NCBI GenBank assembly: GCA_051362555.1
Contig: CM120642.1
Span: forward strand, 28,086,001 to 28,150,000
DNA length: 64,000 bases
From: Lingula anatina
Lineage: Eukaryota; Animalia; Brachiopoda
Direction of reading: 5' to 3'
Shown: one piece after another, positions 1 through 64,000 of the stretch
Layout of the letters: the number at the start of each line of letters is the position of its first letter
How positions within the stretch are numbered: the first letter of the stretch is position 1
Program-made: the position numbers and the translations under genes
The notes under the pieces: model-generated
Database searches by the model: none
What the model was told of the DNA's origin: nothing
What the model saw: the letters and a program-made list of their open reading frames with translations, nothing else

Positions 1-1221
1 GTCCCAAAATTTCACCTTCACGAATAATGAAAATGACTTTCTGTTTCACGGAGCCTTATTTTCGTTACACCGGGAAATGATTCGTGGGTAGGCGACAATT
101 GCTTTATTTTAATGAAAAGTATATTTGCGTGGATGGGGGGGGGGGGGGGGGGGGAGGGGGGGGGGATAGGATAGGCCATACCGTTAACATACGGCTTGCA
201 GCACATATAGCTTTCCTGTTTACCTACATATATTAGTCTCTAACAGACTGAAAATAAACCAAGAAAACGTATTTAGTGTTGTTAGACTACCATGACTAGC
301 ATGAATATATGCTTTTAACCAGCTGCATAAAACTAGTGACGGTGACTCAGTATTTTGAAGATGCTAAAACCATATTAATGTACGTACATTGTATCACATC
401 ATAGACCTATACATGCATGTAGGTTCATTAATCAGAGTCTGACCGCTATAAATATAGGTCTCCTACTCACTTATTGCCCCTTTGTCTTAAATTATCACCC
501 ATTAGCATGTGACTTGTCCTATCTTATCTACCGTCCAGTATTTGGTAAGTGGTTCTTCTAAGGCAGTTCATCCGACATGATGATAGTTGCAAATACGTAT
601 GTAGCCCATGTGCCCATTATAAGGCCTTCTTAGTCAAATACCTTCAATGACGAAGGCTAAAAATAGATCGGGGGTTTCCCAACGTAATAAGTCATGTGTT
701 TGATAAGAGTGCATGCATTGGTGGTAGCACGTAGGCTACAATGTACGGGTATGGTAGTGGACATAAAGTTATCAAACACCAACGTGGCTGGTCTCACATC
801 TCTGATAATTCATAATATTGATATGGCTATAGTGGCAGTGGATGCTGTGCTCAGTAGGAAAAACAAGTGTGATCAGTGCTGAGAGGTTAAGTCTCACTGG
901 TCCCGCAGTTGTTCTTTTGGCCTCGTTTTAAAAGAAAAAAAATTAATTCATACTTAAGATACATTACACGCAAAATAATTGTGTATCAGTTCATCATATA
1001 CGTGTAAACTGACCGAAAACTTGAATAAAAGGTATCAGCTCGTTTGTTTAAAAAAGCCCCCTAAGGCGCTTTTAAAAAATCGAACAAAAGGATACTGGGG
1101 TTATATAATAAAAGCGACATTGTGTGGCCAAATCTCGTACAATTGATTTCCTTTGTTGTCTTCTTTCTTGTTGTGAATGGGAGTATGAAAGTTTGTGGTA
1201 CACTGGGATGGAGGAGACATA

Positions 1222-1247
1222 AAGAACATGGGGCACAAGCACTGCGA

Positions 1248-1293
<46 letters not shown>
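1222..1293. repeat. (CT)n microsatellite with a conserved ~28-bp head, also at ~9540-9640
   Basis: AAGAACA.GGGGCACAAGCACTGCGAG precedes (CT)n at both loci. Other microsatellites lie at ~7580, 8500, 10840-10932, 58118 and 59508. Confidence 0.8.
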
Positions 1294-1295
<2 letters not shown>

Positions 1296-1767
1296 ATTAT
1301 GTGATTCGATATAGTACTTCATACAAAAAGTCAATACTCATTAATATATATGTATGGTATTGTGCAAGTATTAAATTAACACAATATTGTATAATTATAC
1401 TAAAATGTAAACAAATTATCGTAACTATGACTGTTATATAATTAAGAGCACCACAATAACAACTGCCTTTTCAGGGCGATGCTAAATCATTCTTCCTCTT
1501 TGACCGGAAACACCCTGAAAACACCCTGTAGAGCCGCATTTTACAATCAAACGCATTTTGCCAGCTCAATTGTACAGCTCAATATTGTACATGTATGTAC
1601 ATGTATATATAGCTTGCCATATTCTACTGTTCGGCCTGCACTCTCAACGGCAGCATGAGCGGCTCCTGACAGCCCTCGTCTCAGCGGTCTACCCGGCAGC
1701 CTTAGACGTTGACCAGCGGTCTCTCACCGACTTACCGACACAGCGGTCACCCTGCCGCAGTCGACTC

Positions 1768-1914
1768 GGGCCCGTATCTCGAAAGCATCGCGCATTGCGA
1801 CCGTGCGCAAGCGGCTCGATTCCATAACTCGCGCCATAGAATACCTTGTAGCCTCTATCATCTATGTGATCTATCGCTATTCGCAATAAGCAATGCTTTC
1901 GAGATACGGGGCCC
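1768..1914. mobile_element. MITE, PIF/Harbinger-like (family 1)
   Basis: TIRs GGGCCCGTATCTCGAAAGCAT / ATGCTTTCGAGATACGGGGCCC; a homologous copy lies at 47311-47458. Confidence 0.75.
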
Positions 1915-2280
1915 CTTCCTTCGGCGACAGCGGTTTCACCAGCAGCGGTTTTTCAATTTGTTTTGTTTTATTTGAATCGACTTTTTGTATTTTTTCTTTA
2001 CATTATTTTAATTAATTATTTTATTTATTCTGTTCTTGTCTTCTTTAATATTTGATCCCAACACCTGCATTGCATACGTAAGACCGAAAGCTGAGACAAC
2101 TGCATGATTACTATGGTCTCTGCTCACCCATCGGCTCTTGTAGGCCCTACATGTTTTGAAATTTGATGTGATTTATTAATAATGACCGTTTTTCTCTCCA
2201 CAGGTCATGAGAAGCGATGGGAATAGTGATGGAGACTGCTAGGTTAACGTCTAGGTTTTCACTTGTACCAGTTACACATG

Positions 2281-2593
2281 CAGTGGCGGATTTAGAAGGG
2301 GGGTCAGGGGGGGTCCTAACCCAACCTCCCCCCCCCCCCCCTTTGGTTTCTGGAAAATATATCACACCAATATTCCCCTCTTGAAATGAGAGAATTTTTA
2401 CTAGCTGAATCATAGTTCTAAACCGTACCAAAGGGCGCCGTTTTTACTCCAAAACACCAAAATCCCCGGGGCCCTTGAGCAGGCCCCAACCACACGCCAA
2501 GGGGGAGATGGTCGGCTTCGCATCCGAGGCTTGCCAATCTGGACACCCCCCACCCCACCCCCACCATTTCAAATAATCCGAGATCCTCCTCTG
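2281..2593. mobile_element. Degenerate element related to 33874-34042
   Basis: Starts CAGTGGCGGATTTAG and ends AGATCCTCCTCTG; G/C-run interior; no clean TSD. Confidence 0.5.
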
Positions 2594-2811
2594 ACGTATA
2601 TTTCAGTTTGATTTTCTGTTCAATAATGTTTTATATTATTAATTTGTTTTGTTCTCTTTGCTGCTCTCCAAACATAATTAATGCATGCATTATACCACAA
2701 GTAAAGTGCAGTCTTCTGCTACGTCTCCATGATACAGTTTTTCTTATTTGCGGTCATTATTAATAAATCACATCATACTACTAGCTCCGTGCTCAAGATA
2801 CGTCATTTATT

Positions 2812-5800
2812 ATGAGGATCTTTTCTCTCGGATTTTTCACTTCGTTTGTCTTCATGGCATACCGTCAGATGAAGTCTACGGTGGAGAGTCTTCGCAGATG
2901 TTTTTGTTGCAAGCGGAAAGCCCTTGTACCTTTAATGCTGTTAATGACTGGGGCGTTGATTTACATCTTCAAATTCATGAACGGTTTTGAAAGCACATGT
3001 AAGCTTTATTCGCCATTAAAGGCATAGAAGACGAAAGAACATACAGCTTATAATTATTTATAGCCTATTAGATACATTCAGTGGAGCCAAGACCATTGAG
3101 ATAGTTGTAACATGTAAAACTTGTTTTTTTAGCTCTTAGTCAGAATTTAATCTGGTAGGATCGCCTGCAACATTCCATTGTCAGTATGTACTATTTGGCA
3201 TATTTGAAAATACTTTTTATATATATAAAGAACATTTTCAATATTGTTCATGTATTGAAAGGCTCAATTTTATGTATTTTCGTGTTACTAGTATATTATT
3301 ATATCTTTATTTCCAACTAAGCCCTATCGTCAGCAGTGGCGAAAGTTAACACAAGTGGCAATTCGGTGGCTATGAACAGGCCCGTTACGTCTGCAGAAAT
3401 CATCTACCGGAAGAATAAAAAGGGTCCTCTTTCCCAGTTTACAAAGGCAATGTCGACTGTGAGACCAGCCAATACTGGCAGCTCGAAATCTTCTACATCG
3501 ACATCCTACAAAGAGGATTCGTTAACTGCAGTTCCACAACACTTGGGCCTACATCAAAATGCGACCTCAGATTTTGTCATGGTCTGGTCGCATTATGCCG
3601 CAATTCCACAAATGTTTATGGATAAAATAGCGACCTTCCTCCAGTTAAATCCAGGGAAACGCGTTGTATTTTTATGTGGAAGCAGTGGATGTATAGATCA
3701 AATAGACGCCAAGTCGTGGAAACACGTAACAGTACTTCGTTTACTGTTATCTGAGTTAGCCCAGGGCACACCACTGGACGATTTTGTCTCTAAATCCGCC
3801 ATTTTGAAATTGCTCATGGGTCGTAAATTTATGGTAGTCGTACATGAAATAAGTGTTTTACTTGCCCTGTGGAGATTTGGTGGACTTTACATAGATATAA
3901 GAAGAATAGTGCCGTCATATTTACCAGCTGAATATTTCAAGGGACAATGGGTGTCCACTGAAGGTATCTTTTTCGTATCCAGATTCGAACAACATTCGTT
4001 GTTCGTTAAAAATGCCATGGTCGAGATTCAGTCGGCCTACAGCAGTCTCAGTAGAAGTCAAATCCAAAATTGGGACACTGCTTCAGTCTTACTGAAATCA
4101 AAAGTTCTAAGCCAGGTAGATAAGAGACAGACTGAAAAGGGCGGTACAGATTCTGTAATAACATTTTTGCAAGAAGAACTCTTTGGGATCCTAAGTTTTG
4201 ACCATCGAGTGAAGGTGGCGAGAGACATCAACGTTGGCGACGAGATTCAAACGCTAGCAGGGCTACAGTTTCTTCCCTTTGTGGACCTATTTGTGGACAG
4301 GGATACCTGGAACGTCACAAATGTAGCAAAACCGCCTGCACAGAAAAAGACTACTGACAATTTTTGGGAAGAAAACACTAGAAGAGAAAGGCATGGAAAT
4401 GCAACAAATTGGTCTTTGTACATGACCCAAAATACAGCAGGTAATGGCATACCTAAAACAAGCGATACAAAAGATCCGTTTAGAAAAGGGTCAATTGTTT
4501 CCAACGAAACCAATAATCTCAAAAAAGGAATCACAATATTTCTTAATGGATGGTATAACGCCGGCAACATGATGTGGCCACCAAAAGTTAATCTAAACCC
4601 TCTGATTTTATCGATGTATTTTGGATCAAGTTTCTGGAAGAAATTACTTACTGAGCCGGGCAGAAATTACCTTCGAAATCATGGCCCTGTGGGTGCTCGT
4701 GATGACGTCACTTTTAAGTTCTTAAAATCCCAAAATTTTTCAGTATATAAATCGGGCTGTTTGACACTTTTAATGCACAATCCCAATCCCACCATTAAAA
4801 CAGAGGATATATTTGTCGTTGATGTGAACAAAAGCGCTTTAGAATTAATTGTTCCATATCAAATACGAAAATCAGCGATAAACGTCACCCACAACTTGCC
4901 CAGTTCGAAGAAATTTGATAGATTAACACGCTACGAAGCCGCAAAAAGTTTGATGGAAAGATATTCACGTGCAAAATTAGTTATAACCTCGCGCATCCAT
5001 TGTGCCCTTCCTTGCGTTGCCATGGGAATTCCAGTAGTTTTTGTAGAAACTGACGTCCTACCTGGAGGTGGAGGGCGTCGAACTGAGGGCTTAACAGAAC
5101 TTTTTCACACAGTTACTGTCGACCTAAGGATGAAAACCTACAGAGGCCTGGACAACTTTAATTGGGACGAACCGGAAATGAATCCAAATCGTGAAATCTA
5201 CATGCGCTTTCGCGCCACCTTGTGGTATGAGATACGCAAATCTCGCGCTTTACGAGAAACGGCGATAACATTTGGGATCGCACCCTTTAAAACATTCAGG
5301 CAGTTAAACAAAAATAAAACAACTGAATCGGTATTCTTTCAAGTGTACACAACGAAGAATCAGACAAAGCGGAACCGCCGTTCACTCGAGAGTATATTTT
5401 ACCACCATCCAAATGCGAAAGTGCGCATTCTAAGCAATGCTTTGACACAAAAGGCGTTTTCTGAGTTCAATGAAGCAGGTTTTCAAGTAGAGGTCGAAAA
5501 CTATACTCTTGAAAACTTACTAAGGCACATTGAAAATCTGGAACCAGACACCTTTGCGGGTCGCTCGAAAGCGTTTTTGAAAAGAATGCCTGTTATTTCA
5601 AAAGGACCATACTGGTATAGCCACGAAACTGACTTGATAAGGTTGTTACTGTTATATCTGTACGGTGGCATTTACATGGACACTGACATCATTTTAGTAA
5701 AGAGTTTAAAAGTTTTGAATAATGTTACTGCATGGGAAGACAGAAAAAATTCCGTGTTAAATGGCGCTGTTGTAAAATTTGATAAGCACAATCCATTTCT

Positions 5801-6167
5801 CCGTGAGTGTATTAAAGAATACCTCCTTAACTATAAGCAGAACGATTGGGCGGCAAATGGACCGCATCTTCTCACCCGCGTGGCGAGAAAACATAGCACG
5901 TGGGTGTGTGACGTCAACAGTTTTGAGGATGTATCGAAAGGCAAGCCATGCATAGTCAGACGTATGTATCGGCAATCGTTTTATCCTATTGAGTGGCCTA
6001 ATGTTACACGAGAATGTTTCCTTGATAAAGGCAGAGTAAACGAAGAGTCCTTTTCTGTGCATCTATATAACAAATTATCGAAAGCGTATGGGGACGCTAC
6101 CAAGCCTGGGACGCTCTGCCGTTACCTTCTGAACATTTTTTGCATTTTCTGTGGAGACTTTGTTTAA
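2812..6167 (+). CDS. Type II membrane multidomain glycosyltransferase: degenerate GT32 + polysaccharide pyruvyltransferase-like + GT32 (A4GALT/A4GNT-like), ~1000 aa, 2 exons
   Basis: Exon 1 is 2812 (or in-frame ATG 2854)..2998, with TM segment ALVPLMLLMTGALIYIFKFM and donor GTAAGC at 2999 (phase 1). Phase-compatible acceptors give exon 2 starts at 3322, 3334 or 3337, reading into the 943-aa ORF ending at 6167. Motifs: ALWRFGGLYIDI; NVGDEIQ, GPVGARD, SGCLTL, VITSRIHCALPCVAMGIPV; TDLIRLLLLYLYGGIYMDTD, NGPHLLTRV, FYPIEW, VHLYNK. Confidence 0.85.
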
Positions 6168-6949
6168 ACCGTCTATAATGCTTGCATGAGAGAAGCAAAC
6201 GGCAAAATGATGGGGCTCTGTAATATAAAAACTGCGTGGTATAAATATTTATGGTGATGGTGTATATAATTTTCAGTTCACGTTTCACATGAGAATGCAT
6301 GTAAGAGAAAGCATGTAAGAACACGAAGTGTTATTAAATAATCGGATTTTCCTATTAATACCACTACTGCTCTGTTTGTTAATAACACATCTAAATTCTT
6401 GCTCTTTTATATAGCATTACTAGCCCCCCCTCCCCCCCTCGCTTCAATTGTACATGTTTCGTACTTCAAACCATATCTGGGACTTACAAAAAATTATGTT
6501 TGCAAAATTCGTTGTGTTGCAGTTGCAAAATGCGGCTCTACAACCCTAAAAGCAGTGACCCAATTTATACTCTGTACAAATTGTCATTAAGAGGCAAGAC
6601 ACTCGTCGTTATAGAATGGTTGTATCCACGAACAATTAGAAATGTGTCTTTAATAATAAGTAAAGATACGTGTATTTCTCTCTTTTTTAATTCACATTAA
6701 ATTATATAAATTATATATTATATTTAATTATAAACTTTGTACGTAAACTGTACAAGCTTAACCTTTTCAACACTTAAACCATTTCCTCTTTAACATTTTC
6801 GGAGTCCCTTTTTTCTCAATTAACAGATCAAAACATCAATTTCATTCAACTTTAAGTGAACAGTAGTCTATTTCAATGGGATATTCAAAGCAGACATGTG
6901 CCCCTGTCGTAGTTCCTGAAATACTCTTTCTTTTACCCCCCCCTCCCCC

Positions 6950-6980
<31 letters not shown>

Positions 6981-7504
6981 ACGCAAATATATAACGGAAA
7001 TATTAAAGCAGTATAATGAACAAAATGAAACAGACGTGATTTTCAAACTCTTAATAGGCCCCTTCTTAGAAAAGGAGGAAATTGGCACCTATAGCGTTCC
7101 GGAAGCACATAACGTGACTTTACCAGGTATCAAATTACAAAAGAAAACCAGGCACCGCTGTGCATACCGGCCTTGACATTTGTTGATTAACTGCGGTCTA
7201 ATGGGTGAAAGAGGGATCGGTCACGCGGAAATTTCTCATTTATTGAACAATCTGCCTCTGTTGGATACCAATTCTTGTTAATCTGAAGATCGCAAAGTTA
7301 TTTTTCACATGCTTATAATGCGTACTCGATTGTGCTTTTCTCCGAAGTTTCTCGGCAGAGTGGCAAATATCTGCGTCGCTACCTAGAAAACTAAATCGAG
7401 GGGAGGTATTTCCCAAAGGCCACTTAAGAAAACTACCATAATAGGCATGGTAGTAGGATCAGTACATGGGTCTTTAAAAATGTGGAGCACACAAGCCTAC
7501 AGAG

Positions 7505-7511
7505 TATAAAT
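7505..7511 (+). promoter_or_regulatory. Candidate TATA box of copy A (conserved at 17514-17520 in copy B)
   Basis: AGCCTA.AGAGTATAAAT.GCAC is conserved in both duplicated upstream regions. Confidence 0.4.
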
Positions 7512-7575
7512 AGCACAAGAGATGAATTCGAGAACTATTTCTCGTCAGAGTTTAAACGCGACTTACTGTCTCAAA

Positions 7576-7621
<46 letters not shown>

Positions 7622-8495
7622 GTAGGTCAGTAAGTGCAAAGTGACACAAATACAATGCAGTATTTTTCTTTCTCTTTGCAAATTATTCCTGATAAGATCG
7701 ACCTTGTATTGATCACCAACAGAAATATCAATAATCCTGATGGCCCAAAAGTGACCCATTGAGTCTGTATACATTAATGAAACAGTAAAAAATGTTGGTG
7801 TTGGAATATTACCTCCAAATTACGAAAATACAAGGATTTATAAGACATTTAGAGCAAGTATAAAATTAAAGAACGCCAGTTCTGGTAGAGCCAGCAGGAA
7901 ACCCAATTAAGCTAACCCAGAAATGAAAATGCAGCTAGGTCACAAGAGAACATAAAGGACCCGCAGGATTTTTTTATTTATGTTTAATTTAGGATTTGAT
8001 TGTGCTCTTCTCTGAAAAGATGGATCAGTTCGACAAACAGAACTAGGCTGAAGCGAAAAGAAAGCAATGATAGGAATTTCTTTATCAAACTACCTTGTAA
8101 GGGAAAAGGCGTAGGCAGAAAATTTACGTCTTCCAATTACATGCTCAATGTTGAGGTAGGCTATTTATAGAACGTGCGCTATAAGCTTTGTACATTTAAC
8201 CACTGGAGCCTGTGATATGAAAGAAGGAATTGGCAGGAGTGAACGTTGGTATTGTATATTGCAGGATACAGACAGGACACGTACAGTGATCACAGAGTAA
8301 TAACAGAGGTAGGTAAATACGGTTTGGACATTGATTTGAACTTTCTGGTAGAGTACATTTACTTCAACACGAACGCACATAGTCTCTCTCTATCACGCAC
8401 ACACACACACCTCACACCTCTCACACACACACGCGCGCACACAAACGGGCACATACAAATACTCACAAACGTGGTAACAGCAGCAGTATTACACG

Positions 8496-8499
<4 letters not shown>

Positions 8500-8544
<45 letters not shown>

Positions 8545-8830
8545 CACTTTCACTTTTAAGTGCATCTCTTCAAGCACGCCCACACACAAAAAACGAAAAA
8601 ATAACTGCTTACATGAAGGAGACAGAGAGAGAGAGAGAGGAGGGAGAGAGGGAGAGAGAGACACTTTCACTTTTAAGTGCATCTAGGAGAGCACGCCCAC
8701 ACACACAAAAAAAATCGACAAAATATCTGCGTGCATGTAAGAGAGATAGAGAGAGAGGCACGAGGCACTTTCACTTTCAAGTGTTTCTCGGCACGCACGC
8801 CCATATAAAAAAAAACCGACAAAATAACTT
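8500..8830. promoter_or_regulatory. Three ~105-117 bp tandem units, each carrying an IRF/ISRE-like element
   Basis: ACTTTCACTTT(T/C) at 8546-8557, 8663-8674 and 8767-8778 (reverse complement (G/A)AAAGTGAAAGT). Each lies after a (GA)n tract and before GCACGCCCA. Confidence 0.5.
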
Positions 8831-9569
8831 AAGAGCGAACGGTGAGAGGGACGTACACAACCATTTCTGCGTGCGGACAAGTGCATGATTGTAGACCCTG
8901 CACATTTCAGGGCACACGAAGAATAAACGTATAAAGAGAAACGTTTTTAAATAGTAAAGTAATTTTTATTAAGACTGATCCGTGCTAACGTGTATCACAG
9001 CTGCTTGTTACTCTTTCACTTAGTAAAAAATTTATGTTAACATCAACCTTGTATCGGTGAACAAGATTGATTGATACAGCTACAGGTACAGGTACACATC
9101 AACAACAGTGCGGGCACCTTGTTTTAATGCATCGATTCTACAATAATGTCGTTTTAAGACTAATCCACCGTGATAAATATACTCCAACAAAAGCAGTTTA
9201 AACTCGATTTAGATAAAGATGCTTTCTAATGGACTCCTTATTTAAGAGTCTAGCTTTTGATTATAAATTTGAGTCCAAAGATAGATTCGAAAAAGAAATT
9301 ATCAAATACACTTTGATAAGTATGTACGCTCTGCTCTTAATATGGCGTCATTAAATCAACTCCCAGTCTGCGTCAGTCCCGTCTGAAAGAAATGTATTTT
9401 TGCCAGTTTCCTCTGTTGCCATTCTTGCCGTGACCCATTCAAATCAGCGACGTAATAGAATAATGTCCACAATTAAAAAACAAATTAATAAATCAAATGG
9501 ATAAAGAAATCAGTCAAAGGGTTTTGATTGGTTTCCTCAAAGAACACGGGGCACAAGCACTGCGAGTCT

Positions 9570-9645
<76 letters not shown>

Positions 9646-10261
9646 GCAAGTCCACGATAGTGGGGAACAGCAGTAGTTTATCATCTTTGAAAATCTGTCA
9701 AAATATTCTTATGTGTTGGATTACAACGGGGGTGCTTTTATCTGAAAGGGGATAGATATCATCTTAATATATCTTAATATAACAAACAATTTTGTATTTC
9801 CATTGCTGTGTATTTTAAACGTTTTGATTCTAAGCAGAAAATGACAATAAATCTGGGATGCAGTCTCTTTTGCAGCTGTACCATATGGAAAAGAAGGCTC
9901 TCTTAATAGTATGGTTATGTTTCTTGGTCATCCCAGGGATCATTTACGGCGCACACACTAGAGAAAAAACAAAATTGCTCTTCGTCGCAAGTTTTGATGG
10001 GTGAAGAAAACGGGTTGTTGTGCAGTACCATCCTTTCTTCGATTTCAACTTCAGTACAAAGTATTATCTCCCTTACACGTGATCTATTCAATTTCGGGAT
10101 TTAAATACCCGAAATACACCCTGATTTTCATAAAACAACAATGAATATATAAATCATGTCATCTCAGCGTGTTTTTTACAGATGTTTTGACAATTATCCT
10201 GTTTCGTTTCCTTCTGACTCGCACGACAGCAAAACCACAGCTAGCGTATACGTGTGGTTTC

Positions 10262-10300
10262 GTTTCCCCAACCAGATTCGAACCAGGGACTTAGCGTAAA
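10262..10300 (-). pseudogene. tRNA-derived 3'-half fragment (tRNA-Val-like or SINE head)
   Basis: Minus strand reads TACGCTAAGTCCCTGGTTCGAATCTGGTTGGGAAAC, with a B-box/T-arm; no matching 5' half. Confidence 0.35.
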
Positions 10301-10511
10301 GAGTGGAGATTCCCAATGATGACGATATAGCCCGGTCATATGAATATAAATGAGACTAATTAAATTAGCTATGTCCGGTACCCATTTTTAGTGTGTAATT
10401 CGCACAAAACGATTCCATGTCATCGCTGTTTAACCTCCGATTTAGGGTCGCAGCGTGCTTTTTCAACTATGTGAAGTTAAGTTTTCAGGCCTTCCCAACT
10501 ACCAGACTCGG

Positions 10512-10746
10512 CACCGAATAATCCTGAATTCACCGGTTTATCGGACCACACCACCCGTTTTAAAGCTGTGCGTCAGTACGCGCTTCGAACGCGGTGTGAT
10601 AGTGATAATTCTCAGCGGGTTTGGAAAGTAGTGCATCTCATCTCAAAATTTGTTCCGGGGTTTGATACTGTGAAATGCGTACTGACACACACCTTGAAAA
10701 CGGGTAGTGTGGTCCGATCTACAGGTGAATTCGGGATCATTCGGTG
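10512..10746. mobile_element. MITE with long (~75 bp) imperfect TIRs
   Basis: CACCGAATAATCCTGAATTCACC..GTCAGTACGC versus GCGTACTGAC..GGTGAATTCGGGATCATTCGGTG. Confidence 0.7.
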
Positions 10747-10837
10747 AATATGAAGCAAAATACGATGCATATTCTAAGCGGAAATGTTGAAATCTTGATG
10801 TTCCTGTCCCACTGTTGTTACCCAGCATCGGGGACGT

Positions 10838-10876
<39 letters not shown>

Positions 10877-10901
10877 GTAATATGTACAATGGACCGGTAA
10901 A

Positions 10902-10938
<37 letters not shown>

Positions 10939-11139
10939 CCGTGTCTTTGTGTATTACCGGTCCATTGTACATGTTTAAATAGTCCCTGGAACTGTTGGGA
11001 GAGAGTAACCATTTCAATTCAAATTAAAATACAGTGTAACACAAAAAAAATTCTGTAAACTGATTAAACCATTCTTTATTTATTCAGGTTAGCAATCACA
11101 AAGAACTGTGTTCGGGCACGTGATATTCACTCCAAAGAG

Positions 11140-14100
11140 ATGGCTGACTCAGAGCAAGTGCAGTGTCAATTTTGTAAAGGAACGTACAAAAAGAGAGGTC
11201 TGGCAAATCATCAACGATCCTGCAAACAAAAACCGCAGGACATAAAACCTGGTGAGGACAGCGAGTTGCCATCAGGCAAAGTTTCCTCTACAGAAAAATG
11301 TGATCAAGAACAATCAGAAACAATACAATGTGAATATTGCGGCAGAACATACAAGAAAAGGGGTCTGGCAACTCATCAACGGTCTTGTAAACAAAAGCCA
11401 CAGGATTCAAAAGAGCAGCGTGAAAGCAGCGAGTTGCAATCAAGCAAAGTTCCTCCTGTAGCAAACCCTAAACAAGAACAATCAAACACGCTGCAGTGTC
11501 AATTTTGCGGTGGAACATATAAGAAAAAAGGACTTGCGACTCACCAACGAGCATGTAAACAGAAGCATATGGACCACGGGGAAGACAGTGGAATTGGAAC
11601 CATCAGAAGTGTTTTGTCTGAAACGGTGACTGACCCGGTGCAAGCAGGAACACTGCTTGGGCGTCTTTGCAACGAGACACAGAAAACTGAACTAGAACCA
11701 CATATGTGGGACTTTAAACAAAACCCAGGGAATATGGCAAGCTGTCCTTTTTGCTGTTGGGAGTTTGCCCACCAAGATTTACCGACACACGTGCAACGTT
11801 GCAAACAAAATCGGAGCAGACTACAGTCGGATTCGCAAACTGGTGAGGTAATTTCTGAAAATCAGAAGATCTCTCCACCGTTACATGAGAAATTGCTGAG
11901 CACATCGAAGTCATATAACCATAAGCGTGGTGGTGCTGCCAAGGCGAATGGAGGTAATTTCTTTTCGTCCTTTACACTATACACTTTCAATGAAAACAGT
12001 AAAAAGGTCCCTTATGTTTTGCTATGTTATAGATATAGCTGTCTTTTTTAGAACCCAAAATTGGAGAGATTTTAACATTTTGTTTTATAGCTTAATAAAA
12101 ATCATTATTTCAATGTAAATTAGTCACAGTCATAGAATTATCGGTCATCATTGATTGATCCAACTCCCCTGAACTTTTGCTGAATTCGATCAGATTAACA
12201 CGCCTCCTGTTGTTTCTTACGTGCTCTTATAATCACTAGCAGCTCTGTATTACACTCAACACCAGGAGGAGGTGTGTGAGTCTATTTAATATGGATCTAA
12301 GGGGGCATTCCCATAGATTTTAGATCGATCTATCCACGTGGGGAGTCTCACTAGATTACTGTCAGATAATCCGGCCTAAATGTCCGTCCCGCCTACTTTA
12401 AGCTGTAAGGGGGTAATTAACTTTCGTGCCCGCTCGGCTAAGAGCTATTTAGCGTGAACCCCAAGGGAGTTAGGTCGATCTAGTTGGATCGATCTAATCT
12501 CTAGGAATGGGGTCTGAGTAGAACGATAATTTCATTGGGAATGAGCCCTAACTTAGTGTTGGTATTTCTCAATATAAAACACGATTGCTTATATATTGTC
12601 CAGTACGTTTTTGAACACGAACCCATGTTTACTATTTCAGCGACTAAAGACGAGTTGTTACTCCTCAAAAAATTCCTGATCACCCCTCAAGGTGGCTATG
12701 CCTCGCTTCCACAGCACGGGGTATCCATTGTGGTCCCAGAGGGGGCAATCACTGAGAAAAGTAAAGAACTGTTTATCGGCATCAGCAATAGGAAGGAAGA
12801 TCGCCCAGTCCTTCCTACTGGCCAGTCAAGAACTAGCCCAATCATCGTGTGCGGGCCTCACGGCACGCATTTCAAAAAGCACGTGCTCCTCAGTTTTCCG
12901 CACAATGTACCAAATGTTGATAACGCAGTTGTAAAGCTCTGGCAATCGCAGACAGATCTGAACCAACAATGCAAATGGGAAGAAGCCGATGCCCGAACGT
13001 GTGTTAACTTCACACCGACAAGATGCTTGCTCTCTTTGAATCATTTTACAAAACACACAACCTCTTGCAGCCAAAAGCGTGTACTTGCAGCTGCGTTCGG
13101 TGACTACGATTGCGACACTGCTAAGCTCTCTCTTAACGTCCACTGCGTAGATGACATGCCTACTGCTCTAAAGGTAGGCCTACATATAGATATTCGGTTT
13201 ATTGTTATTTTTTGTATACGCTCTGTTTGCAATTGTTATTGTTATAGCTTTCAGAGTTAATGTTATTCTCTCCTAAAATTATGGAACCTTTATACTCACC
13301 AACTAGGAAAAACCACGTTTAATTGAAACGATAACAGAAAAAGTTGGGTTAATAAATCTGTTAGATATAAAGTTAGAACAGCGATTTCATTAATATTCAT
13401 AATCTATTACTACCCTGTATGGCAGGAGCTGAATGAACAGATGGCAGAGTTGAACATGCATCGCCTGGCACCAGATGGCAGGTTTGTGTTTCACTCATGC
13501 GTATGCCGCGAGGATGAGGAGCGAGATGTCAAGGTCGCATTGCTGGACCTTGGAAAAAAGTGGAGAGTGATCTCGCCAGGGGGCGCAACTGGTGGTGGCA
13601 CACCTCAGGTATACAGTTTTCTGCAGTCAATTGACCTGGAGCATGGTGGACATATACTCCCTCCCACCATCTCGCTCAAATCCTTATTGTCGAGAATATA
13701 TCTGTCTTATTACATAAAAATAGTAAAATTTCTTCTCTTTTAATAAACAGACTCAGATCTAGCCGTAGTCGTTAACGCCGTCTCCCTGCAATTTCAGTGT
13801 TATACAAATAAAATGAAAACCGTTTTACCTTTTGTCTGTTGGTGCTGTTGTTATATGTAGGCCTATATTCGGTAGCTTTGCTGTCTTGTTTAATGCATTT
13901 ATCCAAGTCATTAATTTAAGTTGCCCCCAGTACTTTTCGTCTTTGTGCTACGGAATCGACGGGTGACTGCTCGGCAAATCAAAAAACATTTTTTTGTAAT
14001 TAATTACATGAAAATACTGCATCTTGATTTTTCAGATGACTTACCTCGATATATTGCAAAACAACTTGCAGGCGTATCACAACAATTTAACTTGGATCCC

Positions 14101-16341
14101 TTTAATGTACATGCTGCATATATGTATTAATCTCGCTTTTTCAGATAATTTACTTCGACGAATTGCAAAACAACTTGCAGCCATATCGCAATTACGTTCT
14201 CAAGCCACATGGAAAGGACCCTGTCCGTGACCTTCACTGTGACATCGACGTCCGTCAGGAGAACCAAGATCCAAAATCATCAAGCGCCAAAATTCTCGTT
14301 AGGAAGTCCATGTCACAGGTATAATGATCTGCATTTTTGGGCTATTATTTATTCTTTTTATTGTGGACCACGTTCATGAACGATCGAGGAACATGTATGG
14401 AATATGAATCTACCAGTACCTACAATGTACATGAATTTCCTCAAAGACGCAGAATATTTATTTTAAGTTCTATTAAAAGCTCTTAGAATTATTTACCCAT
14501 TTTATACTTACAAGGATGCCCTACAGGCTAGTAATCTCACCTCTCTGAGGGAGAGAAGAGATGTTTCATTTAAGAACTTTTTTTACAAAAATCAAGAATT
14601 TTAGTAAGTTACACCATCTGTTTAAAGAAAAGAATCCAAGAAATCTAAGGGTCAGCAACAAATTTTTAATACCAAGAGTGAAAACGGAGGGTATTAAATT
14701 TTAAATTGAAAATTTTAAATTTCATGTAAAATACTGCTCCAAACTGTCTTATAAGTCTTGTTTTTAGCTTTGGTCTTTTACATTGTAACTTATAATTTTT
14801 AGTTACCTTTAAATACCTTATGATTTAATATATGATATATTGTAAAACTTCAACCCTTTAGTTGCGATTATAGCAAATAAATAAATAAATCATTATTAAA
14901 ATACGACTGAATTATCAAAATTTTAAAGGCTTGCTGTCATACATACATCTTTTGGCATATTTACAGATCGTCAAATTCAATACCCCAAGAAGCTCGTCGT
15001 CTGTACAGTTTGAGATCGGCACAGGCACACTAAAATCGGACTTGCATCCAATGCGCTTTTTGTCTCCGAAAGAGCGGACTTCTCTTAACGAAGCTGTCAA
15101 AACCCCAAAGATATGGCGTATTATTGCCGCCGACATTGGGCTGGATGGAACCGCAGAAAGAAAAGGAGTGGATTTGGAGCCTTGTGCTTTGGTCTTTTTT
15201 GCAGTGGGTGAATCGTTTCTGGAAATGCTGAAATTGTTTAGAAGGGTCGAGCGAAAAGCACATGTTAAAATGCAGAAAAGTTTGGACATTATTTATGTAA
15301 GTATACACAATGTGGATTTGTTTTCAGTATGTGCAGGATGCAGTACCTTGTCGTCGTGTGCGTGAACACGCATGTATGTTTGTGTTTGTGGGTTTGTTTT
15401 TGTTTGTGTGTGTGTGGGGGGGGGTGGTGTTTGTGTGTGTTGTGAATGCATGTATAAACAATAGCTGTGTTGTAGAAAGTCTGGGTCATACAGAATATAC
15501 TGAAAGAAACTGAGGTTAATTCTTAGCGAGGTAAAATGTTGAATACCGACCAATAAAGTCTTGACCCGAAAATAAAATGAACACGTCGATGACAGAAAAT
15601 CAAAGAGATTGTTAGTATAAGTAAATGAACTGAAAATCATAAAGTGTACTTAAGTTTAAAAATTGAAAATAAAAAAGCAATTTTCCTTTTAAACGACGAT
15701 TTAAACTGTTCACAGAATTGTGCTCCATAAAGTAGTATTTGAGCTCTAAGTTTCAAAGAGAAATTCGCAAGTCTCTGTCTCCAATGCGATTGACTCGAAT
15801 CTCAAAAACTATAAATTTAATAACAGATTTATGGGCCGTCATTCTGTGAACGGTTTAAGATATGTGGTATATGCCCTTGTGATGAAAAGAAAATAGTATA
15901 TATTTCATGCAAAATTCAAACTTTGCTGCATGAAGACGTTACATTCATTGTCTTCCTTTATTTGTGTACGTCTAAGAGAGACTAATATTATAATAATACT
16001 TTATTTATTTTAATCGACAGAATGCCCGCATCCTAGAAGCAAGCTACGAGAAGTTGAAACGTCACACCCCTGAAATTATAAACAGCGTTGACCCTAAGGA
16101 CGTATATATACAGCTTTTTGCTGATGGGATATTGACATTCTACGACAAAGACGAGATAGAAAAGGCTTGTACAAGATCCACTGTCAATGGGTGCTCCATT
16201 TTACTGAATAAAATCTTTCTTTGTCCAGTGGAGAAAACCCCGATTCCCAAGCTGTGCAATGCGCTGCGCGAACAGAACTGTAAAAGAATGGCAGACCTCC
16301 TCGAGTTGTCGTTAGATGACATTGAACCAAAAGAGACTTGA
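11140..16341 (+). CDS. Zinc finger (4x C2HC)-ZU5-UPA-like-death domain-CARD protein, ~784 aa (copy A)
   Basis: Exons 11140-11953, 12641-13173, 13426-13608, 14145-14318, 14967-15296 and 16021-16341 are all GT-AG and phase-consistent (1,0,0,0,0). C-x2-C-x11-H-x3-C fingers; ZU5 motifs ITPQGG, GVSIVVPEGAI, SPIIVCGPHG.HFKKHVLLSFPH, LNHFT; UPA-like LHCDIDVRQ; DD-like WRIIAADIGL; CARD-like LKRHTPEIINSVDPKDVYIQLFADGILT. Confidence 0.8.
12300..12513. mobile_element. MITE family 2 (GATCGATC-rich, internally palindromic)
   Basis: Termini GGGGCATTCCCATAGA / TCTCTAGGAATGGGGTC; near-colinear with 28188-28401. Confidence 0.7.
15702..15858. mobile_element. Short TIR element in the last intron of copy A (counterpart at ~22294-22434 in copy B)
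   Basis: TTAAACTGTTCACAGAAT / ATTCTGTGAACGGTTTAA; present in both paralogs, so it predates the duplication. Confidence 0.6.
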
Positions 16342-16724
16342 CAATCTTTGAAAAATGAGCTTTGTCCATCGATGGATGCACGTGATAAATTCTAATGGAT
16401 AAATGGGCAAAATAGTAATTAATTTCAAATTTGTTTTTCAATAGTATGATAATCTTTAAATAGTCTTTTTGTATGTATGCATATGCTATCCAGCCAAGTT
16501 TATGTTCGTTTGATTATAGTGTTGCAACTGTGTGCCTAGTTACTTAAACACGCTGAAGTATTATGCATTAAATATTTTCCCCTTTCAACGAGGAAGTTTT
16601 TTAAGGTGCTAATCTAGTACTTTCCCAAAACCTCCCCTTTTTCTCCCCCGGGCTAACGTGGCTCTGACTCATAATCTCTGGAGATAACGAGTCAGAGCTC
16701 TGGCTACAGGGTGCTCATACTTAG

Positions 16725-16951
16725 ACTGGGCTCCCATGCCTAAATCGATCTATCTGGATCGATGTATCTCCCTGGGGAGTGTCACTAAATTGCTGTTAAC
16801 TTAACCGGCTTAATTGTCTTTCACGCCTACCGAATCAGCTAGGGTTAAGATAATAACCCCCTAACAGCTTTACTAAGTGTGACAGACATTAAAGCCTGTC
16901 AAGTTAACAGCAATTTAGTGAGACTCCCAATATCTGTGGGAATGGTCCCTT
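16725..16951. mobile_element. MITE family 2 variant
   Basis: Arms GAGTGTCACTAAATTGCTGTTAACTT / AAGTTAACAGCAATTTAGTGAGACTC; ends GGGAATGGTCCCT. Confidence 0.7.
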
Positions 16952-19001
16952 CAATTTTGTACACTATTTTAGAAGTCCTTGATAGCAGACACAAGGTGGT
17001 GAGTCACCAAAGTTATCTTTGAGTGTTTGTATAAACTAGGGATGGGCGTTTTATGGTTTCCAAATATGCAAGGCATCTTATCTCTTACTGGCTGAACTTT
17101 TGCTTATGAATTTCTGCTTTTTGTACTTGGACTAACGTCTTTTGTGTTCTCTCAAAGACATGGAAATAAGATAAAGTGAATTAAAAAGATATTCGTGTAC
17201 AATAAATAAAAAATTAACTTAAAATCAATCAAATTACAAAGACAAGGCACCCCTAGCTGGGTATATCCGCCTTGGCATTTGATTGAACCACGAGGGAATT
17301 TCATATTTATGAATCAATCTGCCTCGCTTGAATATCTATTCTTCTCAATCTGAAAAAAAGGTAAATTAATTTTTTTCAAATGCTTTAAATGCATGTTTGG
17401 AAGGCATTTCCTAAAGACTTCTTTCTAAAACTACCGTAATATGCAAGGTAGTAGGATCAATACACGGGTGTTAAAAATGCAGGTCTCACAATTAGAGGGG
17501 CAAGCCTATAGAGTATAAATTGCACGAGAAATGCATTCGAGTGCTATATCCCGTTTAGGTTTACCCGCAACTCTCTATCTCTCCCATGTAGGTCAGTTAC
17601 AGTGAAAAGTGACACAAATAGTATTTCACTTTCTCTTTGCAAGAAAAATCCAGATAAGATCGACCTTGTATCGATCACCGGCTGCAATGTCAACTATCTT
17701 GTTAGCCAAAAAGTGTCTCTACGTGCCAGTGCATTAATGATACACAATAATGATGATCTTTGAATGGTAATAACCCTCTTACTTACAAGGATAATAGATT
17801 CAAAAGTCAAGAATGCCAGTTCCACTTCAATACAGCTATCTGAAAACCAAGGCTTCAGTAAAGTCACACTAAAAGATGTAGGTCACATTACAATAAGAGT
17901 ACAGAAAAGATTGTCAGGATTTTTTATCCATGTTAATTTGGGGTTTGATTGTTCTCTTCTCCGATATCGCGGACCAGTTCCACGAACAGAATACTTAATA
18001 CCCGGAAAACTAAAGCGATCATCATGAAAAAATTTATTTTTATCAAACTACCTTATAAGGGGATAGGCGTAGGTGGGTGAATAATTCCCCCCCCCCCCCC
18101 CAAAAAAAAAAAAAATAGGTCTTCCAATGACATGCGCAATTCTGGAGTATAACATGTATAAAGAACGTGCGATTTAAGCTTTGTACATTTTACCACGGGA
18201 GCCTGTGGAATGAAAGAAGGAATTGGCAGGAGTGAACGTTGGTACATGTATATTGCTGGATACAGACTGGGCACGTGCAGTAATTACAAAGGTAGGTTAA
18301 CAAGGGTATGCATTCCAATAAGGTGTAAGCTAGGACTAAATGTCCTAATCAAGGTGTGTGGGACGCACATGCACCCCTTCGGGATTTCTCAGACCCTTTA
18401 AGGATATTTTAACCCTTTATTAGCATCCAGATACGGAAAATGAGTGTTTTATTGAATCTTATTATTCAAAAATGCATCTACATGTATCTTTGTGCTAATT
18501 TAAAAAAATGAAATACCCCTCGAAGATATAAAATATCGGCGTTTATTCTTTTTTGTTGCAACGTGTAAGCATAGACCACTCAAAGCTTTAATTGTCAATT
18601 TAACGCCTTTCTATGAGGTGAGATAGCAATTGGTATAGGGCGTAACTTCATCCCTGAACAAGAATTTATCACGAAGATTGGCGACGTTGACCAGGAGTAT
18701 ATTCGCAACAAACTGGTGCCGTCATTTTTTTTTTTTTTTTTGTTATGGAGTTATGAACCCCTAATTACACATTTTCATGAAACCGAGACTTTTAAAACAA
18801 ATCGCTGGCAGGATTTTGGAGTACTAAATGGTGTTATTCAAACGGCATTAAAACGGTGATCGTGGGTGCTCAGGTAAAAGAGAAATTTATGAAACCGATT
18901 TTTCAGTTTGTACCAAAATCGCAATTACAACGTAATCCGCAAGGTAACATTTGTGTAATGTTAATCAATTTAGTTACTGAGCACTCAAGATTGAGACTGG
19001 G

Positions 19002-19482
19002 ACTGGGTTCCCATGCTTAGATCGACCCAAATGGATCGATCCAACTTCCAGGGCAGTCTCACTAAATTGCTATCGACTAACCGGCTAAACTGAATCAGAT
19101 AGGGGGTAAAGATAATTACCCCTAACAGCTTGACTACTAGACGTGACAGACATCTAGGCCGGTTAAGTTGACAGCAATTTAGTGAGACTCCCCAGGGAGA
19201 TAGATCGATCCAAATACTTTGGGAATGGTCCCTTTGACTGGGTCCCCATGCCTCGATCGATCCATCTGAATCGATCTTACTCCCTGGAGATCCCACTAAA
19301 TTGCTATCAACTTAACCGGCTTTAATGTCTGTCACGCCTACCGAATCAGCTAGGGTAAAAAATAATTACCCCCTTACGGCTTTACAAGGCGTGACAGACA
19401 TTTAAGCCGGTTAGTTTGATAGCAATTTACTGAGACTTCCCAGGGAGATAGATCGATCCAAATATCTGTGGGAATGGTCCCT
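19002..19482. mobile_element. Two tandem copies of the MITE family 2 variant (partial inverted copy at ~19827-19900)
   Basis: Units ~19002-19233 and ~19238-19482, each running from CTGGGT.CCCATGC to GGGAATGGTCCCT with internal inverted arms. Confidence 0.75.
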
Positions 19483-20061
19483 TATTTATTAATCCAAAGA
19501 ATGTATGTAAGGCAGTAACTAAGGATTTTGGGGCGAAGGGTAACAATGTCCTTAAGATGTCGCGCGCCTCTCGAGACAATTGTGGGTACGGTCGTAAGAG
19601 AGATAATATCTTAAGTATGTAGTTAATGGGTAATGTTATACAACATTGATCAAAAAGGTTGTCCCACCCCCATTTCCATGTACCTTTATTTAGAAATGAT
19701 CACCTCACAGCTGTAAATTGTAAGAAAAAGTGATTTTTATTACAGATACCGTGTCTAACGTGATTAATGTTGTAATAAGAGATGTGTATACATAACACTG
19801 GTTGTGGGTAGATTAGGGGAAAACTTAGGGACCATTTCCACAGATATTTGGATCGATCTATATCCCTGGGGAGTCTCAATAAGTTGGTATCAACTTGACA
19901 CCCAGCCCCAGTGGGCTTATAAGTCACTGTTTCATTTATGTTATTCTAATATATTAATGAACACTGTGTGCACACAGTTTTTCTGAGTGCACTTATTTAT
20001 TCCATTTTCGTGACCTATTACTATTTATATCAGCGACTTTATCTATCTACATGTATCTGTC

Positions 20062-20092
<31 letters not shown>

Positions 20093-20300
20093 GGGGGGGG
20101 GGGGGTAATGACGCTATAGCTAGGTGACAACAACTTAAGTTATTTCCATGTCTCCGTGAACTCTAGGGAGAGAGAGATGTAATTTTAATTCAAATTGAAA
20201 TAACTTGATAAATATGTCTAATGATTATACTATTCTTCATTTTTTCAGGTTAGCAATCACAAAGAACTGTGTTCGGGCACATGATATTCACTCCAAAGAG

Positions 20301-22905
20301 ATGGCTGACTCAGAGCAAGTGCAGTGTCAATTTTGTAAAGGAACGTACAAAAAGAGAGGTCTGGCAAATCATCAACGATCCTGCAAACAAAAACCGCAGG
20401 ACGTAAAACCTGGTCAGAGCAGCGGGTTGTCACCAGGTAAAGTTTCTCCTGCAGAAAAAAGTGATAAAAAACAATCAGAAACAGTGCAATGTGAATATTG
20501 CGGTAGAGCATTCAAGAAAGGGGGTCTGGCGACACATCATCGGTCTTGTGAACAAAAGCCACAGATTTCAAAACAGCAGCGCAAAAGCAGCGATTTGCAA
20601 GCAAGCAATATTCTTCCTGTAGCAACCTCTGAACAAAAACAAGAACAATCATACACCCGGCAGTGCCAATATTGTGGTGGCACATATACGAGAAAAGGAC
20701 TTGCGACGCACCAACGAGCATGTAAACAAAAGCATGTGGATCACGGGGAAGATAGTGAAACTTTAACCGGCGGCAGTGTTTTCTCTGAAACAGTGACTGG
20801 CCCGGTGCAAGCATATAATGCACTTGCAACCTCTGAACAAGAACAAGAACAATCAAACACCCGGCAGTGCCAATATTGCAGTGGCACATATACGAGAAAA
20901 GGACTTGCGACGCACCAACGAGCATGTAAACAAAAGCATGGGGAAGACAGTGAAACTTCAACCGGCAGCAGTGTTTTCTCTGAAACAGTGACTGGCCCGG
21001 TGCAAGCATATAATACACTTGCAACCTCTGAACAAGAACAAGAACAATCAAACACCCGGCAGTGCCAATATTGTGGTGGCACATATACGAGAAAAGGACT
21101 TGCGACGCACCAACGAGCATGTAAACAAAAGCACGGGGAAGACAGTGAAACTTCAACCGGCGGCAGTGTTTTCTCTGAAACACCTGGTGGTCATCGTTGC
21201 TATGAGGGACAGAAAAGTGGACTAGGATTAGGCAGCAGAAAGTCCATGTCACAGGTATAAAATATTTGTTTTTGGATAATTATTGTTTTTTCTTTTAATT
21301 ATTGAAATGAACGTGACTAGGAACGCGGAACATGTATGGAATATAGATTCACCAATATCTATTTATATGGTCTGTTTATATTTGCCAATGGCTATTTGTA
21401 CTTAAAGGAGGTCAAACTATAAATTTTGTGCACCAGATGTAGCATCATGATTTTTTTATTATTAATAAATAATGTACAACATTTGAGATGTTTACATCTC
21501 AACCTCAGGCGAATGTTTTGCAATGACCTTCCAATCAAGTAGTCTCATTTGTACATACGTAAATTAAATTTCATCACAGACAGGGGTTTATTTATTTAAT
21601 CGTTCTTGAAATACACTTAAATTAGCAACATATCATAAAATATTTGTTTTGGCTAATTTACAGATCGTCAAAAACAATAACCCAGGAAGCTCGTCGTCAA
21701 TTCCGTCTGAGATCGGCTCAGGTGCACTAAATACGGACTTGCCTCCAATACGCTTTTTGTCTCCGAAAGATCGGACTTTTCTTAACAAAGAGATCAAAAG
21801 CCCAAACATATGGCCTGTTATTGCCGCTGACATTAGATGGGATGGAAGCGCTGAAAGAAAGCGGGAGCCGTGTGACGTGGTCTTATCTGCAGTGGGTGAC
21901 TCCTTTCTGGAAATGCTGGAATTATTTAGAAGGGTCGAGGCCAGAGCGCATGTTGACATGAAAAAAAGTTTGGAGATTATTTCTGTAAGTATGAGCAATA
22001 TGGATGTGTTTGCAGTATGTATATAAACCTTGTCATTGTGTCCGTGACCATGCGATTGTGCCAGTTGTGCGTGTATGTGTTGGTGTGTGTTTACGTTTTG
22101 TGCGAGAGTGTGTGTGTGTATGTATGTGTGTTTGTGGTGTTGTGGATGTATGTGAAGTGGTATAATAAGTCTGGAATTTTACATTTTACACCGAATATAC
22201 AGAGAAAAACTGAGGCACATTCTTAGCCATGTATAATGTAAAATACTGAGGAAACTTAAGCAATTTTCCTTTCAAGCCAAGATATACGCAATCTAAAACC
22301 ATTCACAGAAGGATCCAATATGAGCTCCAAATGTTGGAGTGCAATTCACAATAAGTTTTCATCTCCATTATGACTGACTCAAAACTCAAATACTAGAAAC
22401 AGGTTCAAGGACCGTAATTCTGTGAACTGTTTTACATATATAATGTACCCTAAGCTTGTGATTAAAAGATAATCCTAAACGTTTCCTGAAAATTGAAATT
22501 TTGCTGCATGAAGACCTAACATTCATTGCCTGTCGTTATTTATCTACTTCTAACAGATAGTCACGATAGCAAGGCTATTTTACCAATATAAATTAATATT
22601 TTATTTTTAATTGACAGAATGCCCGCATCCTAGAAGCAAGGTACGAGAAGTTGAAACGTCACATCCCTGAAATTGTAAACAGCGTTGACCCTAAGGACGT
22701 ATATATACAGCTTTATGCTGATGGGATATTGACATTCCACGACAAAGACGAGATAGAAAGAGCTTGTACAAAGTCCATGCGGGATGGATGCACCATTTTA
22801 CTGAATAAAATCTCTCTTTGTCCTGTGGAGAAAGACCCGATAACCAAGCTGTGCAATGCTTTGCGCGACCAGAACTGTAAAAGAATGGCAGACCTCCTTG
22901 AGTAG
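20301..22905 (+). CDS. Paralog (copy B): 5x C2HC zinc finger-death domain-CARD, lacking ZU5/UPA, ~520 aa
   Basis: Exons 20301-21254, 21664-21984 and 22618-22905 are all phase 0 with an open frame. The N-terminus MADSEQVQCQFCKGTYKKRGLANHQRSC is identical to copy A. The DD and CARD exons are highly similar to 14967-15296 and 16021-16341. The stop TAG replaces copy A's TTG. Confidence 0.75.
20622..21182 (+). repeat. Coding tandem repeat (204/195-nt units), one C2HC finger per unit
   Basis: GCAACCTCTGAACAA starts at 20622, 20826 and 21021; the translations are near-identical (ATSEQEQEQSNTRQCQYC..TYTRKGLATHQRACKQKH). Confidence 0.95.
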
Positions 22906-24510
22906 TCGTTAGATGACATTGAACAAAAAAAAAGCCTTGACCATCTTTGAGAAAAGAGCTTTGTCCATCGATGAATACATTTGATAAATTCTAATGGATT
23001 ATTAGGCAAAATAGTAATTAATTTCAAATTTGTTTTTCAATAGTACGGTTATCTTTAAATGGTATTTTTGGTATTATACATCAATTTAGAAAAGGAAAAA
23101 AATGCTTGAAATTCACTTTAAACATCAGTTTTTATTTTGTGGAAAGAAAGATAGTGGGGTAATTTTGTGAATTTTACAGATACTGTATTTTCAAAGTCAT
23201 AATTTCTTAAAATTAGAGCATTCCTATTGGATGGTACATGTTGCAACAACATTAAAAGCAAGCTACTCTATACTTCTTTTTTCTGCAGTAAAATCACCAC
23301 AAATGCTATATAGAAGTATATTTTTTGTGATTATAAAATTATGCAACTGAAAATCTGATAATTTCTGCCCATTGAAATATATTATTTTGTGTGGTATAAC
23401 AGGGACCTTTCATTTTCATCTCATATTTAAAGTTCCTTTATGCATTACCATTATTACACTAAGAAAAAAAAGATTTGAAAGAAAAATATGCCCAAAATAT
23501 TATTAGCAATACCCACATTGTTAATTTCAATTGCTTGTGCAATTGTATAATTCTTAATCATTTGTAAATTAAACTGTGAATTATATGTATCAATCTTGTA
23601 TGTATGAATGCTATGAATAAAATGTCATTTAGCCATAATGTATTGTTCAGAGCCCAAAAGCTGTTTGCACTCACAGCTTCAAATTTAACTCTTAGCTAGC
23701 AAAACGTCAATTTTGTTATATTAACTTTCTAATAGAGAATCAACAATGGCCCATCAGTAGCTGACAATGGCTTAACCAAACAAGCCATTCCTGTTAAATA
23801 ATCAATGTGTTAATACATTACTTTTATATCATATGTAAACATGTATATTTTCTCTATCTTAAATCATAAAATTAAGATACATATATTAATACAGCAAAAT
23901 GCTTTTTACTCACACCACAAATTCGACATTGAATTTTTATGACTGAAGTTGGTCACACTAGCATTGACTCCTTTATAAAACACTACCTGTAACTCATTTT
24001 GACTTTAAGTCATGTTTCTCATAATTTGTTTTAAAATTTTAAAAAAAAAAGTCAACTTTCCTTTTACTCTAAAACTGGCTAACTGCATTATTCCTGAAAG
24101 GACCTTGAACCCAATTTTACCGAATTAAACTCAACTCAACTCAAATATAGACTTGTCTGCTTTGTCCCTTGGTATATCAGCAAGTATTCACTGAATTCAC
24201 CAACATTTTGACCTTTAATTATAGCCTACTACAAGTAATACATACAGAGATTTAAGATATTTAAAGTCTGACTAACTTCCTGCTTAATGTTTTGTAATTA
24301 AGCAAAAGTTTAAATTTTAAACTGACTTCTACATGCAATTCTTGATAGAATTAACAAAATAAGAAATAATACTGTAATATCAGCACCAATGATAAATTAA
24401 AAAATCATTTTTCTTTATATTTATTAGTATTCCTAGCTCATATTATAACCCCCCCCCAAAAAAAAAAAGAAAAAAAAAAACATATAAAACAATTATGATA
24501 AAATAAAATG

Positions 24511-26386
24511 TGAAGTTTTGCCATAACACAGTTTGTGTGACCTCGAACCAAGGTGAACCATTTCCTCACCTTATCCAGCTGCCCTAAAAAAAGGAGTTGT
24601 TTTTCAAATCAGATGAACCGCAAGGACCCTGTTTTTCAAAACAGTTACTAATGAGTGTCACGGACAATGTCACTGGGAGGTCTTTCCATAGCTACCATGA
24701 AGGAAACTGTACCCACAAAAATCGATATATCACACGTAATGAACAACCACAAAAATATATGATAACACAGTTTACAAATGTCATTTCACATGATAAGAAT
24801 GTGCATTCAAAAATGTACGAGACTCGTACAAGTACGTAGTGATAAATGCTGGGAAGTCTCGCTTGGTGACTATCTCTTCAAATATTTCTGCTGCAGCCAA
24901 AAGTCTGTGCCTAGAGGGCTCAGAGTTGAAATCAAAGTGAGGGCTGAGCATGGTTTGTTGTACTAATTTCCCAATAGCCTCCTGAACCAGGTGTCTTGTC
25001 ACTTTGACAGTGGTGCCCTCTATATAAGCCTGATGTTTGATCCACTGCCAAACCTGATGAAACAAGGCAAAATGTTATCCAACTACTCAATTGCCAAGAT
25101 AAATGACAAGAAAATTAAATCCAAATTAATAAAACAAATTCATAGTTTCTGATCATAGTATCTTTTAAACTTTTCTGCAATGAAAATATTGCTGTCTTGA
25201 ATAATTTCTTTAGCCTAGCTGTAACAAAATGCAACATATTTTAAAAAAACCATAAACATGACCGTTTTACCTTTTGGAATGCACTAAGCTGAGCATCATT
25301 ATTCTGAATCTTAAAATGCACAGAAATTATCATTATGGAAATTCTAAACACTGATAGGACCCATGCTTTCTCTTACCTGTGAGCGTGAAATTTCTGCTGT
25401 GGCTGAATCTTCCACACACCCTTTATAATAGAAATGCCCTTTTCCTCGAAGCCATGCTTCAATAAAGAGTACACCTACGCCGATGTTGTGCAGAAGACCT
25501 TCTTCTGTTACTCCACCCTGTTGGAAAACAACTAAATCTTTAAATAATCAGATAAAATGGCTCGCGTGGTCAGAAATTTTAAGTACACACTGGACTTTGA
25601 TTTTTGAATTATTCACTACTTACTTTTCAAGAAAATGCCCTTTTTAACAACAGTTTACTGCATTTCACGTTACTTTTCAATTTTTTTAATCATTTATAAT
25701 TTCAATTTTGAAGTCATTAAGTAGTGCAATAGCTAATTCCATTTGAATTATAACATGCCTTTCCAGCACAAAGAGGAATACCGTATGTATACTTGGAGAA
25801 TACAAAGTTAATACTACTTGTAAAGACTGACCCAGCCACAAAATCAAGTTATAAAATTCATTCAAACAAAGTTCAACAAAAGTTGAGATATTTATCAATT
25901 TTGTCATGCATGAATTAAAAAAAAAATACTGATTGTTTTCCTTTCCAGGAGCTGTGTTGTAAGGCCACCCACAGATGCATTTTGCCATTGTGTTAGGTGT
26001 GACAGCTCAACCAACACATCTATACTCTAAACTGGTGAATGTTGTATGGCCTTGGATGTATTTTTGCATGAAAAAATGAATGATGCTGTTCAGGTGGCAC
26101 ATATTTTTTAAAAATATCTTTAAAAAGATCATTTCTTAATTATTGAAGTTCTGCCATAATGCAGTTTGTGTGACCTCCAACCAAGGTGAACCATTTCCTG
26201 GCCTTATCCAGCTGCCCTAAAGAAAGGAGTTGTTTTTCAAATCAGATGAACCGCAAGGACCCTGTTTTTCAAAACAGTTACTAATGAGTGTCACAGACAA
26301 TGTGACTGGGAGGTCTTTCCATAGCTACCAAGAAGGAAACTGTACCCACATAAATCGATATATCATACGTAATGAACAACCACAAA
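24511..26386. repeat. ~243-bp near-identical direct repeat (24511-24753 and 26144-26386)
   Basis: Both copies give the same spurious ORF start [18 protein letters not shown]; only a few substitutions differ. Confidence 0.92.
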
Positions 26387-27976
26387 TTATATCCTTTGTT
26401 TGTGGTTTTATAGAAACTGATTGAAAACTGAAGGAGAATTCAAAATGCATGTGAAAATGTGATAATGCTCATTTTGCTTATTTTGTAAAGAAATGAAAAA
26501 GAAAAACAAAACAGAAAAAGATAATCACTGCCCAGTTTAAAAAAAAACATGATAAGGGTTTTATTTGTTTAAAGGTTCAATGAAACAAAACTTCAGGAGA
26601 AGATAAGGAGGCAAACTGTGGCCCCCAACTGAGCAGGAAAAGAGATAGACCAAGAGACAAGTCTATTAGCTTACAGTTCCAAACTAATGCAAACATGTAG
26701 ATAACATATATGTTTAACTTGATTGTAGAACTAAAATCTTAAATTTCATGTCTGGGCTCCTTATATTTTTTGCAATCTTTTTTTTTAATTTCAAGAAAGT
26801 CAGTAAAAGAGTATCAACTACTAAGTAAACACATTTGTATAATAATCATGATGGTTTTCTGAAATCGTTCAATTAAAATGCTAAATTAATTAACTGCATG
26901 AAAATATAAAAAAAAAAAAAGTAATTTTCCCAGAACGAAACTTCTGACAGATTAATACCTGCCTGGCAATCTCAATTTTAGCATTGCCTGGTGACGCGTG
27001 GAGACCTCTAGTGTGGCAACATGGTCAATTGGGGGCATTACTGAAAATAGCGTACCCACACTCCCTGAATGCAGCACTTCTTTCCCATACTTTGTAGCAG
27101 GGGAGGTTCTGTAAGATGTTTTCCACTGCGTTGACTAAATACTTACAGCTGGCATTCTCAGCAAATCACCTGCGGTCACTTTCACGTCCATCCTCTTAAC
27201 ACCGTTCTGATTGACGCCAGGTGCAAAACGCTTAAATAGCTGGAATAATGATGTAACAATTATAACAAAATTATTATGAATCATGAACAATGGCAAACAT
27301 GTAACTTACAAAATCAAAGTCTAACTTCCTCTGCAGCTCATATTTTTGGAATATTTTTCAACCGCTTGGGGGAATGGATAACATTTTGATTTTCTAGCTA
27401 GCCTACTACTTTTGAGGTATTCACTAGATTACCTTGTGGTCAGCATGCCTATTTTCTCTTCTTGGCAGAAGTGGTTAGCTGTACATATATACAGGCTGTC
27501 CTTAAATACATCACTTTTCAATATGTGACAAGGTTTCTCAGTTAAATTTTTACTATTAATACCTATTACTTAATTCATTATCTACTTAGTATACATATTT
27601 CAACTAAATAAAATGTTTTTCAAAATCAAAGTTCTACTGATTACATCCATTTTTCTGTATGTCCAGACTTCAAGGGCATCCTATTTATAAACCAAAATTA
27701 TCCAGTTATTTAGTGGACTTCTTTTTAATCACAGATAAAAATGAAATTAAACTTTTTTGGGTTGGTTTCACAAAGAGTTTAAAGTCAGCTTTTGGGGCCT
27801 CAGTTCTTGATTAGCCTACTAAGATCCAGCTTACAAAGTTGCCTTTCACAACTTTTAACTAAGCCCCCTTGAACATATTAAGATTGCCTTGAAGAAGGAA
27901 TTCACTCTCATTGGTGACATTAACCAACTAAGGTCACCATATATACATGTACATACATAGTAACATATATACATAC

Positions 27977-28009
<33 letters not shown>

Positions 28010-31000
28010 AGTAAAACGCGGCCCTCCATAGGTTTCGTTTGCAAGCGTACAAAGGGAGAGTAACAGAAAACTTCTATATACAGGGCCATTAAGGTAGGCT
28101 TTTTTTTTTTTTCAAATTTTTCAAGTCAATCATTCTAAAAACATCTTGGACATTTGTGCACTGGCTTTCCAATTTTACTAGACTAAGGCTCTGTTCTCAC
28201 AACTTTTAGATCGATCTATCACCGCGGGGAGTCTCACTAGATTACTGTCAGATAATCCCCCTTAAGTGTCCGTCCCCGCCTACTACAAGCTTTAAGGGGT
28301 AATTAACTTTCGTGTCCGCCCGGCTGACAGCTATTTAGCGTGAACCCCCAGGGAGTTAGGTCGATCCAATGTAGGTCGATCTAATCTATGAGAATGGGGT
28401 GTAAGTCTTAACTTGGCACAGGAAAGAATTTTATGTGTGTGTTTGTTGTTGAAAAAGGACCTTGGTGTATGAGAACAGTTATATGAAGAAAGGTAGGAGG
28501 TGCATAATTATATTGCTGGATAGAGACTTTGGTTTCATGTAAGAATGTTCATTTTCTCCATTTCTCAATTAAAATGGAACAAAAGCTACAAACAGGCATA
28601 ATGGTAGACATCAATATTAGCCACGAGAATCTTATCATTATTATTTCTCTTTGTCCAACTTTGAGGTAGGGGTATACTGTGTCGTCATGAAAAATGCAGA
28701 AAATCATTCAACAAATCTGGTAAAACTGTCACAGACTTAAAATCACATTCAGCTGTTTTATTTTGAATGTTTAATTCTTTTTGATACTGGACAGTCCTGT
28801 AGAAAATCAACCAAGCTGTAGGAAATATTACTCTAATAAGTTTTCATGTACTAAATAATTTCCCTTTTAAGGTCTTCTGTCCTAACTAACACTTACACTA
28901 GGTTGATTGACTTAATTACGAAGGTATTTAATCTAATTGACCTTTACAAATTACAGGTTGACAGACATTAACAAAATTTATCAGGAATTTTGGTATTAAT
29001 GAGAAATTTGAAGTTCAAGTTCATTAACAAATTCCCGTGGCAGCAATCAGTGTTTTTCATAGAAACCAATGCCTAAAAGATTTCCGTGTATGCTCAATCA
29101 GCATATCTAATTTAACAGAGGACAATTCTCTAATTATCCAGAATAACACAGTAAAAGAGTAATTAACATGACATATAGAATGCATTTTAGGTTTCTACAT
29201 CCTTAGAAACGCATGCACCGTGTTGACCAATCCATTTAATGAAGTAATCTAAATAAGCCAGACTCTGATAAAATAAATTAAGCAACCAATAAAATAGACC
29301 TTCAATGAGGTACTTAAAGTTTAAGCCTCATTAACACCCTAATTACTTAATGCAGTACAAGGGCACAAACAAAAAGTACTGATGTACCATTTAGCAGAAA
29401 ACAGTACTCTACTATCTTCAAGGTACCCAGGTACTCAGCAATTTCAAAGATTGGGGGGTGGGGGTTGAAAAAGTAGACCTTTTAACATGAAACCTTTGTG
29501 TACCTGGATCAATTTTTACCCACAGAGCCTTTAGAGGTCAGCATATCAAAATTCAATTTTTCACCTTCAATTTGATTGTATTTTTAATCCCTTTCAAGAT
29601 TGGGTTTCACAATCACCATCTTTTTCTCACTGGATAAAAGGTGTTTTAGTTGAACTCAAATATGTAGAAAATGTTGGGAATGTCCTTCTGCTGTTGCAGT
29701 GGCAAACCGCTGAAACTGCTACACACTGTCTGAAAAGGAAATTGGAATCCCACAGCAAAGATGACTAAATTCATAAGACACTAGACTTACCTCTTGCATG
29801 ACTTTAACAAGGCCAACATCATACACCATGAAGCCGTCTACACCAGCATGTATCTCCTTCAATTTTGAACTGTAAAAAATAGTACAAGACAAACATTAAA
29901 CAAGAATCCTCATGGTGTCTTTGTAATTTGCCAACTTTGGATTCAGAGCAATTTTTCATCAACTACACAAACCATTCACTACACTACTGGTCAATTTTAC
30001 CTTAAAATATTCTGTTCTGCCAACATTGATTATACAAGTGCATAACAATATGTCCAAAGCATAAATGATTGTTGAAATAAAATTTACTCTACATAGAAGA
30101 GTGCAAAATGTTGATAGACTGAAATCTATGATTAAGTAAGATGTGTTCCATCCCCACATGCAACTTTAGCAGTAGAAATAATTACTGTCACAGTATCTTT
30201 TACAAAGGTTATTCTTCTTGTGTTTAGTTATTTTTTAATTTTTACTGGTAATTCAAAAATGCAATTTTCCATAAGACTAGGCTCTAGAAGTCAATAGCTC
30301 AACCCTGAAATTCTGAGGATACTGGAAGTCATTTCTACTTCCAGTCACCATATCAGGGACCTACGCAACTTCAGGGTGCCTTTGATAATAAGAACTTGGT
30401 TTAACTATAATGTGAATTTTTGAACCCATAAAGAACAGCAGACTAAAAGATATGCAGATCAAATGTGGCGATCAACTAAAAAGCTTGCTGCTTTATTCCC
30501 CAATAGATGCTGAATAGATTCCCTGTAGGGATTACACAACAAGCATTCAAGTGGGTCAGCCATATTTGATCCACAGATCTGTTAGTCCTCTGTTCTAAAT
30601 GTGCTCTTATAAAAATTTAGGAAAATGGAAAGAAAATTTATCGGTAATGCTTTAGTCTTAAATAACATGACATCACATTATAATTTTCCTACAAAACCTT
30701 ACTACATGTACCTCAAAATGGTACATGTAAGTTACTCAAACACAGTCTATGAGTTCACCATTTTCTACCCCTCTCATTTTTGTAATCTTGAAATAAAGTG
30801 TGACATCTAAGATTCAGAATAATATAAAAAAAAACTGATGCAGATATACAATTGCAATTTTATTCACAGTGTAAGCTACTACTGGTAACTCCTATTCCTA
30901 GCCATGATATCAAATGTATCTACCTTGCTGCTCTTTCAATCACCTGTTGCCTAGCAACCCAGTCATCTGGCAACAACAATGCTGACATGCCCCCAGTAGC

Positions 31001-32495
31001 GTGACAACCACGTTTGTGACAAATTTGAATGAGAAGATCCATATAGCTTTTCAAGAAGTGACGGTCCATGTTTACATATTTGCTGCGATCAGGCAGGACA
31101 AAATCTTTTCTGTGACCTAAAAATATAATTCCCATCACTGATATTATATTAGGTATCAAACTTTTATAAAAGTATCATTCATTTATTTTAGAACTAGAAT
31201 AATTAACCTTCAAATATCTCAAATATCATTTCTAGTCTTTAATGCAATAAAACACGTTTGTGCAAGGAGTCCCAATACATATTTTAATAACCTAAATATG
31301 ATTAGGTTATTAAGTTTCACGATCTTTATTCAAATCATTTTGTCACCCTTAGTTAGAATTCACTTTGTATGTATCTACCCTTTTCAGAGAGAAATTGACT
31401 GACTTTCTGGTGACTCACATTACATATCTCAACATTTTTATTTTGTGATGTTCTGCATTATGATGACAAAGGAATAAGATATTTCCTCTTGATGAGACAC
31501 ATAACTATTAGGTATTAGGGAAAGACAAAAGAAATACAACTGAAATATCAAAAAAAAAAAAAAAATACTCAATTCTATTAAATCTTTTAATGTTTCACTT
31601 CTGTTTTGATTCATGACTGCAGTGGTTTTAAGAAAATGCCGAAACAGTGGGAGAACCTCGGCTTTGGCTTCAAAGTGGCTTCAAACACAAAAGTGTTTGA
31701 CTTTAATCAAGGTGTGATGAAAAAAAAAAAAAAAACTCACTGACAAAATTCCAAATATTGTATCAAAAAGGCATCAAAGTCAATCACAAGCAAAACCAGC
31801 CTGTAATGCTCTTTCTCTTGATTTATTTTTCTAAAAAGATCCTCTAATATTGAACCAGACTGAGAGTAAAACCTAAACATCATTCAGAAAAGGGTGTCAA
31901 TAACATGACTGCATTTACCACAAGACACGTTTTCCAAACTTAAATAAAAGGAATTAAATGAATCACACTAAAATATAGTTACTGTTACTGTAACCTTTAT
32001 ATAATTTCTATGATAAAAATATAACAGGAATTATACAGGCACTGCAAGGACTCTATGTATGTGATATAACAGCAAATAGCAACATTGGATTCAGGAGTCA
32101 GAATAAAGCAACACACTAATCATATATAATTCAACAACACAGGAGCAGCATATGGCATCAAGCCAATTAACTTATTACTTCACTTAACAACCAATACTGT
32201 TACATGAAGATTGACAAGCCTACCGAGGGCCTTTACTTAGAGTGTGTTTTTTATAGCATAATGGAATATGAAAAAAAAAATGAAAAGTGGATATTTCAAC
32301 TCATTTGGCAGGGGTGCTAGAAAATTTGAAAATTGTACACAATGATCCCAACCAAAGATAAACAAAATTTACCAAAAAATATTAACTCCATAAAACACAA
32401 TTTTCTGCACCTGATATTATCATTTATCATCAGATCAATCTCTTTTGGTACTGAAGGTTTTAGATTTTGTGCAGAAATGGACTCACTTCAAAATA

Positions 32496-32527
<32 letters not shown>

Positions 32528-35500
32528 AGGCAGAGCAGACAGTGCTAGCTTGACTTAAGGATAGAGGAATAGACAATTTCACTCAGGTAGTACTGTAAAA
32601 ACTGAAAATCCCGAAAAAGTATCTTGCAATTGCTCATCACATTTAGACTTAAAAAAAAAGCGAATCAAATGAAGACAGAAAATCCTGAAACCAGGCAAAA
32701 TCCTAAAAACTTTCACCTATGTACTTTTATCAGAAAAACCAATATAATCGCAATTCTACTTACTAGTCTATTTTTTTTTTCTACTTTACTTATGAGCATT
32801 ACAAGTGCAGTCCCATTTTTAAGACTAATACATAACATTTTGTACGTAACATAATATACAGATTGGGGGATATGTTTTCCGCCATTAACATTTAACATCC
32901 TATATGAAATAAGTTCTCAAAATCAAGTGAGGTATGATAATCAAGATGACATTTCACCTGACCTTTTGGTAGCTTATCCAGGAATTACCATCAACACTGT
33001 TTATTTCAAAATTAGCTAATTCTACATAAATCCCTTAACATATTTGAGAAGAAATAAAGCTGTAATGTTAAATTTCCAAATTCTTCAATATATTCTGGTA
33101 AGAATCATGAAAATAGCTCACCAAACTTGTTCACAAATGATGCAGAATAGTCCCATATCCCACAGTTCAGTCCGGCTGAGTGGTCTCTTAGCTCGTATAA
33201 GATTTCTTCCATCTCAAATGTGGCCAGGATGTTCTCAATGAGAACACAGGCTTTAATGCTGCCATGCGGGAGACCAAGCTGAAGAAGTCAAACATTCACC
33301 GATAAAGATCTCTCCCACATACATTTCAACTTCTTTGTGTGCCAATTTTACTATGTTTCTTACATTTTATTCTCATCTATTCATTTTTTTTATTTCTGAA
33401 GAATGGCACCTCTTTCTCCCTCAATTATAATATTTGCTATTATATTACATTTAATAACCAAGATGGATTTTTATTTATCTTTGAACTTGAAAATATATCT
33501 TCCCTTTTGGTATTATTTGGTAACAACTCTCTAGAATCTCTCGATCTCTCTCTCTCTTCACCCAGCCCTGTCCTACATCTTTTTTTTCTTTTCTTTCTTT
33601 TTTTTTTGGTGTGGGTGTGGGTGGAGTTTGAATTGGAAAAAGGATTGTCTGTGAAACAAAAATTATTTTCAAATGAGGGAAATGGGGTAAATAACATGAT
33701 AGTATTAACCTTCAACTCTCCCTATTATAAAATACCTTTTGTTCTGTCCAGGTAAATATTTTATCCCACAAACGAGCTTCCAAGAACCCCTCTACCTGAA
33801 AACACCAACAACTTCAACTGAAAATATACAGATCAATTGTCAACCCTGATATTTTGAAACATCCAACAGCTTACAGGGGCGGATCTAGAGATATTTTCTG
33901 ACAGTCTTCCATATTATATTTGTTGGTCCATCCTCCATTTTTTGACCGTTTTCCGACAGAAAAAATTAGATACCCGTCAATGTAAACTTGAAAATCTGAC
34001 CGTCTTCCGGAAGACCCAGAAGACGGCCTAAATCCGCCCCTGGCTTATATAAAAATATTTAAGCAAAATGTACAAAGACTACAGTGTAAGTTCTGTTTGA
34101 CATAAGTCAAGACTTCCCACGTCTCTTTTAAATTGTCATGGAAGTGCACCTGAAGAATATCTACAGTCACTGTTACCGTGTTGATTTTAGCCACGGTGTT
34201 AATTATGGAAAGCTTTATTATAACGAAGCTCAAGTGTCCCATCCCTCATTGGTAATATTTCAGACAATTACCTTTAAATGAGCCCCTCTCCCTAAGAAAA
34301 ATTATAACTCCAGTTGTGACAAACTTAACGTAGTTTGTTTTGAGTACCTTGGACAAATAGAAGTATGGCCCACTTTCCATCTTAAACAGCCTCTGACCAA
34401 CATGGAACATCAACAGCCCAAAGTCTACCAGGGGACCTGGGACCTCTTGACCTGCCACCTAGTGGATGCGTAATTGTTAATAAAAAAAAAGAGAGTTAAT
34501 TATAATTAAAATATGTCCTAATTTTAATTAAAAACTCTTGAGGATTGCTCCCCACAAATATTTTGAATTCCACAGCCACTGAAATTAACTAGGCAAAATA
34601 CAAAAAAGCATTTACTGTTAAGTACATATTCTGATCAAGATGCAATTAAGCTTTTTTTTTTTTCTTTTTTTTTTTTTTTGCTTTTCAAGGCCTTAATTTA
34701 ACTTATACCATATTAATTTGTACATCTAAACATTTGATTTTTGCATGATTTTTAACTGCAAGTCACTCAACTGTCTGATCAAAATCTTAATTATCCAAAC
34801 ATTTTACCAGGCTCATGATAAGTAAGTGAAATTTGTCTGAAATTGACATTTCCATACAACATTTTATTATAGGCTGAGATTGAGCATGCAGTAATACATA
34901 AATCCTGAAATAACATTTGTTACCAAAATACTGTGCTCCACCATGTTCCAAGCACGAGGTCTTAACATCAAAACTGGGGCTTTCTCAATACACGGAACAT
35001 CTGGAAATAAGAGATTATTACATTTTTTTTTCATTGGATAAACAAGAAAGAAGAAATCAAGTTACTACAAAACCTTGTCAATTACATAACATACAATGTC
35101 AAATATTTTTTATTTTGTTGAAATTTGATATTTTTTTAAACTGCTTACAATTTAAACAGGGAACTGTTCTGAGTAAACCAAATACTTGGTTTCTGTATCT
35201 AAGGCTCTCATGTAAGGCCCATTTTATTTTTCATCATAAGCAATTACTTTTTCAACAAATCATCCAAATAAACACATTCAGGTATTATATCCATTCACTT
35301 CAACCCCCAAATTTTCCTTAGTTCAGTAAAAAGAAATGCTGGTAATAAGATGTCACAGTGCGTTAACATATCCTAGTATGTAATTTCAGCAACTATCATT
35401 TGTGGTAAAAACTGGTTTATAATTTGATATTCACATCACGTGTATATTTCTCTGAAAAACCCTTATTGAATTTTTTTCTTGTCTAAGTAACTGAGGTAGC

Positions 35501-36289
35501 CGCTAAATACAACTCAGATGTATCAGGTTTTTATAGGAAATGCTAGCGCAGGAAATAACTGGTTTCGACTCTGATCATAACTGACTTCAGATAAGATTTA
35601 CAGGGAAATTGAAAATAAAGTTATCTGTTAGAAGTCAACTTTCATAAATCAGAACCACGGTCTTATGAGGATGAGGAAACACGTGAAAACGTGAACACAT
35701 GCAAAAACACATGCTGGAACACATGTGAAAGAGACTAGCACAAAACCCATGCAAGAACTTCAAATACTTAGGAAAACTTAAGAGCGCGAAACCCTGTGAC
35801 AATTCAGTAATCTTCAACTCAAAATCAAATGCCAGTGTTGAACAATTTTTTTCTGTATGAAAAACCAATCCAAACATGTATTTAGGCCTTCTTCTAAACC
35901 AGTCAGGAACCTATAAGGAAACTCAAAGTAATCTCCTCCAACATGTTACAAAAAGCCTTCATTAGTTCTAGTACAGAAGATTAGTATGATAGTCTTTAAG
36001 TTAGTGTCTTCCACTTCAGAGAAATGCTTACACATCCCTTAAAGAAAATTCACTCGATACCCTCATACCCTTTTTCCACTCTAAACATACTGTTCAGAGA
36101 TATGGGGCTACTCTGTGTCAAGTGATAACTGCCCTGCAGAAAAATGGCATCTAAAATTTTGCAAACAAATCCTTGGACCCTATCAAAACATATCTAACTA
36201 CGGTGTGTACACAGAGTTTGACCACCTTCCCCTCTATACCATAATACAGTCTACATCTATCAAGCTGTGGTGTAAAATTATCCAAAAAA

Positions 36290-36336
<47 letters not shown>

Positions 36337-39300
36337 ATATACTTTACCAAAAATGTGAAAGAGCATGTATGTTGAAATAGTCACAAATTATGACACTCTA
36401 AAATTATCAGCCCTTGCTTAGCTATGTCTTAATGAACATAATTCCACATCAAAACTGGGGAGGGGGGGGGGGGGGCGCACACCAGGTCAAAAACTGAAAG
36501 GTGTGACAGAACCAGTCACCTGTGTACCCATGGGGCAATTGAAAATAAATACCACTTTATACTTCAATGCCCGATGTACAAAACAGACCGAGAAACCTGG
36601 AAGTTCTTTAGTAAAATCTCAATCCTAAAAGCTGATACAAAGTCACCAGAAAGTCAATTATGTAGAGTTTTTAACAGTGCCAACAAATACAATTTAGTCT
36701 CCCTCTCCAATTTATTAATAAAACCATTCAAGAAAAGAAATGAAGTGGTAGCTCTGCTTGGTAACTCTTAGGACATTCCTTGAAAAAAAAGTCAGCGTGT
36801 GCCCTCTCATCAGTGGAAGTAAACATGGCACATGGTCAAGAGTCACAATATTTATGTAACTATGTTATTTACTTAATATCTATTTAATTACGTAGTTGTA
36901 GTTCTTCCTCTCCAGCTTATAAATTTGACTCACTCTGTACTGTGTGACCTATGATTGTGGCCATATGCTTCTTGATATGTGTTTATGGTAAACTTATACC
37001 AAGAATTACACCAAGAAGTTCTATCTCACCGTTTAGCTTGAATATATTATTAGTAAATTTAACTTGTACATCAGATATGTATTTGTTCAGACACATACTG
37101 GCAACACAATTACTAATAAGAGAATGGGAGTGCACAAATTGTATAGTTGTTATAATTGTATATTAATATTTTGTATTGTAAAAGGTCATGATAATCTATG
37201 TACCAGTACAGAAATGAACTGAGTACATACGAAACATGCTTGTCTGGTAACATCAATCTGAAACTCACTTTTTTTTGTCTGAGTACACCTTCATTAACCA
37301 TTGTCCATTTTTCATATGTTTATTGTTCAGACAGTCCTTGAAGCACATTGGTCAGAAAAAATTAAGATCTTCATTTGGATTTAACTTCATTCATTTGGGT
37401 TTAATTTCATAACCTTGCAGACCAATGAATATTCAGACCCATTTTTAAATGTACCAAATTAAAAATTGTCAGTTTTTCGTCATTTTTGCACCAGCCAACA
37501 TTCAGATCAAAGAATTGTTAGACTAATAAACAATGAAACCAGTATAAAAACCCATTTAAAACATATAAAAAAAGCTTTACTGGACAATTGTAATCATCAT
37601 AATTCAGTAATTATACTGGGTGAAGCAAGGGCCATTTATGAATGAAGATATTGCATTTTGACATCATCTTTCATCAGATTTTATTTAAAACATATTGATA
37701 TTAATATACTTATATTAATATTAAGATTTATTTTCTTACCTGGCAATAGGTTGTGGACAGACAGGTAAACATTATACCAGCCCAGAAGCTGATTAGACTT
37801 AGTCGGACAGTGGCCATCGTCAAAGTCAGTCTAAATATAAAATCATATTGAAAAATTACCATCAGTTTATAATATGTAACTAAGCAATAAATACATAAAT
37901 AAATAAAGTTTATTTTGAATTCACAAAGATGGTGAGGATTAAACTCCACAAATAAACAAAAAAGATCTGATGAAAAACAAATTAGACCTTAGACTAGAGA
38001 GGAGGCTTTTAGCCTGGTAAAATCACCTAATAGTATATTTAACAAATTCTTTTTTTACAAAATGTAAGTCAGAGAAGAATCTCATCAGCTGTGTCATGCT
38101 ATAAAAATTAAGTAATTTTTTTTCTTCAATCAACAGCTTTATATTGGAGTAAATACTGAAGGTAAACTATTTCAATAATAAGCTGTTCAATGAAGAAAAA
38201 ATTACCTTACTCTTTTCTTACAAAAGATTTCAACAAGCGTAATATGAACAATTGTGCATTACTATTACTGGGGATATATATGGCTAGATTGTTATTACAT
38301 ACTAGTAATTTTGTGGTAAGCAGCATCAAACTACTTCATCACTGATAATCAAATTGTACCAAAGTACATACCGTAAACAAAACAAACATGAATATCAAGC
38401 CAATTCATTTTGATGAATGCAAATTTAAGAGGTGATAAAAAAATTAATGAAAATTTAAAGATTCATGAACAAATAGACAAAGGAGGAGCACAAAGGAAAA
38501 AATCATTGTTCATCGACTGTTTTATGCAGCTGGATCACATTTAACAAGAAGTGCTATTCCAAATGTGTTAACCACAAATAGGAGATTTTGAATTACTAAT
38601 TGGATCTGCACCTCTGACCAAAATCAAGTATGAATAATACGACTCTATGAAAATCAATATGCATGAACAGACAAAAAGACTAATGCCCAAGTTTTATGGA
38701 TAGTCAAATTTAACCAACATTTCAATTTTCAGCTTTTGTTAATTTTAATTATTTATAATTGCTTTCATTAAATTTCAGGGTGGATGTCAGTATTAAATCT
38801 ATTTACATACAGCAATGCTACTAAAACGAACAACATCTGAACTGTCATAGTGGAAATGGATAATATTTTTCCTTTTCCCTCCGAGAAAAAGAGCAATCAC
38901 AGGAAACATGACATTCAATTAATTAGATCAAGTTTCTCTCCATTCAAAACAGAGCTTATATAATTATCAGACCTCTGACACACCTGCCGTCCCTAATTTT
39001 CGTATGCAAATGTACATCCTCATTAGTCTGTACCTACTGTCAACTAATTAACACCAAGTTGGTATATAACCAAAATGGGAGAAACCTTTCCAGAAGTTTC
39101 AAATCCTTAGTGACAGGGAGCAGCTTTCCCAAAAATATTCAGAAGACTTGACATACAAGGCACACAGTCAATTTTGAAAAGTCTGGTAAGTTAACATTTC
39201 ATTATTCATTTCTTTCTTTTATCTTTTCTGCCTTTTTTGTTCTTTTTTTCTCATTGAAGTTGAAGTTGAGTTACTTCATAAAATTTTTTTAATACATTTT

Positions 39301-42300
39301 TATTTTCAGGATTTTCTCAATTCAGTTAAAAAAATTTTGATAGGTTAAAATTTAACTGATTTTATTATTACTTCAATTCCTCTTAAAAATGCAAGACACC
39401 AACCAAAAAGGATTAGAAAAGGAATTTTTTAATTAAAATTAACCTCTTTTTATTAAAAAAAAACTTTTGAAATTTCTCTTCTAAATTCTCTTGCTTCAGT
39501 TAAAATTTTTTCATAATTTAGGATTTAATCCATCTATTAATTTCCCAAAAAGTGAAAAATAAAATCAAGCAAAGAGGAGTAGATAAAGCAAGTATTTTCC
39601 CTAAAAAAAAAAAAAAATAGAAAAAAAAAAAAAAACAAATTAAATTTTTGAAATTTTCTTAACTTAGTTTTAATTTTAACTTCAAATAAATTCAAACCTT
39701 ATATATATTATGAAATGTTCCATAGTTAATTTCAGCCTTACATGGCAAAACTTTTCTTTAACAATATTTTTATAGCAAACATCAAAATTTCATCTTCTTC
39801 AGATAAAATTATCAATACATTTAACCATGTATACTATTGCTACATTCAGTTTGACAAAAAAAAAAAAAAAAAAAACATTTTTACCATAAATGCATTAGTT
39901 TAATTAATCTTAATTAAATGAATCTGAATTTCCAACATTTTTGTGAACTTCTGTCTTTCAATCTCTCCTAGACTTGAATATCCAATTTCAATGACCAATT
40001 GGAATTAAAACTAAACAACCCTTTAACTCTTATAAAATATGACAACCCAAGAGATATGTTTATATCATCCCTTGATTCCAACTTTTGTTTACACACATTA
40101 AAAGAAAAATAACTCCAAGAAGACTTCTTACTGAATGCTAACCAAACAGTACAGTTCAAAACAGAAAACACTTCCAAAGTATTGAAAACTTCTTTCTGAC
40201 ATTAAGTAATCACTTATCCAAACATTATGCACAGTATTTTCTTTCTTCTCTTTTTTTTTCAAAAAAAAAAAAAAAGAAACTCCAGCTGAATAAGTTTTAC
40301 CAGCAGCATTTTTGTGAAGGGTGATTTTTTTTTCTGAACTGTCATCTAACCATTTCCCCCATTGCTCTCCGTTTTTTTTTTAATCATTTCATTAAGTAAA
40401 GCTCTAAATTTCCTCCTGAAAATTTTCAACTCGTAACCATAAAATGTTATAAGGTGACCTTTGATATTCTGATGATATCCAGGCCCTATATAAGTGATGG
40501 AAAATGATGAAAATCTCAGTCTTATTGGATTTTCATCCAGATGATACTTAGACAATGGAATGAGCAGAGGACGGTTAAAATTTTTCAAAAGGAGACCATT
40601 TCAGCAAACTAAGGATGCAGTTGAACTGATTAAATGGATAGCAGGGCTGGTGCTTTACTAAGATAGGGAGTCCTTTTTTTTTCAAAAAAAAAAAAAGTAT
40701 AAAAAATTAATGAGATAAGAAATTGTTTACATTTCAGCAGATACATTGAATCAGCTATGGGATTTTCCATACTAAAAATTTGATGTCAAAAGATGTCAAT
40801 TTCTTTTATTTTGTTTCAAGAGAAAAACTTCAGGAAGAATTTTCAAGAAATACTGTTATTTATAAACTTCGCGTTCCATTTGTGATATTATGAACATAAA
40901 GGACCAACCTGTGCAGCTCCAGTATCACGTGAATGTTTTATTCAAGCAAATAGCTGAATGGTGGAGTGTTCTCAGCGAAGTCACTCTTTAGTGAGGTTTT
41001 GTTACATGTTACATTGATACAAAATATTCAGTGAACATCTAACAAAAGTCATTTTTGAGTGAAGAGACAGCATCAGAAGAGAACAATGGGGAAACCAGCA
41101 AAAGCTATCAAATTAAATCTATGCTTATGCTTTTGATGACCGATATCCAAATTAAGAATTAATCATAAAAATTGCTGCATTTTAGCACAAAGGAAGCAGA
41201 CTATTGGGATGTGTAAAATACCATAATTGCATCAGCCAGCAACTCCAGCTACGTTTTTAAAAACTGAGTTTCCAAGGCCTGGGTTTGTAGTGTGGTCTTG
41301 TTTCATAAAAGCTTCATGACCACAATGCAATTTCCAACGTCTTGGGAATCATACACTGCTACACAGGACTAGATAAGTGAAATCATTAAAACAAGATGCT
41401 AGATCAGATATCACTTTCAATAAAAGGTCAATAGCCATGGGCTTTTAATATTATAGTCTGGTTAAATATAGGTTCAATTATATTCTATTTTGGCTAATTT
41501 CTTAATTTTTACTTCATACACAAAAAGCATATTATTATTTATGATCACTGGTACATGTAGGGCTATAATTATGGACTCTAAAATTTTGCGTTTCCGTCTA
41601 CTTAATTTAAAACTCATTAGTAAAAGTTTACGGCATGCGTTAATTAATAATGTGTTTAACACACGCACATACACAAACACACGCGCACACACACACACAC
41701 TCAGTTCAGATTTAATAATCTGACTTTTGGTCCCTGTGGTGTTTAGCTTGAGTTAGTTACCCTAGCAGCCGTCATTTTGTAGCACTAAGTTGGTTTTTAA
41801 ACTTAATTTAAAACTCGTTAGTAAAAGTTTATGGCATGCGTTAATTAATAATGCGTTTTACACATGCACATACACAAACACACGCGCACACACATACTCA
41901 GTTCAGATTTAATAATCTGACTTACGGTCCCTGTGGTGTTTAGCTTGAGTTAGTTACCCTAGCAGCCGTCATTTTGTAGCAATAAGTTGGTTTTAAAACA
42001 AAAGTTTGCAAACAGTTTTTATTATGTCAGCTGGGGCAGTAAAAAAAAAAAAAAAGATATTATATCTCCTTGGGTTGTGACTTTTTTTTTTCTCTCAAGA
42101 ACTGTCACTTTAATCAATATCCATGGGGTATAAATTGAAGCCACAGACTTAGTCATCCTTAGGTCTAATATTTCCATTCATCAGCAGACAGTTCTGCTTA
42201 AAACTCTTTCCTTCCTCTCAAATTTTGATAAATGTCACAACATTAATACTTCTCATCATCTAATATATTAAGTATTTATCAATGCATATCAGCTTACTAG

Positions 42301-45300
42301 TTTCTTTATACTTCATTTTATGTTAAATTATAATAAATTATTTATCTACTTACCATTTTTAATTCAATTTCATTTTATGATCACTTTCATTCAATTTCTA
42401 TTTTGCAATTAATTGTCAACTTCCCAATTTTTCCCCCTACAAACAAAGATATTTAACATTGCACTTCATGTTTAAAGCCTGGCACTTGAAAAGTATTTAT
42501 TAATTTATTATACAAAGAATTGTCCATGCTGGATGCAATATCATTCAGAAAATGGAAATTTATCAATTAAATACAATCATAAAAAATCCATGCAATTGCT
42601 TTCAGGGCATCATATGACAAAAAATTGATATGATTGAAAAATAATAAAAACCAAATATCAAATTCAGGATGTCGAGTGTTTTTTTTTTTTTTTTTCTTTT
42701 TTTTTTAATATCATGGACAACAAAAAACTGAATTTGTCTTGATTGTCAGTGAATTCTTGAATTTTATTTTTAAAATATAAAACCGATTCTTATCAATAAT
42801 GATACTGTCAAAGTTGTGTTATAATATTATTATAGCTGGTGTATTTTTAAGACGAAATTTCCTTCTTATCCATTTCAGGCATGAACCAGGAATTGTCCAA
42901 TCTTAAAGACAGAAGAGACAAGAAAATGATAGGCATGACTACAATGGTGTAACCTAGATGTCACAGTTGGTATATAACAAACTGGGCAGCTTTTGCACTA
43001 AAATAGCCTTGCCTCTTCACAGCCAGGAAGGCAAAATGATTTCATTTACAGATACCATAACCTGGTCAGGAGAGCACATTGCTACTTAGAGTCACAAATA
43101 TTCAAATAAAGCACAAAACGCATTAGGGTTACTTCCAGTTACCTAAACCAAAACAACCCCTTACATAACGCAATACTTTGCATAACACAATATAATGCAC
43201 AAACAGGAAAGCAAGACACCACAAAATTTGGCAAGTTAAAAAATCTCAGCCTGCTTTTTGTTAAATAAAGCCGACTAGTATATTTCAGGTTAAAAAACGA
43301 TCAAAAAAAAAAAAAAAAAACATTAAGTTTGGTAGATATTGGTAAACATCACAGGACCACAAACAGAAAAATTCAATAACCTAGTACATAGCTTGAAATT
43401 ATGAAATTGTGCTGGTTTGCAGCCTAACCTTTTTTGGTCAAACAGAGTGCCATAGTAAATCTAAGGTGGAACAAAAAAAAGTTTAGCAGATGTGTCAGAC
43501 AACTGGCAACAGTAATGACATGTAAAAACATAGTCAGGTAATCAGAATTTAAACAGACACTTAATGTCTGCATATATGAAATAATACTAAAGAAACATAT
43601 CAATTCTGGACATCCTTGCTATACATCAAATAGTGCCATTTTTTCAACAAACGATTTTTATACATTAGAAATTTTTTGAAAAAAGTTAGAAATGAAAATA
43701 TTTGTCTTTAAGAAGAATTCTTAGCTCTGCAGCTGGGGTTTGAAAATAAGAATTGAAAAGTTCATCTTTGTTTTGATTAGAGACAGAATATCAATTTCAC
43801 TGCAACTGACATTATTTTGAACTGATATAAGAGGGTTAAAAATACACACTAGTACACAAATATTTATAACTTGTATAAAGGTGGCTGTAACAAACTAAAC
43901 ACAATCTTAATTCTTATTATAAGAATAAGGACGAGCTAATGTGTTGAAGTTAAATTTGAAATAATGTGACTGTGATAAACTAAGGTTCAATCTCACATTT
44001 GATCGTGATTTAAAGGTCTGATTGGGAGGTTTACAAATCTTATTGTGTTTAGTTATAACCACCTTTTATACAACAGACATGCTGAAACTGTCGGTCCGAT
44101 CGGTCATGACCGGCAAAATTTGTCTGGACCGGTAAAAAATTGGACTAAGTGGGTCCAAAGGATTTTGAATTCACAGCCGTCATTTGACATACTTCACTAA
44201 TAAAATTATATAAGACCCAAAGCGTTTTTCCCTTCCATTTCAAACCTATCACATTCACAAACAAAGTAAGCTACCCTAATAACATTGGTAGTATCTGTAT
44301 CAAACAAATAGGGTGATTTTTGGTTCGACAAAAAGCCATTCGGTCCGGCATTTTTTTCATTACTGCCAGTCCAAATGACTGACCATTCTGGATAGTTTTC
44401 AGCATGTCTGAAACAACCACCTTTATCTAGTAATAACCTTAAAGATAGTCTGTCCCTATAAGTAACTCATTAAAATATATATCCACATCATGAAAATACT
44501 AGAGTCAACACTCATAATGGTTTACAGGGGGGGGGGGGTTATTTAATTGTTACTGTCCGTGTAATCTTTGTACTTGTGTATAGCGCAGTCCCTTGTACTA
44601 CATATTGCAGTAAAGCAAGCTGAACTCCATAAACCTTAATCTCTTGTTTACCCCTGAAGAGATCAAAATGTGCAGAAAATGTTTGGAAATGACTAGAAAT
44701 TATCACTTAATTAATTTTTTTGGCTCTAGAAAATGCTGTTGTCCATGATGATTCAAAATCAAATAATATATTTGCTGTTAAGGAATACTTTATATTGATA
44801 GCTATATTGGTTGCTAAAAAATTGCAAAAATGAAATTTTTACCCCCAAAAAAAGGCTTCTACCTCAATTAGGACTAGCAGATTTTGAAACAGGGGTTACA
44901 GCTAGTAACTAAAGTCTATTAATAATATACCACGGTATTCCAAAAGTCACTTGTACCAGCCTACCAGGTGACAGCTGTTTTGTGCTAACCTGTCACAGCA
45001 TCCATCCTTTGGACCCATTCTGAATGGAGGCTCCAGAAATTCATTACATGCCACTGAGCCAAATGCATGGCTAGTTGTAACAACTATATCGTGCCAAAAA
45101 AAAAACATGCTAGTTTTCCTGGAAGCGGTTTCAATTGCAATCACAATATCTCTTGTGTCAGCTTCCTCTTGGACATATTTTCAGTCTTCTGAAATTTAGT
45201 TTTTGACTATGGATAGCAGCCACAATATGAATACAGGTGGGATATTAGACCTACAAAGCCTCCAGCAATGACTTGAAGCTGCTTAGCACTTTGAAGCCCA

Positions 45301-48011
45301 TTTTCCTGTGGTCCTACAATCTGTAAGCCATATTCATACAGGACAACTACTAGTAGTTAAATTTATTCTGTTTGTTGCTGGTACTAGTATACATATTATT
45401 GCTTTAGTAGAGGAAGATAAAGGTTTCATATCTTGACTTCCAAGTATCTTAGTATGATGCCAGATCCCAACCCTTGTGTTAAGTAAATAAATGTTACATC
45501 CGTTTAAAACTTGATTGATTTACACCTAACTGTAAGAAGCCAGTAATGATGGGATTTTGTTTTTGTGACAATTTGCTAAACACCTCTGATTGTTAAGTCT
45601 GAAAAAGGCCCATGGCATTATATATCACAGAACCTGGGATGTTTGAGAGTCTAGCAGCAGCAAAAACTACTGATAGAAGTAACTACTTATAGAACTACTT
45701 AACTACTTATAGAAGTATGCTCACAATTAAAAAAATGTAAAGGTTCTATACAAAAGCAAATTCTCTTTAACTAATATCGTAATTAAATGATGACCTCACT
45801 GTAAGTTGAAAAAAATTAGGTGACTTATAATATATTGTAATATATTGTAATATTGTTGGGTTAATTAAATTTCAGGGGTGCAAATCACAGAGAATTTAAC
45901 TAGTAAGTCACTGCAAAACTCTGTAAGACTTCTAAATCAATTTCTGAAATAACAGTCCATATACTATCGTGAGCATGAAGTGCATCACAAATTACCACAA
46001 AGCCCTCATCCCTAGGCCTTATAGTGCCCAAGTCTGCTTACATAATGATTCGATATTCTGATACCTGAATTCCCTGGGCAGTGGAGCGTAGTGCTTTGAC
46101 AAAATGCTCTGTGTTGGAAGGAGAAACATCCCCTAGATCAACATGCCGGCACTGCAGACGCCGTGGTACTGGCTTCACTTTCCAGTCAGCCTGGCGAATG
46201 CTAGCAGAATCTGGGTGGAAATCGGGAAGAGCTCCTGTTTGATCGAGTTGCACTTTTCTAATGAGTCTTCTTTGGTGCAACTAAAGAACCAACAAATAAC
46301 GGAACATGACACAAAAATTGAGAATGAAACTTTCAACATGGAGATTGCACAAGGAATATATTTGCAATTTACAAATTATTTACTGTAGTAGAGTGATATA
46401 CAAACCATTAAACTGAACTTGACAGCTGTTAGGTCCTTGCAAATGTTTTTGTCAACCCTTTGTAATTTATTTTTGCTTATCGACATGACTGTCCATTTCA
46501 ATATATTCTGTTACTGTGTCTCTGCAAACTCATCCACTCATCATGAAAATATATTTGAAATATGTTTTTTGTGTGTGTGTGTGATTTTACCTGGTGCACA
46601 TCTCTGTCAAATGTTCTACATAGGTCAGCAAGAAAAATCACTGCCTCTGGAGTCAGCAGAGTCCTGAAGTGCTCCTCATAGCCCACAGGTGGTGCTTCAA
46701 CTTCGACATCTTTTACCCCAAGCTAAAATGTAAAAGCATCAAAAAAGCTTAATTTAAACATGTATCTATGAAATGAAATGCTATATAACTTTTATTTACG
46801 AATAGAAATATTTACTTTATCAGAGACATTACATTGGAGTTTTTTTTTTTTTATTATTTCTGATGTCTGACTTCTTATTGAATATCACATGTCTTAAATG
46901 CTTGTAATATCTCTTTTGTGAAATAACATTTCACTCCCATGTGTAGGAAAGAAACTGACCTTTCACTCACTCTCAGAATAAAACAACTTAAAAGTGCATA
47001 TTCAACATAACAATTATTTCTCCTGTTTGGAACTTGATCTAGTCATAAGCCAAGTGAAGAAAAGAGTAGGCATAAATCACATACACGTATACATTTGTGA
47101 AGATGAGAGATAAGTGATGGAGATCTTTTCACACAGAGATGAGTGAACGATTAATTTTTACTAGTACTGAGGTACCTTGGCGGTATTGATAAATGATCAT
47201 CTTTCAGACTCAAGCACAGCAGTAAATCTTTTTTTTTTATGTAAAAAGAAGGCAGTTTTAGTATCTGATCAACTGGGTTAATCCAAGAGCAAACAGGTTA
47301 GGGCTAATCTGGGCCCCATATCCCAAAAACATTGCGCACTGCGACCATGGCAAGCGTCTCGATTCCACAACTCGCCTATACTCTCCCCACATAATACATT
47401 GTAGCCTCTATGTGATATCGCTATTCACAATACGCGATGCTTTCCTGACACTGGGCCCTGCTCTCCATTGGCAGCAAAAAGCCTTTGCCTTACAAAAGTG
47501 TGGGTCATGTTAACATCAGACAAATAAGCTAAGAGCTCTGTCACACCTCCAATCAATTCCAAGACTATTTTGGCCATAAATTCCTCTAATTTCTTAATTC
47601 CCTCTATCCCAAAATTACTCTATATGTTATAATACTGTACATGTGTTCAGCCAAAACAAACATGAATGATGCCAAAAAAATGTAACTACATGTTCAGCTT
47701 AGCTGTTTAACTTATACCATATGACTAATGTATGCAGGTCCCAGCTACTGGCACTGTAAAGTCACAGTATGGAATTACGTGACCGAAGTGATCAGCAACT
47801 CAGTATTAAATAAATAACGAGTTGTCCTTGCTGGAATGCTGGTCTTGACATTATGCATACAGTGAATACATACTCGTTCTAGTTCCTTCATCAGATTCTT
47901 CCGATCATCAACATTTGTATTTGCTGCTCCTTTAAGTGCAATCTTGCTACTTCTAAAATTACTAAGAGCAGGAGAAAGAAAATGTGACTTATAAACTTCC
48001 AACCTGTTCAT
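24781..48011 (-). CDS. Malate synthase A-type enzyme, ~586 aa, 13 coding exons
   Basis: Exons (high to low): 48011-47874, 46722-46591, 46280-46065, 37830-37740, 35000-34924, 34458-34348, 33795-33736, 33278-33122, 31116-30924, 29869-29791, 27239-27147, 25517-25377, 25053-24781; phases are consistent. Motifs: [92 protein letters not shown]. Confidence 0.93.
28188..28401. mobile_element. MITE family 2 copy (malate synthase intron)
   Basis: TTTTAGATCGATCTATC..GGGGAGTCTCACTAGATTACTGTCAGATAATCC is shared with 12300-12513. Confidence 0.7.
33874..34042. mobile_element. Non-autonomous DNA transposon with a 5-bp TSD
   Basis: TIRs CAGGGGCGGATCTAG / CTAAATCCGCCCCTG flanked by GCTTA at 33869-33873 and 34043-34047. 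Confidence 0.8.
36060..36337 (+). mobile_element. Degraded 3' fragment of a non-LTR retrotransposon with a (TAAA)n tail
   Basis: YCSEIWG followed by [27 protein letters not shown] resembles the post-RT region of invertebrate LINEs; it ends in a TAAA microsatellite. Confidence 0.6.
41600..41997. repeat. ~200-bp tandem duplication in the large malate synthase intron
   Basis: ACTTAATTTAAAACTC.TTAGTAAAAGTTTA..TAAGTTGGTTTT occurs twice, head to tail. Confidence 0.9.
43871..44410. mobile_element. Two abutting TIR elements (43871-44073 and 44074-44410)
   Basis: TTGTATAAAGGTGG..CTAAACACAAT / ATTGTGTTTAG..CCACCTTTTATACAA; CAGACATGCTGAAACT / AGTTTTCAGCATGTCTG. Confidence 0.7.
47311..47458. mobile_element. 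MITE family 1, second copy (in malate synthase intron)
   Basis: GGGCCCC...GGGCCC termini with a CTG duplication; the interior aligns with 1768-1914. Confidence 0.7.
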
Positions 48012-48269
48012 TTTGTTTTTATGTGCTGCAGTTATGTACCTCCTGACACAAAAGAAAAGGACAGGCTACATGTCACAGTCGGATTGAATGTGGCTCTCTT
48101 GGATCACGCTCGGCCGTCACCTTGAGATCAAAAGAAATCTTTATACTAACATATTAGTCAACCATATCAAAAAGAAAAAAAAAATTAAAGCCTGCCTTTT
48201 AAAAGTATTTTTAAACGAATTTCATGAAAAGAAATAAAAATTTATAAAAAAAAAATTTTAAAAATAAAA

Positions 48270-48306
<37 letters not shown>

Positions 48307-48490
48307 AAAATTGACATATTTTCGCCTTTCTGATTTTGGCATTGAAAGTGGGATATTAATGCATTTTCAGGTAATAGAAAAAATAAGCAATAGGCCAATT
48401 TTGTTACTTTTTAGTCTAACACATCTTTTGCGATATTGATATTGATGGCCAGTAAAACAATGACGAATCCCGTAGGGCTAAAGATGCAAG

Positions 48491-48540
48491 AACACACCAA
48501 GACATTTCTCTCAAGTTTATTTTCCCATCTTTCTTTTATT
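48491..48540 (-). terminator. Probable poly(A) signal of USP38
   Basis: Minus-strand AATAAA at 48535-48540 and 48516-48521, followed by GU-rich TTGGTGTGTT (48491-48500). Confidence 0.5.
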
Positions 48541-49747
48541 TGATTTTGAAAATTAAAACAGTCATATGTTACTGAAAAAAAAAAAAAAAAACACTAGCAA
48601 TTTGTAAGTGAATGTCTTGTCAATTATTATATGATATAATTTTAAGTTTTCTTTTTCAACAACTTATCAACACTTAAATCTAATTTTTACACATGATTTG
48701 GAACTGTTTAAATTGATATACTGGTATCTGGTATGTAACACCAGCCAGAAATGTTTCAGTGATTTAAGTCCAAGTTATTGTTGAGCATTGTTGGTGCAGA
48801 AAGATATGCAAATACTGTTAACACTGTCATAACAAAATCTGTTAACCATAATAACATTATGACGTGCACTGTCTAAGTGAACAAGTATATACCAAAGATA
48901 AAAAAAAAAAAAAAAGAACCAGACACAATAATAACTGCAATGGAAATGAACTACAGAGATTAAATTATAATATTAAGCAATTTTTATCAATATTAATCTT
49001 TAATAATGAATACGATGTGTGAAGTAATCAAACACAACTACAGTAATTAATCACAGTTATCAAAGACAAGTATCAAGTCCATAAAATTTTTAGTGCCAAT
49101 AACACTAACAGTCTATTGTACAAGTAGAATCTATATCAAGGGGAGGCACTTCTATTACGAAAAAAAATGCAATACAATGAATGGAAACAATTACTTGTTT
49201 TCAGGGTACGTTTACAGAAATGAAGCCAAAACAGAGGTAGAGCTTAAGTACAGTTATAAGAACCCTCCACAAATAGGTCAAATCTAATTACTTGTCTGTG
49301 TAAAAGAAAGATTACATTGATTGCCCTCACTTATTGTATTAGTTCTTAATGTATTTTCTCAAAATCCAAACAGTCACATCTTCATGAATCTATAAGAAAA
49401 CAATCCTTCAGTTAGAGTGTACTTCAAATGTTAAGCACCGCTTATAAAAGCATGATAAAACTTCATGCATCTAAACGACACAGAAAAAATTAGAGAATTA
49501 AATAACAATACATGCAGCAGTTTAGAGAAATAACAAACACAATTTCTCTTTATAATGTATCAACTTTACTACATGACATGTACTACTGTAAGGATCTGTT
49601 ATGTACCCATAAATAATTGATATACAGGTCTAACCATTTTTTAGATTCTGTAGAATCAAGTGAGTTTTTGCTTATCCATAATAGGAATCTACTCTGACTA
49701 TCATATATATTATGCACTTGAAGATGAACAACTGTCCAATCAAATGT

Positions 49748-52700
49748 CTAATAGACAAATCTTGACCCTGAGAGATCTATTCCACCAAACCCACCTCCTC
49801 CCCCACCCCCACCACCCCCTGGACCACAACTCCCAGGGGGTCCCCCCTTGTCGTCAAAATCACTCCATCGATTCCAACTTCGTGCTGGGGACGTGCTAAG
49901 GCTTCTACGAACTGCTTGACTCCGCGCTTCCAATTCCTGCTCCTGAAAATGACAAAAAATATATTATGTATATATATGTATTAAAATATATTATCATAAA
50001 ATATATTTTATTTTTTCAAAACCTTGGTTCAAAATCTCATAGTCAAAAACCGATGGAATTTAATATCATTATCATATCAATAAGAATTATAGTTTAATGA
50101 ACTAATATTTTCAGTTAGATGGGTTGAAGTTTCGGTAAATTACTGACCTGCAAGTACTTAGCATTATCCTGTATCACAGCATCTCTGAGATCTTTCCTGA
50201 GAGGGGGGTCTACCACAGCTGGGTTGATGCTATCATCTAGGTTCAGAATGCTGTCATCAGAAGATATTTTCTTGTAGATCAGGACATAGGCTGTGTCACG
50301 GGAAAATCTTTTTGTCACATTACTGTAAAAAGAAAAATACATTGAGGCAAAAAGCAAAAGCAGGTTCTATCTGAAATAGCGGAAATGATGGAGAATAATT
50401 AGTTCAAAATACATGGGAGGTTATCAAAAAAAAAAGGAAAGAAAAGAAATGTTTTTATAACTAATGATAAGAAAGCAGGGTTTGTCTTACAATAATATTT
50501 TTGTAAAACAACTGCAAAATGCAAAATAAAAACAAAAGTTGGCATAGTCTTGGTTTTTTTTATAACTGACATACAAATGCTTTCAAGATAAAACCATTGA
50601 CTTGAACTGTCACTGGTACATGTTTGTCAGTGTGTTAGAAAAATATATCAAATTAACAAAGCACTTAACACGGTTCTTCCGCTCTAAGCTACCCCTCATT
50701 GAACCTATACTAGTATAATATTTGTCTCAGCTGAAAAAAAATGTTTGGCCGAATCATTCAATTAATACAAAAAGATTGTTTACTTTGAAAAATATTTTTT
50801 GAAAATTTTCTTACTAATTTTTCTATGAAATTTATTCAACAAATTAGCACAAAACAGCATTAAGCTCCTAACCTGAAGGAGTCAAAAGAAGCATAAGTTA
50901 CTCTGCTGTCATTGAACAAGTACCACTTGTCCTGCAAGTAGTCCTGGTCATCACACCTATTCCCGGTCTCCTGGTCAGTCTCCTGGTCAGTCTCCATTCT
51001 GTCCACCAGGCAAGTGACTGGTAGGGAGTGACGGGCATAGCAGTAGTAGTGGCCACATTCACTCGATGCACCTGAGTGTATAACTACTCCACAGAGTGCA
51101 TAAGTGGCCAGAGCAGTCGAATCGTCAAAACCCGAATCTGTTGTCGTCTGCTGTGCAAATGCATGCTGGGGCTTATCAAGTACAGCATAATCGTGGGTTC
51201 GTTGATCAAACTTGAGCGGGGATTGCACTGGATCATCGGTGGTAAATTTCACTTTCAGTTCATCTCTGTGAACAGGTAACATTAAAGTCTTAGGATAGCT
51301 CACCTCATTGAAAAGTTTTGAGCGCGACTGAGTCTTGATGTTGTAAGAGAATCTTAACAAAGTCAGAATTAGAAAGTTTGGGGAGTGAACAATTTTAATA
51401 GACCTTTCCCCATCTTGCAGACCCTGGCACTTGTCACAATAGTACTTATTATCACCTTCCAGCTTTTCTGGCTCAAGATAATAGTCCAGCAGATTTTCCA
51501 ATGTCAAAGAGTCATTTCCGCCATCCTTGTTATCAAGACCTGCAGAGCTTCTACTTAATGTATCTAAACCTTCCAATTTTGATTCTTTGACTTGAGCTGC
51601 ATCCATTTTTGTCTCCCCTGTTTCATGCTCTACTTTCCCCACTGTGTTCCCCTCCTGTTCCATTTCAACATTCTTTTCAGCTGGAGTCGATTTACCTCCT
51701 ACAAGGGAGGAGCCATGGCTTGATATCTTATTTCCATCAGGAAAAGCTAACGGCAAATCAAAGAAGGACTCTGTTCTTGCCGACTCATGTCCACATGTTA
51801 AACACCTACAGGTGGTCATCACTTTCCCACCAAAAGTTTGTCCAACCAGTGTTGGATCCACATCGTCTTTAGTTTCGATGACAATCTCTCTCTGATGCTG
51901 CTGCCCTCTAGTGGATTGTTCCTGTTGAGCAGAGCGCAGTTTTGATTTGTAGAAGTTTGGTTCCACACTGTGTTCTGGTGAGGACATGGGGCTGGGGAGT
52001 TTAACAGGGGATGTAGGATTCCGTTTTCTGCGTAGAGCGGTGAGTTCTTGTTCATGAAGCTGGTCTAGTAAATAATGGAGGAATTCAGCACAGTCCTGTT
52101 GATGTCCAGGTATAAACCATGGGGGCCTGGATACCTTCAAGAAGGAGGTCGGAGAAAAGGCAGCTCTCTACATAAATAAAAAGATGACAGTTTTTCCTTT
52201 TTATTGCATGCATATATATATATATATATATCTCAATGATTTTTTTAATATGTTAATCTACATAGACTGAGATCAAAAATAGACTCATCTAACTATCACA
52301 TTTCAAGCATTACTATATGATCGTGGCCACCAATATTTAGGAGATTTACACTTAAATTTTTCTTCTAACCATAATAAATACAGCCTTTACATAAAACCTT
52401 CTAATCCAAAATTTAATTTTAAATATACAAACATGTAACCATAATTTGAGATCTTTTCATACCTGAGAATGGCCCAGGAAAGCTGCTAAATACTGCATTT
52501 TGACCAATAGAGGGCAGTGTGGATCTGCTGGGGAACTCAACAAAGCTTGACGGAACCTTAAAATAACAATTTACCTTGCCTCAAATACTGAAGTCAAACA
52601 AGACATAACAAAACTATACTCTAAATCTAAAATCTTAATGCAATGTACTGAAACAATACAAGATGATATATGAATAAAAAAAAGCAATTATATGAAAAAC

Positions 52701-55700
52701 ATAATTCTCCTACGGAGGTGAACTGAAGGTGTTAGTACTATTATGATGACTTAATTCAATAAAATAATGACTTTAAGAATATGCATGATTGACAATTGAA
52801 TTTAAAATTAACAGATTACTTAACTAACCAGTCACAACATCAATACGTAACTTAACAAAATAAATAAATAAGAAGAACCTATCATATATCTGATAATTAT
52901 AAAATAATCTTGCCACATACCCATCACACATATAAAGTGCCTGTATCACACTGTTCATATAACATGTGTTCCCCAGGTTGACCAGTCCAACTTTCCCAGT
53001 CTCTGACTTCCTGGTTATCTTGGACAGAACTCCGGTCGTGGATTCCTGTTGAACTCCCCATCTGTACTCTGACAGTCTCTGCTTTATCACATCTGAGGAG
53101 GGTCTGGGAAAATCCTTAAATGAAAGAGAAAAATGAAGTACATATGTTGAAAATAAAATATATAATGCTTGATAAGAAGACTTCATTAAAAAGTAGTAAT
53201 ATATCATAAAACGATACTGTGTGAGTTTGCACGTTAAGTTTCATCTTTGAGTAAGTTTTTACATAACAATTCCCTCAACACCATCACTGCATCATTGAAG
53301 GCAGGCACTGGCTCGTATAACACAAACATGAAGGATAAATTGTTGAAAATTACAACCTAAAGTATGAAGTTTTAGACTTAAAGTCTCAATACAAAAGAGT
53401 ATTGTAAGACACATAAAAAGTGTGAAAAAATCTCACATCCAGATCATTTCTGACATAACTAAGAGGAAATTTGAAAAATATCATTCTTAAATGATTCTTA
53501 AGTTGCTTTCTTCTAACATATTTGGTTTCATTTCCAAACAAATAAGCATCTCACCCTGTATGTTCAAATATTCAATTCAAAATGATCTGAAAAAACAATT
53601 CCTGTAAAATATGAATACATATATTATTACTCACCTTAATGGCTTCCAACACAGGATCATACAACTCAGGAAAGCCTGCATGCAGATACATGAGGCAGTG
53701 CAACATATGTGAAAGTTGCTCTAAGCAGTTTTTACTACTAGGTGAGTTCTCTGCTCCCAGGTGGGCTATCACAGTAGGCACATCGTTGACTATCTGGAAT
53801 TTAAGGAATATGCGTCAAAATACAGACAATCCAACCTGTGTTTATAAAACGTATCTGCACAATCCTTATCAAATCCTGAGCTCGGCATATATACATTACG
53901 TTTACCGGCCTGGCAAAAGTCATTTCTGGAGCTGGGACACTAGAATTTAAGTCACAGTTGCCTGCATGTGCAAGTGATTTGTTAATGGATCGCTTGTCCA
54001 TCAGAGATTGGATTTTTTATTGAATAAGAGCATATTTTTTCCTATATTTTTCCGGAATTTCTTCATACGAAAAAGACAGTGGGCTTACTCTTATACCCAC
54101 AGAACAGAACCAGTCTGTAAAGTTCAATTTTAAACCATATTGAAACAATTAAAAAACAAGAATCCTTGCTATCAAAACAAGATCAGGGTAAACTAAACTG
54201 GGATACATTATTTGAAACTGAGTGAAAATAAAACTCAATCTATCGAATGTGAACAGTACTTTATCCTCACCTTGTGAAATGCATCTGGTGAATGTTGGTA
54301 TCCTAGCAACAGGCTGTAAAGCACCCTGATCACACCCTGACGTGCAAAACGAAACTGCAGCAACCTGAACACCTTTGAAAATTATGAAAATAATATTTAC
54401 TCTTAAGTTAACTGTACTTCAGTTTATATGACTAGGCGTGAAATGCAAAACAAATACTTTAAGTAATACTTAAGTACTTTAAGAAAAAATAAGATCCAAT
54501 TCACACAGAGATGGCGGCAAGGCGAAATAAGAGGAGAACAGACGGTACACACCGTGACACGGGTCTGTCAAAGCACTTGCCAGAGCAGAATTTATGCACT
54601 GACATATGCAGGTTGATGAGTGTGAGAAGGAAGAACTTGATTGTTACCATTAGGTAACCCAAGGTTATCCCGTCCATATCCAGATACACTTAGAACTGGT
54701 GGATCAAAAACGAAAAAAATGAATGGCAAACAAGTACCTAATTTTAAATGTAGGAACTAATTTTAAACCATTTTGCTAACACTTTTCTGAACATGCCTTC
54801 TATATTCCATAAACTTACCATGTCAATGTTCTCCTCTGTGATCTTAATCAATATAGTATACTTGTGGACACTTGCCAGGCCCTGTAAAAATGAACCCAAC
54901 CACTCGTCCACCCCATCTGACTTTGGCCACCTAAGCCAGTCCAGCATTCTGGTCAATGCTATGGTCATCATGTTGTCATTTATCCTAGGATCAGTGACCA
55001 CACTCTTGACCACTGTCTTCCTCATGTCTTTTGGTATGTGCTGTACCAGGGAAGCCAGGCAGAACGGGGGACCAAAGACCTCATCTGTACAAGAGATAAG
55101 CCTGAAGACTGTCTGTAGGCAGCGGACTATGGTATCTGTGTCACTATTGTCCCAGATATGTTTTAAGAGAGAAGCAACCTCTTCAACGTGATGAACAAAT
55201 TCTGGTAATTTCTGCAGTTCACCAGCACCATCTGGTGGTTGTAACATGCCCAAAGCTGTGATAAGGGTCTCGCAGAAGGGTCTACTAGCTTCACCTTGAG
55301 GTATACAGTTTCTGAACTCCAGTAAAAATTTGGCAAACTTTCCAACCACCTCTGCATCTGGGTGTTCCCTCACAAAGCTTGCCCCTTTGACTGCTATGAT
55401 TTGACTAAGGTGCATGAAACTAGGGCTTGCCTGAAGTATTCTCATGCTCTCATGAATGAGGTCCACTAATGCACCACTATTCTGATACTGTCCAGACAAC
55501 AAAGAAAGTAACACCTCCTTGGTGAAGAAACTCTCAAATGTTGCTCTGTTATGTCTGGCCCATGATATGTATATCTTAAGACCTTCTTCGTATTCCACTT
55601 GTGTTTTTCCATCAATCACACAATGCATGGATATATTCAATACTTCTGATATAGACCCTACTTGCTGAACTAATTTGCCTTTCTCTGCTATCATGTTGAA

Positions 55701-55763
55701 TAAGGCCCTCTTCAGAGGTTCTGGTTTGTCGGAGGCAAGCACACCTCTTAATATCTGTTCCAT
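49748..55763 (-). CDS. USP38: Ubiquitin carboxyl-terminal hydrolase 35/38 ortholog, ~1052 aa, 8 coding exons
   Basis: Exons 55763-54819, 54372-54271, 53793-53635, 53114-52921, 52556-52463, 52167-50873, 50322-50148, 49942-49748. Cys box GLVNLGNTCYMNSVIQAL, QQDCAEFL, His box HSGASSECGHYY, WYLFNDSRV, TAYVLIY. The N-terminus MEQILRGVL and the Gly-rich C-terminus ending RFVY resemble USP35/38. Confidence 0.92.
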
Positions 55764-56409
55764 TGTGATTTCCTAGAAGTAACAAGAAAGAGTAAAAATT
55801 GAAGTACTTCTTCCAAGTAATAAGAAAATGAGAAATACTGAATGAATGAATTAACAGTATTTATTTAACAGGACGGTGGGGGAGGGGGGGCTCCCCCCCC
55901 CCTCCCCACTCACCCACCCGTTAAATAAAACTGTTAATTCATACATACAGGATGAAGCAACAGAATTTGGAATATTCATGTCAAGTTTACATGTAAGCTT
56001 CTATCATAACGTTTAAATGTTTTAATTGAACTCATTAAAGGTAACCGAAATCTTATTTTCGCACATCGATCACTGACTCAGAGTCAAACCAAATCGTAGC
56101 TTTCTATCACAAAAACTGGGTATCTTAGACTTTTTACAATTATGATCAGAACAAAAAAAAAAATAATAATAATTCTTCAATTCCAAACAATTATATCGAC
56201 TGACACTTGAAGGGATTTGTTCGACCGACCAGCGTGACATCAGGAGATTTTACTTTATTTCGGAAAGCCTACAGGCTACATTCAGCTCAATGTAATGCAG
56301 TTCAACCCAACGCTACCATCATCCTGGTTAACCTCGAGATGATATTATTAGAAATTTTATTATTAGAAATTTGGCTTGAGTGGGTAATTTTGATGTTTTT
56401 ACTACTCAC

Positions 56410-56990
56410 CGAAGATGTACCTATAGCAAGTGCACACAGAAAAGCAAACTAAATATTATCAGTGCAACAGGGCGCGTCACAAGGAGGCGGCCATGCTGGG
56501 TCGATCTAAAATTAGACTTACATTTTGTAGTAAAGGGACGTACGGTTAAAAAAGTTCAGGTTTATTTAAATCAAGTAATCAAGTAATTTTAATTATTTAA
56601 AAATAACATCCAATCGACGCAAATCTCTTGACAGTGGTAATTATTATTATCATTATTATTATTACTCTGTCCCAACCCACGTTTGTTTTATTTCTTTGCT
56701 TTTTTTTTGTTGTTGTTTTTAACCTTCATCGTCCTCACTGCACCCATAACTACTAATGTGTGATTATTAAGTCTTGGCGTAAAAACTATCAAAACACGCT
56801 AGCGCTTTCCAAATGGGTGTGACGTAAGTACCTGCTGACGAAATACACATTTCATTTGGAGGAAAAGCTGGGTCGAATTTTCTACGCGCGTAAGATCTTA
56901 CTTAAAACTCAATCGTAAACAAGCCAACGTGCGGAAATCTACCTTGGTTTTACAAAAAATTGTAACTGAGACCATGCAGGAATCAAAACA
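56410..56990. promoter_or_regulatory. Divergent promoter region between USP38 and the LAPTM4-like gene
   Basis: USP38 5'UTR donor GTGAGT on the minus strand at ~56408; YY1-like GGCGGCCATG at ~56486; CRE-like TGACGTAA at 56820; local CpG enrichment. Confidence 0.55.
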
Positions 56991-58109
56991 ATGACGATCA
57001 TAAATACTTGTTGCTGTTGTAATCTACGAATTGGCGCTTTTGCCTGTGGAATCTATACTGCTGTAAGTGAATATTTTAGTAAAATGTTTCGCTCACGTGT
57101 TAATGAACTGAACGTGATATCATGCACAGTTGTGTTTATCTTGGCTTTGGAAGAATTGTGATGATTTGGACACTAGTGATTCAGAATAATTTTGATAAAT
57201 TTCATTGCTCAAGGCATCACCATTAACCTGTTGAAAGAGAAACAGACTTTATACTTAAACCAGGGTTATTTATTTTATGCTGTTATTTCTGTGATTGAGT
57301 GTTATTGTTAAAAAATACACATTAAACGAGTGCTAATAAGTCAAATTAATGCCGCAAAACCCGACCAAATGCCACCATATAGTTTCATATAGCATTACAT
57401 AAAAATTTCCGCAGAGTTTTATTACATTATTTTCTGAAAAGTGATATTTGCACTGCTATTTATAGCCTCCCTTCTGAAACTATCAGTGCAAATATGAGCA
57501 TATAAATTACTAGTATATCATCAAAAATATACCGTAATATAGTCATCCTTTCTCTCAAAGTTGTGTTTTGACCTCCAAATGATTATTTTTTGTGCCTTTT
57601 GAAGATGATATTGAATGATCTTTCACTTTATGTGACATTTGTCAGTATAGAATACTAGTACATGCCTGTGTCCTACTCATGTACTGTATATATACTCGAG
57701 ATCATGGGTCATTGCTCAGCAACCTAGCTGTCCCTGCACTTGCATAAAGATTTAGTGTTTTATTTAATTTAGTGTGCAGAATTAATGTTTTGGTAGCAGA
57801 TGTTTCCTGTTTTGAAATTTTAGCAAAACATGTACTAAGACACCTCAAATGTTTTGAATCATTTTACAAAACTTTTGAATAGCCAGGATTTTTACCTTTT
57901 AGCTAACTGCTAGTAGTTCTATGATCTGTAAATGTTGCCGTTATTTATTTCACTCATTCCTGTATTGTTTTAGATCTTATCCTTGGTTACTAGTGGTCTG
58001 TCAGGATACAATTTGTACCATATACAGTTCTTTGACCTTACTCGAGTTGAAGATGAAACTGAGAAGCAAATGTGGGAAGGTAACTCTCTCTCTCTCTCAG
58101 TTTTACTCA

Positions 58110-58150
<41 letters not shown>

Positions 58151-59505
58151 TTGCAGTAATGACTGAAAAAAATCATATTATTATATTATTAATTTTGCTT
58201 CTTTGGTCTACTGGTACATTATGATTCTTTATGTTTGATTTATAGATTCTATATTAATTTTTGTTTGATTTGGGTCACCTTAAAGCTAATTTCCTTTCCT
58301 TAGGTATTGAGGCTTGGTGTTATGCCACATTAGCATTGTGTTCCCTAACGTTTTTGGCTTCCTTACTTCATATTGTTGGAGTGCATAAGGTAAGGATAAT
58401 TGTACGTGCTCACATAAAAATCAGTATCAGATTAATTTGAAAAGGAAAGTGAGAGATAAATTAAACTATTTAATTTTCTATTTAGAAATATATAAATTTA
58501 CTAACAAGGTCTTAAGTAGTTATTGATAAAATTTAACTATTTTGTAGACATATATTGACTCCTTTTCAAATGTTTTAAGATGTAGGACTTGTTTAAAAAC
58601 ATTGACTTCTTTTGATTAAAAAATGACTAACTTGGTCAATCTGTAGAACTTTCTGAGATACTAATGATATTCCTCAATATATATTTATTTCAGGATCAGA
58701 GATTTTTATTCCTTCCATGGATGTGTATGATGGTCCTTGTTATACTGGTGGATGCCATCTCAGTTGTTTATGGTATCTTTACCTATGTAAGTTTATCATT
58801 ATTTGTGTAAAAAAAAAAACTTATTTTTGTCTAGTCTGATGTTTTTAAGCCTTTTGACCTCAAGAGAGAGTAAAGCCTTTTATTTATTTTTTTTTTATTT
58901 CCAAAGAGTCATTACAAAGAAAATTATTATTTATTTATTACAAAATTATTTATTTATTTGTCTGATTATTTTGTATTTATTTGCAGGATAATGTTGAAGT
59001 TACGTTCTCCATTATCCATTCTATCCTGTGGCTAATATTTACCCTGATCAGTGTAAGTGATATTTCTATCTATACATCACTAGTAGAAATATGGATAATG
59101 ATAACAGGTTAAATTTAATATAATTTTATATCTTTTTAAGAAACATAGTGCAATTACCTGTGTGTTTGAAAATTTTAATGCATCTTTGTTATGCAGTTGT
59201 AGCATGAAAAACATTTTGAGATCTTTCCACTTTTTCTTTCTTCCATTAATTGTTCAGTGGAAGGGATTTAAATAATGTCTAATCTTTTTTATTCATCTAA
59301 CTTCAGATATGGAATGAACTGATAAAACAATGGGACATACCAAAGTTACCATATGCCCATTCTGTTTCACACATTCTTCTTATTTCCTGTTGTTGTTTCC
59401 AGATGTACTGTCTGTTGTGTGTAATCTCCCAGTACCAGGAGTTGGCAGCAGGAAGAGGAACTGCAGCAGATTACAGGCATCCAGTAAGGAAGAGATGATG
59501 ATTTT

Positions 59506-59550
<45 letters not shown>

Positions 59551-60559
59551 CTGTCCAAGTGAATGAAAAACAATGTTTTACCCAAGTTTAGATCATTTGT
59601 AGACCTTCAGTTTGTTATGAAGATTTCAGACTAAATACATTTCTTAATGTTCTTAACTGGCATTTGCAGTCTTCTTAAAGCTATATCTTTACATGCCATG
59701 GTTTGGTTAATAGCTAGTGATAGAGACAACATTGCCATGTCATTGAGTGTCTTTCCAAATGTTTTTTTTTCTTTTTATACTCTCTTTTTTTCCAAAAGCA
59801 ACATTTTGATATTTTGTTTTTCTCTGATTGCTGTGTAATGTTGTTTTCAGGCTGTCATCTATGAGTCCTCTATCAATGAGGTGATGATTGCTCCAGGCCC
59901 AGTTATTATTTATCCACATCACGGGGCATACAGTGCAGTTCCCACTCAGCCTGGAGAGGAACCACCCCACTACCAAGATGAGGATGAAGAAAAGGAAGGG
60001 ACATGTAAGCCACATTCACATTTAAGTTCCAAAATAAATTTTGTCATTTACCGAGATAGTGCACTGAGAAATGCTGTGCAGCAGAATATGATATGAAATA
60101 TTTAATACAAAGTATTTTTGTCATCATTAAATTAAAAAGTCTGAAGAATGTTTGGAGAATGTGTACCAATAGGCATAGAAAATTACTTTATGTCATTTTC
60201 AAATGTAGATAGACCAGTATACTTTTTGTTTATTATAAACAAGCAGAAAAAATGCAAGTGCACAATCAAACAATGGCCTATAATTATGACTATATCCAAA
60301 GGTGATTTAGTAATTTAGTTGGCTGCTGCTCTGAAATTTGGACAAGTAGCAAATCATATTCAATAAAACGGGGCAACAATCGTGATAACTAAATTTAAAT
60401 GGAAAGAATGCTCCTCATATTTATCAGTCTAAAAAAACATTTGCTGACTATTGTTATTTTATTTTTTCAGCATCAGCAGAAGCCTTGTTGAATGATGACA
60501 ACTTCCCTTCATCACAAGAACATCTGGTGGCACAATCAAAAAAGAAGTCAAGGAGATAA
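56991..60559 (+). CDS. LAPTM4-like / DUF7027-type four-transmembrane protein, ~248 aa, 8 exons
   Basis: Exons 56991-57062, 57974-58079, 58304-58389, 58694-58786, 58987-59052, 59403-59483, 59851-60004 and 60471-60559 join in frame. Features: N-terminal TCCCCNLRIGAFACGIY, GVHKDQRFLFLPWM, YCLLCVISQYQEL, and a cytosolic PPHY (PPxY) motif. Confidence 0.8.
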
Positions 60560-63114
60560 ATTACCTTATCTACTGTGAGATTTTGTATGCTCTTTTAGCA
60601 AAAACATGTTCTTTTCCAAAAATGAAAATAAGGTTATGCTTACAGAAACTGAGTTGGATTTAAGAGTAAACTTTTGAGTGAAAAATGTTTTTTATTGATG
60701 GGTTTTTCCCTGAACTGTTTACTGATCATCTGGAATTCCATGAGCAGTAATACAAGAAATACAATATAATACCAAAAATCTTGAGGGTGTAGCTTTAACC
60801 AGTGTCATAAAAGTGCAGAATCCACAGTTACTTTTGTACATGTAATAGAAATAGAAATTTCATGAGGAGGGTTGATATTTTAGATAAAATGAAAGAAAGT
60901 TGCGTATTAGAGAGTATATTATTTTGTGTAAGTGTAAGGTGTATTTGCACATTTGCTATTAGCTTTAGGATGCATGGTTTGTTTTCTATACATATTTCAT
61001 TTTGTTTTTTATATGATAGCATAATTGTATTAAGCATAGCAGGATGTTGGAATTATTTATAATGCCTTATATTTATAATATAAATTCATGGGTAATAATT
61101 AGAAGGTTGAATCTCTTGAGGTGAAGTTGTTTTGCACCGGCAATTTGATGATTTTTTCTTTCTTCTTTTTTTAAGGGTGGGGTGGGGTGGAGTCACCATT
61201 TTTAAAAGAACACCAGTTAACTTTTTTTCTTTTTTAAGAATAAAATGTCACTTCACAGAATGGTTATTTGTACCCAGTGCTAGTCAATTCAAAAACTTTC
61301 AGATGCATTTCACAATTATACTAGTGTGCATTTCTGGCTCTATACATACGACACACAGATGTACATTTTATAGTTAGTATATGGTATAAGGTCATAATCC
61401 CTAGATATTCGTATGGGCATGAAATTTCATTTTATTATTTATTGTGATTATAAATATTTAAGTACTTAGAAAATCAGTTAAAAAGATCATACCAAAATTA
61501 TGTTGTTTTAAGACTCCAAGATTATAATGTACGTTTTCTCAAGCCAAGTACATTATATACACTCTGAATTGTCACTACTATTTTGGTAAAAAAAATTTAC
61601 TTTTTTACATTCAAATCAAAACGCTTTAATTCATTTTTTAAAATATCTAAAGAGCATTACAAAGATATGTGAGTGTAAGATTTGAAGATAAAGATCCCTG
61701 GTCTACTTTTTTTCTATTTGAGCTAATTTGAGAATGTTTCATATACATGTCACATCATCATTATACCAAACTGTAACACGTTTATAATGGTATTGCTATA
61801 TTTACAACAAACTTTTATCTGTTCCATTGACAAACTGCTTTACAGTTTATTAATTGATATGATTGCTTCAGGTTATTATTATTATTATTATTATACAGGA
61901 TATTTATACAGGGCATTGAATGTATAAAATTGATAAAGAATTTATAACAGTGACATACATATATATATATATATATATATAAGAAAAGTTCCCATTTACC
62001 ATGCTGGCACCTAGAGGTGGGGGTCCCCCTCTGATGCATCCTCATATGCAATAATATATTAACATAAGATATAGGTTAGAACACCCTCTTCTAAAAACAC
62101 ATACATATTTTTTAACATTTGAAAATTCCTGCCATTTTTAGGACATTGTTTCTCTAAAATAACAGATTGAAAATAGAGTCGATAATTTATAATTTGGTAT
62201 AAATGTTATAAAATGGTGCCACAGTTCCGATTATCTTGCTATGGTGAAATCCTACTCCAAATATTGGACATAGTATTATTATAAAATGAACATAGCTTTG
62301 GACATAATAATTAAAAATGTTATATTTTTCTTGTTATGTTGAGTTCCACACAGTTTGCATATTCTTAATATTAAAAAAGTATATAAAATTTTTATTCTTT
62401 TTTCCTCTGTCAAAATCATTGATAATTTTTAACATGTTGAAGCTGAAAAACGTCATCATCCTATCTGAAATGTTTATTTCAGCCAGATATGCAAAAGGAA
62501 AATAGGAAGTTACCTCAGGCTCAAGTTATGTAACAGAAATGTGACCAAATATTATCAGTTCTTAATTCTCATAATTAATCTGTCATTATAAGGTTGATAT
62601 TTTGTGTGGAATGTCTAATATTATTTCATTAATTAGCACAATTTGAGCATTCTTGTTTTGTTTCATGTGTTTAAGCTGATCTTATTACTGGTATTTTATC
62701 ACTGAAACTGCTGACAAATTAAAGTCTACGCACATTCAGTAATGACTATATTTGTTCCCATTTGATAATTTCAGTGCTGTATAAATACCTTTTCATACGC
62801 TTGCACGGTTTCAATAAATATGTTGAGATCACTCGGTCTTCATATAGATCTACCAACTTATACTGAGACTTTAGTAATTTACGTTATAAATATTGCAATT
62901 TCCATATATGTCAATAAAAGTAAATTCAAGAAAATTTTATTTGTTTGTTCAATCAGGGAATTCCCTGGTTCAATTCATTGCTACGATAGATGTGACCTGG
63001 AAAACTGAGGCGCAACTGTAGCAATCGGCAGGCTAGCAACGATCACTGCATTGACCGGGGCACGTCTTGCTAAAAAATAAACAAACGTTTTACATGGAGA
63101 CATTACCAAACAAA

Positions 63115-63521
63115 ATGGCGTCCGAGAAGGAAGCGGTAAGTGCGTCGCAAAGCCACTATGTCGGCTTTAAAATATCATTCTGCATGTTAAAATGTTGCTA
63201 GTCAGCCTGAAATATTTACATCAGTTTGCATTATGTGCTGCAAAAATTCTTCAGTTGACGTTTAATCTGATAAAGCTAAAAGCTACCGTCAGTTTGCTGT
63301 GCTACTAACGTTGACGTCTAATCCTTAACTCCGAAAATCACTGCCTCGATATACAGAAAAAAAAAAACGTTGGACTGAGGCTAATTGTCAGCACATACAC
63401 CTGCTTACCATGTAGAGATAAATGTGGACCGTGGAATTGCATGTTTGCTTTTCTTGCTTTGCTTCATTGGGCATGGTTTCAGGTGAAGACAGAGGAAGTT
63501 GTATTGAAAGCCGACAAAGGG
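63115..63521 (+). CDS. First two micro-exons of an unidentified gene (MASEKEA / VKTEEVVLKADKG), continuing beyond the window
   Basis: CAAAATGGCG start context; exon 63115-63135 with donor GTAAGT; exon 63483-63521 flanked by TTTCAG and GTATGT; in frame. Confidence 0.55.
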
Positions 63522-64000
63522 GTATGTGGATATTCCCGATACACATGCAATATTAGGCCATCCAAAATAACATGTCTTTGATTTTCAATGTTTTCCTGTA
63601 TTTGATTATGTGGTGACTATTTGGTCAGTGTATCTGCTATTGAAATTACTGCTGGTTAGTTGTTTGAAAATTTGCTTACAGTACTACAAAAGCCTTCCAA
63701 GACTGGATTTTCACGCCAAAAACTCACATTATATTTAACCAATTTTCCCCCCTTTAAGCCTAACAAAAAGTCAGTGAATAGATTGCAAAGCTATTTTGGA
63801 TAGCAGGACACTGATCAAGTCACTATGCACAAAAATGAAATTTGGAAAACCATAAAAAAATCTAAGACTACGTAAGGCCACATTCACAACAGCTGACTAA
63901 CAGATATGGCAAGACACTTAAAAACTTGCTGCATAATTCACTAATAGATACTGAATAGAAAACCCCCCACAGGGATTATACGACAAGCATTTAAGTGGGT

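What the first reader, a model, noticed from the sequence alone, without database searches (positions are those of the whole stretch)
2812..6167. Animal Golgi-type protein fusing GT32 domains with a bacterial-style pyruvyltransferase-like domain
Seen: a TM anchor, then GT32-like (~3570-4100), pyruvyltransferase-like (~4200-5280) and GT32 with an intact DTD (~5330-6167), all on one 2.8-kb exon while neighbouring genes are intron-rich. Known: the N.GD.IQ / GxRD / SGCLTL / TSRIHCALPC.A.GIP motif set is typical of bacterial polysaccharide pyruvyltransferase-family proteins. Pyruvylated glycans have been reported in sponge aggregation factor and Aplysia glycolipids, and I know of no identified animal enzyme for them. 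Inference: a candidate bifunctional sugar-adding and pyruvylating enzyme, possibly with a horizontally acquired domain.
Basis: partly seen in the sequence, partly recalled or inferred. Interest (0 to 1): 0.8.

Follow-up and report, generated by a model that had tools for sequence, protein, structure and literature searches.

The report
Animal sugar-pyruvylating Golgi enzyme family
This brachiopod-type gene encodes a membrane-anchored protein whose middle domain has the predicted fold and the active-site motifs of enzymes that cap sugars with pyruvate; its sponge, cnidarian and sea-star relatives have a transporter fused in front that likely imports the pyruvate donor, so the family is a likely source of the pyruvylated sugars known from sponges, for which I found no enzyme described.

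Summary
The gene is real. A short exon carries a type II anchor; one 2.85-kb exon carries a DxD-less GT32-like domain, a PF04230 pyruvyltransferase domain and an intact GT32 domain. The middle domain's model matches S. pombe Pvg1p (Z 14.2) and Klebsiella WbbZ (Z 13.3) best of 48,161 chains, and keeps NxGD, RxxxT and RxH. Closest relatives are Lingula paralogs. New clue: 97 of 195 multi-domain relatives (sponge, cnidarians, sea stars, an amoebozoan) carry a fused N-terminal TPT-family transporter, recalling yeast's Pet1/Pvg1 PEP-import-plus-transfer pair. Pyruvyltransferase motifs are far better conserved than GT32 motifs, so pyruvylation is the likely core function; the sugar-adding step is optional. 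Against: no activity shown, no pyruvylated glycan found reported from brachiopods, sparse RNA with no splice junction, and the fused transporter lacks the plant PEP-type Asn. I found no paper describing the family.

The parts
2854..2998 (+). First coding exon: short basic/Cys-rich cytosolic tail and type II transmembrane anchor (helix about 2923-2979); start at ATG 2854 or 2869
   Evidence: Kyte-Doolittle 19-residue window 1.97; 74% identity to the N-terminus of Lingula paralog P0158
2999..3321 (+). Predicted phase-1 GT-AG intron (alternative in-frame acceptors 3333, 3336)
   Evidence: Sequence; in-frame join giving 986-991 aa from ATG 2869; not seen in reads
3322..6167 (+). Single large exon with stem and the three luminal domains, to the stop codon
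   Evidence: ORF 3321-6167; AlphaFold model of 869 residues, pLDDT 87.8, pTM 0.88
3570..4142 (+). Degenerate GT32-like domain; DxD replaced by D-I-R at 3894-3902; likely non-catalytic
   Evidence: HHalign to the C-terminal domain, probability 98.2; DxD in 5 of 177 relatives
4167..5300 (+). GT-B-fold ketal-pyruvyltransferase-like domain: NVGD 4230-4241, RDDVT 4698-4712, RIH 4992-5000; low-confidence insert 4341-4502
   Evidence: PF04230 E 1.3e-14; Z 14.2 to Pvg1p and 13.3 to WbbZ; coordinates
5322..6155 (+). GT32 (alpha-1,4-glycosyltransferase-type) GT-A domain with intact D-L-I-R and DTD (5679-5687)
   Evidence: PF04488 E 4.3e-15, PF04572 E 1.8e-20; GT-A matches Z 13-15 including Och1 13.9

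Best explanation
The gene encodes a predicted type II Golgi membrane protein whose middle domain likely transfers pyruvate from phosphoenolpyruvate (PEP) onto a terminal sugar, probably galactose, of glycoproteins or glycolipids as an acidic ketal cap. Shown: domain order, fold likeness, motifs, distribution. Inferred: Golgi location, donor, acceptor. In the sponge, cnidarian, sea-star and amoebozoan relatives a ten-helix TPT-family antiporter is fused in front, followed by one more hydrophobic helix that would put the catalytic domains in the lumen; it would import PEP in exchange for the phosphate the reaction releases, joining in one chain what fission yeast does with Pet1p/Pet2p and Pvg1p. 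The Lingula-type copies have only the anchor and would need a separate PEP carrier. The first GT32-like domain is likely a non-catalytic scaffold or acceptor-binding module. The last GT32 domain may still add an alpha-linked sugar in this copy but has decayed in over half of the family.
For: Pfam PF04230 above cut-off. Model of the domain (pLDDT 85.6): top two of 48,161 chains are the two validated pyruvyltransferases Pvg1p (Z 14.2, rmsd 4.3, 249 aligned) and WbbZ 6x1l (Z 13.3, rmsd 4.4, 213 aligned), next 9.9; same two lead Foldseek. The family motifs NxGD, RxxxS/T and H named in PMC10629545 (passages) are all present. D-R-R kept in 58 of 64 covered rows of alignment A1 and H in 65 of 65; D,R,R,H in 137 of 195 multi-domain proteins, gaps counted as misses, against DxD in 5 of 177 (first GT32) and 76 of 148 (last GT32). 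TPT fused in 97 of 195, named in Halichondria, Xenia, Patiria, Acanthaster, Asterias, Hydractinia and Balamuthia. Its only clear PDB sequence match is the plastid phosphate translocator 5y78 (E 1.1e-16); the phosphate-binding K204/Y339/K362/R363 of that protein (bioRxiv 10.1101/169169, passages) are all kept in 57 of 91 covered rows; 80 of 97 have a further hydrophobic stretch before the luminal domains (no control). Yeast Pvg1p needs Golgi PEP transporters (PMC4872226). Pyruvylated galactose is known from sponge glyconectin and Aplysia glycolipids.
Against: No activity was measured. Sequence likeness to Pvg1p is weak (E 0.043 to 2.2, only the RxH stretch aligned), and the D and first R equivalences rest on motif match, not a residue-level superposition. 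The nearest single-domain relatives (30-35%) are annotated by family only. I found no report of pyruvylated glycans in brachiopods, cnidarians or sea stars (and the reviews), and no mollusc name appeared among named hits although Aplysia has such glycans (most hits are unnamed; only 30 were looked up). The fused transporter keeps Phe at position 263 in 79 of 97, which in plants disfavours PEP (PPT has Asn), and the phosphate quartet is not PEP-specific. The window's protein has no transporter. RNA support is thin: reads on the ORF in 4 of 6 RNA runs, 20 and 7 reads in the two counted cleanly, none at 99% identity in those two.
Confidence: 0.7

Rival explanations
1. Obligate two-step enzyme: the C-terminal GT32 adds an alpha-linked sugar and the middle domain pyruvylates that new sugar. 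This is a narrower form of the best explanation.
For: This copy and Lingula P0004 keep D-x-x-R, DxD, GP and the C-terminal His; 21 of 61 covered rows of A1 keep D-R-DxD, spread over animal and diatom-like branches. A GT32-like gene lies directly downstream of the single-domain gene in 14 of 168 prokaryotic/viral loci (no control), and bacterial GT32-pyruvyltransferase fusions exist.
Against: The named Halichondria, Xenia, Patiria and Acanthaster proteins have lost GT32 catalytic residues while keeping the pyruvyltransferase ones; 41 of 183 multi-domain rows lack the C-terminal GT32 (some are fragments) and several carry GT8 instead. Known animal pyruvate caps sit on beta-galactose, which a retaining GT32 does not make (established family knowledge, recalled).
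Confidence: 0.3
2. The middle domain has the pyruvyltransferase fold but does other chemistry, such as an ether-linked carboxyalkyl group or removal of pyruvate, with another phosphorylated donor brought in by the transporter.
For: No close relative has a tested activity; rmsd to Pvg1p is 4.3 at 14% identity; the transporter pocket looks more triose-phosphate-like than PEP-like at position 263. Earlier scan notes propose other chemistry for other PF04230-like groups (untested leads).
Against: All PEP- and acceptor-contacting motifs of the validated enzymes are kept; triose-phosphate translocators still carry PEP weakly (Ki 8.3 mM).
Confidence: 0.12
3. This particular copy is a decaying duplicate in a multi-copy family and makes little or no working enzyme.
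For: DNA runs hold many related contigs at 85-100% identity, some with frameshifting indels; 3 of 4 named Lingula paralog models are truncated; RNA reads are sparse and none matched at 99% in two runs; 15 of 28 listed coding differences change the amino acid.
Against: The 948-codon frame, splice signals and all catalytic motifs are intact; 13 of 28 differences are synonymous against 22-28% expected (p about 0.02; only 40 of 646 rows were shown, so this is a selected subset).
Confidence: 0.12
4. A recent bacterial gene or an assembly contaminant sitting in an animal scaffold.
For: Large intron-free exon; many bacterial single-domain relatives.
Against: Best hits are Lingula paralogs at 58-66%; the stretch is held by DNA runs of one organism from 4 studies; GC3 0.41 matches neighbours 0.35-0.46; spliceosomal intron and animal neighbours; the family is one eukaryotic clade.
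Confidence: 0.02

Closest known systems
Schizosaccharomyces pombe Pvg1p with Pet1p/Pet2p (PDB 5AX7; PMC4872226)
   Same: Type II Golgi topology, GT-B pyruvyltransferase fold (Z 14.2), NxGD/R/RxH motifs, need for luminal PEP.
   Different: 14% structural identity and barely detectable sequence likeness; Pvg1p is single-domain and its PEP transporters are separate genes, whereas this family carries two GT32-type domains and in about half of the members a fused transporter.
Klebsiella WbbZ (PDB 6X1L), Paenibacillus CsaB, Bacteroides WcfO (PF04230 ketal-pyruvyltransferases)
   Same: Fold (WbbZ Z 13.3) and the three conserved motifs.
   Different: Cytoplasmic single-domain bacterial enzymes on lipid-linked glycans; TIGR03609 CsaB scores only 11.7 bits against a cut-off of 213.
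GT32 alpha-1,4-glycosyltransferases (A4GALT/Gb3 synthase, A4GNT, plant alpha-1,4-GTs, Och1)
   Same: PF04488 plus PF04572 and DxD in the C-terminal domain; Och1 Z 13.9; plant alpha-1,4-GT clusters nearest in the Atlas for the Lingula paralog.
   Different: Fused to a pyruvyltransferase, duplicated with a dead copy, and often degenerate. No tree with animal A4GALT/A4GNT was built.
Plastid phosphate translocators / SLC35-type TPT family (GsTPT2, PDB 5Y78) - relatives only
   Same: PF03151, phosphate-binding K/Y/K/R kept in 57 of 91.
   Different: Fused to luminal enzymes; His185 mostly Asn (58 of 97); absent from the window's own protein.

Membership tests
PF04230 ketal-pyruvyltransferases | Pfam score above curated cut-off | tested here: met
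   55.2 bits against 25.3
PF04230 ketal-pyruvyltransferases | GT-B fold closest to Pvg1p/WbbZ | tested here: met
   Z 14.2 and 13.3, next row 9.9, on a predicted model
PF04230 ketal-pyruvyltransferases | NxGD, RxxxS/T and RxH motifs | tested here: met
   NVGD, RDDVT, RIH; definition from PMC10629545; RxH aligned to Pvg1p directly, the other two by motif
PF04230 ketal-pyruvyltransferases | PEP-dependent ketal formation on a sugar | not testable with these tools
   Needs an enzyme assay
CsaB equivalog (TIGR03609) | Score above cut-off | tested here: not met
   11.7 bits against 213.1
GT32 alpha-1,4-glycosyltransferase (C-terminal domain) | PF04488 and PF04572 with DxD, GT-A fold | tested here: met
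GT32 alpha-1,4-glycosyltransferase (C-terminal domain) | Sugar transfer from a nucleotide sugar | not testable with these tools
   Needs an enzyme assay
GT32 (N-terminal domain) | Homology to GT32 | tested here: met
   HHalign probability 98.2 to the C-terminal domain; no Pfam hit
GT32 (N-terminal domain) | Metal-binding DxD | tested here: not met
   D-I-R here; DxD in 5 of 177
Plant PEP/phosphate translocator (PPT) subtype, for the relatives' transporter | Asn in place of Phe262/263 | tested here: not met
   Phe in 79 of 97, Asn in none (criterion)
TPT/pPT-type phosphate antiporters, for the relatives' transporter | K204, Y339, K362, R363 phosphate site | tested here: met
   Each kept in 75-80 of 97, all four in 57 of 91 covered; numbering mapped through
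Type II Golgi glycan-modifying enzyme | Golgi localisation | not testable with these tools
   Only the anchor and 14 N-glycosylation sequons are seen

The most novel reading that the evidence does not exclude
This family is the missing glycan-pyruvylation machine of animals and many protists: one polypeptide that imports PEP into the Golgi and caps glycans with it (in some members also adding a sugar), including the enzyme behind the pyruvylated adhesion epitope of sponge aggregation factor; pyruvate capping is then an unrecognised sialic-acid-like modification in cnidarians, sea stars and brachiopods, and Lingula got its transporter-less version separately, from a protist.
Probability: 0.4. 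Interest if true: 0.88.

Novelty: new variant of a known kind. Interest (0 to 1): 0.75.

Why it matters
Pyruvylated galactose is the epitope of an adhesion-blocking antibody on sponge aggregation factor and occurs on Aplysia nerve glycolipids, yet the reviews I read name only bacterial enzymes and yeast Pvg1p. This family gives named sponge, cnidarian, echinoderm and brachiopod genes that can be assayed, predicts the modification in phyla where I found no report of it, and shows a natural fusion of a donor transporter with its luminal transferase.

Tried and rejected
No whole genome was held, so copy number and a separate PEP carrier could not be searched. phmmer against PDB with the single protein gave nothing significant; profile searches reached Pvg1p only weakly. 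Foldseek on the whole model listed only GT-A folds; the domain model was needed. The N-terminal domain was not folded alone, so it has no structural test. Atlas search of the transporter part gave only generic nucleotide-sugar/TPT clusters, so its origin (plastid-type or SLC35E-type) is open; no tree of it was built. Viral scan with the single protein found nothing; with the alignment, 13 loci, none sister to the eukaryotic clade among the 8 placed: no viral donor. No RNA holder was listed by index, and no junction read was seen. Ten literature searches found no paper on an animal pyruvyltransferase or this fusion; subscription journals are largely outside that library, and the 2019 network analysis kept only 250-600 aa proteins, which excludes this family. 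The Pet1p paper was not held; that Pet1p is TPT-like is recalled. Earlier scan findings held nothing on this family by sequence, words or place. No complex prediction was run. No supplements were read; the alignment in the PMC10629545 supplement bears on the motif mapping.

Full report
Observation. The window has an open frame at 3321-6167 (948 aa). Pfam finds PS_pyruv_trans (residues 367-578, E 1.3e-14), Gly_transf_sug (684-800) and Gb3_synth (820-944), all above cut-off. The region 84-274 has no Pfam hit but is homologous to the C-terminal GT32 domain (HHalign on family alignments, probability 98.2), with D-I-R where DxD belongs. The anchor lies on a separate exon ending at 2998; joining it to any of three in-frame acceptors gives 986-991 aa from ATG 2869. 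The closest paralog model, Lingula anatina LOC112042473 (P0158, 75% over residues 2-385), starts at the equivalent of ATG 2854 and has the same join.

Is it a real animal gene? The best hits are three Lingula anatina paralogs (58-66%). DNA runs of one organism from 4 studies hold the stretch, as hundreds of short contigs at 85-100% identity, some with frameshifts: a multi-copy family with some dead copies. GC3 (0.41) matches neighbouring exons. RNA reads fall on the ORF in 4 of 6 runs laid, at very low depth, and in the two runs none is 99% identical; no junction was seen. Transcription of the family is thus weakly supported and of this copy not shown. Of 28 coding differences among the 40 rows shown (646 in all), 13 are synonymous against 22-28% expected, mild purifying selection on a selected subset.

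The middle domain. AlphaFold models are confident (whole luminal part pLDDT 87.8; domain 85.6). Among 48,161 solved chains the domain's best matches are Pvg1p (Z 14.2) and 6x1l (Z 13.3), then generic GT-B folds at 9.9 and below. 6x1l is Klebsiella WbbZ, a validated pyruvyltransferase; that paper names NxGD, RxxxS/T and H as the conserved motifs and places Pvg1p D106, R217, R337 on them (PMC10629545, passages; CsaB equivalents in PMC10435577, passages; Pvg1p data in PMC4872226, first of five parts). The window has NVGD, RDDVT and RIH. Sequence profiles reach Pvg1p only weakly and align only the RxH stretch, so the other two equivalences are by motif.

The family. A word-indexed search gave 68 relatives of similar length; an exhaustive profile search listed 150 best hits, all at E below 1e-93. 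With my own domain profiles, 325 proteins had a domain of 200 residues or more: 142 single-domain, 83 transporter-GT32like-pyruvyltransferase-GT32, 48 without transporter, 32 without transporter and last GT32, 10, 9 and 1 in other forms. Named members: Halichondria panicea, Xenia, Patiria, Acanthaster, Asterias, Hydractinia, Balamuthia, the foraminiferan Bolivina; a diatom-like contig (L094, judged by its neighbours). Most rows are unnamed; 30 were looked up. Counts are of related sequences, not independent events. Pyruvyltransferase residues are kept in 137 of 195 multi-domain proteins (gaps counted as misses), the last GT32's four residues in 57 of 148, the first GT32's DxD in 5 of 177. Function therefore most likely centres on the middle domain.

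The transporter clue. 97 of 195 carry an N-terminal PF03151 domain. Its PDB match is the red-algal triose-phosphate/phosphate translocator, whose phosphate ligands K204, Y339, K362, R363 (bioRxiv 10.1101/169169, passages) are each kept in 75-80 of 97. 80 of 97 have a further hydrophobic stretch after it, as needed to place the enzymes in the lumen (no control). Fission yeast uses Golgi PEP transporters Pet1p/Pet2p to feed Pvg1p; that these are TPT-like is recalled. One relative has a UAA-family transporter instead (P0331). Against a PEP-specific reading: Phe263 is kept in 79 of 97, whereas plant PEP translocators have Asn. The window's own protein lacks the transporter, like all four Lingula models.

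Origin. In a tree of 53 rows with prokaryotic and viral domains, 20 of 21 fused eukaryotic rows form one clade (100/98); the 21st, P0323, is weakly placed; no donor stands out. Bacterial GT32-pyruvyltransferase fusions exist but the one tested is not sister to the clade. Within it, Lingula copies sit with Bolivina and Balamuthia (99/97 on 791 columns, 35 rows, LG+G4; 96 SH-aLRT under a mixture model, quick tree), and the other animals form their own group in each single-domain tree. Holding 9 named animal rows together against 3 protist rows is rejected at p-AU 0.032; the test was run after seeing the tree and long branches are present, so this is moderate. Rows for these trees were picked by hand from the 325. 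Either ancient paralogy with many losses or a protist-to-brachiopod transfer fits; a bacterial domain inserted into an animal GT32 does not. Many relatives are single long ORFs on genomic contigs, but gene callers for such data see only intron-free genes, so this is partly a sampling effect.

Mechanism. Inferred: PEP enters the Golgi against phosphate; the GT-B cleft binds PEP through the two arginines and histidine while the aspartate of NxGD engages the acceptor hydroxyl; a ketal forms on a terminal sugar, probably galactose, and phosphate leaves. The dead GT32 domain likely scaffolds or holds acceptor; the intact one may add an alpha-sugar, either as the substrate or as an alternative cap on the same galactose 4-OH (inference from recalled GT32 chemistry).

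Known or new. Pyruvylated glycans are described from Microciona glyconectin and Aplysia glycolipids (PMC6801904 and PMC6994554, passages; PMC7828597, passages and section 3.1.1). Ten searches found no paper on an animal enzyme or this architecture. I did not see a Microciona/Clathria or Aplysia member, and found no pyruvylation report for brachiopods. Verdict: a member of PF04230 by every test available here, in an undescribed eukaryotic multi-domain form; new variant of a known kind, interest 0.75.

Noticed in passing
window 11068-16341 and 20199-22905 (+): Two similar tandem gene copies with C2HC zinc-finger repeats, ZU5 (first copy) and a CARD-like end: looks like an immune/apoptosis adaptor duplication.
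   Followed up: partly
window 24781-25074 (-): Malate synthase C-terminal exon (PF20659, E 5.8e-7): a glyoxylate-cycle gene in an animal scaffold.
   Followed up: partly
window 47775-55772 (-): USP38-like deubiquitinase gene in several exons.
   Followed up: partly
window about 1770-1914 and 2281-2470: Short dispersed repeats that draw many partly matching RNA reads; probably mobile-element remnants upstream of the gene.
   Followed up: no
L097 3730-7479: Family member with transporter, three luminal domains and an extra C-terminal SAM methyltransferase-like domain.
   Followed up: partly
L097 12468-14444 and 9871-11214: A second transporter-like ORF (45.8 bits to my TPT profile; no Pfam hit) whose C-terminal half has NxG and RG motifs reminiscent of another pyruvyltransferase group, and an ORF that recalls a Polinton-like-virus capsid (recalled resemblance, no Pfam hit).
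   Followed up: no
Proteins P0290, P0298, P0310, P0313, P0067, P0066, P0331: Swapped partners: GT8 before or after the core, GT2/GT7 fusion, and a UAA-family transporter fusion.
   Followed up: partly
L002, L003, L010, L011, L012: Giant-virus (GVMAG) contigs carry relatives of this pyruvyltransferase subfamily, outside the eukaryotic clade.
   Followed up: partly
L174 3092-4771: Sphingobium plasmid protein annotated only as capsular polysaccharide synthesis protein is a GT32-pyruvyltransferase fusion with an intact DxD.
   Followed up: yes

Follow-up and report, generated by a model that had tools for sequence, protein, structure and literature searches.

A candidate self-cleaving zinc finger-ZU5-UPA-death domain-CARD sensor and its cage-less tandem paralogue in the brachiopod Lingula anatina

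Does Lingula anatina encode a self-cleaving death-fold sensor, and does such a protein belong with NLRP1 and CARD8 or with the UNC5 branch of ZU5-UPA proteins? The question is raised by a gene, here called gene A, in the window, a stretch of 64,000 nucleotides of contig CM120642.1 from whose first letter all positions are counted. Six exons on the + strand, with GT-AG at every intron, give a 784-aa open reading frame plus stop. A preliminary description had proposed an intact spliced ORF with ZU5-UPA and two tandem death folds, which this gene model, Pfam and fold matches bear out. The features of gene A are as follows.

11140..11953, + strand: coding portion of exon 1 (aa 1-271); the N-terminus is polar, is predicted to be disordered and holds four C2HC fingers, zf-C2HC_2 match
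11164-11223, 11329-11388, 11497-11556 and 11743-11802, + strand: C2HC fingers 1-4 (aa 9, 64, 120 and 202), pattern C-x2-C-x11-H-x3-C
12641..13173, + strand: exon 2; ZU5 (about aa 278-414, nt 12658-13068), then the first part of UPA; both flanking junctions in RNA
13042..13050, + strand: predicted autoproteolysis site HF|T (H406-F407|T408; aa 406-408), in the turn that links the final two strands of ZU5
13426..13608, + strand: exon 3, UPA; junction support in RNA, structure model
14036..14082, + strand: partial copy of the beginning of exon 4 together with its acceptor; this copied acceptor is not used by RNA reads
14145..14318, + strand: exon 4, end of UPA; structure model; downstream junction absent from RNA reads
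14967..15296, + strand: exon 5, linker, then a divergent death domain (DD, about aa 596-680); structure model, profile, fold match
16021..16341, + strand: exon 6, encoding the CARD (about aa 683-775) up to the stop; Pfam, structure model, fold match

RefSeq XP_013381088.1 of Lingula anatina has the identical exon chain and differs at 4 of 784 residues (99.5% identity). Linkage of the exons in RNA was found in part: junctions 1, 2, 3 and 5 are present in reads from runs of the same species, and junction 4 (14318>14967, UPA exon to DD exon) is absent from 6 RNA runs. The two junctions preceding it have 12 and 13 reads; the gap has a P of about 0.005 assuming equal detectability, for reads that come from animals several percent diverged. 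Read-through of the exon 4 donor meets a stop one codon later. The RNA depth is low, about 2-10, and exon coverage is zero in runs X1 and X4 and almost zero in X5. Use of the acceptor at 14036 for exon 4 was ruled out by an in-frame stop and by RNA joining 13608 to 14145. An N-terminal extension through the 17 open codons upstream of the ATG is unlikely, since a 1-base insertion at this place is found in most X7 and X9 reads; these reads are probably B-like, that is, akin to the neighboring gene B described below.

Pfam identifies ZU5 with an E of 7e-18 (65.1 bits against a cut-off of 21) and zf-C2HC_2 with 9e-8; CARD_2 (1.6e-4) and UPA (0.007) each score below their cut-offs, and neither Death nor FIIND is matched at E<=10. 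The model of residues 277-679 superposes on residues 541-942 of closed UNC5B (3g5b) over 348 aligned residues with Z 23.5 and rmsd 4.5, in a full-length model whose underlying alignment is rich in ZU5-UPA-DD proteins and may favor UNC5B-like packing. L354 aligns with V619 of the hydrophobic ZU5-DD interface of UNC5B. Residues 1-275 are mostly modeled at pLDDT <50, a value partly due to the shallow alignment in that region. They contain no hydrophobic segment (peak 19-residue hydropathy 0.49 vs 3.2-3.4 in the proteins P0027 and P0060), and the protein is predicted to be cytosolic.

Fingers 1-3 carry a basic patch, KKRGL/KKKGL. In a UBZ4 finger, C-x2-C-x11-H-x3-C is combined with Asp at the second position before the final Cys. 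The gene A fingers have the spacing, but the required Asp is found in 0/4 and zf_UBZ is not matched, and a UBZ4 identity was rejected. PDB matches of the fingers are weak and to C2H2 fingers only, and no relatives of the fingers were found in the viral contigs searched; a viral or mobile origin is thus unsupported.

Both C-terminal modules, described beforehand as death folds, hold up as such, the CARD clearly and the DD weakly but consistently. The CARD superposes on that of Apaf-1 with Z 15.1 and rmsd 1.1 (88 residues aligned), and the RIG-I/MDA5 CARDs are among its top matches (Z 14.3-14.7). The DD scores 8.2 bits against the family DD profile, a score reached in none of 900 reported shuffles (maximum 7.6). 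When folded alone, its top match is the IRAK2 DD (Z 6.0) and 35/35 leading rows are death folds, including the DDs of NF-kB p100/p105 and Pelle. Foldseek with the lone DD returns DD entries in 7 of the 9 first rows at E 0.7-4.5, none at E<=0.001; ESM Atlas matches of residues 585-784 to Death, UPA and CARD clusters (scores <=0.80) are a lead only. This DD is a weak, consistent, divergent death fold.

The position assigned to the cleavage site in the preliminary description is confirmed: in alignment and model it is homologous to the UNC5B/CARD8 site. In the profile alignment, HFT falls on Q676-L677-G678 of UNC5B. L677 has been equated with F296 of CARD8 (PMC3210808), through which F407 of gene A corresponds to the scissile F296; H359 aligns with UNC5B H624, the equivalent of CARD8 H252, a residue required for cleavage. 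In the model, strands 399-406 and 409-414 flank HF|T. The nucleophile at a ZU5 site can be Ser, Thr or Cys. Of the related ZU5 segments that span the site, 78 of 115 retain HF[T/S/C], against 0/8 matches read as netrin receptors by their Ig/TSP ectodomains; a functional site would be expected to show this pattern. In itself the gene A site is therefore not unusual, HF[T/S/C] being the norm among UNC5C-like relatives. Since HF|T is the most frequent motif in related invertebrate ZU5-UPA-DD proteins, self-cleavage of gene A, judged by homology, is likely and not peculiar to it. Two Lingula paralogues have NL|C in place of HF|T.

The term "FIIND-like" used in the preliminary description applies to the fold only, the ZU5-UPA model matching the CARD8 FIIND (7jkq_B) with Z 14.8 and rmsd 4.2 over 246 residues. 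By sequence the module is of UNC5/UNC5CL type: UNC5B is the top PDB sequence match (E 2e-12), and of the 65 PDB matches to the relatives' profile, the 60 listed include neither NLRP1 nor CARD8. CARD8 and NLRP1 share with gene A the ZU5-UPA fold, the equivalent scissile Phe and structural His, a disordered N-terminus and a terminal CARD; the degron region of CARD8 is disordered and the N-terminal 275 residues of the gene A model are likewise of low pLDDT. They differ in having SF|S rather than HF|T, and gene A is without a FIIND profile match or NACHT-LRR and adds a DD between UPA and CARD; the identity in the structural matches is 7-9%. Vertebrate UNC5CL (UNC5C-like, ZUD) and the invertebrate UNC5C-like proteins, a name borne by many of the invertebrate matches, resemble gene A in the UNC5-type ZU5-UPA-DD, the intact HF[S/T] and the absence of an Ig/TSP ectodomain. 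Unlike UNC5CL, gene A has no transmembrane helix and has an extra C-terminal CARD, N-terminal C2HC fingers and a strongly divergent DD; lacking the N-terminal membrane anchor, it is not a strict UNC5CL orthologue. PIDD1 shares HF|S-type cleavage that frees UPA-DD, and CRADD as a possible partner, but has N-terminal LRRs and two ZU5 domains where gene A has one ZU5, no LRR match and the added CARD and fingers. The UNC5A-D netrin receptors, whose closed ZU5-UPA-DD (3g5b) is the best structural match and whose name UniRef gives to the gene A protein, have an Ig and TSP1 ectodomain and a transmembrane helix, all absent from gene A; those among the matches have lost the motif that gene A keeps. By these sequence comparisons, gene A is UNC5C-like and not of the FIIND family, and what is less usual is the recurrence of its cassette in Lingula and a cage-less tandem copy.

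The ZU5-UPA-DD-CARD cassette occurs in three further Lingula proteins, a lower bound as the count was taken from 50%-identity representatives. Each has a different N-terminus, as expected for interchangeable sensor modules; one cassette protein is a HELZ2-like helicase, and the N-terminus of the paralogue P0006 is RNB plus an SF1 helicase. No such cassette was found outside Lingula in the best 150 matches, and no full-length gene A relative outside Lingula anatina was found in word-indexed searches, which are insensitive and gave the gene A protein only. In a quick tree of 121 of 130 segments the Lingula group had an SH-aLRT of 89 (not starred). No publication has this architecture in its title or abstract, in a literature search whose scope stopped short of subscription journals and supplements; the source data on domain architectures in PMC8195603 may be relevant to whether it is new. 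Lingula reportedly has no APAF-1, PIDD, PYCARD (ASC) or caspase-2, PIDD being reported absent from lophotrochozoans, and has six caspase-Y (CARD caspases) and CRADD (PMC11463336). In an animal with six CARD caspases and reportedly without APAF-1, PIDD or ASC, the cassette proteins are candidate caspase activators.

About 4 kb from gene A lies gene B (20301-22905), in which fingers, DD and CARD are kept without ZU5-UPA. The preliminary description did not mention this tandem paralogue or the Lingula family sharing the cassette.

20301..21254, + strand: gene B exon 1; five C2HC fingers running in frame into the final codons of gene A exon 4 and its donor
21664..21984, + strand: gene B exon 2, encoding the linker followed by the death domain; homology to gene A
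22618..22905, + strand: gene B exon 3; encodes the CARD, whose CARD_2 score of 30.8 bits exceeds the cut-off, and the stop; 11 aa fewer than in gene A

ZU5-UPA is missing from gene B by this in-frame fusion of the fingers to a gene A-type exon 4 end. RefSeq XP_013402232.1 matches gene B at 351 of 360 aligned residues and has four fingers where the window's gene B has five. Both retain the homologous donor and acceptor of gene A junction 4. The gene B fingers have a dN/dS of 0.26 (P 0.002), indicating purifying selection; for the DD between genes A and B it is 0.62, which is not significant, and the constraint is weak. Gene B-like RNA reads are about tenfold above those of gene A. CRADD/RAIDD also combines a DD and a CARD within a single chain, in the order CARD-DD as against DD-CARD in gene A; gene B looks like a two-part adaptor of this kind to which fingers have been joined.

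The preferred reading, given a probability of about 0.4, is that gene A is a cytosolic sensor that cuts itself at F407|T408 and is kept shut by ZU5 on the DD until removal of the N-terminal half frees UPA-DD-CARD. T408 would attack the F407-T408 bond, yielding pieces of 407 aa (45 kDa) and 377 aa (43 kDa) that would remain bound to each other by the final strand of ZU5; cleavage and association, taken together, are highly probable. In the model, ZU5 would cover the DD as in closed UNC5B. The disordered finger region may serve as bait or sensor which, when cut or tagged, would send the N-piece to the proteasome as in CARD8/NLRP1, a step with roughly even odds. The freed UPA-DD-CARD would oligomerize through UPA, and its CARD and DD may recruit Lingula caspase-Y, CRADD or an IRAK-like kinase. 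Gene B could be an abundant adaptor or damper of the pathway. Against degradation gating, the fingers and DD-CARD of gene B may work without any cleavage, since gene B has no ZU5-UPA, its fingers are under purifying selection and it is apparently more abundant. Furthermore, this chemistry is shared by PIDD1 and UNC5CL, for which the sources consulted do not establish degradation gating.

It is unlikely that gene A instead cleaves itself constitutively in the manner of PIDD1/UNC5CL, its UPA-DD-CARD being an NF-kB or apoptotic scaffold set by expression or location rather than by destruction of the N-terminal half. The UNC5/UNC5CL character of the module and the leading DD matches (IRAK2, NF-kB p100/p105, Pelle) argue for such a scaffold, as does the autoproteolytic activity retained in UNC5CL according to a review (PMC10084454). 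However, no partner class can be assigned from Z-scores as low as those of the DD, and the terminal CARD and long disordered N-terminus are closer to CARD8 than to UNC5CL. Gene A also has no membrane anchor; P0027, a different UNC5C-like protein of Lingula, is anchored in the membrane.

Quite unlikely is direct clustering of DD-CARD by fingers that bind a nucleic acid or protein polymer, as in AIM2/RIG-I, with ZU5-UPA for tuning and gene B as the main uncaged form. The intact, more highly represented gene B ORF with its conserved fingers of varying number, the basic finger patch, the RNB-helicase N-terminus of P0006 and the RIG-I/MDA5 CARD matches are all consistent with it. The RIG-I and Apaf-1 CARD matches are tied, however, any ligand is putative, the finger matches are limited to zf-C2HC_2 in Pfam and, weakly, C2H2 fingers, and gene A fully retains the cleavage motif and H359.

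That the 784-aa chain is minor, its transcript mostly ending or diverging past the UPA exon (finger-ZU5-UPA), or that gene A is a recent duplicate, shuffled and of little function, would suit the junction 4 gap with its immediate read-through stop, the low and patchy RNA depth and the lack of full-length matches outside Lingula anatina in the searches made, but is improbable given junction 4 in the RefSeq model, its conserved splice sites in gene B and XP_013402232.1, the single-chain ZU5-UPA and homologous DD-CARD of three paralogues, and exons 5-6 that are open, in phase and modeled with the DD packed on ZU5-UPA.

Beyond the self-cutting, degradation-gated sensor preferred for gene A, a wider and rather unlikely proposal is that Lingula, independently of NLRP1/CARD8, built a family of degradation-gated inflammasome-like sensors. 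In these, UNC5-type ZU5-UPA-DD-CARD would be joined to swappable baits (zinc fingers, HELZ2-like helicase, DD-CARD) and would activate the six caspase-Y without APAF-1, PIDD or ASC, gene A being paired with a cage-less neighbor. Sensing by "functional degradation" has so far been demonstrated in vertebrates, for NLRP1 and CARD8. Were the cassette to cleave itself and be freed by degradation, it would represent a second origin of such sensing, in a protostome and from a different ZU5 branch. No test of the large invertebrate HF|T class is apparent in the literature searched, and a result for T408 would bear on many proteins currently mislabeled as netrin receptors. Genes A and B offer a natural comparison with and without the ZU5-UPA cage, and the cassette proteins, if the proposal is true, would fill the missing activator role for the CARD caspases of brachiopods.

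The 784-aa reading frame and four C-x2-C-x11-H-x3-C fingers proposed in the preliminary description were recovered from six exons, all joined at GT-AG introns, and the HFT tripeptide was found where it had been placed. RefSeq has the same chain as XP_013381088.1 (Lingula anatina, a brachiopod; 4/784 residues differ), which NCBI calls "uncharacterized" and UniRef "Netrin receptor UNC5".

11140-16341 (+): gene A, six exons
13042-13050 (+): HFT site of gene A, aa 406-408 of the ORF translation
20301-21254, 21664-21984, 22618-22905 (+): gene B, tandem duplicate of gene A, 520 aa
Gene A aa 278-414, 416-565, 596-680, 683-775: ZU5, UPA, death domain (DD) and CARD, ordered in the AlphaFold2 model

Pfam ZU5 (E 7e-18) and zf-C2HC_2 (E 9e-8) match the protein, CARD_2 and UPA fall under their own cut-offs, and neither Death nor FIIND matches at E<=10. 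The protein, first called FIIND-like, does not classify with the FIIND proteins, with PIDD1 or with the netrin receptors. The AlphaFold2 model (83-sequence alignment) has pLDDT of at least 90 at 354/784 residues, and aa 1-275 are mostly below 50. Residues 277-679 match the closed UNC5B cytoplasmic domain (Z 23.5, rmsd 4.5, 348 aligned); the CARD8 FIIND matches at Z 14.8, and the CARDs of Apaf-1, RIG-I and MDA5 are tied at Z 14.3-15.1. Foldseek agrees. Canonical DDs made up much of that alignment, so the DD was modelled again on its own with an input of just five Lingula sequences (best pLDDT 83.9, other models 60-70). Judging from entry titles, and by inference for two of them, the best 35 structural matches are without exception death folds. 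The IRAK2, p100, Pelle and p105 DDs come first, but no Z exceeds 6.0, which is short of what the tool asks of helical bundles. Scored with a DD profile built on 59 non-Lingula segments, the region reaches 8.2 bits, against a maximum of 7.6 in the 900 shuffles reported of 1000. Of the two tandem death folds originally claimed, the CARD holds by fold, and aa 596-680 are taken for a divergent DD whose third helix is poorly formed.

In a profile alignment, with UNC5B numbering anchored on C663, E666 and C670, HFT aligns to UNC5B Q676-L677-G678. In the direct sequence match to UNC5B, H359 aligns to H624 and L354 to interface residue V619. L677 and H624 are described as counterparts of the scissile F296 of CARD8 and of its H252, required for cleavage (PMC3210808). 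In the model, HF|T lies in a turn ahead of the last ZU5 strand. The best 150 of 428 matches in a 50% representative library comprise 125 proteins with 130 ZU5 segments; 115 segments cover the site, of which 65 carry HFT and 78 HF[TSC], and the motif occurs in none of the 8 matches read as netrin receptors. The alignment and these counts make self-cleavage at HF|T likely (probability about 0.8), and the motif is ordinary for the ZU5-UPA-DD class. The named relatives among these matches come from a crinoid, a sea star, hemichordates, amphioxus and Lingula, several under the name "UNC5C-like". A review traces ZU5 to an ancient self-cleaving domain, the activity of which UNC5CL has kept (PMC10084454), and further invertebrate immune proteins are predicted to undergo ZU5 autoproteolysis (PMC8195603, PMC3482391). 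In two hemichordate proteins (P0021, XP_070578737.1; P0030, XP_077998854.1), ZU5(HF|T)-UPA-DD is fused to a Rel homology domain; such an NF-kB-like factor could release its DNA-binding half through self-cleavage. Further HF|T fusions are LRR-TIR-ZU5 (P0053), SH2-ZU5-UPA-DD (P0031) and LRAT-ZU5-UPA (P0143), the last possibly a merged gene model.

Most likely, the gene A protein would cleave itself at HF|T and be held closed, with ZU5 on the DD, until removal of the disordered finger half released a 377-aa UPA-DD-CARD piece. The analogy is with CARD8, for which release upon removal of a disordered N-terminal half is reported (PMC9213247); gating by degradation has about an even chance. APAF-1, PIDD, PYCARD and caspase-2 are reported missing from Lingula, and six caspase-Y and CRADD present (PMC11463336), as is a gasdermin E (PMC11508797); a CARD caspase is therefore the natural candidate target.

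Alternatively, the fingers may cluster the protein upon ligand binding. Gene B argues for this: there the finger exon reads on in frame to the final codons and donor site of exon 4, and ZU5-UPA is lost. Between A and B, fingers 1-3 have a dN/dS of 0.26 (P 0.002) and the CARD one of 0.46 (P 0.085); the DD value, 0.62, is not significant. Gene B matches XP_013402232.1 at 351/360 residues. The latter has one finger repeat fewer, and fingers 3-5 of gene B (20622-21182) are near-identical 60-65-codon repeats (DNA identity 92-94%); the difference in copy number is a recent repeat expansion. The protein could also be a constitutive scaffold like PIDD or UNC5CL. Under the preferred reading, self-cleavage and release, it would work like CARD8 or PIDD1.

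The remaining rival is a transcript in which DD-CARD is not linked. Raw reads of six RNA runs aligned to gene A cover its exons in X7, X8 and X9, barely in X5, and not in X1 or X4. Of the five exon links that the preliminary description required RNA to show, four are spanned: 11953>12641 (6 reads in X7, 4 in X9), 13173>13426 (3 in X7, 1 in X8, 8 in X9), 13608>14145 (10, 1 and 2) and 15296>16021 (47, 45 and 55). The fifth, 14318>14967, which would join UPA to the DD, is absent from the junctions listed for the six runs (threshold 3 reads per run; P ~0.005 that no run attains 3, given the rate of the two preceding junctions). The RNA derives from animals diverged by several percent, and the linker in exon 5 evolves fast, so this junction may not be equally detectable. 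The link is backed by the RefSeq model with its identical exon chain, by gene B, which retains the homologous donor and acceptor, and by paralogues that hold the same domains in single chains; a full-length chain is likely. In intron 4, RNA depth reaches ~50 at 14381-14928, with loose ends at 14478; this is probably a repeat transcribed elsewhere or, less probably, the 3' UTR of a short isoform.

Depth is about 2-10 on the gene A ZU5 exon, 69-91 at the CARD exon start and >100 near the first finger, and 12/20 read differences listed on exon 1 are gene B bases; B-like transcripts thus appear ~10x as abundant, judged from reads on gene A exons. MITE-like short inverted-repeat copies (12296-12520, in gene A intron 1; 16720-16951; 19001-19899; 28204-28406) show very high depth from other loci. 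Elsewhere lie an apparently intronless 948-codon stop-free frame (3321-6164, +) with polysaccharide pyruvyl transferase and alpha-1,4-glycosyltransferase domains, a fusion unusual in an animal, and exons of a USP38-like deubiquitinase (50863-55772, -).

Among the 125 proteins from the best 150 of 428 matches, only the gene A protein joins ZU5 to C2HC fingers of its type. CARD profile matches are confined to Lingula among the 115 scanned (the other 10 are fragments of 88-244 aa), consistent with a search using the gene A CARD. Three other Lingula proteins have ZU5-UPA followed by a homologous DD-CARD:

XP_013411131.1: ZU5-UPA and DD-CARD, site NL|C
XP_013381545.1: N-terminal DD-CARD, then ZU5-UPA and DD-CARD, site NL|C
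XP_023931638.1 (P0006): HELZ2-like RNB and SF1 helicase, ZU5-UPA and DD-CARD-like tail, site HF|T

P0006 gives a weak CARD match (E 0.007), and a DD was recognised there by eye; by its domains it is a candidate RNA sensor with the gene A cassette. XP_013394837.1 has DD-CARD without ZU5. The ZU5 domains of gene A and the cassette paralogues group together in a quick tree (SH-aLRT 89). Directly ahead of the DD, the two NL|C paralogues P0003 (aa 838-855) and P0004 (aa 559-575) carry a motif that we take to be RHIM-like; it is similar in P0051, and genes A and B have either no such motif or a degenerate one. The pattern matched P0003 and P0004 and 0/150 others, and Pfam RHIM gave no match in these proteins at E<=10. 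P0089, a 278-aa protein on a short contig with no Pfam match, is the only non-Lingula match with fingers (two) of the RRGL-x-x-HQR pattern of gene A.

The finger-ZU5-UPA-DD-CARD architecture, thought at the outset to resemble no named protein, is not described in the literature listings and abstracts searched. The gene A protein is a predicted cytosolic UNC5C-like protein that differs from others of that kind in two additions, the fingers and the CARD. Death-fold domain shuffling is common in marine invertebrates, and the architecture is therefore a variation within known kinds. Its interest lies in the modular Lingula cassette family, the gene pair with and without ZU5-UPA, and a candidate for the missing caspase activator.
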